Part shown: in pieces, positions 1 through 64,000 of the stretch
Layout of the letters: the number at the start of each line of letters is the position of its first letter
Numbering within the stretch: position 1 is the first letter of the stretch
Virus record (IMG/VR): IMGVR_UViG_3300027708_000072
Coordinates: 628-64,627 of that record
Source of the DNA: a virus
Taxonomy: Duplodnaviria; Caudoviricetes
Length of the DNA: 64,000 bases
Reading direction: 5' to 3' (one strand)
Notes under the pieces: generated by a model
Databases searched by the model: none
The model's input: only the letters and a program-made list of their open reading frames with translations
Told to the model about the DNA's origin: nothing
Program-made: the position numbers and the translations under genes

Positions 1-759
1 TTGCGTTTTGACATGAGTGAGTATCAAGAGAAGCACAGCATCAGTAAGTTGATCGGTAGCCCTCCGGGCTATGTGGGCTTTGAAGAAAATGCTGGCTTGT
101 TGATTACACAGATTCAAGAAAATCCAAACGCTGTTCTATTGTTTGACGAAATTGAAAAGTCTCATCCAGATGTGGCCACAGTATTGCTACAAATGATGGA
201 TAACGGTTTTATCACTGGTTCAAATGGTAAACAAGCTGACTGTCGTCAACTTATCCTTATTCTTACAACCAATGCCGGCGCTCAATCAGCTGAAAAGAAC
301 GCTATTGGCTTTGGCGCACAAGACAAAGAATACAGTGATGTAGATTTAAAGAAATTCTTAACACCAGAGTTCCGCAATCGATTGGACGGTATTATTACAT
401 TTAAGAAACTTGGCAAACCAGTTATGATCAAGATTGTTAACAAGTTTATCGACGAGATGCGTGATCAAGTCAAAGAAAAAGGTATCCGTATCAAAATCAA
501 TAACGAAGCGATTGACTGGCTAATTACAAAAGGATTTGATGCCAAGATGGGTGCTCGTCCATTACAACGTACTATTGACAAGGAAATCAAGCGTGACCTT
601 GCTAAGATGATATTATTCGGAGAACTTAAGAACGGTGGATGGTTACATATCAGTGTTGAAGAGGATAAAATTTTGCTCACAGCAAAAATTAAAACTCCAA
701 AACTACCGCTAGTTGTAACTGAAGCTGAAACAGTTACTATAACAGAAAATGAAGTATAA
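1..759 (+). CDS. clpA: ClpA/ClpB-family AAA+ chaperone, C-terminal part (5'-truncated by window edge)
   Basis: Second AAA module motifs: DMSEYQEKHSISKLIGSPPGYVG, Walker B LLFDEIEK, TTNAG, PEFRNRLD, MGARPLQR. Confidence 0.9.
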   Translation: MRFDMSEYQEKHSISKLIGSPPGYVGFEENAGLLITQIQENPNAVLLFDEIEKSHPDVATVLLQMMDNGFITGSNGKQADCRQLILILTTNAGAQSAEKNAIGFGAQDKEYSDVDLKKFLTPEFRNRLDGIITFKKLGKPVMIKIVNKFIDEMRDQVKEKGIRIKINNEAIDWLITKGFDAKMGARPLQRTIDKEIKRDLAKMILFGELKNGGWLHISVEEDKILLTAKIKTPKLPLVVTEAETVTITENEV

Positions 760-1387
760 AGAGACCCGTAGTTTATTTTTAGGAAAATACCAGTACAAAA
801 TAGCACTGGTATGTTCAAGTGCATCCTTGTTCAGGGGAGGTGATATCGATAATGCCGTTATGGAATTGGCAAAGATTGATGTTAGGCATCCTGAACATTT
901 TTCCTATTGGGCCAGTCGAATCAAATCTTCCGAAGACTTAGAATACGTAAGATCATTATGTTATGATTTTAAAAAGATTACAGACTATGACTTACGTGTA
1001 GAACAGCCTATTATCAACATCTATACCAACGATATCAAATCCGTTAAATTGTTTGAAAAGAAATATTCCGATACTATCAAATTCATTAGCAAACCCGCGG
1101 CAGACGGTGTATTAACCAGCGATACTATCATAATGAATAAGATGAATTTTGATTATCGTATTACTATGGGTGCAACTAAACAGGAATACAGCACTTTTGT
1201 TGAATGGGCTGAAAAACACCCCAAAATCAAGCTGACAAAAAGCTGTATACGTGATTTGCATCGTGGTAGAAGTTGGGGCGGTACGCACTTCTATGTGTCG
1301 GGCGACAACAATTTGCTCATGACCAAGATGCATTTAGGCGGTACTATAAGCAAGGTACAGCGTATTATACACCAGGCCGAAGTATAA
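749..1387 (+). CDS. Hypothetical phage protein (212 aa)
   Basis: Long ORF overlapping the clpA stop; no motif recognised. Confidence 0.7.
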   Translation: MKYKETRSLFLGKYQYKIALVCSSASLFRGGDIDNAVMELAKIDVRHPEHFSYWASRIKSSEDLEYVRSLCYDFKKITDYDLRVEQPIINIYTNDIKSVKLFEKKYSDTIKFISKPAADGVLTSDTIIMNKMNFDYRITMGATKQEYSTFVEWAEKHPKIKLTKSCIRDLHRGRSWGGTHFYVSGDNNLLMTKMHLGGTISKVQRIIHQAEV

Positions 1388-1406
1388 AACACATTCTACG
1401 TATTAC

Positions 1407-1414
1407 GATAAATA
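1407..1414 (+). promoter_or_regulatory. Putative late promoter box GATAAATA
   Basis: One mismatch from the T4 late consensus TATAAATA; the same octamer recurs upstream of genes at 5235, 30734, 45393(-) and 49265(-). Confidence 0.55.
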
Positions 1415-1444
1415 CTCTAACTGCCCCAGTTAGGGTATTTTTTT
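1410..1444 (+). terminator. Rho-independent terminator-like hairpin
   Basis: AAATACTCTAACTG-ccc-CAGTTAGGGTATTT (14-bp stem, one G-U pair) followed by TTTT, just after the stop at 1387. Confidence 0.7.
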
Positions 1445-1461
1445 GATAAACGGGCCAAAAT

Positions 1462-1836
1462 ATGCGTATAAATGAACTTTGCGAAAGCGTTGACTTAGAA
1501 TTAGGTAAAGAAGCCAAAGACCCAAATGATCCACACGGACTGGGGTTTGATTTAAAGGACGACTTGATGTTCTTCATGCATCACGATGATGATGCATACC
1601 GCCGCCACACATTTCCAGCAATATTAAAAATCAAAGATCAGTTAGATGCTGGCAAACAAACAGATTACAAACTTTTTGACAAAGCCATCAAAGAAGTGTA
1701 CAATAAGTATTGCAACAAATTTCAAATTAGAGAACTGCCACATGAATTGGATCAGGAATTGTTAGACGAGCTATGTCAACAGTTACACGAAGAAGAATGT
1801 GAAAAGATCAAAAACGGTCATTACGGGAAAAATTAA
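1462..1836 (+). CDS. Hypothetical protein, probable head-packaged (N-terminus MRINELCES)
   Basis: 124-aa ORF downstream of the late box; N-terminal motif shared with neighbours. Confidence 0.7.
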   Translation: MRINELCESVDLELGKEAKDPNDPHGLGFDLKDDLMFFMHHDDDAYRRHTFPAILKIKDQLDAGKQTDYKLFDKAIKEVYNKYCNKFQIRELPHELDQELLDELCQQLHEEECEKIKNGHYGKN

Positions 1837-3051
1837 GTGTTACTTCGAGAATTATTCATCCGCGAAGTTGAACAAGCCAAAGTGCCAGTACAACTCGGGC
1901 GGGCATTTAATCATCCTGAACATTTTGTAATATTTTATGGAGTGAGTGGCATACTCGAAGCCCTGCAACACTTTGACGAAATCAAAGCTGAACCCAAACA
2001 ATTGAGATTCAAATGGGACGGCAATCCTCAAATCTATTGGGGCAGGGAAGTTGCCGGAGGTCCACTAGTACTAGCAGGACACAATGGCTGGGGCAAAGGT
2101 GGTCGCAATACTGGCACCACAATGGATGACTTTACTAGTCCGGAAGCTGTGCAAAATTTTATTCTACACAAAAGCGGTGAAGGTGCCAAGGGACAAGAAG
2201 TAACTGCCGAACGCCAACGCTTTGCTAGTGAATTTGCAAGTTTGTATCCCACATTCGATGCGGCCACTCCAAAAGACTTTGTTGGGTTTGTGTATGCAGA
2301 TGCTATCTTTATGCCCGCTACCAAACCCAAAATGGATAGCAGTGGTACTTATAACATGCATCCTAATCCACACAGTGCCACTGAATACCATGTCAGCAAG
2401 GATAGTGAATTAGGTAAACGTGTTGCTGGCGCAAAACTTATGATTGCGGCACACGGAACCTTTGATACATTCGGTGCACCAGACTCTGCACAAAAACCCA
2501 AAGACAGTTTTGAAGAATTTAACGGCACTAATGAATTAATTGTGTTGGACCCAATTTATAATAGTCAGGCACCAGCCCACGCAAAAGGCGGAGAAGAACT
2601 CACTGCTAAAAAAGATGTGACTACAAAACAAACATGGTTGGAACAGCACAGTGAAAAAATTGATCAGTTTGTTGGCAGTGTTTCGAATACAGATAAAAAC
2701 GGAATATTTTATCCATTCCTGAATCAAAAAAATGCAGGTGGTACATTTGATAGTATCAACGCCAAAGTATTTTTTGATTGGATGGCAGAGCCACAAGCCA
2801 ACGGCAAGCCCCGTGTGTCAGTACCCAAACAACAAGTGCTACACAATCTCGAACAACAAACACAGGCATTGAATGAAGTATTTCATGCTATGAAAGTTAT
2901 CCGTGATATCAAACACGACATATACAAAATAACCAACGACACACATGATGCAGATGTGTGGGCAACCAATAGTGAAGGTTATGTGCGCTATGCCAAAGAT
3001 AATCACAAACATGGCAATATGAAGATTGTTGCACCAGGGTGGAAAAATTGA
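1837..3051 (+). CDS. ATP-dependent ligase-fold nucleotidyltransferase (DUF6267-like)
   Basis: Motif I-like KWDG, motif IV-like EGYV, motif V-like MKIV near the C-terminus; GTG start immediately after the previous stop. Confidence 0.55.
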   Translation: MLLRELFIREVEQAKVPVQLGRAFNHPEHFVIFYGVSGILEALQHFDEIKAEPKQLRFKWDGNPQIYWGREVAGGPLVLAGHNGWGKGGRNTGTTMDDFTSPEAVQNFILHKSGEGAKGQEVTAERQRFASEFASLYPTFDAATPKDFVGFVYADAIFMPATKPKMDSSGTYNMHPNPHSATEYHVSKDSELGKRVAGAKLMIAAHGTFDTFGAPDSAQKPKDSFEEFNGTNELIVLDPIYNSQAPAHAKGGEELTAKKDVTTKQTWLEQHSEKIDQFVGSVSNTDKNGIFYPFLNQKNAGGTFDSINAKVFFDWMAEPQANGKPRVSVPKQQVLHNLEQQTQALNEVFHAMKVIRDIKHDIYKITNDTHDADVWATNSEGYVRYAKDNHKHGNMKIVAPGWKN

Positions 3052-4391
3052 AAGCATATCATTTAACAGAATCTGACCAGAATCAAGCCGCTATTATATT
3101 TGGGCGATTCAATCCTCCGCATTTTGGCCACAAAGCGGCTTGGGACATTGCGGCAGAATTTCCCATATGGTATGTTGGCACCAATCAAAGCACACAAGGC
3201 CCTAAAGATCCACTGCCATTTGATATCAAAATAGAAGCCATGAAAACATTCATGCCTGATATAGACGATCACTTGGTTGCAGAACAAAGCTGGTTTACTT
3301 TGGCATCCATGGTATACAAGCAACACGGTGCTGTCACATTGCATATTGTGACAGATGCCACTGATTCAAAAATATTTGTACCAGCACTACAAAAACAAAA
3401 TGGCATCGAAGGTCCGCACGGATTTTACAAATTTAATAATATTGTATGGAAAGAAGCCAAACGACAAAGCGAAGCAAGTTTGGTTAGAAAAGCAGTCAAG
3501 GATAATAATCCACAAGAATTTGCGACCTATTCTGGTGTACCTGCTGATACAATGATTGCAGGACATCCATATTTCAAACTGGTAAGACATTACATGATGC
3601 CCTACATGCAAGCAGAAGCAGACAAAGAAAAACAAAAAGCTGAAAGAGAAAGATTAAAAGCTGAAAAAGAACAACAAAAAGCGGAGAAACTTGCAATGAA
3701 ACAACAACCCAAGGCCAAAGGGCCTGCACAAGAGTTAGCTGAAACAAAACGTATGAGTGCGGCAGTTAAACTACAACGTGCATGGGATCGTGAACGTGCT
3801 AAATCTAGTGCAAGTAATGAACGTGAACACATGCGTCGTGAATTACAAGGCATTGCCGATCGTATGAAGCCAAAAGAAGAACCCAAGAAAGACGATCAAA
3901 CTTTATCAGAAATAAAACAAAGACTAGATCCCAAATGCTGGAAAGGCAAACACAAAGAGGGTACTAAGATTAAAGGCGGCGTTCGTGTTAACAACTGTGT
4001 TCCTAACGAAGGCCGAGTGCGTATCGGTCAAGCGTTAGAAAGCATCTACGAAGCCAAGGCCCGTGAATCATTAAAGAAATTTGAACAAGATGCAATCCCT
4101 GGTATGACTGTTTATGACAGTTTAAATAACAGTGACTCGTATACTGCGTATCGATTTGGAGTTGCACTTGCTCCAAGCCCAGATTTTACTGATATGGCTA
4201 AGAAAAGTGCTCTAGCGAATTCATTTGCTATGATCGATTATACCGATGCTGATGCAAAAATTCGTAAAGGTGCAGAAAAATCAATGGGTGTAAAAGCTAG
4301 TTCTTCTTCATCAGCTAGTTCAAAAGAACTTCCAAGTACAAATAAAGTTAGTCCAATAGCTACCGCTAAACGTAATAAATACGGTATATGA
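3039..4391 (+). CDS. HxGH nucleotidyltransferase (cytidyltransferase/NMNAT-like) with long modular C-terminal extension
   Basis: FGRFNPPHFGH signature and KDPLPF; start may be TTG 3048 (MKAYHLTE), overlapping the upstream TGA. Confidence 0.75.
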   Translation: MEKLKAYHLTESDQNQAAIIFGRFNPPHFGHKAAWDIAAEFPIWYVGTNQSTQGPKDPLPFDIKIEAMKTFMPDIDDHLVAEQSWFTLASMVYKQHGAVTLHIVTDATDSKIFVPALQKQNGIEGPHGFYKFNNIVWKEAKRQSEASLVRKAVKDNNPQEFATYSGVPADTMIAGHPYFKLVRHYMMPYMQAEADKEKQKAERERLKAEKEQQKAEKLAMKQQPKAKGPAQELAETKRMSAAVKLQRAWDRERAKSSASNEREHMRRELQGIADRMKPKEEPKKDDQTLSEIKQRLDPKCWKGKHKEGTKIKGGVRVNNCVPNEGRVRIGQALESIYEAKARESLKKFEQDAIPGMTVYDSLNNSDSYTAYRFGVALAPSPDFTDMAKKSALANSFAMIDYTDADAKIRKGAEKSMGVKASSSSSASSKELPSTNKVSPIATAKRNKYGI

Positions 4392-4675
4392 AACAGTACA
4401 GAATAACCAGCCAAGACCTAAATCAAGATAGTCCAGACGATTGCTATCTTGCTCCGGATGATCCTGTACAAGAATTAAAAATATTATCAGGTATGGGCGG
4501 GCTAGGTGGCGAAGCTAGACTGCACGAATATCGTGCTAGTCAGGGTAGCAATATCAGTGTTACAGGTAATGAGAATGCCCGCATTCAACGTGAAAAAAAT
4601 ATACAACCAGGAACTCCAGAATGGTTCAAGTTATGGTTTTCAAAGCCATACATGACTGGGGAGGAGAAGAAATGA
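4388..4675 (+). CDS. Hypothetical protein (95 aa)
   Basis: ATGA-coupled to both neighbours; motif IQPGTPEWFKLWF. Confidence 0.7.
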   Translation: MKQYRITSQDLNQDSPDDCYLAPDDPVQELKILSGMGGLGGEARLHEYRASQGSNISVTGNENARIQREKNIQPGTPEWFKLWFSKPYMTGEEKK

Positions 4676-5025
4676 GAGCTAGAGAATTTTTAAACGAACA
4701 AAACGCGGCTAAACCTTTACGTAAGAATTCCAAACAATCGGCTCTATATGCTAAACGATATGACGATATGGACACATATTATGATATGTATAGATTTGGT
4801 GTAGCTATTGCTGGTGGCCCGGATACTCCTGACGAAGGGCCTGCTCGTGCAAGTCCAACAGTATGGATACGTAACGATATCGAAGACGCTAAAGTTAAAA
4901 CAGCTGAACGAGCATTAGGCGTTAAAGGAACTGTAATTGTTCCAAAAGGGCCTAGCGAAGAATATAAAGATACTGAAACAGTTAGTCCGGTAGCTAAGAT
5001 TAAACGTAACAAATACGGAATTTAA
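4672..5025 (+). CDS. Hypothetical protein, paralog of the C-terminal domain of 3039..4391
   Basis: ATG 4672 preceded by GAGGAG; MRAREFLNE start; shares YRFGVA and VSPxAxxKRNKYGI. Confidence 0.75.
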   Translation: MRAREFLNEQNAAKPLRKNSKQSALYAKRYDDMDTYYDMYRFGVAIAGGPDTPDEGPARASPTVWIRNDIEDAKVKTAERALGVKGTVIVPKGPSEEYKDTETVSPVAKIKRNKYGI

Positions 5026-5026
5026 T

Positions 5027-5239
5027 ATGCGAGCTAAAGAATTCATCAGCGAAACAGCATCAATGGGTGCAACTAGCTCAGCAAACATTGCGACCGTTGC
5101 TAATCCCAACATTGCAGGCGGTGTAAACAACGCCAAACCGCCTAAAATTATGCAGAAAAAGAAGAAAGACGGAACGGCTGTAAATGCCTTAGATATGATA
5201 GGAGTCAGCCTATTCGGCGGCGAAACCATTAAAAGATAA
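5027..5239 (+). CDS. Small hypothetical protein, probable head-packaged (MRAKEFISE)
   Basis: 70-aa ORF directly after the previous stop; shared N-terminal motif. Confidence 0.7.
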   Translation: MRAKEFISETASMGATSSANIATVANPNIAGGVNNAKPPKIMQKKKKDGTAVNALDMIGVSLFGGETIKR

Positions 5240-5242
5240 ATA
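5235..5242 (+). promoter_or_regulatory. Putative late promoter box GATAAATA
   Basis: Exact octamer upstream of GGAG and ATG 5266. Confidence 0.55.
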
Positions 5243-5265
5243 TTACAAGTTAACGGAGTCCTCAA

Positions 5266-6336
5266 ATGGCCAAACAAGATCTATATAAAACAGCTCAACA
5301 AAGTGCAAAACTATTCAAATTAATTCAAGACGAACAGCTATTAGAAAGCTGGGTCAAGAACAAAATTATCAGCGCCGCAGAAGATATTTCTACGGTTTAT
5401 CAGTATTTGAACTACGAAAAGCAGTTCAAAGATTACAGCAAAATGATTGCTGAAAGTACTGACCTAAGTGATAGCAAACGTGCTGTGTTAACCAGCAAAC
5501 TTGCAGAAGCCAAAGAAAAAGTTAAAGAACTTAAGAAAAAGGCCGCTAAAGAAAAGTCTGAAAAGATGGACGAAAATGCTTTCGACACTAAAGAAAAGGG
5601 TGAGATGAAAGTTGGCGATACAAAGAAAACACGCACCGGCGAATTGACAAAAACTTCAACTGGTGTAGTACATAAAAATACCAGCTATCATGATGACGGT
5701 GATGAAATTGCTTCAAACGCCAAATCAGGCAAAGGCGTCAAGAGCCATGCCAAAGCGCAATCAGCCGCTGAGAAGAAAGAAAAAGCTCCTGCACAGAAAA
5801 AATCTAAGACTGGTACATGGGGTATGGAAAACGGTGAAAAGTTTGACAACCGTAAAGATGAAGGTTCATACTTAGGTAAGCGTTTAACTGCTGAAGGTAA
5901 AGTATGCCCGATCTGTAAGAAAGATCCTTGCAAGTGTAGTAAGGGCGATAATAAAAAGAAAACTGTTAAAGAAGCCGATGTAGGTAAGCACAATAACGGT
6001 AAGACAACTGGTTTCAAAGCAGTTGCTAATAAAGCCGCTAAAGAATACGGTAGCAAGAAGGCTGGTGAGAAAGTTGCCGGTGCAGTATTTCAAAAGATGA
6101 AAGCGTCTGGTAAAGTTAAAGAAGCTATTGCTCGTGCTAAAGATGTATTAGAGGGCAAGGGCAAGAAAGGCGATGGTAACTTGGCTAACAATGCTAAACC
6201 GTACGACAAAGTTACACGTGGTGATGTTATTGCCGGACGTCTTGGTAAAGACGAAAAAGGCGGCAAAAAAGAAGTTGTTAAAGAATCTGTTGAATTAAAT
6301 CGTTTAAAGGTTTTAAATCAGCATCTAAACGGGTAA
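5266..6336 (+). CDS. Lys-rich modular hypothetical protein, probable internal head protein
   Basis: 356 aa, very basic, many L/V-x-E sites; two modules shared with 6341..7276. Confidence 0.7.
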   Translation: MAKQDLYKTAQQSAKLFKLIQDEQLLESWVKNKIISAAEDISTVYQYLNYEKQFKDYSKMIAESTDLSDSKRAVLTSKLAEAKEKVKELKKKAAKEKSEKMDENAFDTKEKGEMKVGDTKKTRTGELTKTSTGVVHKNTSYHDDGDEIASNAKSGKGVKSHAKAQSAAEKKEKAPAQKKSKTGTWGMENGEKFDNRKDEGSYLGKRLTAEGKVCPICKKDPCKCSKGDNKKKTVKEADVGKHNNGKTTGFKAVANKAAKEYGSKKAGEKVAGAVFQKMKASGKVKEAIARAKDVLEGKGKKGDGNLANNAKPYDKVTRGDVIAGRLGKDEKGGKKEVVKESVELNRLKVLNQHLNG

Positions 6337-6340
6337 TAGC

Positions 6341-7276
6341 ATGGACATGAAGAAAATTCTTCAGACCATGGATAGTGTATCAAGTAAACCAGTAGAAGGG
6401 TCTGACAACATGAAGCAGTTTCTGTCCATAGTGACAGAAGGTGCCAATCCACACAAGGTTGCATTGCCAGTTCAAATGGCCATGCAACACTATGCGGAGC
6501 CGGTGGTTGCTCAACCTAAAACGATAAAAGAAGTTAAAAAATCTGCAATGTCCAACATGTTGTATCAATATTATACAACTGCTGAAAAAGAACTATCGGA
6601 AGAGGCTACGGCCAAAAAAGAACTAATCAGTGAACAAGCTAGACGTATTGCAGATCGATTATTAGAGAAAGACCTGGGCAAACATAACAATGCCACTACA
6701 GGATTCAAAGCATTAGCTAAAAAAACCAACAGCAAAATTGCTGGCGCACAGTTTCAAAAGATGAAAAAAGCTGGTCAGCTTGAAGAGTCGGACGAAGAAA
6801 GTTTTAACGGTGAGTACGATGATGAAGCGGGCATGGCGCAAGGTAGTTTGCACACCCTGCAAAATGCAGTAGCGGGTCTACAGCAAGTAATTGATTCTGG
6901 AGACAATTTACCTGAATGGTGTCAAGAAAAGATCAGCCTGGCTGAAGATTATCTAGTTACTGTGTGGGATTATATACAAAGCGAAAAAGCACAAGGTGTT
7001 GATCCAAAAATTAGCGAACACCGAGATGCATATCAACGTGACTACGATTCAAGTCGTACAGGCTTTGGTCGTCCTCCTAGAGAAGATGACGAATATCACA
7101 ACGGACCAGATCCAGAAACATTTAAAATTAAATGTACTATGACAGATTTAGAAACCGGAGAACCCCGTAATAGAGTCGCTACAATTACTACAGCTCACGG
7201 TTATGGTCATGCGGTTAACATGGCATTAGATATGTATCGTAAACAAGGCTATAGCGATGCTAAAGAATTAAACTAA
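6341..7276 (+). CDS. Modular hypothetical protein, probable internal head protein
   Basis: 311 aa; GKHNN-TTGFKA and W-x3-KI-x2-A modules shared with the upstream gene. Confidence 0.7.
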   Translation: MDMKKILQTMDSVSSKPVEGSDNMKQFLSIVTEGANPHKVALPVQMAMQHYAEPVVAQPKTIKEVKKSAMSNMLYQYYTTAEKELSEEATAKKELISEQARRIADRLLEKDLGKHNNATTGFKALAKKTNSKIAGAQFQKMKKAGQLEESDEESFNGEYDDEAGMAQGSLHTLQNAVAGLQQVIDSGDNLPEWCQEKISLAEDYLVTVWDYIQSEKAQGVDPKISEHRDAYQRDYDSSRTGFGRPPREDDEYHNGPDPETFKIKCTMTDLETGEPRNRVATITTAHGYGHAVNMALDMYRKQGYSDAKELN

Positions 7277-7277
7277 T

Positions 7278-7724
7278 ATGGATGAATTAATTAAAGCAAT
7301 GAAAATTGCATTTGCTAGCGAAAACGTTTATTACGTTAAAGCATCGTCATTTCATTGGAATATAGAAGGTTCAAACTTTCCGCAATATCATGCTTTGCTA
7401 GATACCATCTATACGGAAGTATACAATGCACGTGACGGTTTCGCTGAAAATATTCGTAAATTAGGTGCTTACGCACTTGGAAGTAATAGCTCATATATTA
7501 AATACAGTGCAGTACAAGAAAGTAATCAAGTACCGGAGCCGCAAGCCATGCTTGCTGAACTACTAGCAGACAGTGAAAAAATTGCTAACTTTTTAAAAAT
7601 TGTATTCGATCTTGCAGAACAAAATGGCGAGCACGGACTAAGTAATTTTATTGCAGATCGTCAAGATGCACATAAAAAGCATGCCTGGATGTTACGTAGT
7701 ACATTAAAGGGACAAGGAATTTAA
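7278..7724 (+). CDS. dps: Dps / ferritin-like DNA protection protein
   Basis: HWNIEGSNFPQYH, D-x2-AE-x-IR-x-LG and C-terminal KHAWML; 148 aa. Confidence 0.9.
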   Translation: MDELIKAMKIAFASENVYYVKASSFHWNIEGSNFPQYHALLDTIYTEVYNARDGFAENIRKLGAYALGSNSSYIKYSAVQESNQVPEPQAMLAELLADSEKIANFLKIVFDLAEQNGEHGLSNFIADRQDAHKKHAWMLRSTLKGQGI

Positions 7725-7725
7725 A

Positions 7726-10566
7726 ATGGATTTGAAAGTACTACTTGCTAAGTTAGATAAAATAGACCAACGTCAGATATTGACGGAAAGTGCCACGATA
7801 GTAGAAGAAGTACTTTCAGCTGAATTAGAATTATTAAAAGAATCATATATTGCCTTGATGGAACGTGTGCGTGGTAAAGAATTAGAAGCATTACGCAACG
7901 TTAAAGATGAAGAACAACGCAAAAAACAAATAGCCATTTTAGCTGTTAAGAACAATTATCCCGGCTTGTTTGATCCTGTTACAGGTAAATGGGTTGATTA
8001 CAAAGGTAACTATGCTTGGTTCGGGCCTTACAAAGCTGAAGTTGAGCAAATGGAAAAAGACGGCTTGGTTCCGCCAGAAGCGCATACAAGTGCATTTTGG
8101 GGATTAATGGGCAAAGATGAACGCGATGCCTATGCTAGCAGTCAAGAAAACCGTTCCAAATATGACCTAGTGGATGATGCTGATGATATCATCGACAAAG
8201 CAAATCAAAGCAAAAGCTCTATTGCTGAAAGTGTTAATAAAGGAACACTTGCACGAGCTATAACCGAAGGCTTTGGCTATTCATTTATTCAACTTAACGA
8301 AAATATTAGCGAAAAAGAACATAATACATTAAAAGCAATTATTGAAAAATTAAACGACAATAAGTTTAAAGATGATGCTGATGTTCAAGCTATACTTAAA
8401 AAATATCAAGAATACGTATTATACCGCGATCAACTGATTGCTAAAATTAAACAAGCATTAGCAGAATTAAAAGGCAAAATGCCGCAAGCTAAACCACTGG
8501 CTGAATCTCGCGGGCAATTAACAGAAGAAATTTATCTAGTTCCCCATAAAGATAATACAGTAAGTGCTGTACATCTTTTTATAGATGCCGATGGCAATGT
8601 TGTTGAATATGCTATTAACGAAGACATCGAAGCACTGGGTCGCGGACTTGGGGCAGGACTTACATTTGGTTGGAGCGACAACGCTGTTGCTAAAATGATT
8701 TCCATGTATAAAGGTACTGCATACGGTGACGAACTGGCAAAACAACTTGCGGCTACAGAAGCCGCTAAAGCACGTAGCCCAACATGGTACATGGCCGGTC
8801 AAGTGGGCGGTGTTATTGCTGGAAGTACTCTTATACCAGGAAGTGGTTTAGTAAAGGCTGGCGCACTAATTGGTGGTCAAATAGCCAGCGATAAGTTTGT
8901 TCGAGAGCCACACAATTTAGATACACTACAAAAAGCCAAAGATGCAAATGCTGTTAAAAAAGTACAAAAATCAACAGGACAAACTCCTACAGGAAAGATG
9001 GATACTAGCAGTGTGGCCGCTGTAAAAACTAATGGTGCGCAAGTTGGTACTAGCACGCCGTACGTTGATAACTCTCGCACTACGGTACAATCAGCACAAC
9101 AAGTTGAACCAGAATTGGCAGATGTATTTAAAGATGCTGGCGTTAAAGATTTACCCGGGTTAATTGCTGTATTGAAAAAAGCAGGTGCAGACACTTACGA
9201 CAAAGTAGGAACAACACTTGCTAATCTACTCAAAATTGATGCGGCTCCTACAACTGTATCGGAATCTATTGTATATTCCAGCATGAGCGAAAGCGAGCGC
9301 ATGGCTTATTTACGCGACCGCATGTTAGAATTGGACGAAGGCCTAAATCCGTTTCCAATGCTTGGAAGATTACTTGGAATTGGTGCTGAGGCCGCACTAC
9401 TTAGAGTGGTGGCCAATATTGGCAAAGAAGAAATTAAATTAGCGTCCGGAGAAATTTGGAAGAAAACTGCTACAGGCATGTGGGAAAACGGTGCTGGAAA
9501 ATTAACTAATCCATCAGAGGTGGGGAAATTTATACAGGCAGAATTAAAGACTCCAGCAGGACAAAAATTGTTTGTGCAAAATAATCCAATGGGTTCTGCC
9601 GCGGCAAGTACAACTACACAAGCAACTACACAAGCAACTACACAAGCAACTACACAAGCCGCCGCAAGTGCGCAATTAAAAACTGGTGCTCAAACTGTAG
9701 TTAAAAACGAGCATTATGTTCTTAATAAGAATGGCGTTTGGTTTAAAAAGGATCCGCAAACTGGTAAACTGACCCAGGCATCATCAACCGAAGCAAATGC
9801 CGCGACGAAATCCGCCTTGCAAAATCCAAAGAATTTAAAAGCTCCCCAGGCAAGTAATCAAGCAACTCAACCAGCTGGAAACAAACCACCAGCGGCAACT
9901 ACTCCTCCAGCAACTCCAGCGGCATCTACCAGTATGGTTAATAGTTTAAAAGCTAGATTTCCAAGAGTTACAGCCGCACTAAGTAAGACACCTACAGGAC
10001 TTGTTACAATAGCCAAATATGGTTGGAGTAAGAAATGGTGGATTGCAATAGCCGCTATTATTGCGGCTGGATACGCATCCACTACTAGTACAGACCCGGA
10101 ACCGCCCGGCCCAAACACAGTGACTGATCCAACCAAACCAGTCGACGGTAAGTGTACAACACCAGGCTATGAATTAAGTAAAGATGGTAAAACATGTGTG
10201 CCTTCGAGTAGTCAAGAAGTCGTGCCGACACCAGTAACACCAGTAACACCAGTAACACCAGTAGTGACAATTAATAATGTTCCAGTCACTCCAGAACAAT
10301 TAGTAACTATTCAAAAATATGCTGGCAATATTAAAGCTATGATGAAGCAGTTAGAAGCCATGTATCCTGCTGATAAAGAAACCAAAGACATGCGATCCGA
10401 AGTTGACGAAGCCTTAAAAGGTATTCCAGAATCAGCCCAAAGTAGTCAACAAGTTCAAAGTAGTCAACAAGTTCAAACTCAGAACTCACAACGACAAGCA
10501 TCAGGCAAGTTTGGATTTGATCCAACACCAGCCGGTTACGGTGGCAATATCAGACCTGCAAACTAA
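7726..10566 (+). CDS. Large virion/ejection protein candidate with membrane segments and low-complexity repeats
   Basis: 946 aa; GRGLGAGLTFGWSD glycine helix, hydrophobic KKWWIAIAAIIAAGYA, possible degenerate PG-binding segment (VKKVQKSTGQTPTGKMD). Confidence 0.55.
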   Translation: MDLKVLLAKLDKIDQRQILTESATIVEEVLSAELELLKESYIALMERVRGKELEALRNVKDEEQRKKQIAILAVKNNYPGLFDPVTGKWVDYKGNYAWFGPYKAEVEQMEKDGLVPPEAHTSAFWGLMGKDERDAYASSQENRSKYDLVDDADDIIDKANQSKSSIAESVNKGTLARAITEGFGYSFIQLNENISEKEHNTLKAIIEKLNDNKFKDDADVQAILKKYQEYVLYRDQLIAKIKQALAELKGKMPQAKPLAESRGQLTEEIYLVPHKDNTVSAVHLFIDADGNVVEYAINEDIEALGRGLGAGLTFGWSDNAVAKMISMYKGTAYGDELAKQLAATEAAKARSPTWYMAGQVGGVIAGSTLIPGSGLVKAGALIGGQIASDKFVREPHNLDTLQKAKDANAVKKVQKSTGQTPTGKMDTSSVAAVKTNGAQVGTSTPYVDNSRTTVQSAQQVEPELADVFKDAGVKDLPGLIAVLKKAGADTYDKVGTTLANLLKIDAAPTTVSESIVYSSMSESERMAYLRDRMLELDEGLNPFPMLGRLLGIGAEAALLRVVANIGKEEIKLASGEIWKKTATGMWENGAGKLTNPSEVGKFIQAELKTPAGQKLFVQNNPMGSAAASTTTQATTQATTQATTQAAASAQLKTGAQTVVKNEHYVLNKNGVWFKKDPQTGKLTQASSTEANAATKSALQNPKNLKAPQASNQATQPAGNKPPAATTPPATPAASTSMVNSLKARFPRVTAALSKTPTGLVTIAKYGWSKKWWIAIAAIIAAGYASTTSTDPEPPGPNTVTDPTKPVDGKCTTPGYELSKDGKTCVPSSSQEVVPTPVTPVTPVTPVVTINNVPVTPEQLVTIQKYAGNIKAMMKQLEAMYPADKETKDMRSEVDEALKGIPESAQSSQQVQSSQQVQTQNSQRQASGKFGFDPTPAGYGGNIRPAN
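9611..9658 (+). repeat. 12-bp tandem repeat CAACTACACAAG x4 (encodes TTQA)
   Basis: Four perfect in-frame copies read directly. Confidence 0.95.
10228..10263 (+). repeat. 9-bp tandem repeat ACACCAGTA x4 (encodes TPV)
   Basis: Four perfect in-frame copies. Confidence 0.95.
10438..10473 (+). repeat. 18-bp tandem repeat CAAAGTAGTCAACAAGTT x2 (QSSQQV)
   Basis: Two perfect copies. Confidence 0.9.
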
Positions 10567-10592
10567 ATCGGTAATCTTTTTTATCTAAACGA

Positions 10593-10621
10593 TTGCTCTC
10601 ACGAGATAATTAATATATAAT
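10593..10621 (+). promoter_or_regulatory. Sigma70-type promoter TTGCTC-N17-TATAAT
   Basis: Correct spacing, intergenic, upstream of AAGGAG and ATG 10646. Confidence 0.65.
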
Positions 10622-10645
10622 TAGGCTATAGTTAAGGAGACTTAC

Positions 10646-10903
10646 ATGTCAGGACGTTCATACGGTGCAGAAGAAAAGGCAAAATTGGAAAGATTAATCA
10701 GTGAAGGCAGTACAGTATTAAGAGAAATTGAAGATTTATCAGAAGGCTTGAAAGAAACAGTTAAGGCAGTGGCAGAAGAACTCAATGTGAAACCCAGCGT
10801 TATTAATCGTGCTATTAAGATTGCACACAAAGGCGATTGGACTGCTCACAATGAAGATTGGGCAGAAATTGAAGCTATTTTAGATATCACAAAACGTATC
10901 TAA
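10646..10903 (+). CDS. T4 DsbA-like / GapR-like small dsDNA-binding protein
   Basis: 85-aa helical protein with the pattern I-E-D-L-x3-K-E-x4-A-E-E-L-x-V-K-P-x2-I-N-x2-I-K; lies upstream of the DNA polymerase. Confidence 0.6.
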   Translation: MSGRSYGAEEKAKLERLISEGSTVLREIEDLSEGLKETVKAVAEELNVKPSVINRAIKIAHKGDWTAHNEDWAEIEAILDITKRI

Positions 10904-10982
10904 TAAGTATATAAAGAAAGGCAGGCGGGCCATAATCCGCACAGTAGGTATTTGCAAGCCCTAAATTGCATATGGAGAACTA

Positions 10983-13652
10983 ATGAGCTATGTAGACGCA
11001 TGGTTCGACCGTAATAACGATGTTATTAAAGTTGTCGAACGCAACAAAAAAGGTGAAAGGGAATTCAGAGACATTCCTGTACGCCACACATTTTACTATA
11101 AAGACGCCCGTGGAAAGTATCTTTCAATTTACGGTGACGCTCTAAGCAAAGTTGTAGTTAAAAGTACAAAAGAACTACGCAAAGAACAAGCAATCAATTC
11201 AGGTAAACAATTATTTGAATCCGATATCAATCCAATCTTTGTAACACTTAGCGAAAACTATCTTAATGCAGACGCTCCCAAACTAAACGTAGCGTTTTTC
11301 GATATTGAAGTGGACTTTGATCCAGAACGAGGCTATAGCACACCAGATGATGCGTTCATGCCTATTACTGCTATCGCTGTTCACTTACAATGGATGGAAA
11401 CTATGGTATGCTTGGCAGTTCCGCCAAAGACACTGACCATGGAAGAAGCTACGGCTATGGTTGAAGAGTTTCCAAATACCATGCTGTTTAAAACAGAAGC
11501 GGAAATGTTGGATGTATTTTTAGATTTGATTAAAGAAGCAGATATATTAACTGGTTGGAATTCGGAAGGTTATGATATTCCCTATACAGTCAATCGTGTT
11601 ACCAAGGCACTGAGCAAAGACGACACAAGACGTTTTTGTTTGTTTGATCAATATCCTAAACGCAGAGAATATGAAAAGTTTGGACGCCAATCAGTCACAT
11701 ATGACCTCGTAGGTCGTGTACACTTGGACAGTCTTGAACTGTATCGCAAATACACATATGAAGAACGTCACAGCTACAGACTGGATGCTATTGCTGAATA
11801 TGAACTAGGTGAACGTAAAACACAATACGAAGGCACATTGGATCAACTTTATAATCATGATTTTAAAAAGTTCATCGAATACAACAGGCAAGACTGTGCG
11901 CTTCTTGATCGTTTAGACAAGAAGCTTAAATTCCTGGACCTTGCCAATACACTGGCACATGAAAATACTGTGCTACTGCAAACAACAATGGGTGCTGTGG
12001 CTGTAACTGAACAGGCCATTATTAACGAAGCCCACAGACGTAACATGCAAGTACCCAATCGTACCAAGATGGACGACCGTGAAGAAAATACGGCCGCGGC
12101 AGGTGCTTATGTGGCATATCCCAAAGAAGGTATACACGACTGGATTGGTTCACTAGACATCAACAGTCTTTATCCCAGTGCCATTCGTGCGCTCAATATG
12201 GGGCCAGAAACTATTATTGGTCAGTTGCGTCAAACAATGACACAAGAATATATCGATAACAAGATGGCCAAAGGTTCTAGCTTTGCGGCATCGTGGGAAG
12301 GTATTTTTGGATCATTGGAATATACTGCTGTGATGAATCAAGAGATTGGCACTGATATTACTATCGACTGGGAGAATGGACAGACTGATGTGGTCAGTGC
12401 GGCTGAGGTATACAAGTTGATCTTTGACAGTCATCAGCCTTGGGTACTCAGTGCCAACGGCACAATCTTTACTTATGAGAAAGAAGGTATCATTCCCGGC
12501 TTGTTAAAGCGTTGGTATGCTGAACGTAAAGAAATGCAGGCAAAACTCAGAGACTGTATTAAGACAGGCAATAAGATTGAAGAAGAATACTGGGACAAGC
12601 GTCAGTTGGTTAAGAAGATTAACCTAAACAGTTTGTATGGTGCTATTCTTAACCCCGGTTGTAGATTCTTTGACAAGCGCATTGGACAGTCGACTACACT
12701 TACTGGTCGCCAGATTGTTAAACACATGGCGGCCAAAGTAAATGAGATTGTTGCTGGGGACTATGACTATCGCGGTAAAGCTATTATATATGGCGATACA
12801 GACTCATGTTACTTCTCAGCATATAAGACACTACAAAAAGATATCGATGCTGGTAATATCGAATGGACACGAGAGAATGTAATCCAACTGTATGACAATA
12901 TTGGCGAAGAGGTTAATACAACTTTTCCGCAGTTTATGTTGGACACATTTCACGTGCCAAAAACACGCGGTGAAGTTATTAAAGCAGGTCGTGAAATTGT
13001 AGGTAGTAAGAGTTTGTTTATTACTAAAAAGCGTTATGCCGTGCTGTACTATGATAAGGAAGGCAAACGGGCAGACGTAGATGGTAAACCTGGTAAGATC
13101 AAGGCCATGGGCTTGGATCTGAAGCGTAGTGATACGCCGGAATTTATTCAGAACTTTTTGAGCGATGTACTTGAAAAGGTCTTAACAGGAGCCACCGAAA
13201 CAGATGTATTAGCACATATCAGTGAATTTAGATTGAGATTTAAAAGTAGGCCGGGTTGGGAGAAAGGTAGCCCAAAACGTGCTAACAAAGTTACTGAATA
13301 TCAAGCTAAAGAAGAAAAAGCAGGTAAGGCTAATATGCCTGGACATGTTCGTGCAAGTATTAACTGGAATACATTAAAACGTATGTTTGGTGACAAGTAC
13401 AGTATGAATATCACAGACGGGCAAAAAGTTATTGTTTGTAAACTAAAACAAAATCCTATGGGATTTACATCAGTCGCATATCCTGTAGACGAATTACGTT
13501 TGCCACAATGGTTTAAAGACATGCCGTTTGATCATGAAGAAATGGAACAGACTATTATTGATAACAAATTAGATAACTTAATTGGCGTATTGAAATGGGA
13601 CGTTCGTAGCACAGAAGAAAAGAATACTTTTAATTCACTATTCGAGTTTTAA
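10983..13652 (+). CDS. Family B DNA polymerase (T4 gp43-like)
   Basis: ExoI FDIEV, ExoII GWNSEGYDIPY, ExoIII YNRQD; polymerase motifs DINSLYPS, KINLNSLYG, YGDTDS, KKRY. Confidence 0.97.
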   Translation: MSYVDAWFDRNNDVIKVVERNKKGEREFRDIPVRHTFYYKDARGKYLSIYGDALSKVVVKSTKELRKEQAINSGKQLFESDINPIFVTLSENYLNADAPKLNVAFFDIEVDFDPERGYSTPDDAFMPITAIAVHLQWMETMVCLAVPPKTLTMEEATAMVEEFPNTMLFKTEAEMLDVFLDLIKEADILTGWNSEGYDIPYTVNRVTKALSKDDTRRFCLFDQYPKRREYEKFGRQSVTYDLVGRVHLDSLELYRKYTYEERHSYRLDAIAEYELGERKTQYEGTLDQLYNHDFKKFIEYNRQDCALLDRLDKKLKFLDLANTLAHENTVLLQTTMGAVAVTEQAIINEAHRRNMQVPNRTKMDDREENTAAAGAYVAYPKEGIHDWIGSLDINSLYPSAIRALNMGPETIIGQLRQTMTQEYIDNKMAKGSSFAASWEGIFGSLEYTAVMNQEIGTDITIDWENGQTDVVSAAEVYKLIFDSHQPWVLSANGTIFTYEKEGIIPGLLKRWYAERKEMQAKLRDCIKTGNKIEEEYWDKRQLVKKINLNSLYGAILNPGCRFFDKRIGQSTTLTGRQIVKHMAAKVNEIVAGDYDYRGKAIIYGDTDSCYFSAYKTLQKDIDAGNIEWTRENVIQLYDNIGEEVNTTFPQFMLDTFHVPKTRGEVIKAGREIVGSKSLFITKKRYAVLYYDKEGKRADVDGKPGKIKAMGLDLKRSDTPEFIQNFLSDVLEKVLTGATETDVLAHISEFRLRFKSRPGWEKGSPKRANKVTEYQAKEEKAGKANMPGHVRASINWNTLKRMFGDKYSMNITDGQKVIVCKLKQNPMGFTSVAYPVDELRLPQWFKDMPFDHEEMEQTIIDNKLDNLIGVLKWDVRSTEEKNTFNSLFEF

Positions 13653-13653
13653 T

Positions 13654-14427
13654 ATGAAAATTATAATTGCAGGATACGGATTTGTTGGAAGGGCGGTGGC
13701 TAGTGCGTTACAAACTAAACACGAACTAGTCATTATCGATCCAAAATATAACGATAATCGAATCACAGACCATATAGATGCAGACGGCATTATCGTCTGC
13801 GTGTCTACTCCGACTACTGAGAATGGTATTTGTAATGTAAACAATATTGCCAATGTATTAGATGTAGTTCCATTTTTTATGCCTGTTATGATTAAAAGTA
13901 CATTAACTCCTCCTAATGTACAAGGGTTCAAAGAGATTTACGAAAATCACAGTATTGTTTACAGTCCTGAATTTTTAAGGGCTAATAGTGCTGAGGCAGA
14001 TTTTGCCAATCAAAAATATATTATCGTAGGTGGAGAAGATCCAGAAGGATTTTGGCACGAATTATTTACTACCACATTGCCCAATTGCAAAATGATTTTT
14101 CAATGCAGTGAGGAAGAAGCGTGTATGATCAAATATACTGTAAATTGTTTCCTTGCCCTAAAGGCCAGTTACTTTAATCAAATAGCAGACATTTGTGATA
14201 ACAACAAAATGGACTACGATATCGTAAGACACATTGTAAGTCAGGACGCTAGGATTGGTGCAGGACATACACTGGTTCCAGGCCCAGATGGACAGCGAGG
14301 ATGGGGAGGTGCATGTTTTCCCAAAGACACTGAAGCATTTTTGCAGTGGTCCAACACTATTGGAATGCCAGCAACATTGGTAGAATCATCTATCCAATAC
14401 AACAACAAAGTAAGAAAAAACTCTTGA
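13654..14427 (+). CDS. UDP-glucose/GDP-mannose 6-dehydrogenase family protein (short form)
   Basis: GYGFVG Rossmann motif, CVSTP, IKST, YSPEFL, catalytic GGACFPKD; 257 aa, apparently lacking the C-terminal UDP-binding domain. Confidence 0.88.
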   Translation: MKIIIAGYGFVGRAVASALQTKHELVIIDPKYNDNRITDHIDADGIIVCVSTPTTENGICNVNNIANVLDVVPFFMPVMIKSTLTPPNVQGFKEIYENHSIVYSPEFLRANSAEADFANQKYIIVGGEDPEGFWHELFTTTLPNCKMIFQCSEEEACMIKYTVNCFLALKASYFNQIADICDNNKMDYDIVRHIVSQDARIGAGHTLVPGPDGQRGWGGACFPKDTEAFLQWSNTIGMPATLVESSIQYNNKVRKNS

Positions 14428-14452
14428 CTTTAAGCAAAAACCTAAATATAAT
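14424..14452 (+). promoter_or_regulatory. Sigma70-type promoter TTGACT-N17-TATAAT
   Basis: Near-consensus with 17-nt spacer; AAGGAG RBS before ATG 14471. Confidence 0.8.
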
Positions 14453-14470
14453 ACACATAAGGAGATTCAT

Positions 14471-15202
14471 ATGAAAGATATTTTACAGGACCTAGTAGCA
14501 CATACACATAGTCTAGGATTTTTACCGCTAGTTAAAATTTCTAGCACAGACCAAGAAACAGTTATCGAAGGCATGGCAGAAGACCGTAGCGTTATTTTGC
14601 AAGCCAAAACAAACAAGCCAGTTGGTCAATTTGACGGCACATTTGGTATGCCCAACTTGAACAAATTGGATTTGCATTTGAAGTGCCCAGAATACAAAGA
14701 AGGTGCTAGTATTGAAGTGGTTACCCAACAACGCAACGGCGAAGACATTCCAACTGGCTTGCATTTTGAAAATGCGTTCGGCGACTTTAAAAACGACTAT
14801 CGTTTTATGAACGCAGAAATCATTAATGAACAGATGAAAACTGTCAAGTTCAAAGGTGCAAGTTGGAACATTGAATTTGAACCAGCTGTTGCCAGTATTC
14901 AAAAGTTAAAGTACCAGGCGGCCGCACATACTGAAGAAACTACTTTCCAAGTAACGACCAAAGATGATAACTTGGTGTTTAGCTTTGGTGATGCAACTAC
15001 ACACGCAGGATCATTTGTATTCCAAGCAGGTGTTACAGGTAAACTAAAACAAACATGGGCATGGCCAGTTAGTCAAGTGCAAAGTATTTTGAACTTGAGC
15101 GGTGATTGCACAATGCGTATTAGTGATGCAGGTGCATTACAAATTACAGTAAACAGTGGATTGGCTGAATACAATTACATTTTGCCAGCACAAGCCAAAT
15201 GA
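14471..15202 (+). CDS. Probable DNA polymerase sliding clamp (gp45/PCNA-like)
   Basis: 243 aa, two-repeat alpha/beta pattern, ends ...ITVNSGLAEYNYILPA like clamp C-termini; replication-gene context. Confidence 0.6.
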   Translation: MKDILQDLVAHTHSLGFLPLVKISSTDQETVIEGMAEDRSVILQAKTNKPVGQFDGTFGMPNLNKLDLHLKCPEYKEGASIEVVTQQRNGEDIPTGLHFENAFGDFKNDYRFMNAEIINEQMKTVKFKGASWNIEFEPAVASIQKLKYQAAAHTEETTFQVTTKDDNLVFSFGDATTHAGSFVFQAGVTGKLKQTWAWPVSQVQSILNLSGDCTMRISDAGALQITVNSGLAEYNYILPAQAK

Positions 15203-15363
15203 GTCAAGTAGATCCAAAAATACTCGAACTAGAAAGACAGATACAGTTCTTAAAGGAACAAGTTATCCGTCTTTCTAAAATGTGCGAGTACTTAGATCGT
15301 GAACGGGTTCGTTCAAAAAATGACATAGGTCAAATCGTACAAGAAGTACGATCACGGAGATAA
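15199..15363 (+). CDS. Small coiled-coil protein (54 aa; absent from the ORF track)
   Basis: ATGA overlap with the clamp stop; MSQVDPKILELERQIQFLKEQVIRLSKMCEYLDRERVRSKNDIGQIVQEVRSRR. Confidence 0.65.
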   Translation: MSQVDPKILELERQIQFLKEQVIRLSKMCEYLDRERVRSKNDIGQIVQEVRSRR

Positions 15364-15370
15364 TATATGA

Positions 15371-17083
15371 GTGCCGCAAATGAATAAGAATCTAACAGCA
15401 CATCAAAGCGATTATGCGTACTTCCTGCCGGCAACGTCGGGCTTTTACAGCACATACATAGGTAAACAACGATACAGTAACTATGTGGATCCTGCACGTA
15501 TTCCTGCCAGCTTTGGACCACTGGGCATTGAAGCAATGAACTATTTGAATCCCAATGCGGCATTTTACTTTGACCATTGTTTGTATTCAGCTGGCCATGC
15601 CAACTTGGATTTGACCAAACCTGATCCGAGTGAGGATATGTTCCGCAACAGAGACCGTAGCACTAGTTGGGTATTAGGTGACTCGGGCGGATTCCAGATT
15701 GGTAAAGGTGTCTGGGAAGGCGAATGGAATGATCCTACAGGACCTGTAGTTGCACAACGTATGGCTGAGGCTGTGGCCAAAGGTATTGAACTTGTTCCGC
15801 AGATGCATCCAACGGGTCATGCCAAGACAGACAAGAACGGCAATCCCAAGTATACCAAGATCGACCATGTTAAAGTATATCAAGCTAAACTGGATGCGGC
15901 TCAAAAGAAACGCAGTCAAGTGTTAACTTGGATGGATGCACTCATGGATTATGGCATGGTATTAGATATTCCAGCATGGGTTGCTCGTAGTCCAGTTGGT
16001 GCTAAAAATAGTGGAATTGCCAGTTATGATCAAGCGGTTAGTGCAACCAAGTATAACAATGAATACTGGATCAAACATCGTAACGGTAATTGTAAATTCT
16101 TAAATGTATTACAAGGCGAGAATCACGCACAAGCAGAAGATTGGTATCAGCAAATGAAAGACTTTTGCGATCCAACAAAATATGAACGTCCGTTCAACGG
16201 CTGGGCCATGGGTGGCCAGAACATGTGTGACGTGGATTTAGTATTACGCAGATTAGTGGCATTGAAGTTTGATGGCTTGTTGGAAAAAGGTCATCAAGAT
16301 TGGATGCACTTCTTGGGCACCTCTAAATTAGAGTGGGCATTACTTTTAACTGACATACAACGAGCCATAAGGAAATATCACAATGCAAACTTTACCATAT
16401 CTTTTGATTGCGCCTCACCGTTTTTGGCAACTGCAAATGGACAAATCTACGTCCAAACAGAAATTACAGACAGAGAAAAATGGCTCTACAGAATGTTGCC
16501 CAGCCTTGATGACAAAAAATACAGTCAAGACACACGTCTCTTCCAAGACGTTGTAGTACAAGACAAGCACTTTAGCAGTTTTACCACCAGTCCTTTAATG
16601 GACGGAGTCCAAGTCAAAGACATCTGTATCTATGGTCCTAATGATGTGAACAAAATTGGCAAAATTGGCAAGACATCATGGGATAGTTTCACTTACGCAA
16701 TTATGATGGGCCATAATGTTTGGTTGCATTTGAACAGCGTACAAGAAGCCAATCGTCAATATGATGCTGGTTTATGTCCTGCTATGTTAGTACAAGAAAA
16801 GTTTAATAGAATTTATTTTAAAGATGTTGTTGATGCTATCTTTAGTTGCGACGACAGAGATACTGCTAACGCAGTTATCGATAGCTTTGATAAATTTTGG
16901 CAAGCTATTCCAGGTACACGTGGCGCTATTGGTAAGAAAACTGTTAATGCTAGTACCATGTTTGCCAACTTGTTTGACGAAGTAGGCGCAGATCCTGTAC
17001 AATCAGAAGACGAAGCGGATTTTGACGAATCTGCAATTGATAAACTAGACGATTTGGAAGCCAGCGTCCATGACATTACCTGA
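15371..17083 (+). CDS. dpdA: TGT-fold 7-deazaguanine transglycosylase (DpdA-like)
   Basis: DSGGFQ, VLDIP, VLQG, GWAMGG, HFLG and SFD motifs in TGT order; same locus as folE and queE; start may be ATG 15380. Confidence 0.8.
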   Translation: MPQMNKNLTAHQSDYAYFLPATSGFYSTYIGKQRYSNYVDPARIPASFGPLGIEAMNYLNPNAAFYFDHCLYSAGHANLDLTKPDPSEDMFRNRDRSTSWVLGDSGGFQIGKGVWEGEWNDPTGPVVAQRMAEAVAKGIELVPQMHPTGHAKTDKNGNPKYTKIDHVKVYQAKLDAAQKKRSQVLTWMDALMDYGMVLDIPAWVARSPVGAKNSGIASYDQAVSATKYNNEYWIKHRNGNCKFLNVLQGENHAQAEDWYQQMKDFCDPTKYERPFNGWAMGGQNMCDVDLVLRRLVALKFDGLLEKGHQDWMHFLGTSKLEWALLLTDIQRAIRKYHNANFTISFDCASPFLATANGQIYVQTEITDREKWLYRMLPSLDDKKYSQDTRLFQDVVVQDKHFSSFTTSPLMDGVQVKDICIYGPNDVNKIGKIGKTSWDSFTYAIMMGHNVWLHLNSVQEANRQYDAGLCPAMLVQEKFNRIYFKDVVDAIFSCDDRDTANAVIDSFDKFWQAIPGTRGAIGKKTVNASTMFANLFDEVGADPVQSEDEADFDESAIDKLDDLEASVHDIT

Positions 17084-17315
17084 TGAAAGATATCGAGCAG
17101 TAGTACAGACTCAAAGATTCTTATTAAAAATCTTGACCACTCCTCGAGTTCCTAAAGCCGTTAAAGATGAAGCAAGAGCATGTTTGCGTCACTATCCCAG
17201 CGAATGGGATATGGAGCAGGCCGCAGAAGCAAGCCCGCATGTGTTTGCCAAACGTATGGAAGATGTAACTCGAATGTTTAAATCCTACGAGGAAAAGAAA
17301 AATGAGCAAGCGTAG
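17070..17315 (+). CDS. Small conserved hypothetical protein (BPSL0761-like)
   Basis: MTLPDERYRAV...PRVPKAVKDEARACLRHYP pattern. Confidence 0.65.
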   Translation: MTLPDERYRAVVQTQRFLLKILTTPRVPKAVKDEARACLRHYPSEWDMEQAAEASPHVFAKRMEDVTRMFKSYEEKKNEQA

Positions 17316-18186
17316 TCTAGTAATTGGCATGGGTATTGGTAACTTGTACAAAGATGTACTAACAAAACTTGGCCACGAAGTCATTACAGTTGACAAGGAC
17401 ACTAGCAAAGGTGCGGACTTTGATTCAGTAGATTCAGCTTTGGTAGTATATGGCTTGTTTGATACTGCTCACATTTGTACTCCTAACTTTACACACTTTG
17501 AACTGGCCGCTAGAGTTGCTCCGCACAGTAAAATTGTGTTTATCGAAAAACCAGGTGTTGCTACAAGCGATACATGGACTAAACTTGTAACTACATTTAA
17601 ACAAACACGTTTCATAATGGTTAAAAACAACATGTGGCGTGACAACATAGCCGAGCTAGCAGAACTGGCAAGCAAGGCTAAAACTGTAAAGATTCGTTGG
17701 ATACGTAAGAATTGTATTCCCAGTCCCGGCAGTTGGTTCACTACTAAAAAATTGGCATTCGGTGGAGTCAGCAGAGACTTGATGCCGCACTTGTTGAGTT
17801 TGTATGTTGCTATGAATTCCGATTGGAAACATGATACTGTCAGCGGACAGACTGCTATGCAATGCTGGGAATTAAAAGATATTGAAAATACTGATTACGG
17901 TACTATCAATCCCGATGGCACTTATAATGTTGACGACATGTGTGTAATCAACTTTGGTAACAAATGGCGCTGTGCGGCCAATTGGCGTAGTATGGACGAA
18001 GAAGACAGTTCTATCGTATTTGTCATGCCAGATAATACTATAGAACGATTTGAATTGGGATGGTGTCCTGAAGAAGCATATCATAATATGATTGTGGATG
18101 CTATCACTAATATGGACAATTCTGATTTTTGGTTACAGCAATATGCTGTTGATAGTTGGATACATGAGAGAATAGATCATCTATGA
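17302..18186 (+). CDS. Gfo/Idh/MocA-family NAD(P)-dependent oxidoreductase
   Basis: GMGIG, ICTPNFTH, IEKP, GGVSRDLMPH. Confidence 0.85.
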   Translation: MSKRSLVIGMGIGNLYKDVLTKLGHEVITVDKDTSKGADFDSVDSALVVYGLFDTAHICTPNFTHFELAARVAPHSKIVFIEKPGVATSDTWTKLVTTFKQTRFIMVKNNMWRDNIAELAELASKAKTVKIRWIRKNCIPSPGSWFTTKKLAFGGVSRDLMPHLLSLYVAMNSDWKHDTVSGQTAMQCWELKDIENTDYGTINPDGTYNVDDMCVINFGNKWRCAANWRSMDEEDSSIVFVMPDNTIERFELGWCPEEAYHNMIVDAITNMDNSDFWLQQYAVDSWIHERIDHL

Positions 18187-19061
18187 CACGCTGTTTACAA
18201 ACAACAGGACAAGGCTTCTTTGAAGAAGTAGAATACGAACTCCCTTCGTTAGGGCCAACAGAAATTTGTGTTCGTGCTATTATGACTGGAGTATGTCGTA
18301 GCGATATCGATATGATGCAAGGTAATTTTGGACCTTTACCATTAAGTATGCAAGGTCACGAAGGATTAGGACAAGTAGTAGATGTCGGCTCCGAAGTTAC
18401 TAATGTGGAAAGGGGCAACTTTGTAGCAACCAGAGGCGAGCCAGCATACGCAGATTTTTATAATGTTCGCAAAGACGAATACGTGCAAGTGCCAGAAGCG
18501 CACCCACGTTATATTCTTGAACCGATTGCTTGTGGTATTAATACTGTAGATGTTGCCGATGTATCTAGAATAGACAAAGTACTAATTATTGGCAGTGGAT
18601 TCCTAGCCTGGGTAGCTTATCATACACTAACCAAATTTAAACATTGCGAAAATGTAGATGTACTAGGTACTAGTAATATCGATCTTTGGGGAGATACACT
18701 GTTACTCGGTACTAGCGAAAGTTATGACGTAGTTATTGACCTAAGTGGAAAATATGAGCTAGGTATCGATATTAACCTAAATAATAATGCACTGATTGTT
18801 GATGCAGTTGGTAAAGCAGTAAGTAGAGAAGAAGCACAGCAACAACTTTGGAAAGCTGTTACTACTATTAAACCAAGTCCACGTAATACAAACTTCTATC
18901 AATGTATGAAGGATGCTGTTTGGATGATTGAAAACGGCTATCTAGAGGTTGATAGTTTTTGGACTCGGTGTTATAATCGTAACACTGAATGGCAACAAGC
19001 GTTTGCGGATGGTGTGGATCGTCCGAACGGTTACAGCAGAGGTTATATCAAATGGGACTAA
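18183..19061 (+). CDS. Zn-dependent medium-chain dehydrogenase/reductase
   Basis: GVCRSD and GHEGLG catalytic-Zn motifs, LEPIACG, IIGSGFL. Confidence 0.85.
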   Translation: MTRCLQTTGQGFFEEVEYELPSLGPTEICVRAIMTGVCRSDIDMMQGNFGPLPLSMQGHEGLGQVVDVGSEVTNVERGNFVATRGEPAYADFYNVRKDEYVQVPEAHPRYILEPIACGINTVDVADVSRIDKVLIIGSGFLAWVAYHTLTKFKHCENVDVLGTSNIDLWGDTLLLGTSESYDVVIDLSGKYELGIDINLNNNALIVDAVGKAVSREEAQQQLWKAVTTIKPSPRNTNFYQCMKDAVWMIENGYLEVDSFWTRCYNRNTEWQQAFADGVDRPNGYSRGYIKWD

Positions 19062-19591
19062 ACACTGAAGAACGACAAGACGTCGTTTACTTTACAGGTT
19101 ATGAAGTTGAACATACTATTTGTTATGGTATGTTTACGTTATTTGTGGTAGGTACTCCTCCGCTAGAAGAAATCTTGCGTAAAGCTGACGACACTCAAGC
19201 ATACTTGGATGAGTCTAAACGCATTAAACACATTTACTTTGGCACAAGTCAAAGTTTTAATCCTAAAGCAATTAGCCACGAAGAATATCGAGCGTGGGAT
19301 GAAGTTATTATTGGTTGCCTTAAAGCAAACTATTGGGTTTCATTAGACTTTGGTGTTGAACACATTGAAGGCATACTGGAATCTGCCTATAACGAATATC
19401 CTCGCTTTGTCCCCATGATTAGTGTTAAGTTACCTTACATTAATCAACTCAACTATAATGCCACACTTAAACTGGATGACCGAACTTGGGGTGCTACAAA
19501 TCCAGGTGTGTGGACACATCACTTACAGAGCTTGATGAGTAAAGACAAGTATACTCATTGGGATCAGTACACGCAAGATACAACACTATGA
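19052..19591 (+). CDS. Hypothetical protein within the modification operon (179 aa)
   Basis: ATG 19052 with upstream GAGG; overlaps both neighbours; motifs GYEVEHT, HIYFG, KLDD-x2-WGATNPGVW. Confidence 0.7.
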   Translation: MGLNTEERQDVVYFTGYEVEHTICYGMFTLFVVGTPPLEEILRKADDTQAYLDESKRIKHIYFGTSQSFNPKAISHEEYRAWDEVIIGCLKANYWVSLDFGVEHIEGILESAYNEYPRFVPMISVKLPYINQLNYNATLKLDDRTWGATNPGVWTHHLQSLMSKDKYTHWDQYTQDTTL

Positions 19592-19983
19592 TTATCAAAC
19601 AAGACATTCGACCCAACAAAATGATTTGGGTCACCTTTCGCAAAGAAGGCATACATAAATACCCGGCGGCGCTGACAGATCCAGCGTTGGCTACAGGAGA
19701 CGAATATGACGTATCTTTTTTGGGTTATCCTCATCGCCACATCTTTCATTTCAGGGTGTGGATCAATGTGCTCCATAATGACAGGGACATCGAGTTCATC
19801 CAATTCAAGCGATGGCTCGAATCGCTGTATAATGGTCAAGGTTCCGTTCTGAGCCTTGACTACAAGAGTTGTGAAATGATGTCTGACGATTTGTTTGACG
19901 TTATTTCCAATAAGTATCCGGGTCGTGAGATCTGGATTGAGATCTCCGAAGACGGAGAAAATGGTTCATTTATCAAATACTAA
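19588..19983 (+). CDS. T-fold QueD-like protein with LxxxHRHxF motif (DpdL-like candidate)
   Basis: LGYPHRHIF, IEF, SCE, EISEDGENG; lacks the QueD CxxxHGH motif. Confidence 0.7.
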   Translation: MIIKQDIRPNKMIWVTFRKEGIHKYPAALTDPALATGDEYDVSFLGYPHRHIFHFRVWINVLHNDRDIEFIQFKRWLESLYNGQGSVLSLDYKSCEMMSDDLFDVISNKYPGREIWIEISEDGENGSFIKY

Positions 19984-19995
19984 TAAGAAGGCTTT

Positions 19996-20265
19996 ATGGC
20001 TAAAAACTACAAAGAAATTAATTATTTCGAAACCCGCCCTGACATTGTTAAGATCTTCGGTGATCTTGAATCTTTGTTGGATTTTTGTAGAATCGAGTTG
20101 CTTCCCTACAACGAAGCAGACTTGTACAACAGAGAAAGCCATGTGTGGCGTTCTTTTGAAAACAGCCGTCGTCCAAAGAAAGCATGGACGGGCGAACGTA
20201 AACCGTACTTGGGTAAAAACCCTCGGCCACAAAATACGTTTAACAAGCCACGCTTCAACAACTAA
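19996..20265 (+). CDS. Small basic hypothetical protein
   Basis: 89 aa with upstream RBS-like GAAGG; fills the gap between the T-fold gene and the glycosyltransferase. Confidence 0.7.
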   Translation: MAKNYKEINYFETRPDIVKIFGDLESLLDFCRIELLPYNEADLYNRESHVWRSFENSRRPKKAWTGERKPYLGKNPRPQNTFNKPRFNN

Positions 20266-21360
20266 ATGACAATTTTCTTAGTTGACTTAGAATCAGTTGA
20301 GACAAGGTACACGGGTCAATGGAAGACTCATGTACCTGCTTTACTTAAAAAGGCAGGACACAATGTTCAAGTTATCTCTGGCCCTGAGGATATTCCTTCG
20401 GCCACTACTCCTGGTGCTTTTCTTAATTTTGGTGGCACCAATATATACAAGTCTCGTCAAGTTGAGCAAATGGGCCGTTTATTTTGCGACGGATCCGTTC
20501 ATCCCGGCGACCACTTTATTTTTACTGACGCTTGGCATCCGGGCATTATAAACCTAAAGTATATGAGTGAGTTGCTGGGCATACCTGTAACTACACACGG
20601 CTTGTGGCATGCTGGTAGTTATGATCCTCAAGACTTTCTAGGTCGATTAGTTGGTGCGAAAAAATGGGTACGCCGTGCAGAACAAAGTTTTTTCCACGGG
20701 TTCGATCATAATTATTTTGCTACTGAGTTTCATGTAAAATTATTCTTTGACGAATTATTACATAATGGTGCTCCATCAGAAAACCCTTGGTATCATGAAG
20801 ACTGGCAAGAACGCTACGACAACGGAAAAATTGTTCGTAGCGGTTGGCCTATGGAATATATGGAAGATACATTGACTATGTATAAGAACATGCCCAAGCG
20901 TGATCTTATACTGTTCCCTCATCGCATAGCGCCAGAGAAACAGGTAGATATCTTCCGTGACTTGGCCATACATTTGCCGCAGTATGAATTTGTAGTGTGT
21001 CAGGATCAGCAACTAACAAAGAATGAATATCACAATTTGTTAGGCGAAGCTAAAATGGTCTTCAGTGCTAACTTACAAGAAACTTTAGGTATCAGTTGCT
21101 ATGAAGGTGCAGTGGTTGATGCTATACCATTAGTACCGGATAGACTAAGCTATACTGAAATGTATTCGGATACTTTTAAATATCCTAGCAAATGGACTGA
21201 GAGTTGGGATAGCTATAACGTATTTCGTCCAGACTTGTGTAAAGAAATTATACAGCACATGGATAATTACACCACACGTATTCCAAAAATTCGTAAACAA
21301 ACACGTCAATTAACTGAAAACTTTTTCTCAGCACACGTATTGTTAGAAAGATTAAAATGA
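20266..21360 (+). CDS. GT-B glycosyltransferase resembling DUF3524/GTDC1 (QTMAN)
   Basis: ILFPHRIAPEK and EY-x2-LL...ETLGIS-x2-EG...PLVPDRLSYTEM (E-x7-E donor-binding motif). Confidence 0.8.
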   Translation: MTIFLVDLESVETRYTGQWKTHVPALLKKAGHNVQVISGPEDIPSATTPGAFLNFGGTNIYKSRQVEQMGRLFCDGSVHPGDHFIFTDAWHPGIINLKYMSELLGIPVTTHGLWHAGSYDPQDFLGRLVGAKKWVRRAEQSFFHGFDHNYFATEFHVKLFFDELLHNGAPSENPWYHEDWQERYDNGKIVRSGWPMEYMEDTLTMYKNMPKRDLILFPHRIAPEKQVDIFRDLAIHLPQYEFVVCQDQQLTKNEYHNLLGEAKMVFSANLQETLGISCYEGAVVDAIPLVPDRLSYTEMYSDTFKYPSKWTESWDSYNVFRPDLCKEIIQHMDNYTTRIPKIRKQTRQLTENFFSAHVLLERLK

Positions 21361-21794
21361 TACTCAAACTGTTAGAACGCTTGGATCGCAAACGTATTAT
21401 TATGGATCGACAATGTAACGAGCCATTACTAACTCGTTACTACTTGTTCCTAAAAGAACGTAAGCATTTTCCATTCAACGTGTTCTTACATAAGTTTCAC
21501 AAAGGTGATCCCGGTGATGTACACGATCATCCTTGGCCGTATTTTACTTTAATACTTGCAGGCGGTTATTACGAATGGATACTTAGTGGCAATTGCCAAA
21601 TACGCAAATGGCGGGGGCCTGGACACTTTAGATTTTGTAGTGCTACTAGCTATCATCGTATTGAATTAAAAGAAGGTGTAACACCTTGGACCTTATTCAT
21701 GCCAGGTCCACAAACGAGAGAATGGGGATTCCTCGTTAAAGATAAATGGATACATAATGACTCATACTTATACGACAAACAACACAGTGGCTAA
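21357..21794 (+). CDS. Cupin-fold protein
   Basis: LHKFHKGD-x3-VHDHPW...GGYYE...HRI...WTLF...WGF metal-binding pattern. Confidence 0.65.
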   Translation: MILKLLERLDRKRIIMDRQCNEPLLTRYYLFLKERKHFPFNVFLHKFHKGDPGDVHDHPWPYFTLILAGGYYEWILSGNCQIRKWRGPGHFRFCSATSYHRIELKEGVTPWTLFMPGPQTREWGFLVKDKWIHNDSYLYDKQHSG

Positions 21795-22227
21795 TGGCGG
21801 AACTGTAACTTTAAATCCCGGTGGATTAACTGGTACGGGTTATACTATTGGATCAATTTCATCTTCACAATTGAATACCATCACTATATCAGGTGCTGGC
21901 GGCTCAGGTGGATTTGGCGGTGCTGGGCAAATTTATACAACTAACGGAACTGGTGGGGCTAACTGGGCTACAGCTTCTAATCCGTACGACACTGTAATGA
22001 AGATTAATCAAACTAATCCTCCAGAACTAGAAGTTAAAGGTCGAATGGTTATCAACGGTGTTGATTTAGAAGAACGGTTAAGTACAATTGAAAAAGTCTT
22101 GCGAATTCCCGAAAGAGATGTTAAACTAGAAAAGAAGCATCCAAAATTGAAGAAGTTATATGATGACTATATCAATGCATTGGGTAAGTACAGAACATTT
22201 GAAGCAATAAAAGGCGAAGATGAATAA
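21757..22227 (+). CDS. Hypothetical protein, Gly/Thr-rich N-terminus and helical C-terminus
   Basis: 156-aa ORF overlapping its neighbours. Confidence 0.65.
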   Translation: MTHTYTTNNTVANGGTVTLNPGGLTGTGYTIGSISSSQLNTITISGAGGSGGFGGAGQIYTTNGTGGANWATASNPYDTVMKINQTNPPELEVKGRMVINGVDLEERLSTIEKVLRIPERDVKLEKKHPKLKKLYDDYINALGKYRTFEAIKGEDE

Positions 22228-22711
22228 AATTTATTACACATGGCAACAGGTAGAAGGCGCTTGTTTAGAATTAGCTAGACAGATGCATGTTCATTACTGG
22301 CGGCCAGATTATATTGTAGGCATTACTAGAGGCGGGCTTGTTCCTGCTAATTTGCTTAGTCAGTATATGGGCATTAAAATGAACAGCCTGGACATTAGTC
22401 TACGAGATGGTGGAGATACCGTTAGTAACTTAGGTATGGCTGAAGATGCGTTTGAGGGCAAAAAGATTTTAATAGTTGATGATATTAACGATCAAGGATC
22501 AACTGTTAATTGGATTAAGAATGATTGGCCAAGCGGCTGTTTTCCAGATGATCCTAAATGGGATTCTGTTTGGGGAGATAATGTTCGCTTTGCAGTTTTG
22601 ACACACAATCAATCGAGTCAGTTTAAAGATCCAGATTATTATGTATGGTCCGTAAATAAAGCAGAACAAGACTGCTGGTTGGTTTATCCTTGGGAGGAAT
22701 TTTGGTTATGA
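22220..22711 (+). CDS. Type I purine phosphoribosyltransferase (Gpt-like)
   Basis: GITRGGL, PRPP loop ILIVDDINDQGST, C-terminal WLVYPWE. Confidence 0.88.
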   Translation: MNKIYYTWQQVEGACLELARQMHVHYWRPDYIVGITRGGLVPANLLSQYMGIKMNSLDISLRDGGDTVSNLGMAEDAFEGKKILIVDDINDQGSTVNWIKNDWPSGCFPDDPKWDSVWGDNVRFAVLTHNQSSQFKDPDYYVWSVNKAEQDCWLVYPWEEFWL

Positions 22712-22908
22712 AGATTTTATTTAAATTTATTTTAGGAATTGCTATTCTCGTGGTAGCAGTGGCAGTAGGACCGATCCTAATGATTTGGTCCTTGAACACG
22801 CTGTTTCCAGCACTGGCAATTCAATATACATGGGAAACATGGACGGCCGCTTTCCTATTATCAGCACCATTCGGAAGCGGTATGTTTAGGAAATCTAAAG
22901 GAGATTAA
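22708..22908 (+). CDS. Small membrane protein
   Basis: GGAGG RBS, ATG 22708, two hydrophobic segments. Confidence 0.65.
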   Translation: MKILFKFILGIAILVVAVAVGPILMIWSLNTLFPALAIQYTWETWTAAFLLSAPFGSGMFRKSKGD

Positions 22909-22909
22909 T

Positions 22910-23095
22910 ATGACTCCAGAAGAAGAAAAGATTCATCTTGAACAAAAGATAGAACAGGTAAAATTGGATCTTGAAAGATTCAGACAAGGCGATAATTCTG
23001 ATTCAAAACTTGAACATATGATGTTTTATCAAGATTATTTACAAGACGAATTAAAGATACTACAAAAAAAATTAAAAGGAATTATCAATGGGTGA
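22910..23095 (+). CDS. Small coiled-coil hypothetical protein
   Basis: AAGGAG RBS; 61 aa. Confidence 0.65.
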   Translation: MTPEEEKIHLEQKIEQVKLDLERFRQGDNSDSKLEHMMFYQDYLQDELKILQKKLKGIING

Positions 23096-23390
23096 TGGCG
23101 GGAAAGGAAGTAAACCTAGACCGTTTAGTGTCAGCCAAGATGAATTTTCTAATAATTTTAAAAATATATTCGGTAAAAAGGATAAAGATATGCAAGTAAG
23201 AGTGGCAACAGAAGATAACTCATTTGGTAAATGTGGTTGTGGTCGTAGTCCAACTGGTAAATGTATTGGATGGCACGGGCTGAATGAAGAACAGTTAGCA
23301 GAAGCTAAACGAGTTTGGGATCTTGAAGAATATAAAAAACAAGCACAGGGTCTATGGAATGATAGCTGTACAAGTGGACGGGCCGAGTGA
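23088..23390 (+). CDS. CDGSH-like iron-sulfur/zinc finger protein with N-terminal GGKGSKPRP peptide
   Basis: CGCGRSPTGKCIGWH resembles the 3Cys-1His CDGSH pattern. Confidence 0.6.
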   Translation: MGDGGKGSKPRPFSVSQDEFSNNFKNIFGKKDKDMQVRVATEDNSFGKCGCGRSPTGKCIGWHGLNEEQLAEAKRVWDLEEYKKQAQGLWNDSCTSGRAE

Positions 23391-23590
23391 TTACCGAAAA
23401 TACTGTTACTATTGTATGGGATAATCAGAATGGATTCTGGTGGAATGAAACTTGTGCTATGGTATTAGAAGTATTTGGATTGCCTGGTAATAGGTACGAA
23501 TCAAAGCCTGGACATGATGCTATGTTTTTCGATTTTAAAAATAAAAAAGATGCAGACCTGTGTCGTATATTACTAAGCGAGAGATTATGA
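23387..23590 (+). CDS. Small hypothetical protein
   Basis: GTGA/ATGA coupling with both neighbours. Confidence 0.6.
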   Translation: MITENTVTIVWDNQNGFWWNETCAMVLEVFGLPGNRYESKPGHDAMFFDFKNKKDADLCRILLSERL

Positions 23591-24150
23591 TAGTATTTCA
23601 AAATCAATGGGAAACATTTGAGTCTTTCGATTTTGATAAGTTAATCACAAATGAAGATCAAATTTTAGCAATGGCCGATATTAGGGCCATTATCAATTCC
23701 GGACAATATTTTACCAACAGTCCAAAATATCAAACCAATATAAATGTATTTGGACAATCCGGCGAGCACTGGATGAAGTTTAAAATGAGTTTTATATTCA
23801 GTTGTTTTATGTATTTGAAACAAGAAGTAAAAATAGATCAAGTACAAAGTTGGAGTTTTATGACTTCAAATAAAACTGTCGAGGATAGAGATAAACTTTG
23901 GCATACGCACCAATATGGTAGTGAAAGAACCTTATCGGGTATATACTACTTGCATATTCCGGATGACGTTACAGATATGGATACTTGTGGAACGGAGTTT
24001 GCTATAAATGGTTTGGATAATCCAGAACGTTTTACAGTTAAACCCGAACAGTACCAGTGGTTGATTTACCCAGGAAAAACTTGGCACAGACCTTGCCCGC
24101 CGCAGTCTAGTCAAGATCGTTTTGTAATTGCGGCAGATATGGTATTTTAA
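23587..24150 (+). CDS. Putative 2OG-Fe(II) oxygenase-like protein
   Basis: WHTH, LSGIYYL, GTEF, LIYPG-x2-WH, RFVIA double-stranded beta-helix pattern; start ATG 23587. Confidence 0.7.
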   Translation: MIVFQNQWETFESFDFDKLITNEDQILAMADIRAIINSGQYFTNSPKYQTNINVFGQSGEHWMKFKMSFIFSCFMYLKQEVKIDQVQSWSFMTSNKTVEDRDKLWHTHQYGSERTLSGIYYLHIPDDVTDMDTCGTEFAINGLDNPERFTVKPEQYQWLIYPGKTWHRPCPPQSSQDRFVIAADMVF

Positions 24151-24160
24151 GGAGAACTAC

Positions 24161-24394
24161 ATGTACCACGAAAGTTTAGATGTTAAAGAATTTGTTGTCA
24201 AAGAAAGTGCCGGCTTCCGTGTGCGTGTACGCACACACGAAGTACTTGCTCCAAAAGGTCTATACAGTTTAGATTTTATCCAAGAAAGTTTGAACGATAA
24301 AGGCGAAGTACATTCGGATCAAACTTATAATTTTTTCATGACCAAAGATGAGGTCCAAACATTATGTCAAGGTTTGACAACACACGTAGTTTAA
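24161..24394 (+). CDS. Hypothetical protein
   Basis: AAGGAG RBS before ATG 24161. Confidence 0.65.
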   Translation: MYHESLDVKEFVVKESAGFRVRVRTHEVLAPKGLYSLDFIQESLNDKGEVHSDQTYNFFMTKDEVQTLCQGLTTHVV

Positions 24395-24567
24395 TAGAAT
24401 TGCTGTTATGGGTATGCGCAATTATTATTGTGTTTGCTATAGCTGTCATGTTCATGCCTAAGAAAGGCGATGTGATTCGATACGATTGCTCAATCTCTGA
24501 GATAAGTCCAGATTATCCTATCGAAGTCAAAGAACGATGCCGTAAATTACGAGCAGAAAAACTTTGA
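24364..24567 (+). CDS. Small membrane-anchored protein
   Basis: Single TM segment followed by YDCSISEISPDYP...C. Confidence 0.6.
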   Translation: MSRFDNTRSLIELLLWVCAIIIVFAIAVMFMPKKGDVIRYDCSISEISPDYPIEVKERCRKLRAEKL

Positions 24568-24592
24568 CACGGCCTAAATAAACCTATATACT
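24564..24592 (+). promoter_or_regulatory. Sigma70-type promoter TTGACA-N17-TATACT
   Basis: Consensus -35 and 17-nt spacer; AGGAG RBS before folE. Confidence 0.8.
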
Positions 24593-24611
24593 ATACACTT
24601 AGGAGTAATAA

Positions 24612-25349
24612 ATGACTGAATCCGTAACATATAAAAATATAGACGACAAGGGCTATGAAGAAGCCAATCTAGCAGATGCTATCCGCTTTAAGATGAAGCG
24701 TGATGGTAAAAGATTTTGGGCTGGCGACAATGTCAGCGAGTATCTGCATGAGAGTGATAAAGAACACTTGATTAACGAAGCAACTGTAGCTTTTGAAAAA
24801 GTGTTGGATACTCTACTAATTGATAGAGAAAATGATCCAAACAGTAAAGGCACAGCTCGACGTCTAGCTAAAATGTATTTTAATGAGGTAATGAGTGGTA
24901 GATATGAAACAGCACCCGACGCAACAGCGTTCCCCAATGATTCGGAGGACCGTTACGAAGGTATGTTGGTTGTCCGTAGTGAGCTTCGCAGTATGTGTAG
25001 CCATCATCACCAACCCGTTGTTGGCGTCGCTTACATTGGTATTATTGCGGCTGAGAAACTCATCGGACTTAGCAAGTATACAAGGATCGCTCAGTGGTGT
25101 GCCCGTCGAGGTACTCTCCAGGAGGAACTTTGCAATGACATTGCTAGGGAAATCCAAAAAGCCACAGGTGCAACAGACTTAGGCGTTTACATCCAAGCAA
25201 CACATGGTTGTTGTGAGAATCGTGGCATTATGGCGCATAGCTCATTGACACAGACTACAGTATTAAAAGGTGCATTCAAAGACGACCTCGGTACTAAGAA
25301 AGAGTTTATGGACAATATTAAAATGCAACAAGAGTTTAGCCCACGTTAA
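24612..25349 (+). CDS. folE: GTP cyclohydrolase I
   Basis: SMCSHHHQP, IGLSKYTR, ARRGTLQE, ATHGCCENRG. Confidence 0.95.
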   Translation: MTESVTYKNIDDKGYEEANLADAIRFKMKRDGKRFWAGDNVSEYLHESDKEHLINEATVAFEKVLDTLLIDRENDPNSKGTARRLAKMYFNEVMSGRYETAPDATAFPNDSEDRYEGMLVVRSELRSMCSHHHQPVVGVAYIGIIAAEKLIGLSKYTRIAQWCARRGTLQEELCNDIAREIQKATGATDLGVYIQATHGCCENRGIMAHSSLTQTTVLKGAFKDDLGTKKEFMDNIKMQQEFSPR

Positions 25350-25350
25350 T

Positions 25351-26052
25351 ATGTACCCGTTAGAACCTATGACCGTTGCAGAGATTCAACAACTAGTTGG
25401 CATTAATTTCATTCCAAACTTTCAAAAAGAAGTTGATGAGTTTATGACGCCTATGCGCAAACATATTGCAATGGGTCGACCGTTGAGTATGGGTAAAGAG
25501 ACTTGGGAATATGCAGTTGCAGATAGTATTGCCGGATCTATATGGGCAGGTGCAGGCAATTCTATTGTTGATGTTAAAATTGGCACCGACACTGGATTAG
25601 ATGTTAAAGGTGTTGGTAAGGGTGGATTATTAAAATCTGGTGGATACACTAAATCAGGCGAGGCTAGTATGTTTCAAACATACAAAGGTGTTACTGACAG
25701 ATCTTTTTCAAAAAAAGATTCTGCTCTTCTTTGGCAAACTTTTATCGAAGGTTGGAACACTAAAGCAAAAACAGTCAAAGATTATTATCTACTTGTAATA
25801 TTTAAAGATAAAAATTATGATTGTAGTATATGCGGATTTAAACGGGTTGGAGATCTTCCTGAATACAATCCTATGTTTGGATCGTTTACAACAGACACCG
25901 GAAGACCAAGTGATTGTAGTTGGCGGGTTGAGCAATTAGCCGATCCAAACCTACTTAGTACTGTTGTTGTAAGAAATAAAAAAAGATTAGAAATGAGATT
26001 ACGTCCAGCCATGTATGATACAATGTATTCATTATCTATATACACATTCTAA
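25351..26052 (+). CDS. Putative PD-(D/E)xK restriction-endonuclease-like protein
   Basis: WE-helix...IVDV-x8-DVKGV catalytic arrangement; likely start ATG 25351, just after the folE stop. Confidence 0.5.
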   Translation: MYPLEPMTVAEIQQLVGINFIPNFQKEVDEFMTPMRKHIAMGRPLSMGKETWEYAVADSIAGSIWAGAGNSIVDVKIGTDTGLDVKGVGKGGLLKSGGYTKSGEASMFQTYKGVTDRSFSKKDSALLWQTFIEGWNTKAKTVKDYYLLVIFKDKNYDCSICGFKRVGDLPEYNPMFGSFTTDTGRPSDCSWRVEQLADPNLLSTVVVRNKKRLEMRLRPAMYDTMYSLSIYTF

Positions 26053-26061
26053 AGGAAAATT

Positions 26062-26277
26062 ATGACAACGGCTAAAGACTTGACGGATCATTTGATCCAT
26101 CGTGCTAAAAATTTAAAAGAATTTGTAGTTGAACGCGAATGGGAAGAAATTCCCGTTGGTGTTGTTCGATTTAACATACAGCACACGCAAGGACATCTTG
26201 CTAGAATTTTTGTTCCTGCTCTTACACAAACAGAAGCAGAACATATGGTAGACGAATGGTTTGAAGGAGAATATTAA
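26062..26277 (+). CDS. Small hypothetical protein
   Basis: AAGGA RBS; 71 aa. Confidence 0.65.
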   Translation: MTTAKDLTDHLIHRAKNLKEFVVEREWEEIPVGVVRFNIQHTQGHLARIFVPALTQTEAEHMVDEWFEGEY

Positions 26278-26450
26278 TGGAACCCCGACACTTATACACA
26301 TTCAAATGGACACAACCGTATTCAACATACCAGCAACGTCCATACCTGCGTAGCCAGCATGAAGCATATGAACAACTAGTTGAACGCATGTTAGAAGATG
26401 GTGATTTTAAAGAAGCACAATTAGCAATAGAAAAGGTTATGAAGTTATGA
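26277..26450 (+). CDS. Small hypothetical protein (57 aa; absent from the ORF track)
   Basis: AAGGAG RBS, TAATG overlap upstream and ATGA overlap downstream; MEPRHLYTFKW...IEKVMKL. Confidence 0.65.
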   Translation: MEPRHLYTFKWTQPYSTYQQRPYLRSQHEAYEQLVERMLEDGDFKEAQLAIEKVMKL

Positions 26451-26764
26451 ACTGGTTTAAACAAATGGTAGTTAAGTGGGTGCGGGAAGATTGGGATAAT
26501 GCCAGGAATCAGCAAGAAGATTGTTATCCAAGTACCAAAATGAGCCGAGCCAATGCTATCAGCACTATCAGTGGTCGTGCTAGTATTGACAGCGAGCCCA
26601 CACTTCAATTCAAAGTATATAATGCAGTTGGTGGTAAGATTGTAGAATTCCATCGTTACGATCCAAAGTCTGACAGAACTGATCGTCAAATTTATATCAT
26701 CGGAAGAGATGAAGACTTTGGCGAAAAGATTGCTAAAATTTCAACACTAGAGGTGTTACGATGA
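26447..26764 (+). CDS. Hypothetical protein
   Basis: 105 aa, translationally coupled. Confidence 0.65.
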   Translation: MNWFKQMVVKWVREDWDNARNQQEDCYPSTKMSRANAISTISGRASIDSEPTLQFKVYNAVGGKIVEFHRYDPKSDRTDRQIYIIGRDEDFGEKIAKISTLEVLR

Positions 26765-27150
26765 ACGTACAAGTACCAGCAGAAGGCATAATGAAAACAA
26801 ACGATTGGGGAGACAGTAGAGTCTATCGAATTACTTGTAATTGTGGAGATGAAAATCACAATCATAACATGTGGGTTGAAGCAGACGATCACGATATTAC
26901 TGTAACCATTTATACCACAGGCAAAACAAACTATTGGTCAAAAACACGGTGGTACCATATTTGGACATTGTTGACCAAAGGTTATATTGATACTGAATCA
27001 ACAGTATGTTTAACCAAGCAACAAGCACTCAATTATGCAGAGACTTTGAAAAGTGCTATTGATGATCTCGAAACTTTTCGTAATACTAGACAAAACAAAG
27101 AAGAACGTGCTACAATAAAGAAAATGGCAAATGAACAGGATTGTGTATGA
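26761..27150 (+). CDS. Hypothetical protein (CxC...H possible metal site)
   Basis: GAGG RBS; ITCNCGDENH. Confidence 0.65.
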   Translation: MNVQVPAEGIMKTNDWGDSRVYRITCNCGDENHNHNMWVEADDHDITVTIYTTGKTNYWSKTRWYHIWTLLTKGYIDTESTVCLTKQQALNYAETLKSAIDDLETFRNTRQNKEERATIKKMANEQDCV

Positions 27151-28007
27151 GTAAGATCAAAATAGCGGAACTGTTTTACAGTATCCAAGGTGAAGGACGT
27201 TACATGGGCGTCCCGTCTGTGTTTCTGCGCACATTTGGTTGTAATTTTAAATGTGCTGGCTTTGGTATGCCACGTGGTGAAATGAGTCACGAGGCTACTG
27301 ACATTGCGGCTACACATACTATGATTGAGTCTTTTCAAAAGTATGAAGACTTGCCGTTAGTCAGCACAGGCTGTGACAGCTATGCCAGTTGGCATCCTGA
27401 CTTTAAAGACTTGTCGCCTATGCTTACTAGCGAAGCAATCGCAGATCGTATTATGGAAATTCTTCCGCAGGATCATTGGAAAGATGAACACTTGGTCATT
27501 ACAGGCGGTGAGCCATTGTTAGGTTGGCAACGTGCTTATCCAGACCTGTTGAGTCATCCTAAAATGGCAGGTCTTAAAGAAATTACATTTGAAACAAACG
27601 GTACTCAAAAGCTAACAGAAGAGTTTAAAGAATATCTAGCACAATGGCAGATGTATACTGATTTTTCTAAAGAAGTCACATTTAGTGTAAGTGCTAAACT
27701 TCCATGTAGCGGAGAGAAATGGGAAGAAGCAATACTCCCAGAAGTAGTTTGTGAATACGAAGACTTTGGTACGGCATACCTAAAATTTGTTATTGCTACA
27801 GAACAAGATTTTGCCGATGCTGAACGTGCTATTGGGGTCTATCGCAAAGCAGGATTTAAAGGACACGTTTACTTAATGCCAGTGGGCGGTGTAGAAAGCG
27901 TGTACACAATGAATAATAAGAACGTAGCAATACTGGCTATGAAAAACGGACTACGTTATAGTGACCGTTTACAAGTGCCATTATTTAAAAATGAGTGGGG
28001 AACTTAA
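27147..28007 (+). CDS. queE: 7-carboxy-7-deazaguanine synthase (radical SAM)
   Basis: ELFYSIQGEG, VFLRTFGCNFKC...CDS, ITGGEPL, FETNGT, SVSAK, LMP, RLQ. Confidence 0.88.
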   Translation: MSKIKIAELFYSIQGEGRYMGVPSVFLRTFGCNFKCAGFGMPRGEMSHEATDIAATHTMIESFQKYEDLPLVSTGCDSYASWHPDFKDLSPMLTSEAIADRIMEILPQDHWKDEHLVITGGEPLLGWQRAYPDLLSHPKMAGLKEITFETNGTQKLTEEFKEYLAQWQMYTDFSKEVTFSVSAKLPCSGEKWEEAILPEVVCEYEDFGTAYLKFVIATEQDFADAERAIGVYRKAGFKGHVYLMPVGGVESVYTMNNKNVAILAMKNGLRYSDRLQVPLFKNEWGT

Positions 28008-28414
28008 TGAAAAAGTTTATTAGAAAAATGTTTGGTATTGATAAAATACTAGAAGAAAAAGATTTGGCATTGGCTGGTGCTATCAAAGCCAAGGAAGACG
28101 AAGCAGTTGCTAAGATGTCACCAAAAGAACGTGCTACCAAACGTAAAGAACCGTGGGTGAGTGTTTTGGAAACACACGTGAATAAAGACAATCCAGCAAA
28201 TGGCTTTTTTGAGCTTGACTGGAACGAGTATTTTGTAGTACAATTAAGACAAGCCGGATACGGCCTTGAAGGTGATACAGACGAGTTGGTCGTTGATCTT
28301 TGGTTTAAGACACTAGCACGTAATATGCTCAGTGACGAAGGACTGGATATGAATCGCAGTCAAGGTTTTATCAATGTTCAGAAACTAGACGCAAACAGAT
28401 CGGAAATTGGATGA
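28007..28414 (+). CDS. Conserved-looking hypothetical phage protein
   Basis: TAATG coupling to queE; EPWV and GFFELDWN motifs. Confidence 0.7.
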   Translation: MKKFIRKMFGIDKILEEKDLALAGAIKAKEDEAVAKMSPKERATKRKEPWVSVLETHVNKDNPANGFFELDWNEYFVVQLRQAGYGLEGDTDELVVDLWFKTLARNMLSDEGLDMNRSQGFINVQKLDANRSEIG

Positions 28415-29430
28415 CATATATTATAGTTGATACTGCTAACACGTTCTTTCGTGCTAGGCATGTGGTACAAGGCAGTGCTGATATCAAACTTGGCATGGCG
28501 TTTCATATTACCCTAAACAGTATCAAGAAAGCATGGAACGACTTTGGTGGTAGCCATGTGGTGTTCTGCCTCGAGGGGCGAAGCTGGCGCAAAGACTTTT
28601 ACAAGCCTTACAAAGCCAATCGTAAAGAAGCTAGAGATGCATTGACTGAACGAGAACAAGAAGAAGACAAGTTGTTCTGGGAAGCATTTGACGAATTTAA
28701 AAAGTTTGTAACTGAAAAAACCAATGCTACTATCCTACAGCATCCACGCTTAGAAGCAGATGATTTGATTGCTGGCTGGTGTCAAGCACATCCAGATGCT
28801 AAACATGTCATCATTTCAACAGATGGCGACTTTGCACAATTGATTAGTGGCAACGTTAGTCAGTATAACGGTGTAGGCGATTTACATATCACACACGAAG
28901 GCACGTTTGATGCAAAGGGTAAACCTGTTAAAGACAAAAAGACAGGCGAGCCAAAAGCCGCACAAGACCCAGAATGGATGCTGTTTGAAAAATGTATGCG
29001 TGGCGATACTAGCGATAATGTGTTCTCGGCATATCCAGGTGTACGTACTAAGGGTAGTAAAAACAAAGTCGGTCTTACTGAAGCTTTCGAAGACCGTAAT
29101 GCCAAAGGATATTCTTGGAACAATCTCATGTTGCAACGTTGGGTTGACCATAATGGCGTCGAACATAGAGTACTAGAAGATTACCTACGTAATGTACACT
29201 TGTGCGACTTGACTGCACAACCAGAAGATATTAAAAAATGTATTCGAGAAACAATTGAAACAAATGCCGTACCTAAAACTGTAGATCAGGTAGGTATTCG
29301 TATGCTTAAATTCTGCAACGCATGGGACATGAAAAAGATCGCAGACAACATACAGTCGTATGCTGAACCGTTCCAAGCAAAATATCCGGTTACCAAAGCC
29401 GCTCAAAATTTATTCGAGGAACAACTATGA
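28411..29430 (+). CDS. rnh: T4 RNase H-like 5'-3' exonuclease (FEN family)
   Basis: IVDTAN, WRK-x4-YKANR, EADD, STDGDFAQL, GDTSDNV. Confidence 0.9.
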   Translation: MTYIIVDTANTFFRARHVVQGSADIKLGMAFHITLNSIKKAWNDFGGSHVVFCLEGRSWRKDFYKPYKANRKEARDALTEREQEEDKLFWEAFDEFKKFVTEKTNATILQHPRLEADDLIAGWCQAHPDAKHVIISTDGDFAQLISGNVSQYNGVGDLHITHEGTFDAKGKPVKDKKTGEPKAAQDPEWMLFEKCMRGDTSDNVFSAYPGVRTKGSKNKVGLTEAFEDRNAKGYSWNNLMLQRWVDHNGVEHRVLEDYLRNVHLCDLTAQPEDIKKCIRETIETNAVPKTVDQVGIRMLKFCNAWDMKKIADNIQSYAEPFQAKYPVTKAAQNLFEEQL

Positions 29431-29948
29431 GTAAAGTATATCTAATTAAACCTCTTGAAAAGAAAAGTATTTGTTGGCATATAGAACTGTTCCGAGATAA
29501 TGCCGACAACACCACTAGTTGGGTCAATATTGAAGATCACTATCGCTGGGGTCAAGGATTTGTTGAAGCAGACATGGATAGTAATCTTCCATTTGAAGGT
29601 GCAAAACAGGCCTACGCTCGTACAGACTGCGGCTGGGGCTCGGAACTTGAAGATGGCGTTGCCTGCTACTTTACATACAGCGATGACTTTACTGACGAAC
29701 AAAAAGAAGCGTTTGAAACATCTTATCACGAAGGCGGTGCGGCTTGGTTGTTTGACGGTGAGCATGATTGGCAAGTTGAAGATGATTACCTTACCATCGA
29801 TGCTCCGTATCAAGTTAGTCTAGTTGAAGATGACGGCACAGTTATTGAAGAAAATGTCAAACTAAGATCTAGGCCAAAGCCCAGTACAAGTTGGCCTTTT
29901 AGCCCAGAATTTCCCCAGCCTGATAGTGAAGGCGGAGAAGCAGATTAA
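29427..29948 (+). CDS. Acidic hypothetical protein
   Basis: 173 aa, ATGA-coupled, GAGG RBS. Confidence 0.7.
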   Translation: MSKVYLIKPLEKKSICWHIELFRDNADNTTSWVNIEDHYRWGQGFVEADMDSNLPFEGAKQAYARTDCGWGSELEDGVACYFTYSDDFTDEQKEAFETSYHEGGAAWLFDGEHDWQVEDDYLTIDAPYQVSLVEDDGTVIEENVKLRSRPKPSTSWPFSPEFPQPDSEGGEAD

Positions 29949-30016
29949 TGTTAATCGAAGAATGTACATATAAAGAAACATGTCCCAATAGGACAGCAAC
30001 TTGTGAGGTAATAACT

Positions 30017-30502
30017 ATGACAGAGATACACGCCAAGCCCATCGTAGATGGCAAATTTTGGATTGTAGAAAAAGACGGCACTAAAATTGCCACACTACAT
30101 AAAAAAGAAAATAACCGGTTTGTGTTATCCAGCACTAACGGCGAAGTAATGTTTAATAAAAAAGAAGACTTGCAAAAACAATTTGGCAAAGAATTCTTTC
30201 TGAAGAATACCAAAGTCAAAGTAACTTCCGCAGAACCTGAAACACATGAAGTACATGGATTTCCTGCCATGTGCAAACCATACAACAGCATGTACGATGT
30301 CAAACGTAAACTACCTTTGTTTACCAAATCAAATGCCAGTAAGAGTTTATATTGTGCTGGATACTATACAATTAAATTTGAAAAGGGATGGGTACGTAGT
30401 TTTTGCCCCAAACTAATTACAATCGAACGCTATCCAAATAAAGGTCCGTTTATGAGTGAGTTTGAAATGAAAGCGGTGTTGGCAAATGCAAAATCCAATT
30501 AA
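30017..30502 (+). CDS. Hypothetical protein
   Basis: GAGGT RBS before ATG 30017 (the ORF is also open from 29948). Confidence 0.7.
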   Translation: MTEIHAKPIVDGKFWIVEKDGTKIATLHKKENNRFVLSSTNGEVMFNKKEDLQKQFGKEFFLKNTKVKVTSAEPETHEVHGFPAMCKPYNSMYDVKRKLPLFTKSNASKSLYCAGYYTIKFEKGWVRSFCPKLITIERYPNKGPFMSEFEMKAVLANAKSN

Positions 30503-30734
30503 CACTGCCGCACTGTTACAATTTACTCAACTATTGAAGTCAGCTGAATTGACGCAACAAAAAGAACTAAAGATGACAATTCAGCAGGCTAGATTACTTA
30601 ATATAGCCCTTACTGAGGTGTTAGCCAAGCTGTCGCAAGATTATGAAAGTCTATTCCACGCATTAAAAAATGCATCTGCTACAGAAGTAGTTAACATACA
30701 ACTAGATGGCGGAGTGTTTGGCGAGGAAAAATAG
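30486..30734 (+). CDS. Small hypothetical protein
   Basis: 82 aa, overlaps the upstream gene. Confidence 0.65.
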   Translation: MQNPINTAALLQFTQLLKSAELTQQKELKMTIQQARLLNIALTEVLAKLSQDYESLFHALKNASATEVVNIQLDGGVFGEEK

Positions 30735-30741
30735 ATAAATA
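30734..30741 (+). promoter_or_regulatory. Putative late promoter box GATAAATA
   Basis: Exact octamer upstream of ATG 30768. Confidence 0.5.
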
Positions 30742-30767
30742 TATGCGTACATATCGAGACGTATATT

Positions 30768-31052
30768 ATGAGTCGACCAAAGCCAAAAGTATTATTAGAA
30801 TACATAAACAAAAAGACTTACAAAGCTGAACAAGTTTTGGAGTCTGAAGCCATCTGGGCTGTTTTCTATAAAGCCGAGCCTTTCAATCTAAAAAGTTTTA
30901 GTAGTGTAACCAGTTATCCCGGACCCAAATACAAAAAGACCAGTTTTAGTAATCCCGGCCATGCACACAATCTAGCAAAAAAATTAAATTTAACTTTTGG
31001 CACCACGGAGTTTGAAGTATATAAACTTACCACCGGTACCCCAGTTAAATGA
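30768..31052 (+). CDS. Conserved-looking small basic protein (MSRPKPKVLLE)
   Basis: 94 aa; GPKYKKTSFSNPGHA motif. Confidence 0.7.
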   Translation: MSRPKPKVLLEYINKKTYKAEQVLESEAIWAVFYKAEPFNLKSFSSVTSYPGPKYKKTSFSNPGHAHNLAKKLNLTFGTTEFEVYKLTTGTPVK

Positions 31053-31447
31053 TCTCAAAAGAAACATACACCAAAATCTTTTTAAAATCTTGGGATAAAA
31101 GTAGTGACGATACCAATGTCAAGATATTTCAAAGAAAGTGGTTTATAAACAACAGAACTAAAATTGGCGGTGGGCTTAGGCTTACTGAAGATGGGTATGA
31201 ATTTTTGACTACTGAATTGGATTTGGCAAGTTATGAAATTCCGTTTACCGAATCAATCGACCTAAGTCCTCAAACAATTATTTTTATGGATAGGTATATC
31301 GATTGTCCGTATTTCCTAACAAACCAAAGTATTACTGTATTTTCCGAACGTAAAAGTTTTGAGCTTTATATGTTTTCGGACGACATACGTAAATTTGGGC
31401 TAATTAAAGCCATGAAAAATAGGCAAAGTACAGAAGATTCTGCTTGA
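31049..31447 (+). CDS. Hypothetical protein
   Basis: 132 aa; GLRLTEDG motif. Confidence 0.7.
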   Translation: MISKETYTKIFLKSWDKSSDDTNVKIFQRKWFINNRTKIGGGLRLTEDGYEFLTTELDLASYEIPFTESIDLSPQTIIFMDRYIDCPYFLTNQSITVFSERKSFELYMFSDDIRKFGLIKAMKNRQSTEDSA

Positions 31448-31472
31448 CGTGACTGTAGAACGGTGCTATAAT
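31444..31472 (+). promoter_or_regulatory. Sigma70-type promoter TTGACG-N17-TATAAT with extended -10 TG
   Basis: Near-consensus; upstream of the AAA gene. Confidence 0.8.
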
Positions 31473-31531
31473 ACTTACATAGCGTAAAAGATTACCTAGC
31501 AATTTAAACCCGTAAACTAAAGGAATGTAAC

Positions 31532-32635
31532 ATGGCAGAAATTAACAGCCGCACAGTTGGACCAAAAGGCGCAAAAAAATCCCTGCGTAAAGCGTTCAAA
31601 AACAAACGTCCAATCTTCCTGTGGGGTCCTCCCGGAATTGGTAAATCCGACATTATTAAACAACTCGGCGATGAGCTCGATGCTCACGTTATCGACGTTC
31701 GTTTGTCGCTTTGGGAACCTACTGACATTAAAGGTATTCCTTACTTTGACTCAAACACTAGCAAAATGGTTTGGGCTCCTCCTAGCGAATTGCCAGATGC
31801 TGAAATGGCAAAACAGCACAAAACTATTATCCTGTTCATGGACGAAATGAATTCTGCGGCACCTAGTGTGCAAGCCGCGGCCTATCAGTTGATTTTGAAT
31901 CGCCGGGTGGGTACTTACACTTTGCCAGACAATGTTGTTATGGTAGCGGCTGGTAATCGTGAAACTGACAAAGGTGTTACATTCCGTATGCCAGCGCCGT
32001 TGGCTAATCGCTTTGTTCACTTGGAAATGACAGTTGATTGGGACGACTACTTTGATTGGGCTGTGGACAATAAGATTCACACTGATGTTGTAGGCTTTTT
32101 GACCTTTAGCAAGAAAGACTTATACGATTTTGATCCTAAGTCTAGCTCACGCTCGTTTGCTACTCCACGTAGCTGGTCTTTTGTTTCTGAATTGTTGCAC
32201 GATGACGACACTGACAATGATACACTGACTGATTTGGTGTCAGGTTCGGTTGGCGAAGGACTTGCTCTTAAGTTTATGGCGCACCGTAAACACTCTAGCA
32301 AAATGCCTAACCCAACAGATATCTTGTCAGGCAAAGTTAAGAAAATGGATAGTAAAGAAATTTCTGCCATGTACTCTTTGACTGTATCCTTGTGCTACGA
32401 GTTGAAAGATGCAAACGAAAAGAATGCTAAAAACTGGAATGATCAAACTAATAACTTCTTCGAATTTATGATGAATAACTTTGAAACAGAATTGGTTATC
32501 ATGGGTACTAAGATTGCATTGAGCACTTACAAATTGCCATTAGATCCAGACGAAATTAAATGTTTTGATGCTTTCCACGCAAAATACGGCAAGTATATTG
32601 CACAGGCTACTGACAAAGAAGATCGTCGTAAATAA
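31532..32635 (+). CDS. MoxR-like AAA+ ATPase
   Basis: Walker A GPPGIGKS, Walker B ILFMDE, AAGN sensor, PLANRF arginine finger. Confidence 0.9.
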   Translation: MAEINSRTVGPKGAKKSLRKAFKNKRPIFLWGPPGIGKSDIIKQLGDELDAHVIDVRLSLWEPTDIKGIPYFDSNTSKMVWAPPSELPDAEMAKQHKTIILFMDEMNSAAPSVQAAAYQLILNRRVGTYTLPDNVVMVAAGNRETDKGVTFRMPAPLANRFVHLEMTVDWDDYFDWAVDNKIHTDVVGFLTFSKKDLYDFDPKSSSRSFATPRSWSFVSELLHDDDTDNDTLTDLVSGSVGEGLALKFMAHRKHSSKMPNPTDILSGKVKKMDSKEISAMYSLTVSLCYELKDANEKNAKNWNDQTNNFFEFMMNNFETELVIMGTKIALSTYKLPLDPDEIKCFDAFHAKYGKYIAQATDKEDRRK

Positions 32636-32651
32636 TACGGTTTAGTACCAT

Positions 32652-32680
32652 TTGACACCTCCTTTGGGAGGTGTTATAAT
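32652..32680 (+). promoter_or_regulatory. Perfect sigma70 promoter TTGACA-N17-TATAAT with extended -10 and palindromic spacer
   Basis: Exact consensus; ACACCTCC-tttg-GGAGGTGT inverted repeat at 32655-32674. Confidence 0.85.
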
Positions 32681-32705
32681 ATATACATACAGTAAAGGAG
32701 CATTC

Positions 32706-33884
32706 ATGTCACACGTAGATCCAATTATCGACAAAATTATCGTAGCCCGTGTGGGCTTACTACTTCGCCATCCTTTCTTTGGTAATATGGCAACTCGCTT
32801 GCAAATTAAAGAAGCAGAAGAATGGTGTAATACTGCGGCCACTGACGGTCGAGCTATCTATTTTAACCGCAAGTTTTTTGAACCACTTAGCATTAAACAA
32901 ATTGAGTTCGTTATTGCACATGAAATCTTGCATAATGTTTTTGACCATATGGGACGTAACGAAGGTCGTAATCACCGTATTTTTAACATTGCGGCTGACT
33001 ATTGTGTAAACGGACAAATTGTTCGTGACCGAATTGGTGATCACGAAATTGAAGGTATTAAAATCTTCCATGATCAAAAATATTACGGTATGGGTGCAGA
33101 AGAAATCTACGATAAGATTTTTGACGAGATGGACGAAGAAGAATTAAATGCTCTTGGTCAATTGCTAGACGATCACATCGATTGGGGTGAAAAAGATTCA
33201 AACGGAAATCGCCCTAGCTACAGCAAAGACGAATTGAAAAAAATTCGTGACGAGATGCGTGAAGCAACCATGGGGGCCGCGCAAGCCGCGGGTGCGGGCA
33301 ATACACCTGCTAGTGTACAACGTATGATCAAAGAACTTACGGAACCTAAAATGAACTGGCGTGAAATTATCCGTCAGCAAATTCAAAGTGTCATCAAAGA
33401 CGACTTTAGTTTTATGCGTCCTAACCGTAAAGGTTGGCACATGGGTGCTATTCTTCCAGGTACTAACTTTAAAGAAACAATTGATATTTGCGTAGGCATT
33501 GACATGTCTGGTTCAATCGGTGACGAACAAGCCAAAGACTTTTTGACAGAGATCAAAGGTATCATGCAAGAGTATCAAGACTTTACAATCAAAGTTTGGT
33601 GTTTTGATACTCGTGTTTATAACGAAGCAGACTATAATAGTTATAACGTAGATGAGTTCGACGAATATGAACCAATGGGTGGTGGTGGCACTGAGTTTAT
33701 GGCTAATTGGGAATACATGAAAGAAAATGATATTCAGCCTAAGAAGTTTATCATGTTTACAGACGGCTATCCATACGGATCATGGGGTGACGAAAACTAC
33801 TGCGATACAGTATTCATTATTCACGGTAATGACAAAATTGTTCCTCCCTGGGGCGAACATGCCTACTACGAATTTAAAGAATGA
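32706..33884 (+). CDS. DUF2201-type metallopeptidase-like + VWA domain protein (MoxR partner)
   Basis: TAATDG, HEILH (HExxH), MIDAS motif DMSGS, GGGT, FTDG; AAAGGAG RBS before ATG 32706. Confidence 0.88.
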   Translation: MSHVDPIIDKIIVARVGLLLRHPFFGNMATRLQIKEAEEWCNTAATDGRAIYFNRKFFEPLSIKQIEFVIAHEILHNVFDHMGRNEGRNHRIFNIAADYCVNGQIVRDRIGDHEIEGIKIFHDQKYYGMGAEEIYDKIFDEMDEEELNALGQLLDDHIDWGEKDSNGNRPSYSKDELKKIRDEMREATMGAAQAAGAGNTPASVQRMIKELTEPKMNWREIIRQQIQSVIKDDFSFMRPNRKGWHMGAILPGTNFKETIDICVGIDMSGSIGDEQAKDFLTEIKGIMQEYQDFTIKVWCFDTRVYNEADYNSYNVDEFDEYEPMGGGGTEFMANWEYMKENDIQPKKFIMFTDGYPYGSWGDENYCDTVFIIHGNDKIVPPWGEHAYYEFKE

Positions 33885-34153
33885 CGTTAAAAGCTGGTAA
33901 ACCTAACCCGTTAAATTATTTTGGATTACGTAGGGTTGAGTTTGCCTGCCCTCATTTTAACTATACTACATTAGATAAGTTTGCACCCAATCTTACTAAA
34001 GAAGTAGATAGCTGGATACGCCAAAATCTTAACGGGCGATATTACATAGGACAAGATCTAACACTAGATCACACTAACACAATTGTCTATATTACACGTA
34101 TAGGATTTGAAGTCGAGAAGGAACTTAGTTTTTTCAAGATTGCCTATACCTGA
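33881..34153 (+). CDS. Hypothetical protein
   Basis: 90 aa, ATGA-coupled. Confidence 0.65.
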   Translation: MTLKAGKPNPLNYFGLRRVEFACPHFNYTTLDKFAPNLTKEVDSWIRQNLNGRYYIGQDLTLDHTNTIVYITRIGFEVEKELSFFKIAYT

Positions 34154-34200
34154 ATTTTATATAGATAAATTATATTGTGCTTTTTCAATAAGGAGATATT

Positions 34201-34458
34201 ATGACTGATAAAGTAGAACAACCGGTAGTAGAAGAACAACCTCAAACTGAGGGCAAAGATTCAGGTACTGATTTAAACATTCAAGACCTAAGTGCCATGA
34301 AAGCAATTATCGATGTGGCCAGTACCCGCGGTGCTTTTAAACCAGCAGAAATGATGATGGTTGGACAGACTTACAACAAACTAACAGCGTTCCTAGATGC
34401 CGTGGCAAAGCAGGCAGAAGCCGCTAAAGTTGCTGGCGCTGGAACAACACAAGGATAA
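34201..34458 (+). CDS. Small conserved-looking hypothetical protein
   Basis: AAGGAG RBS; IIDVASTRGAFK motif. Confidence 0.7.
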   Translation: MTDKVEQPVVEEQPQTEGKDSGTDLNIQDLSAMKAIIDVASTRGAFKPAEMMMVGQTYNKLTAFLDAVAKQAEAAKVAGAGTTQG

Positions 34459-34463
34459 AAATC

Positions 34464-35099
34464 ATGGAAATGAAACATGTGGGCCGTATCAAAACAAACG
34501 GCAAAAAATGCGTGGTGGTGTTTCGAACATTACCAGGCGATGCATATAATTGTTTAGTAGCACCAACAGAAAATTTACCTGATTCATATCACGATGCATT
34601 GATCAACTTGGTTGAAAGCTCAGGTGGACAAAGTTCAAATGAATTTGGCGAAGTTATGTCTCGTAGCCAATTTCCAGATGGAAGTGTCATGCTGGCCGCT
34701 TTGCATACGCAAGGACGTTTGTTAAAGGTGTCAACTGATAATGTTGAAATGATTCCTAACTCAACAACCAGTATTCAGTTAAGTGAGTTAAATCAAATCA
34801 TCGCTGAACAACAAGGTGTTGCTGTTGATGCACTTGCGCTTAGATCGGGTCTTGCAACTGATCCTAAACCAACGTCAAAAGTTGAGGTACAGGAAGTTGG
34901 ATCAGTTAGTGAAATGGCCAAAGAAACTGCTGATGTTGGTAAAACAACTTCTAGTTCAGCCGCTATGGAAGAACCTGTTGATCAAAGTCCAGAGTCACAA
35001 GCAAAACGTTTTCGTAGTGAAGCAGATCGATTAGCTAAACAAGCCGCTGAGATGCGTCGTAAAGCTGAAGAATTAGCGCCGACTAAGAAAGCAAAGTGA
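34464..35099 (+). CDS. Hypothetical protein with C-terminal coiled coil
   Basis: 211 aa; RBS AAGGA. Confidence 0.7.
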   Translation: MEMKHVGRIKTNGKKCVVVFRTLPGDAYNCLVAPTENLPDSYHDALINLVESSGGQSSNEFGEVMSRSQFPDGSVMLAALHTQGRLLKVSTDNVEMIPNSTTSIQLSELNQIIAEQQGVAVDALALRSGLATDPKPTSKVEVQEVGSVSEMAKETADVGKTTSSSAAMEEPVDQSPESQAKRFRSEADRLAKQAAEMRRKAEELAPTKKAK

Positions 35100-35416
35100 C
35101 GAGTCCTGGGAACAACCTTCCCAAGGATGTGATTGATCATTGGCCCGAAATATTTTCTGAGATACAATTAAATGTATTGCCCATTAAATATCTCAATGCA
35201 GTAATGATTAATTTTAAGGATGGCAAGACCTGGGAAGTAAAAATATCTGCCGAAGCTCGTAAAGAGGGTTGGGTCGTCTTTGAAAAACAACTTAGTGAAT
35301 TGGTGAAAAATTATGAAGAGAACATTGAAAATGTTGATTTTAAATTAGATACAATACGAGTTAAAAAAGACATTGAAAAAGGCACACAACAATTTTTTAA
35401 AAAGAAGAAGTTATAA
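35096..35416 (+). CDS. Hypothetical protein
   Basis: GTGA coupling; 106 aa. Confidence 0.65.
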   Translation: MTSPGNNLPKDVIDHWPEIFSEIQLNVLPIKYLNAVMINFKDGKTWEVKISAEARKEGWVVFEKQLSELVKNYEENIENVDFKLDTIRVKKDIEKGTQQFFKKKKL

Positions 35417-35419
35417 TAC

Positions 35420-36088
35420 ATGAATGTTCGATTACTTAGTTACAGTCAACCCACAGAAGAATTTACAGGTATGGGCTTACAAGACGCACAGGAACTCATT
35501 GCGTATTGCGCCCGTGTCAGCAATCCCTCCAATCAGCTCAACACAGACACATCAGAAAAACTCATCAGATACTTGGTCAAGCACCAACACTGGAGCCCAC
35601 TCGAAATGGTCTCCGCCTGTATTGAAATTACCACAACCAGAGACATTGCCCGACAAATCCTTAGACACAGAAGTTTCAGTTTCCAAGAATTCAGTCAGCG
35701 ATATGCTGACCCTACTAAAGACCTGTCGTTTGTATGTAGAGAAGCACGGTTGCAAGATCCAAAGAACAGACAAAACAGTGTCGATGTCGATGATCAACTG
35801 TTACAAAATGAATGGTACAGAGCTCAACAGCGAGTCATCTATGCGGCTAAAAGAGAATACGAATGGGCTATCGCTAACGGCATAGCCAAAGAACAGGCTC
35901 GTGCTGTATTACCAGAAGGCCTTACAGAAAGTCGTTTATATATGAATGGTACACTACGTAGCTGGATTCACTTTATTGAATTGCGTAGTGCTAATGGCAC
36001 ACAGAAAGAGCACCAAGAAGTTGCCATTGCTTGCGCTAAAGTGATAGCTGAGATTTTTCCGCTAGCCACAGAACTTCTAGCCAAGTAA
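35420..36088 (+). CDS. thyX: Flavin-dependent thymidylate synthase
   Basis: CARVS, HWSPLE, RQILRHRSFSFQEFSQRY, KEQARAVLP. Confidence 0.95.
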   Translation: MNVRLLSYSQPTEEFTGMGLQDAQELIAYCARVSNPSNQLNTDTSEKLIRYLVKHQHWSPLEMVSACIEITTTRDIARQILRHRSFSFQEFSQRYADPTKDLSFVCREARLQDPKNRQNSVDVDDQLLQNEWYRAQQRVIYAAKREYEWAIANGIAKEQARAVLPEGLTESRLYMNGTLRSWIHFIELRSANGTQKEHQEVAIACAKVIAEIFPLATELLAK

Positions 36089-36737
36089 AGTCATTTATCT
36101 TAGATAATGCCTCCTTGTTGGAGGCATTTTTTTGGCCGTAAGCTCTACCGGCGAGTGCGCCCAAATGGGCATAAAACCCATAAGGCACGGCATCGTTAAG
36201 CACACACCACGTATCTAGTCGTTGCTGTGTTTCACTATCATTCTGACGTTCAATACTGCTACTGGCCAGTTTGGCACATTCTCTAAAGGCACTGCGCCAT
36301 GTGCTGAACGGATCCGTGTTAAATGCTGTAATATTGGCTATTTCTGGCATGGGCTTAAACAATATACTAATACTAGTTGTCATATCTATACGACTAGTAT
36401 CCATATTCATTGTTAGTTTTCGTGGCAACAATTTAACTCCGCCGTTGCCGTATACCAGTCCGTTAACTGGGTTTTGACTGCGCCAAACGTGTACATAATC
36501 CAATTCATTATTGGGTACTTGATAGTCAAAATTAAAGGTATCTAGCACTTGTGCGTCTCCGTCCACTACCCAAAACATTTTAGTCATAGCCTTTTTTGCG
36601 GCCGCAATATGTGCGTTATGTATGCCGCTAACACCGATTATTCTCTTCAAAATAGGTGACGAAAACCTAGATGACAGTCTAGCGTAGTTTTCTTCTGCAT
36701 TAAGCTCGTTATAGCTGATAAACACAATATCGTACAT
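36036..36737 (-). CDS. GT-A-like glycosyltransferase
   Basis: FISYNE, AHIAAA, WVVDGD (DxD), NPVNGLVYGNGGVK, WRSAFRECAKL. Confidence 0.7.
   Translation of the reverse strand: MYDIVFISYNELNAEENYARLSSRFSSPILKRIIGVSGIHNAHIAAAKKAMTKMFWVVDGDAQVLDTFNFDYQVPNNELDYVHVWRSQNPVNGLVYGNGGVKLLPRKLTMNMDTSRIDMTTSISILFKPMPEIANITAFNTDPFSTWRSAFRECAKLASSSIERQNDSETQQRLDTWCVLNDAVPYGFYAHLGALAGRAYGQKNASNKEALSKINDFTWLEVLWLAEKSQLSL
36106..36133 (+). terminator. Rho-independent terminator ending the + strand block
   Basis: AATGCCTCC-ttgtt-GGAGGCATT followed by a T run, just after the thyX stop. Confidence 0.75.
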
Positions 36738-37630
36738 TATTGACGGTTCTTTATGATTCTAGGAGTATTCACATATACACGTTTGAAAAATTCACTGGCA
36801 GTAGCATCCATACTGCCCACTTCCAGTTTACATTCATGTTTAAGTGTTTCGCCTAACCCCATTATTTCGTAGGGCAACATTTTGTCTGTTATTTGGCTAT
36901 ATTTGTTTTGCCATTCATTTGTAAGCCAATCAAAATCACGAACATTGGCATAATCCCAATCTGTGCAATTAGTTAGGTATGCACCTTCTCTTGCGCCGTA
37001 TATACTCCATGCACCATTTTTTACGTCTTCGCCAATGTTACACCAAATCAACAAACGTTGATAATTTTGCCACCATATACCACGTAAATCTTTTACTTTT
37101 GCACCTTGGTCTAAACTCATCTTTACACCTTCGCGAAAGCCTGCCCGCCATGCCTGGAAGGGACTTGCATTGGTAAAACTTTCACTGTAGTTTTCATTGA
37201 ATTGATAATACTTGTCATCAAAACAAAACTCAACTAGACCCTTGACATCTTCTGGATCTGAATTTTCATGAGTGCGCATGTTGTTGACAAACTTGCGGGT
37301 CCACATTTTTAATCCGCCGTTGCCATACTCTAATCCATTAACGTGAATCTTCCCGCACCAACTGAACACATGATCTGGTGTTAACCCTAGTGCATCGATA
37401 TCTATCTCAACTTCGAGAAATTTTGGATCCACAATATTATCAGCATCTACCGTTATAAAGTATTCTGTTTCGCTCAACTTAGCACATGCTTTGTGTGCGG
37501 CATCACTGCCCTTAACTCCGTGTACACGTTTAGCCCATGGTGCTTTTGTTAGCAAATCAGCATAATTCTTTTCAGCATTAGGTTCATCATAGCTGAGAAA
37601 TATAATGTCTTGATCTATTATTTTAATCAT
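36737..37630 (-). CDS. GT-A-like glycosyltransferase (paralog of 36036..36737)
   Basis: FLSYDEPNA, AHKACA, TVDADN, VNGLEYGNGGLK, WRAGFREGVKM. Confidence 0.7.
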   Translation of the reverse strand: MIKIIDQDIIFLSYDEPNAEKNYADLLTKAPWAKRVHGVKGSDAAHKACAKLSETEYFITVDADNIVDPKFLEVEIDIDALGLTPDHVFSWCGKIHVNGLEYGNGGLKMWTRKFVNNMRTHENSDPEDVKGLVEFCFDDKYYQFNENYSESFTNASPFQAWRAGFREGVKMSLDQGAKVKDLRGIWWQNYQRLLIWCNIGEDVKNGAWSIYGAREGAYLTNCTDWDYANVRDFDWLTNEWQNKYSQITDKMLPYEIMGLGETLKHECKLEVGSMDATASEFFKRVYVNTPRIIKNRQ

Positions 37631-38228
37631 AGTTAATTCTCATTCCGTAAGTTTCAAAAAACGGCAATGTAAACATCGATATGTTTTCAATATCTTTTTC
37701 TTTTTCTGTTAAAAAAGGAAGTATTACAAAGCCATTTCCAATTAAATTTCTTAACTGTATTTCTATTTGTCTAATTAAAAAATTGATATTATTTTCAGTA
37801 GTAATATAAAAATGCAAACGAGCATTTAAACTCTTTGCTCTTGGATGTTGTAGAAAATTTTCATTTATTATAAATTTCCAACCATTAATTGACCATTCTA
37901 CTGTAAGTATATTTTCTTTATCACTTAGTCTTATAGTTTCAACAATGTTACTTTTAAAAATCAAATCTCCTTGATTTTTGTTTACAAATTTTACAGAACC
38001 GTCCTTATCAAAGGCCACTTTGTAATTAATAAAATTTTCAGTATTGTTAAAAAAACGTTCAATTTCTTCAAATTCAACTTGAATAAAATTCTCGTAAGGC
38101 ATTGTTTCGTTTGATAACGAAATAATATTTCCAGTATCCTTTTCAAAATAGACATAGTATTCAAACACATATTTGGTGTTTAAAATTTCTTCTATTTGTT
38201 CAGGAGTTAAAAATTCTTCTTCATCCAT
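37623..38228 (-). CDS. Hypothetical protein in the glycosyltransferase cluster
   Basis: 201 aa, overlapping neighbours. Confidence 0.7.
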   Translation of the reverse strand: MDEEEFLTPEQIEEILNTKYVFEYYVYFEKDTGNIISLSNETMPYENFIQVEFEEIERFFNNTENFINYKVAFDKDGSVKFVNKNQGDLIFKSNIVETIRLSDKENILTVEWSINGWKFIINENFLQHPRAKSLNARLHFYITTENNINFLIRQIEIQLRNLIGNGFVILPFLTEKEKDIENISMFTLPFFETYGMRINYD

Positions 38229-39057
38229 TTGCTAGTCTTTTTAATTTTTGAATAATATCTAAATCAATAAAATCCTTTTCTACGTAGTGAAATAAATAAT
38301 GTTGACGTATATTACCAACAGTCAATTCTCCGTCTTTAGTAAAGGAATAGGGTATTGTTTGTCTCCAATTTGCAGGAGCAGGATGCCAGCCTTGTACTCC
38401 GGCTTTCATGTGTACAAATTGTAAAGGACTACATACATCTGCTGAGCTATTATAACCACATAGCTCTAGTGCAATAGCGGCCGCTAGGTCCACACTGAGC
38501 CAATTTTGATAATATTCCGAGGCTAGTTTTCCATAACACCATGCCCAATTATTTACAACAAATTCTAGTGTTTTATAAAAATATTCTGCACGTTCTGATT
38601 TCTTAAAATAGTGTAATGCAAAATACGGACTAGGCAAATCATTAGCAATAAACGTTTTACGGTAAATGCTATTGTTAATAACATCACCCTTATAATCTCG
38701 TGCTGTTGTACAAAACAATAAATCATGATCCTGACAATACCACCACCAATCATTTATATCTTGCAGAAATAACATGTCAGTATCTAGTACAATTGTTTCG
38801 TCATAAGGTGTTACGTGGTATATTTTCCAGCGATGTTCGGCCACATATCGTGTTGGTATAGTATCAGTAATCCAAGGAATTGGAATTATTTGATCAAATA
38901 CTTCTTGATATTCTTCTGGAATATTGTCGTTGGTAATGATACTGATTGCTGTTTCTGATTGAGTAGCATGAATACTTAATGCAAGTGCATAGGCTTGATG
39001 GATATAATCTATATCATTGGTATTTTGTGCTAATACTATAAATCCTTTAGACACCAT
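38221..39057 (-). CDS. GT8-like glycosyltransferase
   Basis: AYALALSI, FDQII, TPYDETIVLDTDML (DxD), FVHMK, HY; GGAGG RBS before ATG 39057. Confidence 0.7.
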   Translation of the reverse strand: MVSKGFIVLAQNTNDIDYIHQAYALALSIHATQSETAISIITNDNIPEEYQEVFDQIIPIPWITDTIPTRYVAEHRWKIYHVTPYDETIVLDTDMLFLQDINDWWWYCQDHDLLFCTTARDYKGDVINNSIYRKTFIANDLPSPYFALHYFKKSERAEYFYKTLEFVVNNWAWCYGKLASEYYQNWLSVDLAAAIALELCGYNSSADVCSPLQFVHMKAGVQGWHPAPANWRQTIPYSFTKDGELTVGNIRQHYLFHYVEKDFIDLDIIQKLKRLANG

Positions 39058-39895
39058 AACCTCCGTCAATAAACCTACTTAGACTTTGTTTATTCATCAC
39101 ATGTACATCTGTACTATTAGTACTAACTAAAGTATACTCTCCGGGATAATGTGCTTTTTCAACTAAGAATTGTATTTTATCTTCTTTCATTTTTACTAAA
39201 ATATCTCGATCTAGTACATAAGTCATTAAACCTGGCAATTCTTGTGCAAAATCTCCTTCGGTCATTCCGTTCATTATATGTATGGCAATGCTAAAAGCAA
39301 AATCATTACGAAAAGTTGGGCTATCAATTTTGTAGATAATTCTAAAAAATTCCCAGTTAAGTTTTATATATTCAATTAAATCAAACAAACTGCGTGTGCT
39401 AGCTGTTTTTTCAAAGATAAAAACAGTACCCCAATAAAACGGAACACTATATTGATTAATTCTATCAAACGGGCTAGTATCGCGCCAGCCTGCTAAATCA
39501 AAACTTTTACGAAATATCTGAAAACTATATGTGTTGTTTAGGGCTTTAATAAGAGTGGTACTATTAATAATATAATCGCTATCGATGACCAATGTTCTAC
39601 TGTACGGAGTGATATCATACGCTTGATTACGAGTTAAGTTTTTCCACTCGGCTGTTTGATATGCTAAAGTTCCGTCGTAGAATTTTTTCTGTTGTGTGGT
39701 ATTGCCAACTATTGGAATTATCTTATCAAATACTTCAGTGTGTTCAGGATAAAACTCAAGCCATGCCTGACTGTCAGTGGCAAGACTTACTGGTATTCCT
39801 AGATGTTTTTTTATTTGTTTAGCTGAAAACAAGGCTAGTTTTACATAATCTATGCCAATAGTATTTTGTGCAAAAATTAATGCGCCTGTTGTCAT
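39047..39895 (-). CDS. GT8-like glycosyltransferase (paralog)
   Basis: DYVKLA, FDKII, TPYSRTLVIDSDY, FRNDFAFSIA, HVMNK. Confidence 0.7.
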   Translation of the reverse strand: MTTGALIFAQNTIGIDYVKLALFSAKQIKKHLGIPVSLATDSQAWLEFYPEHTEVFDKIIPIVGNTTQQKKFYDGTLAYQTAEWKNLTRNQAYDITPYSRTLVIDSDYIINSTTLIKALNNTYSFQIFRKSFDLAGWRDTSPFDRINQYSVPFYWGTVFIFEKTASTRSLFDLIEYIKLNWEFFRIIYKIDSPTFRNDFAFSIAIHIMNGMTEGDFAQELPGLMTYVLDRDILVKMKEDKIQFLVEKAHYPGEYTLVSTNSTDVHVMNKQSLSRFIDGGYGV

Positions 39896-40242
39896 AGTTC
39901 AACTAGGTCTTTGACATTGCGCTTTTTCTTAATTTCTGCAAATTTTGTTTGATATTCGTTAACTGCTTCAAAATATACAGAAATTAAATTATCAAGAAAA
40001 TCCTGTACATCTTTAATAATTACAGGTTGATTATTGGCGTCTACAAAAGCAATATCTTCCGTATGTCCTAAATCGATTAGATTTTTTGCAAAATTGATTA
40101 GATTATAATCAACACGAAACGTTGCGCCGTTGATATAATACACTAATTTTTGATTGTATTCTTCAAGAATAACTCGTCTTTGATTTGATAGAGTTGCCAT
40201 ATAATTAGCAACTTCAAATGCTTTTTCAATTCTTTCGTCCAT
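39892..40242 (-). CDS. Hypothetical protein (possible tail-fibre chaperone)
   Basis: GAGGT RBS before ATG 40242; 116 aa; follows the fibre gene. Confidence 0.6.
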   Translation of the reverse strand: MDERIEKAFEVANYMATLSNQRRVILEEYNQKLVYYINGATFRVDYNLINFAKNLIDLGHTEDIAFVDANNQPVIIKDVQDFLDNLISVYFEAVNEYQTKFAEIKKKRNVKDLVEL

Positions 40243-40263
40243 GATAACCTCAGCTGAGTGTTT

Positions 40264-40292
40264 ATAATACACTCTATTAGTTATCTTGTCAA
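40264..40292 (-). promoter_or_regulatory. Sigma70-type promoter TTGACA-N17-TATTAT for the glycosyltransferase cluster
   Basis: Reverse-strand consensus -35 at 40292-40287 and -10 at 40269-40264. Confidence 0.65.
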
Positions 40293-40308
40293 GAATCTTT
40301 GAATTATT

Positions 40309-42456
40309 TTATTTGTTAATAGAAGTACCCGAGACACTGGTTCCAGGCCAAAATATATGGACAAAACCCTGGGCGCCATTACCACCGTATTTTATACTAA
40401 ACGTTGCTAGAGTTTTCGGTGCAGGGCCTGGGGCACCTGGTGATTCACCTGCGTAATTGGCAGGATAGGCTACACCACCACCGCCACCGCCACCGCCATA
40501 GCCGGTTGCGGTAAAACCATCATTACTTTGTGGGCCGCCTGCGGCACCACCGTAGACTCCTAGTCCAGCATAGTTTCCGCCGCCTCCGCCACCGCCACAT
40601 ATATATTGGGTAGTAGTACCATAGTAAGTAAACGCTATTCCGGGGCCGCCTTGACCGCCTTGATATTGTTGCGGAGCGGCTTGGCCATCACCACCTGCGC
40701 CTGCGCCGCCGCCACCTGCAATATACATAATATCAACAGCTGAACTACCAGCACCGGCGCCGCCGGCTTGGCCAGCTTGGCCAGAGGTTCCGCCATAACC
40801 ACCTACGTTTGTTCCCTTATGTCCAGTCGATGATCCGGTAGATCCAGGACTTCCGCCTGCCGCAGTAATACCAGCAAAACTACTACTTGCGCCAGTTTGA
40901 GTACGCTGAGCGCCGCCGCCGACACTCCATGCATAGTACGAGCCCGGAACTACTGTGGCTGTGATTATCCTAAATTGCCCACCACCACCACCACCACCTG
41001 CAAAATCGCCTCCGCCTCCACCTCCGCCTATAAGTGCCACTGCAACACTTCTAACACCGGTAGGAGCTAGCCAATTGTTAGTAGTAACTGTTGTATATAG
41101 TTGGTTACCAATTGGAGTAGTCGATGTATCATTAATATAGATAGTAGTGGCGGCTAGTCCGTTAGTAAGTACAACATTAAAACTTGTCAATCCATCTGTC
41201 CAATAGTTGTTAGCTATGGTAAAACTAATTTGAGCTATATTATTATTGACTGTAAAATAACTGCTTGTCGATCCTGCACTAAATCTTGATGTAGCCGATC
41301 CTCCTGTTGGAGTATAAGTGATCGATCCAGTGCATGAATACGTTACGAATGTACCATTAGCAACGTTCCGGGTTTGTAGTGTAACAACTACACTGTCACC
41401 TTCATTTACTGCATAATTACTTGCACTTAAACCGTATACTGCTCCGGCACCGCCTGTAAAATCTCCAGTTAAAGACAATGTAGGACTTGCTATACTAACA
41501 TAACTTCCGCTAGCGCGGTATACTACTATACTTTGTGTTATAATTCCGTCAATATATTCATCACCTACTCCGCCTGGAGTATATGGGCCGCCTTGTATAG
41601 TTTGGGTTTCTTGGCCTGAAGCTAAATTTCCACTGCCAGCTATATAACTACTACCGCCACCTGTACTACTATCATTATATTGTATTGCAAAAACTAAAGT
41701 TCCACTGCTGACAGTTGCATAAATTAAAAATTGATTAGTACTATAATTGCCGGCTGGAGCATTTTTAGAAAAAACTAATTGATAAGAATTAGTTAATGCA
41801 AAAAATCCGGTGGCAGTTGTTGTACCTGTACTACCTTGATCCAATGTTGTACCGTCTCGGCCAAAAGTAATAGTACCCATTTGAGTAAACATAGTAGTCC
41901 ATGTATTATCTTTCACTGTACTAAAACTATTGAAAGTTCCTGTCATTCTTACACTAAATTTAACAACTCCACCAGCATTAAAAAATGCTCGCATAGTAGC
42001 ATTGTCGCCAAAATTCATAGTAATGGTACTTTGTAAATTTCCATTCCAATCATCTATTCGTTGTGCAGTGAATTCCGGCTCAATAGTAAATTGCCCGGTG
42101 CCTACTGTATCTCTATAAGTGTCGATCAGTGTAGCATAATCAAAATACTGCTGACGTACTGCTTCTGTAATTAAATCTGCACTAGTTGGAAGTGTAAGAT
42201 TATTTGATTCTGAGGCTGAACCAGATTGGTGTCCACGGGCTCTGATCATATCTGAGCGTAAATTTGTCCAATGGCTTAATGTAACTTTATTTCCTACAGA
42301 TACCTGACTACTATTGACCAACTGATTATATCCGTATCGAGGCGTAGCATCAGTAGGAGGCCCTAAGACTTTTGATAATTTAGCTTGTATAGTATTGTAA
42401 TCTCCAACAGTATTTGCAGATATTACATTACCAAGTCCTGGTCCTAATGTTGCCAC
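40309..42456 (-). CDS. Tail fibre-like structural protein with C-terminal glycine-rich domain
   Basis: N-terminal domain paralogous to 42514..43890; GGGGGGG/GAGG repeats; GxVxI C-terminal motif. Confidence 0.75.
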   Translation of the reverse strand: MATLGPGLGNVISANTVGDYNTIQAKLSKVLGPPTDATPRYGYNQLVNSSQVSVGNKVTLSHWTNLRSDMIRARGHQSGSASESNNLTLPTSADLITEAVRQQYFDYATLIDTYRDTVGTGQFTIEPEFTAQRIDDWNGNLQSTITMNFGDNATMRAFFNAGGVVKFSVRMTGTFNSFSTVKDNTWTTMFTQMGTITFGRDGTTLDQGSTGTTTATGFFALTNSYQLVFSKNAPAGNYSTNQFLIYATVSSGTLVFAIQYNDSSTGGGSSYIAGSGNLASGQETQTIQGGPYTPGGVGDEYIDGIITQSIVVYRASGSYVSIASPTLSLTGDFTGGAGAVYGLSASNYAVNEGDSVVVTLQTRNVANGTFVTYSCTGSITYTPTGGSATSRFSAGSTSSYFTVNNNIAQISFTIANNYWTDGLTSFNVVLTNGLAATTIYINDTSTTPIGNQLYTTVTTNNWLAPTGVRSVAVALIGGGGGGGDFAGGGGGGGQFRIITATVVPGSYYAWSVGGGAQRTQTGASSSFAGITAAGGSPGSTGSSTGHKGTNVGGYGGTSGQAGQAGGAGAGSSAVDIMYIAGGGGAGAGGDGQAAPQQYQGGQGGPGIAFTYYGTTTQYICGGGGGGGNYAGLGVYGGAAGGPQSNDGFTATGYGGGGGGGGVAYPANYAGESPGAPGPAPKTLATFSIKYGGNGAQGFVHIFWPGTSVSGTSINK

Positions 42457-42513
42457 TTAAATTCCTTTCTTTATGTTATATAATTATCACTTATAACGCA
42501 GTGACAAAATTAA

Positions 42514-43890
42514 TTATGCAATTGGCGTTAGATTAACAGGAGGAGTAACTACAGTTACGTTTGATCCACTAGCTCTAGTTGCTGTAAAATTAACTGTTAA
42601 AATACCGTCAACGTTTTCATCAATACCCCAAGGAGGTGTTGCGGTTGCGTCATCTTGAAATCTAATAGTAATTGTTAGTATTGTTCCTGTAGCGTCAATT
42701 CTTGCATAAAGATTCATAACGTTGTTAGCGTATGATCCACTAGGAGCTTGTTTAGTAAAAATCAATCGATCTGCTGTGTTCAACCCATAGTATCCAATTG
42801 GATAATGAGTGCTAGGTGTTGTACTGTAATCTGTGGGTGTTTGAATACAATCGTTAGCTCTAAAACAAATAGTGCCAACTTGGCTAAACATTGTTTGCCA
42901 TGTTTGATCTTTTAAAACTGAAGCTGAGCCAAACGATCCTGTTAATGTTGGTGAAATTTCAAATTGACTACCGCTGTTAAAAAATGCGCGGGCAGAATCT
43001 CTAGTAGGAAACGTACAAGTGGCGATTGTTTGAATATTACCATTCCATGCTTGTGTTCTTACTACATTTGTTATGGCTTCATTAGGACTTAATTGATTAG
43101 CCGCAACTGTTTTAACTCCAGACACTAATGATAGTGTAAATGTTTGTCCAGATACCGAGCTAGTAGCAGTTTTACTTAGGGTAAGAGAAGTTCCAGGAAG
43201 TACAGCGGTAACTGTTGTATTAGATTGCATTCCAGGACCGTTAACTACCGCTCCTAACATAATAATAGCCGCATTAGCACTGCTCATGGTGACACTTGCA
43301 TTGGTAGTGCCAGTTATTGTGACCGTTTGATTGTGCGCTGTTGCATATACGTTTTGAGCATAACTTAAATATTGTGCTCTCACTGCTTCTGTCAGTATAC
43401 TACTGATTTTGACAGGTTTGAGATTGCTGTAAGATCCTGGATCATTGTTATAGCTCAATGTGATTGTACTGGTACTGCTGGCAGTTGCATTGTAAACGCC
43501 GTTATAATTTGTATTGGTACATCCTGCAATTTTGTAAGGAGCGCCCACTGACGGTGCTACCGAGGCCGCTGTAAATCCAAACGTTACTAAATATGGCCCC
43601 GAACCTGTTTTACTGATAAAAGCATTAACATTTCTTGGGTCTAAATCGCCTGGTAAAATTAAAAGACTACCTTCACTTGCATTACCAGTTTGATGGGCTC
43701 CAGATTTTAACAAATCAGATCTTAATTTTACCCAATCTTGTAGTTTAAAGGGATCTCCTACTCTTACTTGAGTACTTGAAACTGCTTGACCGTATCCATA
43801 ATCACCTGAGCCAACACCCAATACTGATTGAGCCAACGCTTGAATAGTATTAAAGTCTGAAGCTAATATTTTTGTTCCTGAGCCTGGCAT
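42514..43890 (-). CDS. Virion structural (tail/baseplate) protein
   Basis: Thr/Ser-rich beta protein; DFNTIQ...YGYGQ...W-x2-LRSD and RAFFNSG motifs. Confidence 0.7.
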   Translation of the reverse strand: MPGSGTKILASDFNTIQALAQSVLGVGSGDYGYGQAVSSTQVRVGDPFKLQDWVKLRSDLLKSGAHQTGNASEGSLLILPGDLDPRNVNAFISKTGSGPYLVTFGFTAASVAPSVGAPYKIAGCTNTNYNGVYNATASSTSTITLSYNNDPGSYSNLKPVKISSILTEAVRAQYLSYAQNVYATAHNQTVTITGTTNASVTMSSANAAIIMLGAVVNGPGMQSNTTVTAVLPGTSLTLSKTATSSVSGQTFTLSLVSGVKTVAANQLSPNEAITNVVRTQAWNGNIQTIATCTFPTRDSARAFFNSGSQFEISPTLTGSFGSASVLKDQTWQTMFSQVGTICFRANDCIQTPTDYSTTPSTHYPIGYYGLNTADRLIFTKQAPSGSYANNVMNLYARIDATGTILTITIRFQDDATATPPWGIDENVDGILTVNFTATRASGSNVTVVTPPVNLTPIA

Positions 43891-43899
43891 TTTAATTCC

Positions 43900-45372
43900 T
43901 TATAGTACTAAAACTTCAATAGTTTTTTCGCCTGCTTCGTCGCTTGATTCTAAAGCAATTGCAAACACATCAGAGTTGGCACCATATGCGGCTTGAGCCG
44001 CGCCATTTGCTCCTGCAACTAAACGTTGGCCTTTCTTAATTTGGCCAAGGACTTTGCATGGTACACGGCCTTTTAATGCAACATAAGTACCGCCTTCTAA
44101 ACCACTATTCATCATATAAGCTGGATTTGCAGAAACAATACCAATTGCCCTGTCTCCGACTGTACAGGCAGTTACTTCTTTTTCGCCGCCAATTGATACT
44201 ACTGTTCCAACAAGATACTCTGCATCTGCTAGATATTTTTCTGCCAAGTCAGCGTAGTCTGCTGAACTAGCAATACCTTGGAATATGTTTGCATAAATGT
44301 CTGCATTTGCATCACGTACTGCCACTGTACTTGCGGCCGCACCGGTATTTCCTGAACGATATAAACCACTTACTGTTTCAAGCACTTGATTAGATTGACT
44401 AGAAATACCGTTAAATGTTCCGGCATAGATTGTATTGTAAATTTTAGTAGACGATCCAATATTTGAAACGTTAGTTTCGCCTGGAAGCAAATCTGTTCCA
44501 ACTAATGACAATGGATTCTTTGTAACTCCTGCTACTGTAGTTTGAAAAGTAATTGTATTGCTTAATACGTTTGCAATTACTGGAGTTGATCCAATAATAC
44601 TAACTACTAAATCTCTAGCATTACCAACAGTATAACCTGAATTACTAAAGTGAATTGGGTCTGCAAAACTTGTTGTACTTGCTCTTAGGTATTCGCTAGC
44701 CGCAAAACCGCCGAGTTTGTCTGCGTCACTTGCGGTTCCCCAAAAGCGTTGATCAGTAGTTGTAGTAGTGCCTAAATTTCCAGCGTTGGTACTGTTAACT
44801 AATGTAATGCCTTTACCAATTTTACTAAAACCATTTATAGCATTTAAACTGCTGTTTAAGGTAAATTGATCGGCGCTAATAATATACATCACCTGACCGT
44901 TCGTTACTGCTTGAATAACCGAGTGGTTGGCGCCAACATCATCGATAACACTAATACTTTGCATTTGTGTAGTACCTGCTCCGGCAACACTTTGTGGACC
45001 AACTAGTGTAAATGTTGTACCGTTCCAAACATAGATTTGTTTATTTGCAGTATCGTACCAAAATTCGCCCGGAGTTAATCCTACAGGAGCAGTTGCACTA
45101 GCTTCAGCACCACTGGCCAGTCGAAATTTGCTACCGTCGTAGAATTTTAATTTACTGTTTGCGCTATCAAACCAAATTTGGCCAGATAATGGGTTATTTG
45201 GGCTGGTAGCTCCGCTAAAATTTTCAAGCAAAAATACAAGATTTTCGTTTTGTACTTCGCCGTATCCAGCGTAATTTTTACCAATTAGTTTAACAGATAA
45301 TGTACTATCTATAGTTCCGTCGGCAACTACTGTAATCTGTGATCCGTTGTATCGATTAATGGTGTATGACAT
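43900..45372 (-). CDS. Baseplate/tail fibre protein with C-terminal ADLAE...GRVPCKV domain
   Basis: GKNYAGYG...ENLVFLLENF...GQIWFD N-terminal domain; C-terminal domain of the kind seen on fibre/peptidase-G2-like tails. Confidence 0.75.
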   Translation of the reverse strand: MSYTINRYNGSQITVVADGTIDSTLSVKLIGKNYAGYGEVQNENLVFLLENFSGATSPNNPLSGQIWFDSANSKLKFYDGSKFRLASGAEASATAPVGLTPGEFWYDTANKQIYVWNGTTFTLVGPQSVAGAGTTQMQSISVIDDVGANHSVIQAVTNGQVMYIISADQFTLNSSLNAINGFSKIGKGITLVNSTNAGNLGTTTTTDQRFWGTASDADKLGGFAASEYLRASTTSFADPIHFSNSGYTVGNARDLVVSIIGSTPVIANVLSNTITFQTTVAGVTKNPLSLVGTDLLPGETNVSNIGSSTKIYNTIYAGTFNGISSQSNQVLETVSGLYRSGNTGAAASTVAVRDANADIYANIFQGIASSADYADLAEKYLADAEYLVGTVVSIGGEKEVTACTVGDRAIGIVSANPAYMMNSGLEGGTYVALKGRVPCKVLGQIKKGQRLVAGANGAAQAAYGANSDVFAIALESSDEAGEKTIEVLVL

Positions 45373-45392
45373 CAGTTATTCCTCATTCCTAA

Positions 45393-45400
45393 TATTTATC
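45393..45400 (-). promoter_or_regulatory. Putative late promoter box GATAAATA
   Basis: Reverse complement TATTTATC, upstream of GAGG RBS and ATG 45372. Confidence 0.55.
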
Positions 45401-45414
45401 GTTATATGCTAGTG

Positions 45415-46533
45415 TTACCATGTAGTAAGCGCCGCACGTTTCCATGTGTTAACCGCAACGCAAACGTAAACATAGCCCGGGCCCCATGCAATTTGCCCTG
45501 GTAATCCGTCTGCTGAAGCAGTTGCTGGAACTAATGAAGTATTAATAACTATAGAAGTTCCAGATAAAGTTAAATTTCCTCTAACATTTGCGTTACCGTT
45601 GACATCTAAAGTTGCTACTGGCGTTGATGTAAATAGTCCTATTTGCTGTGAAGCACTGTTTATAAATATTGCCGGTGTAACACTTCCGTTTGGATTTACA
45701 TAAACTCCAAAATTCTGTCCTTGAATTTTTGCAGTTAAATTAAATTTTGAACTATCAACATCAATCTGTGCATTTTGGGCTGGCCCCAAAACTAGCGGGA
45801 TTGGATGTGCAATAACTATCTGATTGATAGTTGTCATAGTATGCGTCAATTCTGCTGGATTGCCAGTATTTAAAAAATTCTCAGCAGTTTTATTTGTTCC
45901 GTCGGCCGCAACTAGTAACCCGGCTGATTTAGCTTGAACATTAAAAGTCAATCCTGCAAGATTACTAGCATTAAATCCAATACCTATATCTCCAGCAAAA
46001 TTAGCAGGAGCAACACGTGGTGTAAATGAGTCAAGGCTAAAAATTCCAATTATTGTTTTCTTTAGATAAAGATATAACACTGTATGATCAACACTATAGA
46101 TATCAGTAATTGTTCCTGTTTGAAATCCAGATAATCCTTGACTTTGTGTATAAACAGGGCCTGCCAAAATATTAGCAGTGCCATCGTTAAAATACATTTG
46201 TTGATTTTTGCTGTCAATCCACAAATCTCCTGTTGCTAATTGTGCAGGAATATCACCTGAGACTATTGCACCACCTGATACCCTAAACAAATTGCCGTCA
46301 TATACTTTTAAACGTCCGGTGCTGGTATCATACCATAACTGACCGATAATAGGATTATTAGGAGAATTAGAATTTGCAAAATTTTCTAAAAGATATACAA
46401 AATTTTCGTTAAGATATGTTCCATAACTTGCCGCATTTTTACCAATCAATGTAAGATCGGTACTGTTATCAACTTGGCCGTCTACTATTTGAGTTAACGT
46501 ATTGCCATTACTTTTTAATATAGTGTAACTCAT
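45415..46533 (-). CDS. Baseplate/tail structural protein (paralog)
   Basis: Same N-terminal GKN...LLENF...GQLWYD domain; C-terminal YVYVCVAVNTWKR. Confidence 0.75.
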   Translation of the reverse strand: MSYTILKSNGNTLTQIVDGQVDNSTDLTLIGKNAASYGTYLNENFVYLLENFANSNSPNNPIIGQLWYDTSTGRLKVYDGNLFRVSGGAIVSGDIPAQLATGDLWIDSKNQQMYFNDGTANILAGPVYTQSQGLSGFQTGTITDIYSVDHTVLYLYLKKTIIGIFSLDSFTPRVAPANFAGDIGIGFNASNLAGLTFNVQAKSAGLLVAADGTNKTAENFLNTGNPAELTHTMTTINQIVIAHPIPLVLGPAQNAQIDVDSSKFNLTAKIQGQNFGVYVNPNGSVTPAIFINSASQQIGLFTSTPVATLDVNGNANVRGNLTLSGTSIVINTSLVPATASADGLPGQIAWGPGYVYVCVAVNTWKRAALTTW

Positions 46534-48629
46534 TATATAAGGACTCCGTGGAATATAATATAATTGATAGCTAGGTACGGATTCATTGTATTAAATGATT
46601 CACCGTGTGTGTCGGATTGGACTCCGCCGCTAGTTGCCAAATATTGTGCTTGGGCGGCCGCTTGTCCGCCTACACCAGAAATAGCATTAGTATCGTCCGG
46701 CGTGCCTGCAACATTACGTACTGCAAAATACTGATTACCAGCATTACCTTTCAAAGTATGAGTATGCTCTGGGATATTTTTGGTTGCAAGAGTTACTGAC
46801 TCTTGCCCAGATGTTCCACCTAGATTTTGTGCAAATGCGTTTGTTACTCGACCAGATGTTGCACTAACTGTATAAACTGGAACTCCCGCTGGCGTGTTTA
46901 CTTGAATATTATTATTCATGTTATCTCTACCAAGAGGGAATCGACCTCTTAGATCTGGCAAGCAAAATGTTCCTGCGCCTTGCAAAGTTCCAACTGCTTT
47001 GTATGTATAACCGATAACTGAAAATAATCCACTATATGTTGAATTACTAATTTCAGCGCCGTCACATAAAAAATACCCTTTGGGAATTGCTGTTGATGGC
47101 CCGGCATATGGAAATATACAACCAACTGGCACTACTGGAAAACTATTTGTTAAATTATTAACACTGATCTTTTTAAGAGAACTAGCAGTTGGACTATAAA
47201 GTAATATTTCTTCTACTCCAGTAGTGCTAGATATAGAACCTTGTCCGCTAACTGCAATACTTGTAAGTTTTGTATTAAATGTTACAGTTTGATTTTGTCC
47301 GTCAAATGATGTACTATCAGTAACTGTATTAATTACATCTCCGGCTATGCTAAAAACTGTAGGACTAGCTAGTTTTGTTGCACTACCGCTAACACTTCCT
47401 TGAAATCCGCCACTAAATGTTCCGTTAAAATTTCCGTAAAAATTAGTTGCATATATACTTGCAAATTGAGTGCCGCCAGAAATTGTAGGATCCGATCCAA
47501 GATTATAAACATTATTAAGTAAAGGTTGTATATCTCCGCCTAAACTTAATAGTCCATTAAGGCTCAGCGTTTGTAAATGAGTATCCCCAGATACTACTAT
47601 ACCGCCTGCAAAAGTTGCACTGTCTGAGGCAATGTTTGTTAAAGCAAGTCTGTTTGCAGAAATTGAACCGTTAACATCTAATGCTACAGTTGGGTTTGAC
47701 TTGTTAATACCAACAAATGCATTTGGGTCCAAATGTAAAACTGTACTTGCTGTACCATTAACATTTAATTTAAAATCTATACTGTTACCACTTTTTGCAT
47801 AAAACGTTGCCGCATTAGTAGCAGATTCAGTAAACAACGTAATTGCACCAGTATCACTACCAACAGTTAATCCGGTAGCAGATCTTACATTGAGACCGTA
47901 ATTGGTAGTGCTCGGTTGATCGCTTCTTAAAAGACTTGTTGACGGAACACCCAATCCTGTTTGCGGATCAGTTAGTGTATCAGCCTGCGATGCAGTTCCA
48001 ATTAGTTTATAAGGATCACCACTAGACACAGTATAAAGATTTATACCTTTTTTAAATTGTGTAAATCCATCTTGTGTTGCTTTTGGTGTGAAAGCCGCAT
48101 CACTAATAACTATTAATCGATTATTTTCTACATAGATACTTTGTACAGTGTGTGATTGATTCAACGTATCGACAATTGTTTCTAATTTAGGACCGGTTTG
48201 TGATCCTTGACTAAACGAAGGGCCGACTAACAACCAGTTGCTTCCTGTAAATAAACTTAATTGTTGATTAACAGTATCAACCCACAGGTCGCCTTGAATA
48301 CTAGATGCTATTGTTGGTGTACTTGCAGATTTTTTGACGCCTCCTGCACTTACCCATCCATTTGCAGTCCCGTCAATATTAACTTTTAACTGACTTACAT
48401 TTGGATTATTATCAAACCATAACTGACCTTGTACAGGCTTTACTGGTTTTGTTGGACTAGAAAAATTTTCTAATAAATGCAAAAAGTTTTTTGCAAGTAA
48501 CGGGCCATAACCAGAATAATTTTTACCAACAAATGTCATGTTGGTTTGAGTATTAACTGTTTGATCTTCTACTGTAATCGGCGGTTTAAGCGGATTGTTT
48601 GTTTCTGTAAATGTAACTTGATATGACAT
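46533..48629 (-). CDS. Tail fibre protein with phage tail collar domain
   Basis: VPVGCIFPYAG...GYFLCDG...LFSVIGYTY...LPDLRGRFP and PYLAINYII. Confidence 0.85.
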   Translation of the reverse strand: MSYQVTFTETNNPLKPPITVEDQTVNTQTNMTFVGKNYSGYGPLLAKNFLHLLENFSSPTKPVKPVQGQLWFDNNPNVSQLKVNIDGTANGWVSAGGVKKSASTPTIASSIQGDLWVDTVNQQLSLFTGSNWLLVGPSFSQGSQTGPKLETIVDTLNQSHTVQSIYVENNRLIVISDAAFTPKATQDGFTQFKKGINLYTVSSGDPYKLIGTASQADTLTDPQTGLGVPSTSLLRSDQPSTTNYGLNVRSATGLTVGSDTGAITLFTESATNAATFYAKSGNSIDFKLNVNGTASTVLHLDPNAFVGINKSNPTVALDVNGSISANRLALTNIASDSATFAGGIVVSGDTHLQTLSLNGLLSLGGDIQPLLNNVYNLGSDPTISGGTQFASIYATNFYGNFNGTFSGGFQGSVSGSATKLASPTVFSIAGDVINTVTDSTSFDGQNQTVTFNTKLTSIAVSGQGSISSTTGVEEILLYSPTASSLKKISVNNLTNSFPVVPVGCIFPYAGPSTAIPKGYFLCDGAEISNSTYSGLFSVIGYTYKAVGTLQGAGTFCLPDLRGRFPLGRDNMNNNIQVNTPAGVPVYTVSATSGRVTNAFAQNLGGTSGQESVTLATKNIPEHTHTLKGNAGNQYFAVRNVAGTPDDTNAISGVGGQAAAQAQYLATSGGVQSDTHGESFNTMNPYLAINYIIFHGVLI

Positions 48630-48632
48630 TTA

Positions 48633-49244
48633 TTAAACTCCTGCTAAGCCAGTTAAGCTCTGTATACGAACCGTATAATCAATCTGGATTAAACGATTTA
48701 AACTTTTTTGTACAGGATTAAAAATAACATGAGTTAATAATAGCCCTGTCCCCGACGGATTGTAACTAACGAGCCCTAATTCATCAAATACAAATGCATC
48801 GTTTGTATTATTGGCATTATCAAATGCTTGCTGACTTGCTGGCTCGCCGTAGTCTAATAAACAAGTTACAAATAAATCAGTATAATTTGTTCCAGTTACA
48901 TGACGAGTTTCAAGATAATTACGAGTAGGATCGGTATTATTACTGCTTTGGCCGTCAACTACTTTTGCAAATGTTTGATTATAAAGAGCCGCATTACTTC
49001 CCGAGCTATTTGGGGTCAAATATGTAATAATTCCCGTTGGATCAACGGCTGTTCCGCCGTTACCAAAGGCCATTTGATAAACAGTTCCACCTTTTGAACT
49101 ATTTGCCATTGTTTGGGCAAGAGCAATACTCATATTTTCGTAATGAATTGCATTACGTTTATTAATGTAAACTTCTTGGGTTTCGGGGTCGTATATTTTA
49201 ATATGCCCTTCTACATGAATTCCAGTTAAATCTTTACCTTGCAT
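48633..49244 (-). CDS. Baseplate/tail structural protein
   Basis: 203 aa between tail genes; FDELGL...LLTHVIFNPVQKS. Confidence 0.65.
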   Translation of the reverse strand: MQGKDLTGIHVEGHIKIYDPETQEVYINKRNAIHYENMSIALAQTMANSSKGGTVYQMAFGNGGTAVDPTGIITYLTPNSSGSNAALYNQTFAKVVDGQSSNNTDPTRNYLETRHVTGTNYTDLFVTCLLDYGEPASQQAFDNANNTNDAFVFDELGLVSYNPSGTGLLLTHVIFNPVQKSLNRLIQIDYTVRIQSLTGLAGV

Positions 49245-49264
49245 AGTAATCTCTCTTTGTTCAA

Positions 49265-49272
49265 TATTTATC
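49265..49272 (-). promoter_or_regulatory. Putative late promoter box GATAAATA
   Basis: Reverse complement TATTTATC upstream of ATG 49244. Confidence 0.55.
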
Positions 49273-49295
49273 TTATACCATAATGTGCTAGTTTA

Positions 49296-51641
49296 TTAAG
49301 CCGCTACCGCTTTAATCACCGCAAAATTTATAACAGGTGCTTCAGTAGTAACTACTGCGGAAGGTGTATAAACCGTGATGTTGAATGAGTTTGTGGTAAC
49401 GTTTGTCACAGAAAGCAAATAAATTCCAGTTCCAGAAGCCTGACTTAATACTATAGTATCTGTTCCAACAACTGTGTTATTTGTAACAGTAAACGTTGAT
49501 ATTTGGCCTGCTGTTGAAGTAGTACTGAACAGAGTAATTTGTCCGGTGCCTTTAGTCAAACTAACTCCGGTAGTTCTGCTAGTTCCTTGTGTAACTGTGC
49601 CGCCCGATCCTGTAGAATAACCAATTACTGAAGTGGAACCGTTAGCTCTAATATTACCTGCAACTGTAACAGTTGGGCTATTCAATGTTAATGTTCCGCC
49701 GCTTGTTGATCCAATTGTAATATTAGTAGTGGAACTAGCCGCACCGTTTGTACCAATGTTTATTGCTTTAGTATTGCCGCTTGTAGTGGCACCACTAGCA
49801 AAATTATATGTACTTGCTCCAGTACTTGCTGTAAACATGTTTACAGTTTGTGCGGCTGTAGCTGTATTACCTAAACTGTAAGTGGTTGCCGCACCAAATT
49901 CAGAAACTGTTGTTGCCAATGACGCAAAGTTTAATGTTCCAGTCAATCCGGTATTAAACAATGCCAATGTACCGCTTGTTTGGCCTGTTGCAATAGTTCC
50001 TGCATTTAATGTTAAAGTAGCACTAGTAGCATTACCAACTGTAATTGCTGTTGCCGCACCTGCAAAATTAACTGTTGTTGCGCCAGTATTAATTAAAGCA
50101 AATGTTCCAGTTGTAGGAGTAGTAATGCTAGTTGATATATCTGGGCTAGTAAGACTCGGCGTGTTGTTGAATACAACTAGGCCCGATCCAGTTTCGTCAG
50201 TTAATGTATTGGCTAAACTTGCGCTACTTGCTGTAGTTAAGAAACTTGCCATACTACCAGCTAGTCCGGTAATACCTGTTGAAGCTGGAACTGTTACTGA
50301 GATATCAGCAGATCCGTCAAACGGATTACCGTTAATATTTCTTGCTACTGTTAATTTGGCGGCTGATCCAGTTGTATTTTGATTTAGCGTTGGAATATCT
50401 GTGGAGACTAATGCCCTAAACGAAGGAACGCCAGATGCCGCGTTAGGAGCCGCATAGATTGTATTGGCAGACTGACTTCCAAATGGTAGGAAATAATCGG
50501 TGCCTGCAACTGCGGCAGACACGCTGGTTCCATTACCTTTTAGCAATCCAGTAACACTTGTGGTAATTGTAATAGCAGGTGTACTTGTAGATGTAGCGAC
50601 TGTTCCTGTAAATCCGTTAGCACTAGCAACACTTACTGAGCTTACTGTTCCAACCGATGGTGCAGGAGGTGTAAATGTGAATATACCTGTTCCAGGAGCA
50701 AATGCTAAACTTCCTCCGCCACTTGCGGCCGCTGTTGTTACACTAAAAGATCCTAATTGAACTGGATTGAATCCTAATGCATCTGTGATGTTAGTACTAG
50801 TTAATGTTAATGATCCACCTAGTGTTAAATTACCATTACTTGTAACAGTTCCTGATAATGTAATTCCGCTAACTGTTCCGGTTCCTTGTACTTGAGTTAC
50901 TGTGCCCTGGCCGGCGCCTGTAGCCGTCCATTCAAATGCACTACCGTTCCATTTTAAAAATGTGTTAGTAATCGATGGTGCTGTAATAAAATCTGTAACC
51001 CCAATACCTGACTGATACAAAATTTTGTTTGGTGCGCCGCCTGGTAAGCTAGTAACTGACCCCCAGCTAGTCGATGCGCCGTTTGTTGTTAAAAATTTTC
51101 CGTTTTGTCCTACTTGAGTAGGAAGTACTTTGCCTTCGGCAAGTGTTGAAATCCAAACAGGATTATTATAAATTTGATTTATATAAACACCGTTTGTAAC
51201 TGTATTAGAATTACCTGCAATATCTCCAGTAATTTTTGATCCAGCTAAACTTCCTAACCAGCCTGGATTTTGATATGTTGTACTAGTATAAACTCCATTA
51301 GTAACTGTGCCGGCATTACCTGTAATATTTCCCGTAATAGGATTGGTAACTGTTAAATTAGTCAGTGTTCCTACAGTTGTTAAACTACTTGTAACAACAC
51401 TAGGAGCTAAGGTTGTGCCAGTTAACTGATTGGCGGCCGCTGTAATTTGCGCATCGATAGTTGCCCATGCAGTACCTGTACCATCAGTTGTTAAGAATTT
51501 ACCAGAATTTCCAGTTTGGGTTGGAAGCGTTGTTAGATATAATTCTGCAAAGTTTGCATTTATCTTCTGTGCGCCGGTACGTAGTGTATCGCCAGTACCG
51601 TCATTAACAGTTGATCCAATGTTGAGAATCTGTTGTGCCAT
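49296..51641 (-). CDS. Baseplate wedge/fibre protein with T4 gp9/gp10-like N-terminus
   Basis: INIG-like LNIGSTVNDGTGDTLRTGAQKINANFAELY; LPTQ-x-G-x2-GKFLTT repeated twice; Thr/Gly-rich shaft. Confidence 0.8.
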   Translation of the reverse strand: MAQQILNIGSTVNDGTGDTLRTGAQKINANFAELYLTTLPTQTGNSGKFLTTDGTGTAWATIDAQITAAANQLTGTTLAPSVVTSSLTTVGTLTNLTVTNPITGNITGNAGTVTNGVYTSTTYQNPGWLGSLAGSKITGDIAGNSNTVTNGVYINQIYNNPVWISTLAEGKVLPTQVGQNGKFLTTNGASTSWGSVTSLPGGAPNKILYQSGIGVTDFITAPSITNTFLKWNGSAFEWTATGAGQGTVTQVQGTGTVSGITLSGTVTSNGNLTLGGSLTLTSTNITDALGFNPVQLGSFSVTTAAASGGGSLAFAPGTGIFTFTPPAPSVGTVSSVSVASANGFTGTVATSTSTPAITITTSVTGLLKGNGTSVSAAVAGTDYFLPFGSQSANTIYAAPNAASGVPSFRALVSTDIPTLNQNTTGSAAKLTVARNINGNPFDGSADISVTVPASTGITGLAGSMASFLTTASSASLANTLTDETGSGLVVFNNTPSLTSPDISTSITTPTTGTFALINTGATTVNFAGAATAITVGNATSATLTLNAGTIATGQTSGTLALFNTGLTGTLNFASLATTVSEFGAATTYSLGNTATAAQTVNMFTASTGASTYNFASGATTSGNTKAINIGTNGAASSTTNITIGSTSGGTLTLNSPTVTVAGNIRANGSTSVIGYSTGSGGTVTQGTSRTTGVSLTKGTGQITLFSTTSTAGQISTFTVTNNTVVGTDTIVLSQASGTGIYLLSVTNVTTNSFNITVYTPSAVVTTEAPVINFAVIKAVAA

Positions 51642-51643
51642 TT

Positions 51644-54600
51644 TTAATTTCCTTGATCGAATGTTGTAGTATCATTATCAAATGTTCCATTAACACTATC
51701 TAATGTTACCGTTGCGGTTGTTGTACCGGCTTGTGTACTTGTAATACGGTTACTTGTTATCCATACTCCAGGTACTGCTGTAATAAATTTAGCAATTTTA
51801 GTTTGGCTATTCTGCAAAGAATCTCCGTTTTCAGTCCATGATTGCCCAACTTTTCTAATAATAGTCACCGCAGTTCCGGGACTAAGTTTATTATTCAATA
51901 CTAGTTCGGCATTGATTCCGTCTACAGCAAAATCAGCTTTAAAACTAACATCTGCTTCAGGACTTGTAGGACCATTTTCTACATTATATACCGAGAAAGG
52001 TTTCTTTCTTAGTCGAGTACTTCCAACAAAATATGTACGGACACTAGATGCAGATACACCAGTAGCAATAGTTAAGCCATCTGCATCTAAAGTAGTAACA
52101 GCACTATTAAATGTTTTACCGCTCTTGTGTGTAGTGATAATTCTATAAATTTGGCTATTAACTGTTATTATCTGATCTTCATAAAATACAGTGTCGGATG
52201 TCCAAATTGTTGAATCGTCGTACCCACCGACAAATACTTCTATTTCATCTGCTTGTCCATAATCTGGAGCAGATATTGTAGTTATCTGACTTGATGCATA
52301 AGTTCCAGGGTCTGATGTATATGTAACAGTAACAGTATTAGTAGATTCTATTAATTTTGGAAGTGTGCTGAACACACCATAGTTATTTGTAATAGATAAC
52401 GTTATAGTAGTTGTTGAACTTGTAGTACATAACCATGCACCGTTATATTGTATTGGAACTGCTCCTGATATAACATAATAACAATTAATAGTTGGAGCAA
52501 TAGTTTGCATTGGTATAGTAAATGTTACACTAAGAGCATTACCTACCGCTGTAAAATTATTAATAGTTGTTGGGATTATTGAAAATTGTTGTGAGATATC
52601 AGCCGATGATATCGAACAATATCCATTATACAACTTATTAGCATTATTTGATACCAATAATAATTTATCAATTGCAGGTGCTGTTTTTTGTTTGGCAATT
52701 GCAAATGCTACTAAGTACGGGCCGGTACCTGTTTTACTAATAAATTTATAAATTGTAGAGCCACTGAATAGACTAAAATTATCAGGAGATACAGTCCATG
52801 CCGTTGATTTGCTTGGAACAAAACTTAACGGAATAATCATGTCGACCCCAACACCGTCCACTAAAACAGTTTCTGTTTTAAAAGTATCAATATACGGAAT
52901 AGTTTCGCTTGGGCCAATATCTTGTACACGAGACCCAGAACCGTGTACCGTTGGAATTCCGGTACCTAATGTACCACGGCGTAATTGTCCAAGTGTAGTA
53001 TTGTTCTTAATTGTAAAGTATTCAATACGTTCTCCGTTAATTTCAACAATGCCAGGTTTATTTAATGCTGAATTTGGTTTGTCAAAATTACCAGCATCTT
53101 TAACAAATATTTCTTTATCGTAGTAGTATAAATCTTGTGTTAAAATATTTTGTTTATATAGATTTAAACGTTTGTAAACAGTTCTATTAAGGATATCTTT
53201 AAATTGCATATAACTTAATCCAGGTTGGATTGGAGTTCCTGCAAAAATAATTGTTTCAAACTCATCGTTAATTGCAATAGGAATATCTAAGCTAATGCTA
53301 CTTAGATCCGGATTGATTTTATAATCGACTCCGTTAGTAAGCAATCGTTTATTTTTTGTAACTAATAATTGAGATTCTAAAGATATTGCCGATGCTAATT
53401 CAATTCGGCCGCCCAACACTCCAACATATTTGTAATATGTAGAAGTTGCTTGTGAGAATTGTAAATTGTTAGTTGCTTTTGTTCTTGTTCTTTGTATTTG
53501 CAAAATATCATGTTTATATGCAGATACAATTTCAACATAATCATCCGATGTATAAGGAGTATTAAATGATATGGTATTACCAACAATATAATAATCCTGG
53601 GCCGATTTAACGTTAACAATTAAGCGTTTTCCTTTGTAAGTTGAATATACCCGTTTGTTAATATTAATAGTAACTCCAGCCGTATCAACAGTGTAATCGG
53701 TTGATATCTTTAATAAATTGCCATCAGCATACACTGTAATATCAGTAGTACTAATACTATATGCTTGAGTGGCCAAAGGATTTAATGTATAGCCATAGTT
53801 GTTTCCAGAAATAGTAAAATAACTAGTGTTAGGACCACTTAAAATTAACTGATTAGCACGTACAATTATACTAGTTTCTAAAGGCAAACTAGACCCGATT
53901 GTACTCGATAATGTATATGTTGTAGAACCGTTAGTAGGTAATTTTTCATTTTTAAATATTGAAAATGTCTGTTGATTTCCTGATACAATTAGATAATTTA
54001 AAACTGAGAATTTATTTGGAGCGATACTGAATCTAAAACCGATACGGTTTGGACTATCATATGTCGAGTCTGTTTTAAACAAGGTCGGTTGAATAGGAAC
54101 TCCATCTAAATAAGCCACATACGTAAACGCTGTATCAAGGTACGGTGCTTTTGTAATAAATTCCTTGGTCGATCCGTTAGCTACAAAATAATCAACGTCT
54201 AGGATATTAGTACCGTTAAATCCAAAACTGTGTATTGTAACTATACTGCCTGCGGCTGGCGCGGTTCGTATCACGACTTGTTTATTAGGATAATCAAGAT
54301 AGTAATCAGTGCCAGTTGTTAGTATATTAGAATTAACTTTAACGTATACTGCATCACTACTGTTTGGAAATTGTTCCAACCCAAATTTCTTGTTCACACC
54401 GTTGGCAATATAACTTAAAACTTTAATCGATGCAGACCCGTCGCTTGGGCGGTCGAACACTTTAATTGCTACTGCATCGACTACTTGTCCGTTAACTAAC
54501 TCTTCTGGGCCGCCACCGGTTGTTTCTGTTACAAATCCATCGCCGTCGAGAATTATGTCTGCAGGATCTAGTCCCGTAGCAGAATCATATACTAATGTAC

Positions 54601-57600
54601 CGCCATCTAATGCTGTATCAAAATCATTTTCGTTAACAGCTACCGCTCCGTCACTGGTAGATTTTCTAAATATAATTAAATCTCCCACTTTCATAGTGTA
54701 CGTATTTGGAATTGTAATAATATTAGAATAACCGTCTGCTAGGAACGTTGGCATAACTGCCAACTGATTTCCGCTACTTTTAGCCACACATGAACCTGTT
54801 GCATTAATTAATTTAAATTCAGTAGCCAATTGTGAGGTTGCTGATATTTTAAAAGTTCGATTGTCTATTACATCTTTTACATAATAAGGTGTATTACTAT
54901 TAATATTTCCAAAAGTAGTTCCTGTAAATGTAATTAAATCTCCGACTTTAAATGTAATTGGTGTAATAGTGGTAATGGTATTACTACTTACTTCAGTTTT
55001 GCTAATAATCCATTGTTTTGTAAAATTCTCATCATCTAATCTAACAGGATCATTTGTTGCCGAAATAGTTATGTTTGCTCCGGCCGCAGGAGCTTCAGAC
55101 AATTGTAAGGAATTATTTGTAATATATCTAAAATTGCTTGGAGCAATTAATGTTCTAACGAATCTTATATTGATACCTGCTAAAATGTCTCCATAAAGAA
55201 TATTTGACAATAACAATGTAGTGCTGTTAATTATTTTTTCTATTTTTGTACCGTCTGCAATTGCGCCTGCAATATTACATGTGGCAACATCTCCGATTTT
55301 TAATCCGGTTGTATTGTTTAAAGATAAGATAAGTTGAGGAGATGCCGCAACTTGTTGCAATGCCATAGTACCTTGTGCAGAAACTAAGGGAAATATATCT
55401 CCTCCAGACGTATCACTTATTGTAAATGTTGTTGAATTTATAATTTCTTTTACATAATATGTTGTTTTTTCTACTAATCCGCCAAACAATGTTCCGTTAA
55501 CTTGGAATGGCAAACCAACATATAAATTCAAAGTTGAGCCTGTCAAATAATTGCTAGACGTACCGTAACGCATTTGCATGGTTCCAAGGGCCGAGTTGAC
55601 CGTGAATACCGATCCTCCTACACTAGAAGCCACAGTAAATGTTCCAACATCAATTATTTCTTTTACATAATAAATTTGATTTGAAATAAATCCGCCGAAT
55701 GTTCCTGTAATAAAAGTTATTGGTTTGTTAACTGATAAATTAGCTGTTGAACCTTTTAAATAATTGAATCCGTTAATTGTTTGAGTGATGTTAATTACTT
55801 CGGTAGAGGTCGCAGTTATTGTTCTTGTAACTCCAGCAACCAATTTATCAAGTGTAACAATTACACTATCAATTAAATTAAACTTCAAAGAAAAACTATA
55901 TATTGTTTTAGCACCGTCGGATATATAGGTATTACTAATAACTGGCTGATAATATATATTAACACTTGTTAACACTTCAGGAACATATGGTAATTCAAAT
56001 ACTCGTGTGACTACAGTATCTGCATCAATAGTTACAATATAATCATTATAAACATTCTCGTATGAATCCCACAAATCTTGCATGTACCCAACACTGCTCC
56101 AGCCTTGTGGAGTACTATAATCAAGTCCAGTAACAACTACTCCACCGTAATCAACACCTGTCATTAGTTGGTTTAAATTTTTTCCAAGTTGTCCTGTACC
56201 TGGATTATAAAAATACTGAATTCTATCGCTTGCATTTAATAAATCAATATCCTTTAGATAGTCAACAGTTACAACTACTCCAGCAAGCGGTGCTGTTTTA
56301 AATTTAATTAATCCGCTGTAACTAGTATAACCTTTTGAAGTTGATTTAACTGTTGATATTGTATAGCTGTCACGTAGTGCTGAAACTCCATTTAATTTTA
56401 CAGTAGCAGAATTAATTTTTATATCAGGCGCCCATGTTAAAGCAAAATTAGTTTTGCCGCCGGTGCCTTCAAATGCCTGTGTTTCGTTTAACTGAATAAT
56501 ATAATATTGGTCAGTAATTCTATCAAATTTCATTTTAATAAGACTCGATCGTACTAGTCCTTTACCAATAATAGCAACTGCTGTAGCCAATGCACTAGTT
56601 GAACTGCCGCCACCGTCTATAACAATAGTAGGTGCCGATAGATAACCACTACCTGGATTTAATAATAAAATTCTAGTTACTTTTCCGTTAGCAATAAAAG
56701 CACGAGCTTGAGCACCGGTGCCGCTGTCGCTTAAGATCCTAACTGTAGGCTCTGAAACATAATTTGTACCGTTATTAGTAATAACAACGGATGTTATTTG
56801 ATAACCAATATTATCTAACCAATGTTTCCAAGGATAAGATTTTATAATATCGTTATTTGAAACTATAACTCCATTTTTTATAGAAGCACTAATATTTTGA
56901 TTTTTGCCAGGTTGAAATACCGAAGGTAAATCAAAATCTGTAACTACGGAAGAGCTATTATCTATAGATGTATAGTTGCTAACATATTCTCTAACTGTTG
57001 TTTTATAAGGAACTACTTCGTTGATATAATCTTGGAAGTCTGGTAGATTATCATTTTTATATGTGATCGTTTGTTTTAAATTACCAACATTATGTTGGGC
57101 TTTTACAAAACTAGTTTTAAATGCCCAATCAATATAAGTTTGTTCTGAATGTGCATACCGAACGCTGGCAAAGAATAAATCTAAATAATTTTGTTTTAAT
57201 GTATCGGTTAAAATATTATCTTTTAAACAATTTAAAATTATTCTCAATTCTCTGCTGGCTGTAAAATCATACCCGATACTATCATAGGTCGATCCGTCAA
57301 AACCAATATTATTATTTTGAAAATTATATAACTTTTGACTCAACTGTATTGTGCCGTTTTCAATCCCCACTACTTTATATCGCTGTGTCCAGTCAATACT
57401 ATCGACTAAAGAATAACAGTAAAGTAATTGCCAACCTTTAGATCCGGCAATTCTAACTTTTACAGTTTGTCCGACAACAGGGTTTAATGTTCCAATTTCT
57501 GCGAATGTGTCAATTGCAAAATCTATTACACTGAATTGATTGAACCCGCTAGCATACCAATCAACAGATTCCCAATAATTTCTAGTATCATACGATTGTG

Positions 57601-60600
57601 TTTTAACACGAACCCATGATTTAGTTTGTGTAATATTATTTGTTTCGTATGAATATATACTCCAATTACCGTTTGCAATCGAATCTGAATTTACTAACGC
57701 TGAAAACGGTCTGATGCTTAATGTTGTAGACGATGTATAACCTTTTCCGCCCGATGTAATTTTTGCACCAATAATTTGCCCTGCAATATCAATTACTGCT
57801 GTTAATTTTGCGCCAGTGCCTGCACCGATAATTTTTATTTCCGGAGCATTAGCATACCCAGATCCTGCAGAAATAATTTTTATACCTGTTATACTACCAT
57901 TTTGAATTACAGGAATCACAACTGCCGATTTTGCAGTTGATACCGCAATAATTCGTAATTCTGCTTCAGTATCAACAACAGTATCGTATTCTCCTAAAAA
58001 TTTATACGGGGCAATGTCATAACTTTCTAATGCTGAAATATTTTTTTGTTCAGTAATTTGTTCTATTATTAATATTTTGTTAACACGCTCTGTAAATTCT
58101 TTTAATGCTTCGAATGCATTAATAAACATACCCTGGCGCGGGCGACTTTCGATACCGTATCGTAATTTAGCTGGTAAATTTAAATCTGGAACTGGTCTGT
58201 CTGCCTGATCTTTGCCGCATAAACTGTCAAACCATTTTTGTTCAATAACAGATGGCAATATAGTATTAGGATTATTGTCTATTAGTTTCCACTGGGCATG
58301 TGTATTTTGCGTAGTATTTTCTACAGTCCAATATTCAATGCCTAAAACAACATCCGATCCTTTTAATAAATTCTGACAATTAACAAGACTAAATGAATTA
58401 GTACCTGTTACTACAACAAATGGATAATTTCTTCCTCGAGGATTACTAATTAACTCAGATACTGAATTAGCAGAAGTTGTTCTGCCTTCGATATCCGGCG
58501 TTAATGTTTTATTTTTAACCCAGAAATAATAGGTATTTTGAAAACTTTGACTTAATGTATTGTATGTTTGCACAACACTATAGCTATCTAGATATAATGG
58601 TAATCCGCTGATACCCTTCGTTAATCCAGTAGTAGTATCTGCTTGTAATTTCCAATCAGTAGGTTTGAATGTAGTTTTTACCCACTCGTAAACATCAATA
58701 GTTGCTCCGGTTGCCAGGGTATTCAACACACTATTTCTATAAACTAGATCTTCTGAATGGTTGTCAACAAACTTAGCTGTACGCAAATCCCACCATAATT
58801 TTCCAACTTGTTTTTCGGCCCACGCCGATCCGACATCAACATTAACTGTAGAAGGGCCTGTAGAATATATAGCTGGATCGTAATATGTTTTATAGTCGAT
58901 CTCTTGTTCAGCAGTTCCAGCAATTTTTCCTAATATCGGATCTATTATATCTAAATAGCGGACTAACTTATTAGTAGTTTTGTTATACAAAAATACTTGT
59001 TTAATTTTGTTAAGATCTATTAAATCAGTTTGATTATGGATAGATTTCCAACTATATGTTCCTGCAATTTTTTCGTAAGAGTATACTTTTCCTGAATTTA
59101 TTTCTTCAATAGAAATATTTTGTTGCTTATCATTTAATATATCAGTGGCGTGAGGAGCTCCGACTAAGATTGCATTTTTAGCAATTGCAAAACTTTGGCC
59201 AAAACCATCAGTAGATTTATTACTACTTGACAAATATTCTCCAGAAATCCATTTTGTTAAGTATTTGTCATATATGTCAATTCGTCCTGCATTTAATGTC
59301 AATTCCTTAAATTCTAATGCACCGGAATCAAAGGTAGTCGGTTCACCGGTACGTGTACGACTGGTAATCTGGTCGGCGTCAAATGTGGTTGGAGTAAATG
59401 TGTCGGCGCCTGGACTATAAATTGCAAGGGTCTTATCATTGTCTGAAAAATCAACTTTAGTTCCAAACAAATCTCCCGATTCTGCATGGGGACTTTCTAT
59501 CTCTTGATATAAACTATATGTATTTCCTATATTTTTATTATTACTGTAGATTAAAACTTGGCCTTCGTTTACAGTTGCTCCAGAATATAATGGAGACCCT
59601 ACGGCCAAATAATTGCCGTCTTGAGATATTTTTACGCTTGTTCCGAACTGGGCGGCATCTTTGATAATACTGCCATCAGTTAATGTTGCTACATTAATTG
59701 ATGCATTTCGAGTTACAGTTCCAACATTTACAGTTATAATTCCTGATCCCGAGCTTCTGTTAAATGTTACCTTGTCGCCTACTGCATATCCATAACCCGC
59801 ATTACTAATTCGTAAACTAGTAACTTCTGAGCCGCCTGTTAACGTATTTGCTAAACCTGTATTAACTACTAAACTAATTGCAGTTGTTACTGTGATGTTT
59901 GTTGGTAATACTTGATCTACAATGTAAGTACCGGTGCCGCCTGTGCCTGTGCCCGTAAGTAATAATGTTGTATTAGAAACAGCTTGACTTATACTAACTT
60001 GCCAATTTGTACTTGCGCCAGATACTATGGTGGTACCAGGAACAACATTACTACCTGTAACCAACATTCCAATTTGAGGATTTCCGCCAGTTATTCCTGA
60101 GAATGTTAATGTTGTCCCAGAGATGATTGCACCTGTTAAACTGATTCCAGATATAATTGTTGGACTTGAGTAAATGTATCGACTTGTTGCCGAGAATGAA
60201 CTAACTGTTTGAGCTGGGGTAACGTAGTATGTTCCGGCCTTACCTTCGCCTGTACCGGACGCAATGATAGTAGTATTAGCGGCCGCACCACCACCACTAA
60301 CTTGTTGTCCTAATAAAATTGAACCTGTTACTGTTCCGCTGGCCGTTAATACTACAGGTGTACCTGTAATAAAAGTTGGCACTACTGTTTGTAATGTACT
60401 AACGACCCATTCGGTATCCGAACCACTTACAACATACGTACCTGCAATAACACCAGTACCACTCAACACCATTCCTGAAAATAGTGCAACGCCGGTCGAG
60501 CTTGTAAATGTTAAAGTAGTGCCGTTGATCTGTGCATCATTTAAAAATGCTTGCAATGTGGCTTGGGTACATGTTGCGGTTTGGCTAGTACTTACTGACC

Positions 60601-63600
60601 ATGTTGTGCCGGAACCGCCTGTGATATATGTTCCTTCTAATACTGAACCGCCAGATAATAGCATGCCTATTTCAACTGGAGACCCTGATGAACTTGTAAA
60701 TGTTAACGTATTTCCACTAATAGTTCCTGAAGGGACCGTAGCAGTTGTACAAGTAGATACTTGCTGAATATTAACTACCCAATTTAATCCGCTACCACCG
60801 GTTACAGTGGTGCCGGCTAGAACTGAACCTCCACTTAATACCACGCCTGCTGTTAATGCAGTACCTGTATAGGTAGAGAATGATAGCAAATTTCCAATAA
60901 TGGTTGCATTTGTTTGTGTAGCGGTTATTGTGACCGGCGAGGATATTGTTTGTGTTATATTAACTGTCCAAGTTGTTCCCGACCCGTATAATAATTTAGT
61001 TCCGCTGGCTACTCCACCATTAGTCAATACCATTCCTGCTACAACCGGGTCTCCTCCTGTAACTGCATCAAATGTCAGTGTTATTCCATTTATAACTGCA
61101 TTGTACAGTGTGGCAACTCCTCCAATTAATGAAGTGACTACGCCCGATAATGTTGCAGTACCTTTTGAAATAATTGCTCCGGTAAATGTAGAAGGAGCAT
61201 CTAAACTTGGATTTGTTAACTGCATTCCAGGTTTGATTTTTTCATATAATGTTGCAGTAATTTGTTTATTTTTAACAGAAAGAGGATTATTGATATTCCA
61301 TATTTTGCCAGAACCGCTAACAATATAGATGTTTTCAGAAATACCTTCACCGGATAGTATCATGCCTGGAATCACTGGGGAACCGGCAATTTCTTCTGCT
61401 GTGATAACTGTACCAGAAATAGAACCAACAATTTTCGTAACAATATTATTTTGCCCGGCTGTAATACTACTAATAGTTAATACGTTAGCTGATAAAGTTG
61501 AAACAACTGTTGCTTTGTTAATTTCTGTAATATATGTTCCAGATGCAAATGCATTTGGAATAGTTGGTGAAAATAAGTTATGACCTATTTGAAAATTATC
61601 TATCGTAGTAACAGGAACAACAATCTCGCCAACAAGAGCGCCTGACGTAGTTGCTTGAGAAATATTAAAAGTTAAACCTCTTCCTGATGCAGTTGTTGTT
61701 GTTAAAATATCGGTTCCGGTGTTTGCTCCTGCAAAACTTATTGGCAACCAATAATTGGTATTTGCTGGTGATTGATTTTGTACATCAACAATAGCAACAT
61801 AATTAGTACCACCGTACGTCATAGTATCGCCTATTTTGTATGCGATTCCAGAACTATAAGTTGTAGTCGACCATGTTGTATGTAATACAGCACCTTGCCC
61901 TAATGGATTTACTACAGTAATAGTATCGCCAACTTTATAATTTTGACCGCGTTCTCTTACTGTTACTGTTTGAATTACACCATTAGAGTTTACTAATCCG
62001 TCTACAATTAATCCAGTACCCGAACCGTTTGTAGTAGTTAGATTTTGAAGTTGGGTAATTGGAAAACTATTAACGCCGGATCTAAAGCCCCAGCCGCCAA
62101 CTAAAGAAGATGTGTTAAATGATGAAACTCCATTTGTTGTAGTTGCTGGTGTTATTTGTTGAGTAGCTCCGGTAATTGTTTGAAATACTGTATAAACACT
62201 ACTATCGTTCAATCGATAAATGTATACAAATCCTGCATAAGGAGCACCAATAACTAATATAGAACTATCTTGTGTTGCTGACAGGGTTAGTCCAAATCCA
62301 AGACTAGTACCATTAGTAACACTAATGCCGGGTCGATTCAATACCCATCGATCTGCTGTGCTTGCTATTGCTAGGGCCGGCCCACCATCGAATTCTGTAG
62401 TATTAGATGCTAGATATCCAGTGGATGCATTTCCTGCATCGTATGTAGCTGTAACATTTGCACTAGCATTATCGCCGTCTGCATCTAATACAGATTTAAT
62501 AGCAGTAGTTCCTAAACCAGCAATAAACTTAATTTCAAATACAGTTGCTTGTGTTCCGTAATTTGTATTACCTATAGATCCAACAAACAATCTACTATCA
62601 CTAAAAGTCAAACTAGAACCAAATTGTTGACCAGTTATATTATCGCCACTAGTGATTGTAAACAAATATAAAAACTCGTTATATGCATTTTTTTGATACA
62701 GACTAACTGCGCCAGTTAGTGTGCTAGTCGAATTTGTTCCAGATATATCGCATAGGATATTTCCGTTTGCGGCTACTCGTGTGGCCAATTTGCCAGCTCG
62801 AGGAGTACCAATTGCTAAAAATTCGCCGTCGGCACTAATCGCCATAGTTTCAGCAAACGTATCTGGAAGATTTGGATCTTGGCCAAATTCATACTGCGAC
62901 ATGAATGGTCGCTTGATAATTTGTCTAAAAATCCACTGAGCACCTTGTTTTGCATAGACAATTGCTTCGCCAACTTGCGTTGCAACTACGGCAACAGTGC
63001 CTTCTATATCAGTTACCACAACACGGCCGTGGGCTTGATCTTGTATAGGATAAGGTTTTCTAATTTCGTGCGGAGTGTATACCGGATTTAATTCTAAAGT
63101 AGACCATTTTCCAGCACCATTATCATCTATCCAAATTTTATCTTTAACTTGTGTATAAGTTTTAATAACGGTGTTTGCATCGTCGATTGACGATACCCTT
63201 ACAGGGTATAAATTAAAAATTTCTAAATTAGATTTGATATCATCGGCAGTTGGCCACTCGGCAGTTGGCGTAAACGACGAAGCATCTAATGTAACTGATT
63301 TTAAATCAACTTCTTTAATTTTATAAAACCCTGCAAATGCTACTTGTTTAAGACCAATATAATATCCAACAATACTTGGATCCAATCGATTTTCAGTTGT
63401 GATAGTAATTGTTTTTGTTTTGTTAGTATATACAGCATCTATTGGGGAGACTTTGGCAGAAGTAAATCTGTAAATGTTCCAACTTGTTTTGTCAAAAGAT
63501 ACCCACACAAACATTCCGTCTTTAAACGTAGTAATATCTCTAGTTGCAAGATCAGAAATATTTTTAACTTGTACTACATCGTCGCCCGACTGTACATGTC

Positions 63601-64000
63601 CAGACGATCTTAAAAAATATTTTTGACTATTTTTAACTGGGAAGGGATTAGCATTATATCCCTGCGGTTTTAGATAGACTGTATTAGCTGGAATGTTTAT
63701 ATTATAGTTGTTAGAAGATTCAGGCTGTAGTGTTAGAAAATAACCCTGTGGATTTTTACTAAAATCAGGTTCTTCTATAACAAATTCAACTGCTTCGTAC
63801 GCTTGACTTGCGCCGTACTGCCCAACACGAATTCCCCATTCTTCAAAGAATGTTAAACTTTCTCGATTATCGGCACTTAGTACATCGAATAATTTATTAA
63901 GACTATTCTGTGTTCCTTTTTCTTTTATCATGCCTTGATAAAATTGAAATTCACTAATGTTATCTTGAATAATGTTACTTAGATATTGTCGTTTTTGATA
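51644..64000 (-). CDS. Giant virion structural (baseplate wedge-type) protein, >4100 aa, 5'-truncated by window edge
   Basis: Frame stays open from 63931 to 64000 (YQKRQYLSNIIQDNISEFQFYQG-MIK); beta-propeller-like FG...GAP repeats, GxGY repeats and Thr/Gly repeats. Confidence 0.8.
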   Translation of the reverse strand, partial: YQKRQYLSNIIQDNISEFQFYQGMIKEKGTQNSLNKLFDVLSADNRESLTFFEEWGIRVGQYGASQAYEAVEFVIEEPDFSKNPQGYFLTLQPESSNNYNINIPANTVYLKPQGYNANPFPVKNSQKYFLRSSGHVQSGDDVVQVKNISDLATRDITTFKDGMFVWVSFDKTSWNIYRFTSAKVSPIDAVYTNKTKTITITTENRLDPSIVGYYIGLKQVAFAGFYKIKEVDLKSVTLDASSFTPTAEWPTADDIKSNLEIFNLYPVRVSSIDDANTVIKTYTQVKDKIWIDDNGAGKWSTLELNPVYTPHEIRKPYPIQDQAHGRVVVTDIEGTVAVVATQVGEAIVYAKQGAQWIFRQIIKRPFMSQYEFGQDPNLPDTFAETMAISADGEFLAIGTPRAGKLATRVAANGNILCDISGTNSTSTLTGAVSLYQKNAYNEFLYLFTITSGDNITGQQFGSSLTFSDSRLFVGSIGNTNYGTQATVFEIKFIAGLGTTAIKSVLDADGDNASANVTATYDAGNASTGYLASNTTEFDGGPALAIASTADRWVLNRPGISVTNGTSLGFGLTLSATQDSSILVIGAPYAGFVYIYRLNDSSVYTVFQTITGATQQITPATTTNGVSSFNTSSLVGGWGFRSGVNSFPITQLQNLTTTNGSGTGLIVDGLVNSNGVIQTVTVRERGQNYKVGDTITVVNPLGQGAVLHTTWSTTTYSSGIAYKIGDTMTYGGTNYVAIVDVQNQSPANTNYWLPISFAGANTGTDILTTTTASGRGLTFNISQATTSGALVGEIVVPVTTIDNFQIGHNLFSPTIPNAFASGTYITEINKATVVSTLSANVLTISSITAGQNNIVTKIVGSISGTVITAEEIAGSPVIPGMILSGEGISENIYIVSGSGKIWNINNPLSVKNKQITATLYEKIKPGMQLTNPSLDAPSTFTGAIISKGTATLSGVVTSLIGGVATLYNAVINGITLTFDAVTGGDPVVAGMVLTNGGVASGTKLLYGSGTTWTVNITQTISSPVTITATQTNATIIGNLLSFSTYTGTALTAGVVLSGGSVLAGTTVTGGSGLNWVVNIQQVSTCTTATVPSGTISGNTLTFTSSSGSPVEIGMLLSGGSVLEGTYITGGSGTTWSVSTSQTATCTQATLQAFLNDAQINGTTLTFTSSTGVALFSGMVLSGTGVIAGTYVVSGSDTEWVVSTLQTVVPTFITGTPVVLTASGTVTGSILLGQQVSGGGAAANTTIIASGTGEGKAGTYYVTPAQTVSSFSATSRYIYSSPTIISGISLTGAIISGTTLTFSGITGGNPQIGMLVTGSNVVPGTTIVSGASTNWQVSISQAVSNTTLLLTGTGTGGTGTYIVDQVLPTNITVTTAISLVVNTGLANTLTGGSEVTSLRISNAGYGYAVGDKVTFNRSSGSGIITVNVGTVTRNASINVATLTDGSIIKDAAQFGTSVKISQDGNYLAVGSPLYSGATVNEGQVLIYSNNKNIGNTYSLYQEIESPHAESGDLFGTKVDFSDNDKTLAIYSPGADTFTPTTFDADQITSRTRTGEPTTFDSGALEFKELTLNAGRIDIYDKYLTKWISGEYLSSSNKSTDGFGQSFAIAKNAILVGAPHATDILNDKQQNISIEEINSGKVYSYEKIAGTYSWKSIHNQTDLIDLNKIKQVFLYNKTTNKLVRYLDIIDPILGKIAGTAEQEIDYKTYYDPAIYSTGPSTVNVDVGSAWAEKQVGKLWWDLRTAKFVDNHSEDLVYRNSVLNTLATGATIDVYEWVKTTFKPTDWKLQADTTTGLTKGISGLPLYLDSYSVVQTYNTLSQSFQNTYYFWVKNKTLTPDIEGRTTSANSVSELISNPRGRNYPFVVVTGTNSFSLVNCQNLLKGSDVVLGIEYWTVENTTQNTHAQWKLIDNNPNTILPSVIEQKWFDSLCGKDQADRPVPDLNLPAKLRYGIESRPRQGMFINAFEALKEFTERVNKILIIEQITEQKNISALESYDIAPYKFLGEYDTVVDTEAELRIIAVSTAKSAVVIPVIQNGSITGIKIISAGSGYANAPEIKIIGAGTGAKLTAVIDIAGQIIGAKITSGGKGYTSSTTLSIRPFSALVNSDSIANGNWSIYSYETNNITQTKSWVRVKTQSYDTRNYWESVDWYASGFNQFSVIDFAIDTFAEIGTLNPVVGQTVKVRIAGSKGWQLLYCYSLVDSIDWTQRYKVVGIENGTIQLSQKLYNFQNNNIGFDGSTYDSIGYDFTASRELRIILNCLKDNILTDTLKQNYLDLFFASVRYAHSEQTYIDWAFKTSFVKAQHNVGNLKQTITYKNDNLPDFQDYINEVVPYKTTVREYVSNYTSIDNSSSVVTDFDLPSVFQPGKNQNISASIKNGVIVSNNDIIKSYPWKHWLDNIGYQITSVVITNNGTNYVSEPTVRILSDSGTGAQARAFIANGKVTRILLLNPGSGYLSAPTIVIDGGGSSTSALATAVAIIGKGLVRSSLIKMKFDRITDQYYIIQLNETQAFEGTGGKTNFALTWAPDIKINSATVKLNGVSALRDSYTISTVKSTSKGYTSYSGLIKFKTAPLAGVVVTVDYLKDIDLLNASDRIQYFYNPGTGQLGKNLNQLMTGVDYGGVVVTGLDYSTPQGWSSVGYMQDLWDSYENVYNDYIVTIDADTVVTRVFELPYVPEVLTSVNIYYQPVISNTYISDGAKTIYSFSLKFNLIDSVIVTLDKLVAGVTRTITATSTEVINITQTINGFNYLKGSTANLSVNKPITFITGTFGGFISNQIYYVKEIIDVGTFTVASSVGGSVFTVNSALGTMQMRYGTSSNYLTGSTLNLYVGLPFQVNGTLFGGLVEKTTYYVKEIINSTTFTISDTSGGDIFPLVSAQGTMALQQVAASPQLILSLNNTTGLKIGDVATCNIAGAIADGTKIEKIINSTTLLLSNILYGDILAGINIRFVRTLIAPSNFRYITNNSLQLSEAPAAGANITISATNDPVRLDDENFTKQWIISKTEVSSNTITTITPITFKVGDLITFTGTTFGNINSNTPYYVKDVIDNRTFKISATSQLATEFKLINATGSCVAKSSGNQLAVMPTFLADGYSNIITIPNTYTMKVGDLIIFRKSTSDGAVAVNENDFDTALDGGTLVYDSATGLDPADIILDGDGFVTETTGGGPEELVNGQVVDAVAIKVFDRPSDGSASIKVLSYIANGVNKKFGLEQFPNSSDAVYVKVNSNILTTGTDYYLDYPNKQVVIRTAPAAGSIVTIHSFGFNGTNILDVDYFVANGSTKEFITKAPYLDTAFTYVAYLDGVPIQPTLFKTDSTYDSPNRIGFRFSIAPNKFSVLNYLIVSGNQQTFSIFKNEKLPTNGSTTYTLSSTIGSSLPLETSIIVRANQLILSGPNTSYFTISGNNYGYTLNPLATQAYSISTTDITVYADGNLLKISTDYTVDTAGVTININKRVYSTYKGKRLIVNVKSAQDYYIVGNTISFNTPYTSDDYVEIVSAYKHDILQIQRTRTKATNNLQFSQATSTYYKYVGVLGGRIELASAISLESQLLVTKNKRLLTNGVDYKINPDLSSISLDIPIAINDEFETIIFAGTPIQPGLSYMQFKDILNRTVYKRLNLYKQNILTQDLYYYDKEIFVKDAGNFDKPNSALNKPGIVEINGERIEYFTIKNNTTLGQLRRGTLGTGIPTVHGSGSRVQDIGPSETIPYIDTFKTETVLVDGVGVDMIIPLSFVPSKSTAWTVSPDNFSLFSGSTIYKFISKTGTGPYLVAFAIAKQKTAPAIDKLLLVSNNANKLYNGYCSISSADISQQFSIIPTTINNFTAVGNALSVTFTIPMQTIAPTINCYYVISGAVPIQYNGAWLCTTSSTTTITLSITNNYGVFSTLPKLIESTNTVTVTYTSDPGTYASSQITTISAPDYGQADEIEVFVGGYDDSTIWTSDTVFYEDQIITVNSQIYRIITTHKSGKTFNSAVTTLDADGLTIATGVSASSVRTYFVGSTRLRKKPFSVYNVENGPTSPEADVSFKADFAVDGINAELVLNNKLSPGTAVTIIRKVGQSWTENGDSLQNSQTKIAKFITAVPGVWITSNRITSTQAGTTTATVTLDSVNGTFDNDTTTFDQGN

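Follow-up and report, generated by a model that had tools for sequence, protein, structure and literature searches.

A 64,000-nucleotide stretch of the genome of a giant caudoviral phage (hereafter the window) carries a gene for a putative glycosyltransferase (GT) in the vicinity of genes for 7-deazaguanine synthesis and DNA base exchange. Its product had been proposed to resemble QTMAN (also called GTDC1), an enzyme described as transferring mannose from GDP-mannose, in alpha linkage, to the 7-deazaguanine nucleoside queuosine (bioRxiv 10.64898/2026.06.28.735034). The locus raises two questions: is this GT related to QTMAN, and does it glycosylate a deazaguanine in the phage DNA?

The glycosyltransferase gene and its neighbours

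The GT is encoded by a single open frame running from ATG to TAA, and the opposite strand of the same interval contains many stops (Table 1). The two motifs highlighted in the original prediction, ILFPHRIAPEK (residues 215-225, nt 20908-20940) and EY-x2-LL-x2-A-x2-VFS-x4-ETLGIS-x2-EG-x5-IPLVPDRLSYTEM (residues 254-299, nt 21025-21162), are borne out, as is the ORF itself, by the translation and by motif conservation across 44 diverse homologues. E280, P291 and E298 are invariant in this set, and R220, K225, Y255, L259, S267, E272, G275, I276, L294, S295 and Y296 are conserved in at least 90% of its members, giving the layout R220/K225 (PHR...K), E272-x7-E280 and P291-x-RLSY-x-E298. The family is mostly viral, with 1122 clusters at 50% identity and >8000 proteins scored, the latter number being a lower bound.

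Table 1. Features of the window in and around the deazaguanine gene cluster
Feature	Coordinates	Strand	Signatures and matches
Short UDP-glucose/GDP-mannose dehydrogenase-family protein, 257 aa	13654..14427	+	PF00984, PF03721
Divergent DpdA-like DNA/tRNA-guanine transglycosylase, 570 aa	15371..17083	+	GDSGGFQ, TGT fold
Gfo/Idh/MocA-type sugar oxidoreductase	17302..18186	+	PF01408; best PDB match DgpA 7xr9, E 1.3e-8
Zinc-type alcohol/polyol dehydrogenase-like protein, N-terminal GroES-like domain	18183..19061	+	PF08240; PDB matches
Conserved protein without family match, 200 aa	18989..19591	+	tblastn 29% ACP17, 41% L084
DpdL homologue (QueD-like T-fold; proposed CDG decarboxylase)	19558..19983	+	L-GYP-HRH-I-F; phrog_17812
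GT, P0001, 364 aa	20266..21360	+	GT-B fold, GT4-type (predicted)
Cupin-like protein, directly downstream of GT	21357..21794	+	phrog_4786
Type I phosphoribosyltransferase	22220..22711	+	PF00156, E 3.9e-15
2OG-Fe(II) oxygenase	23560..24150	+	PF13759, E 1.2e-6
FolE, GTP cyclohydrolase I	24612..25349	+	PF01227, E 4.3e-39
QueE, 7-carboxy-7-deazaguanine synthase (radical SAM)	27141..28007	+	NCBIfam QueE, Radical_SAM/Fer4_12

The gene for the DpdL homologue ends about 280 bp upstream of the GT, and its true start is probably an internal ATG near 19621. Its product contains LGYPHRHIF, which corresponds to the LxxxHRHxF signature given for DpdL (Cui et al. 2023, PMC10516641), and is 31% identical to the protein of the phiST locus and 52-68% identical to those of Phosso, PA5oct-like phages, ACP17 and BUDD. 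In the DpdA-like protein, the DSGG catalytic motif is part of GDSGGFQ at residues 103-109. All 46 PDB chains matched by a profile of 18 homologues are tRNA-guanine transglycosylases (TGTs; best E 0.0095), as are the best 50 Foldseek matches of its AlphaFold2 model (pLDDT 83.6; best E 2.7e-7), and the protein is 32% identical to the one encoded directly upstream of the PAC2 phage GT. The PF01702 (TGT) HMM matched nothing in the window, nor in the three relatives scanned. We rejected this silence as a sign that DpdA is absent, given that the profile and the fold of the 570-residue family are those of a TGT; DpdA3 is likewise described as found by HHpred only (PMC10516641). The original prediction had placed the GT beside DpdA. 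The two genes do belong to the same cluster, but the nearest conserved upstream neighbour is the DpdL homologue, and the DpdA-like gene lies 3.2 kb upstream.

FolE, which performs the first step towards 7-deazaguanines, and QueE are encoded downstream of the GT. The best NCBIfam QueE match (E 1.6e-15) is below the curated cut-offs; the proteins annotated as QueE in PAC2, ACP17, BUDD and BCSR5 are its homologues. Neither QueD nor QueC was found in the 64-kb window. A 94%-complete relative has QueD, and two of its ORFs match the QueC model over ~60 of 210 positions each. The end product of the pathway may be DG, CDG, ADG or another base. The TGT-fold DpdA-like protein, DpdL, FolE and QueE together support the assignment of the GT to a 7-deazaguanine DNA-modification cluster.

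The cluster contains several other genes. Homologues of the phosphoribosyltransferase occur in the GT flanks of 13 of 32 diverse loci and of PAC2, L014 and L084, and this enzyme might serve in guanine salvage after base exchange. The short dehydrogenase-family protein, of which a homologue has been seen so far in L085, is devoid of the C-terminal domain of its family. Its best PDB matches are UDP-glucose dehydrogenases, with GDP-mannose dehydrogenase 1mfz at E 1.1e-10, and it could possibly supply a modified sugar donor. The start of the cupin-like gene overlaps the GT stop; among the loci tested its homologues are restricted to L014 and L085, and the gene is known so far from the lineage of the window and from L085. 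The 200-residue protein matched no family in Pfam, NCBIfam and PHROG scans, and the gene for its homologue in ACP17 sits just upstream of DpdA.

Fold and kinship of the two domains

In the AlphaFold2 model of the GT (pLDDT 94, pTM 0.91) a cleft separates two Rossmann-like domains, as in GT-B enzymes. Its full-length structural matches include 6kih (Z 25.6, rmsd 3.3, 317 aligned) and BshA 6n1x (Z 23.8), and Foldseek ranks BshA and GlgA first (E about 1e-9). GT4-type enzymes have an EX7E motif and an Arg/Lys pair that binds the donor phosphates; both are present in P0001 and conserved in the 44 homologues. Glycos_transf_1 (PF00534) matched 31 of the 44 family members (best E 3e-8). P0001 itself matched no Pfam family, PF00534 included, even at E<=10, no NCBIfam model, no PDB sequence and no PHROG beyond an exonuclease family at chance level (E 0.43). 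Judging from model and motifs, the gene encodes a retaining-type GT-B, GT4-like glycosyltransferase, whose C-terminal domain is predicted to bind the nucleotide sugar via R220/K225, E272-x7-E280 and the P-x-RLSY-x-E loop.

A survey of 300 genomes of one phylum for QTMAN_N proteins gave no match, nor did any control genome match. For comparison with QTMAN, we therefore scanned metagenome contigs with a degenerate form of the 8-residue motif PHRWEHDK; in a Pfam control PF12038 (QTMAN_N) was present in 30 of 30 proteins of this QTMAN-like set. P-H-R-W-E-H-D-K is invariant in these 30 proteins, and their consensus further reads HEFFGIAV.EA..AGCLPWLP.RLSYPEL, so that the QTMAN motifs quoted in the original prediction do exist in PF12038 proteins. 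HHalign comparison of the phage GT and QTMAN-like alignments gave a probability of 99.65% (E 4e-25), and that of the C-terminal domains alone an E-value of 4.6e-29 with 28% identity over 115 columns. The phage GT HMM scored 46-90 bits on 41 of 41 QTMAN-like proteins, 25 bits at best on 177,635 distinct PDB sequences and <=14 bits on 60 ORFs from 30 generic GT4 loci. Conversely, the QTMAN-like HMM scored 27-82 bits on 44 of 44 phage members, 42 of which exceed its best PDB chain (36 bits). In a phylogenetic tree, 22 phage and 15 QTMAN rows separate from 24 generic GT4 rows (SH-aLRT 96); the controls for this kinship, namely all PDB chains and the 24 generic GT4 proteins, which were drawn from three MAGs, represent a part of GT4 diversity.

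The two families have in common the GT-B/GT4 type, reciprocally nearest donor profiles and the derived motifs PHR....K, EX7E and P-x-RLSY-x-E. HHalign pairs PHR....K of the GT with PHRWEHDK of QTMAN; within the QTMAN C-terminal signature, PHR....K and P-D-RLSY-T-E are kept in the GT, whereas WEHD is replaced by IAPE and HEFFG by QETLG. These sequence comparisons support a specific, reciprocal affinity of the donor domain for QTMAN rather than for generic GT4 enzymes. The resemblance exceeds what chance would produce at the sequence level, and it argues for a specific common origin of the two donor domains, with the C-terminal domain of the phage GTs as sister to the QTMAN family.

The original prediction had proposed to settle this kinship by fold and profile searches, and the two diverge. 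Profiles and tree point to QTMAN, whereas the Foldseek and structural lists contain generic GT4 enzymes only and no chain named QTMAN or GTDC1. Fold ranking cannot decide between the two because the PDB copy searched contains no QTMAN structure, as seen from the fact that the best PDB match of the QTMAN-like profile is only a generic GT1-group protein. The foremost full-length structural matches, BshA, MshA, LmbT and a tetrahydrobiopterin glucosyltransferase, are 9-15% identical to the GT, with profile scores that amount to noise beside those of QTMAN. The fold lists, together with the name 'glycosyltransferase involved in cell wall biosynthesis' given to GT homologues in some sources, might suggest an ordinary envelope or LPS-type GT4 enzyme devoid of special kinship. 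This reading is already disfavoured and we consider it very improbable: the fold ranking is no test of it, profiles and tree group the GT with QTMAN and away from the 24 generic GT4 proteins and all PDB GT4 chains, and the ESM Atlas neighbours of the GT, all from its own family, are 95-98% viral.

In GT-B enzymes the N-terminal domain binds the acceptor; QTMAN combines QTMAN_N (PF12038) with PF00534. PF12038 gave no match in P0001, nor is it one of the 25 families listed out of 32 that matched the 44 family members at E<=1. A six-frame search detected it in none of four MAGs with GT homologues. HHalign between the N-terminal domains of the GT and QTMAN yielded a probability of 1.1% over 25 columns. 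The acceptor domain of the GT therefore appears to be a different, family-specific module, and by these searches the GT is not a member of the DUF3524/QTMAN_N family. The resemblance initially proposed thus holds for the C-terminal donor domain, on the strength of HHalign, reciprocal HMM searches and the tree, but not for the N-terminal half, where PF12038 is undetectable. Since the N-terminal domain is unlike QTMAN_N, homology informs us about the donor half and the ancestry of the GT, not about its acceptor.

This domain architecture also bears on the idea that the GT is a true functional analogue of QTMAN that glycosylates queuosine in host tRNA. Its donor domain is closest to that of QTMAN, and in 3 of the 10 loci examined a prokaryotic QTMAN_N gene adjoins thiI, a gene for tRNA modification. 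However, QTMAN has its QTMAN_N acceptor domain and a tRNA context, whereas the GT lacks that domain and is found in a phage DNA-modification context, linked to DpdA-like and DpdL genes and not to tRNA genes, which makes such a role improbable.

Linkage to DpdL across phages

In 32 diverse IMG/VR viral loci, DpdL is encoded within the GT flanks in 28 cases, the DpdA-like protein in 25 and FolE in 24. GT and DpdL genes are also close to each other in five of six isolate lineages (Phosso, PAC2/PA5oct, ACP17, BUDD and BCSR5), in which they are neighbours or some 3 kb apart at most. Among 50,697 phage records, 28 encode DpdL; the GT is encoded by 22, of which 17 also have DpdL. The GT is an optional add-on to DpdL-bearing systems, because 11 of these 28 records, including that of phiST, lack it. 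The DpdA3/DpdL (dDG) system of Cellulophaga phage phiST otherwise resembles the GT-associated ones: both have FolE, QueD and QueE, a strongly diverged DpdA and a DpdL that bears LxxxHRHxF. As in phiST, QueC is missing from the window; the GT is here an extra, tightly linked gene. The DNA of phiST is reported to carry unmodified dDG (Cui et al. 2023, PMC10516641).

The acceptor of the GT might be unrelated to deazaguanine: a protein of the phage or its host, a glycan of the host or some other base of DNA would be examples. The gene would then merely travel with a replication and nucleotide-metabolism module. The cluster does sit inside a replication module encoding PolB, a clamp and a 5'-3' exonuclease. 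Moreover, no deazaguanine gene was found in the GT flanks examined for L264-L266, and in PhiXhv-15, the exception among the isolates, the GT adjoins GlmS and a deacetylase, far from DpdA. The genome of PhiXhv-15 nevertheless encodes a DpdA-like protein and FolE elsewhere, and a DpdA-like gene is present in 7 of 7 lineages tested, namely the six isolate lineages and that of the window. The spacing between GT and DpdL genes is often a few hundred bases, on either side, and this proximity persists although GT identity drops to 25% and gene order is reshuffled. Finally, no hydroxymethyl-pyrimidine pathway gene was detected among the window ORFs scanned. An unrelated acceptor is therefore unlikely in our view.

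PA5oct, whose GT homologue is 40% identical to that of the window, has DNA that resists several restriction enzymes, which its authors attribute to an unidentified modified G (PMC12191111).

Proposed role in deazaguanine modification

We propose that the GT glycosylates a 7-deazaguanine derivative of the phage DNA, most likely once the base has been inserted, and estimate the probability of this reading at about one half. The analysis shows the fold, the catalytic motifs, the donor-domain kinship with QTMAN, and which pathway genes recur near the GT. A deazaguanine acceptor is suggested by the gene neighbourhood; action on DNA as opposed to the free base is likewise an inference, as are the target atom and the sugar donor, for which GDP-mannose is only an analogy drawn from QTMAN. 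In this scheme, FolE, QueD and QueE would make 7-carboxy-7-deazaguanine, which the DpdL homologue would then convert. The divergent DpdA would swap the converted base into DNA, the GT would add a sugar to the inserted deazaguanine, most likely on DNA, and the resulting glycosylated deazapurine would block restriction.

QTMAN glycosylates the cyclopentenediol of queuosine-34 in tRNA, whereas CDG and 7-deazaguanine, the proposed DpdL product, have no hydroxyl of this kind. With such bases the sugar would therefore have to be attached as an N-, C- or acyl-glycoside, or an additional hydroxylation would be needed; the 2OG-Fe(II) oxygenase might possibly act as such a tailoring enzyme. DNA glucosyltransferases of the T4 and HY126 types act on phage DNA once it has been replicated, and attach the sugar to the hydroxyl of a modified base, 5-hydroxymethylcytosine. 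T4 alpha-glucosyltransferase (1y6f; Z 18.8, rmsd 4.1, 305 aligned) and the phage HY126 enzyme (9iqz; Z 19.3) are GT-B proteins like the GT studied here, but some 30 generic GT4 entries score above them in structural comparisons, and neither they nor BGT of T4 gave a sequence match to it.

Glycosylation might alternatively take place earlier in the same pathway, on the free 7-deazaguanine base or on a nucleotide made by the phosphoribosyltransferase, the product being an intermediate or the final substrate of DpdA. The GT family is acidic overall (median pI 5.6), with no DNA-binding character evident from its charge, although the QTMAN-like set is equally acidic (pI 5.7). The nearest folds use small acceptors, namely malate for BshA, ergothioneine for LmbT and a pterin, a relative of deazaguanine precursors, for the tetrahydrobiopterin glucosyltransferase (5zer, Z 20.6), and the phosphoribosyltransferase gene recurs in the clusters. 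In addition, the free base is the predicted substrate of DpdL, and E. coli given only dpdA and dpdL of ACP17 made no dDG, for which the authors raise 'other unknown enzymes' (PMC10516641). On the other hand, a TGT-type pocket would need to accept a sugar-bearing base, and phiST makes dDG without a GT. We regard glycosylation before insertion as rather unlikely.

Several observations count against the proposed role: the expected bases lack an acceptor hydroxyl, the N-terminal domain is unlike QTMAN_N, some DpdL phages have no GT, the GTs of L264-L266 and PhiXhv-15 have other neighbours, and the family is acidic.

More tentatively, the sugar may be placed directly on 7-deazaguanine in the phage genomic DNA, probably by N-, C- or acyl-glycoside chemistry. 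The GT and QTMAN could then stem from one ancestral deazaguanine-glycosylating enzyme whose donor domain was kept while the acceptor domain was swapped between DNA and tRNA.

The 7-deazaguanine DNA modifications reported in the 2023 survey carry cyano, amido, aminomethyl, methyl- and formyl-aminomethyl or carboxy groups, or none (PMC10516641). In our literature searches that study was the only relevant one on DpdA3 and DpdL, and its main text contains neither 'glycosyl' nor 'sugar' (Cui et al. 2023, PMC10516641). Our literature searches retrieved no paper on glycosylated 7-deazaguanine in phage DNA or on a GT of this kind. If confirmed, glycosylated 7-deazaguanine would, to our knowledge, be without precedent among the purine-type bases of any DNA.

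From the tight linkage of the GT to DpdL and DpdA across many lineages of phages, a further and bulkier level of guanine hypermodification can be predicted, comparable to glucosyl-hmC in T4 except that a purine analogue would carry the sugar. It would bear on restriction and CRISPR as well as on modification-dependent nucleases, for some of which PA5oct is already a target. The prediction is directly testable, as the GT is present in cultured phages (the PA5oct group, ACP17, Phosso, BUDD/X1 and BCSR5), and the GT may explain why dpdA and dpdL of ACP17 yielded no product in E. coli. The phage GTs would also provide a first candidate evolutionary link between the vertebrate enzyme of tRNA manQ synthesis and a viral DNA-modification enzyme.

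A conserved GT4-type enzyme of phages

The glycosyltransferase gene is a single clean ORF of 364 residues, with stop codons closing the opposite strand. Both motif blocks quoted in the original prediction occur literally in its translation: residues 215-225 read ILFPHRIAPEK, and residues 254-299 read EY..LL..A..VFS....ETLGIS..EG.....IPLVPDRLSYTEM. The record is a 64.6-kb IMG/VR viral contig with an estimated genome share of 18%, and as its close relatives reach up to 345 kb, its source is a jumbo phage. Searches with the protein (P0001) gave no match in Pfam, NCBIfam or the PDB sequences, nor was there a meaningful PHROG match. It has at least 8000 relatives at E<=1e-3, the best 120 of which are 80-92% identical to it, and clustering of the family at 50% gave 1122 clusters at E<=1e-3, 711 at 1e-10 and 230 at 1e-30. 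In the ESM Atlas, 95-98% of its neighbours are viral.

Aligning 44 diverse, full-length family members revealed six invariant residues, Q65, G117, E139, E280, P291 and E298, with R220, K225 and E272 nearly so; conservation of R220/K225 and of E272/E280 corresponds to the R/K pair and the E-x7-E motif of GT4-type enzymes. Aromatic, acidic and other residues are also conserved in the N domain (R14, Y15, W19, K62, Q65, D88, W90, H115, D120, D123 and E139). PF00534 (Glycos_transf_1) matched 31 of the 44 proteins (best 3e-8) and PF13439 three of them, and PF12038, the QTMAN_N (DUF3524) signature, was not among the 25 of 32 Pfam families listed for the set. One viral contig (L244) apparently codes for two paralogs, one adjoining FolE and the other, of a divergent type (P0229) with degraded PHR...K and QETLG motifs, adjoining DpdL.

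Association with 7-deazaguanine genes

This strongly conserved GT4-type enzyme, whose catalytic motifs are intact, is encoded within a pathway for making and inserting a 7-deazaguanine. The genes from PolB to the 5'-3' exonuclease all lie on the + strand of the window. The 141-aa ORF contains LGYPHRHIF, in agreement with the LxxxHRHxF signature of DpdL, the proposed 7-carboxy-7-deazaguanine (CDG) decarboxylase (Cui et al. 2023, PMC10516641, section 16). It shares 31% identity with the phiST locus and 52-68% with homologues in other phages, and we classify it by sequence as a DpdL homologue. The 570-aa ORF carries GDSGGFQ and was not detected by PF01702 (TGT). A profile of 18 homologues matched only tRNA-guanine transglycosylases in the PDB (46/46, best E 0.0095), and the structural model of the ORF (pLDDT 83.6) retrieved TGT in all 50 Foldseek matches listed (best E 2.7e-7). 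We conclude that it is a divergent DpdA, the base-exchange enzyme; DpdA3 is likewise described as found only by HHpred (PMC10516641).

Neither QueD nor a clear QueC is encoded in the window; a 94%-complete relative does have QueD. In that relative, two ORFs of ~400 residues show only partial similarity to the QueC model, covering 60 residues each, at the PP-loop end in one and at the C-terminal end in the other. If these are divergent QueC-like enzymes, as they may be, the predicted end product would be different. The small type I phosphoribosyltransferase has counterparts in 13 of 32 diverse loci as well as in PAC2, L014 and L084; it may recycle the guanine set free by base exchange or form a nucleotide of deazaguanine.

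Features of the window and of loci fetched for comparison
Feature	Location	Strand
Ferritin-like protein	7278-7724	
PolB	10983-13652	+
Short UDP-glucose/GDP-mannose-dehydrogenase-family protein	13654-14427	+
Clamp-like protein	14471-15202	+
570-aa ORF, divergent DpdA	15371-17083	+
Gfo/Idh/MocA oxidoreductase	17302-18186	+
ADH-type dehydrogenase	18183-19061	+
Conserved protein without assigned function	18989-19591	+
141-aa ORF, DpdL homologue	19558-19983	+
Glycosyltransferase (GT)	20266-21360	+
Cupin, directly after GT	21357-21794	+
Phosphoribosyltransferase (PRTase)	22220-22711	+
2OG-Fe(II) oxygenase	23560-24150	+
FolE	24612-25349	+
QueE	27141-28007	+
5'-3' exonuclease	28411-29430	+
MoxR-type AAA ATPase, then DUF2201 metallopeptidase/VWA protein	31532-33884	
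Run of large ORFs	36036-51641	-
Giant ORF	51644-63931	-
GT-family paralogs of L244	1572-2636 and 10001-11092	
Partial QueC matches in the relative (G001)	L279:889-2094 and L280:916-2028	
QTMAN_N genes behind ThiI (tRNA 4-thiouridine synthase)	L096:3661-4833, L106:1652-2857 and L128:7493-8716	

The short dehydrogenase-family protein (257 aa) comprises the N-terminal and central domains without the C-terminal nucleotide-sugar-binding domain. Among solved structures, the closest relative of the Gfo/Idh/MocA oxidoreductase is DgpA (7xr9, E 1.3e-8), an oxidase acting on the sugar of C-glycosides; this likeness is curious, since 7-deazaguanine might conceivably be C-glycosylated. The ferritin-like protein, the MoxR-type ATPase and the DUF2201 protein flank the replication module. 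The giant ORF encodes 4095 aa (4118 aa when extended as far as the window edge) and comes after a series of large ORFs that are presumably structural genes. In the PA5oct group (PAC2, L002 989-6215), a homing-endonuclease gene interrupts PolB; that of the window is uninterrupted.

A tblastn search of 50,697 phage records located the GT in 22, which we grouped into six lineages: Phosso (50% identity), eleven PA5oct-like phages (40-44%), ACP17 (36%), and BUDD/X1, BCSR5 and the Ep032/Ep026/PhiXhv group at about 25%. The gene orders are DpdL-GT-x-FolE...QueE in Phosso, DpdA-like-GT-DpdL-...-PRTase-QueE in PAC2 (PA5oct group), QueD-x-FolE-x-DpdA-GT-DpdL-QueE in ACP17, FolE-...-GT-'queuine tRNA-ribosyltransferase'-DpdL-QueE in BUDD and DpdL...GT-DpdA-like-x-QueE...FolE in BCSR5. 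The DpdA-like gene of Phosso is far from its cluster. Only 28 phage records contain DpdL, and they include 17 of the 22 GT records; the other five represent one lineage, PhiXhv-15 and its kin. In PhiXhv-15 (L238, 5819-9053), the GT homologue is found behind GlmS and an LmbE/BshB-type deacetylase, a context that suggests either an amino-sugar donor or a different pathway. Its genome has a DpdA-like gene (E 3e-17) ~94 kb from the GT, and FolE and a radical-SAM gene also lie elsewhere.

We also fetched 32 IMG/VR loci with six divergent family members; these loci are not independent and form roughly ten sub-lineages. Within 10-kb flanks, 28 of them harbour DpdL, 25 a DpdA-like gene and 24 FolE. 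The four loci devoid of DpdL are one cut at the GT (L247) and three short contigs of one lineage (L264-L266). The deazaguanine gene context initially claimed for the GT is thus real and recurrent. Eleven of the DpdL records have no GT; among them are phiST and its relatives, with plain 7-deazaguanine deoxynucleoside (dDG) in their DNA (PMC10516641). As the GT is missing from these records yet tightly linked elsewhere, it represents an optional add-on to DpdL-type deazaguanine systems. The same cluster (GT, DpdL, FolE, QueE, exonuclease) is present in contigs binned to Crocinitomicaceae, Fischerella, Erysipelotrichaceae and an uncultured-bacterium MAG (L084-L087), most likely phage contigs misbinned into MAGs.

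Relationship to queuosine mannosyltransferases

The AlphaFold model of P0001 (pLDDT 94, pTM 0.91) is a full-length GT-B fold, with BshA, archaeal glycogen synthase, MshA, GlgM, PimA and PglA as best Foldseek matches. VIA-align gave sucrose-phosphate synthase (6kih, rmsd 3.3, 317 aligned) Z 25.6, BshA (6n1x) Z 23.8 and tetrahydrobiopterin glucosyltransferase (5zer) Z 20.6, compared with 19.3 for the phage HY126 GT and 18.8 for T4 alpha-glucosyltransferase (1y6f) among phage DNA glycosyltransferases. Among viral models, only the ACP17 homologue (TM 0.86/0.92) and one unnamed protein were prominent. Because the PDB set searched holds no structure of QTMAN, the tRNA-queuosine mannosyltransferase (its profile's best match there is a generic protein, at 36 bits), fold ranking cannot decide QTMAN kinship, and we therefore gathered natural QTMAN-family proteins for profile comparison.

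Scanning metagenome contigs with a degenerate form of the motif from the original prediction yielded at least 120 stretches, 80 of which were made into loci; 41 of these contain complete ORFs of 330-460 residues with the motif ~200 residues in. PF12038 matched all 30 proteins aligned from this set (best 1.4e-65). Their consensus, with an invariant PHRWEHDK continued by HEFFGIAV.EA..AGCLPWLP.RLSYPEL, agrees with the DUF3524/GTDC1 motifs given in the original prediction. The prokaryotic QTMAN_N gene is directly downstream of a full ThiI gene (THUMP + ThiI) in three of the ten metagenomic loci sampled, which hints that these homologues also act on tRNA; in the remaining seven the neighbours are unrelated. 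Two 869-aa ORFs with the motif at residue 690 (L094, L114) are fused or extended forms.

Comparison of the phage and QTMAN-like alignments by hhalign (probability 99.65%, E 4e-25) covered 171 columns, all in the C-terminal half. The C domains alone aligned at E 4.6e-29 (28% identity, 115 columns), and the N domains alone at a probability of 1.1% (25 columns). The phage HMM scored all 41 QTMAN-like proteins at 46.3-89.5 bits, the controls being 25 bits for the best PDB chain, with only four sequences at E<=1, and 14 bits for the top scorer among 60 ORFs taken from three MAGs (30 generic GT4 loci). Reciprocally, the QTMAN-like HMM gave 27-82 bits for 44/44 phage members, 42 of them above its best PDB chain (36.1 bits); its best generic GT4 control reached 38 bits. 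In a tree built with IQ-TREE in 'quick' mode from 22 phage, 15 QTMAN and 24 generic GT4 sequences (every second row of both alignments; 2 of 26 control ORFs dropped for length), in which the control branches are long according to a tool warning, the phage GTs and QTMAN split from generic GT4s with an SH-aLRT of 96, each forming one clade at 99. A six-frame PF12038 search of four MAGs with 61-72% P0001 homologues on their contigs returned nothing.

These profiles indicate that the C-terminal donor domain of the phage GTs is specifically akin to that of QTMAN, and that the N-terminal acceptor domain, the part defining DUF3524/QTMAN_N, is not. P0001 is best described as a GT4 enzyme with a QTMAN-type donor half rather than as a QTMAN_N family member. 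The predicted GTDC1 resemblance thus holds for the donor domain and fails for the N domain; measured against the generic GT4 controls, the profiles favour QTMAN for the C domain.

Proposed reaction and implications

In the reaction we propose, the QTMAN-like C domain of the GT would hold an NDP-sugar and the family-specific N domain a 7-deazaguanine derivative, the presumed acceptor, to which the sugar would be passed. Transfer would most likely take place on DNA after base exchange. The main alternative is addition of the sugar to the free base or nucleotide before insertion into DNA. QTMAN uses GDP-mannose and attaches mannose through an alpha linkage at queuosine's allylic hydroxyl (bioRxiv 10.64898/2026.06.28.735034); GDP-mannose as the phage donor is only an analogy. 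Three sugar-redox genes of the window lineage, between dpdA and dpdL, may tailor the sugar donor of the GT. The weak point of the glycosylation proposal is that CDG, DG (the 7-deazaguanine base) and ADG offer no alcohol, so that the product would need to be an N-, C- or acyl-glycoside, or else require a further hydroxylation step. A 2OG oxygenase and a lineage-specific cupin are encoded near the GT.

The 2023 survey of phage deazaguanines named DpdA1-4, DpdL, DpdM and DpdN, and its main text contains neither 'glycosyl' nor 'sugar'; ACP17 dpdA and dpdL in E. coli produced no dDG, and other enzymes may be needed (PMC10516641). PA5oct DNA resists several restriction enzymes, and a modified G was predicted from its QueE and PTPS genes, the base not being identified (2025 preprint, PMC12191111). 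Our literature search found no paper tying a glycosyltransferase to these clusters or reporting glycosylated deazaguanine in DNA. The proposed system would combine two known kinds, phage DNA glycosylation and deazaguanine DNA modification, and as GT homologues occur in cultured phages, the prediction is directly testable.
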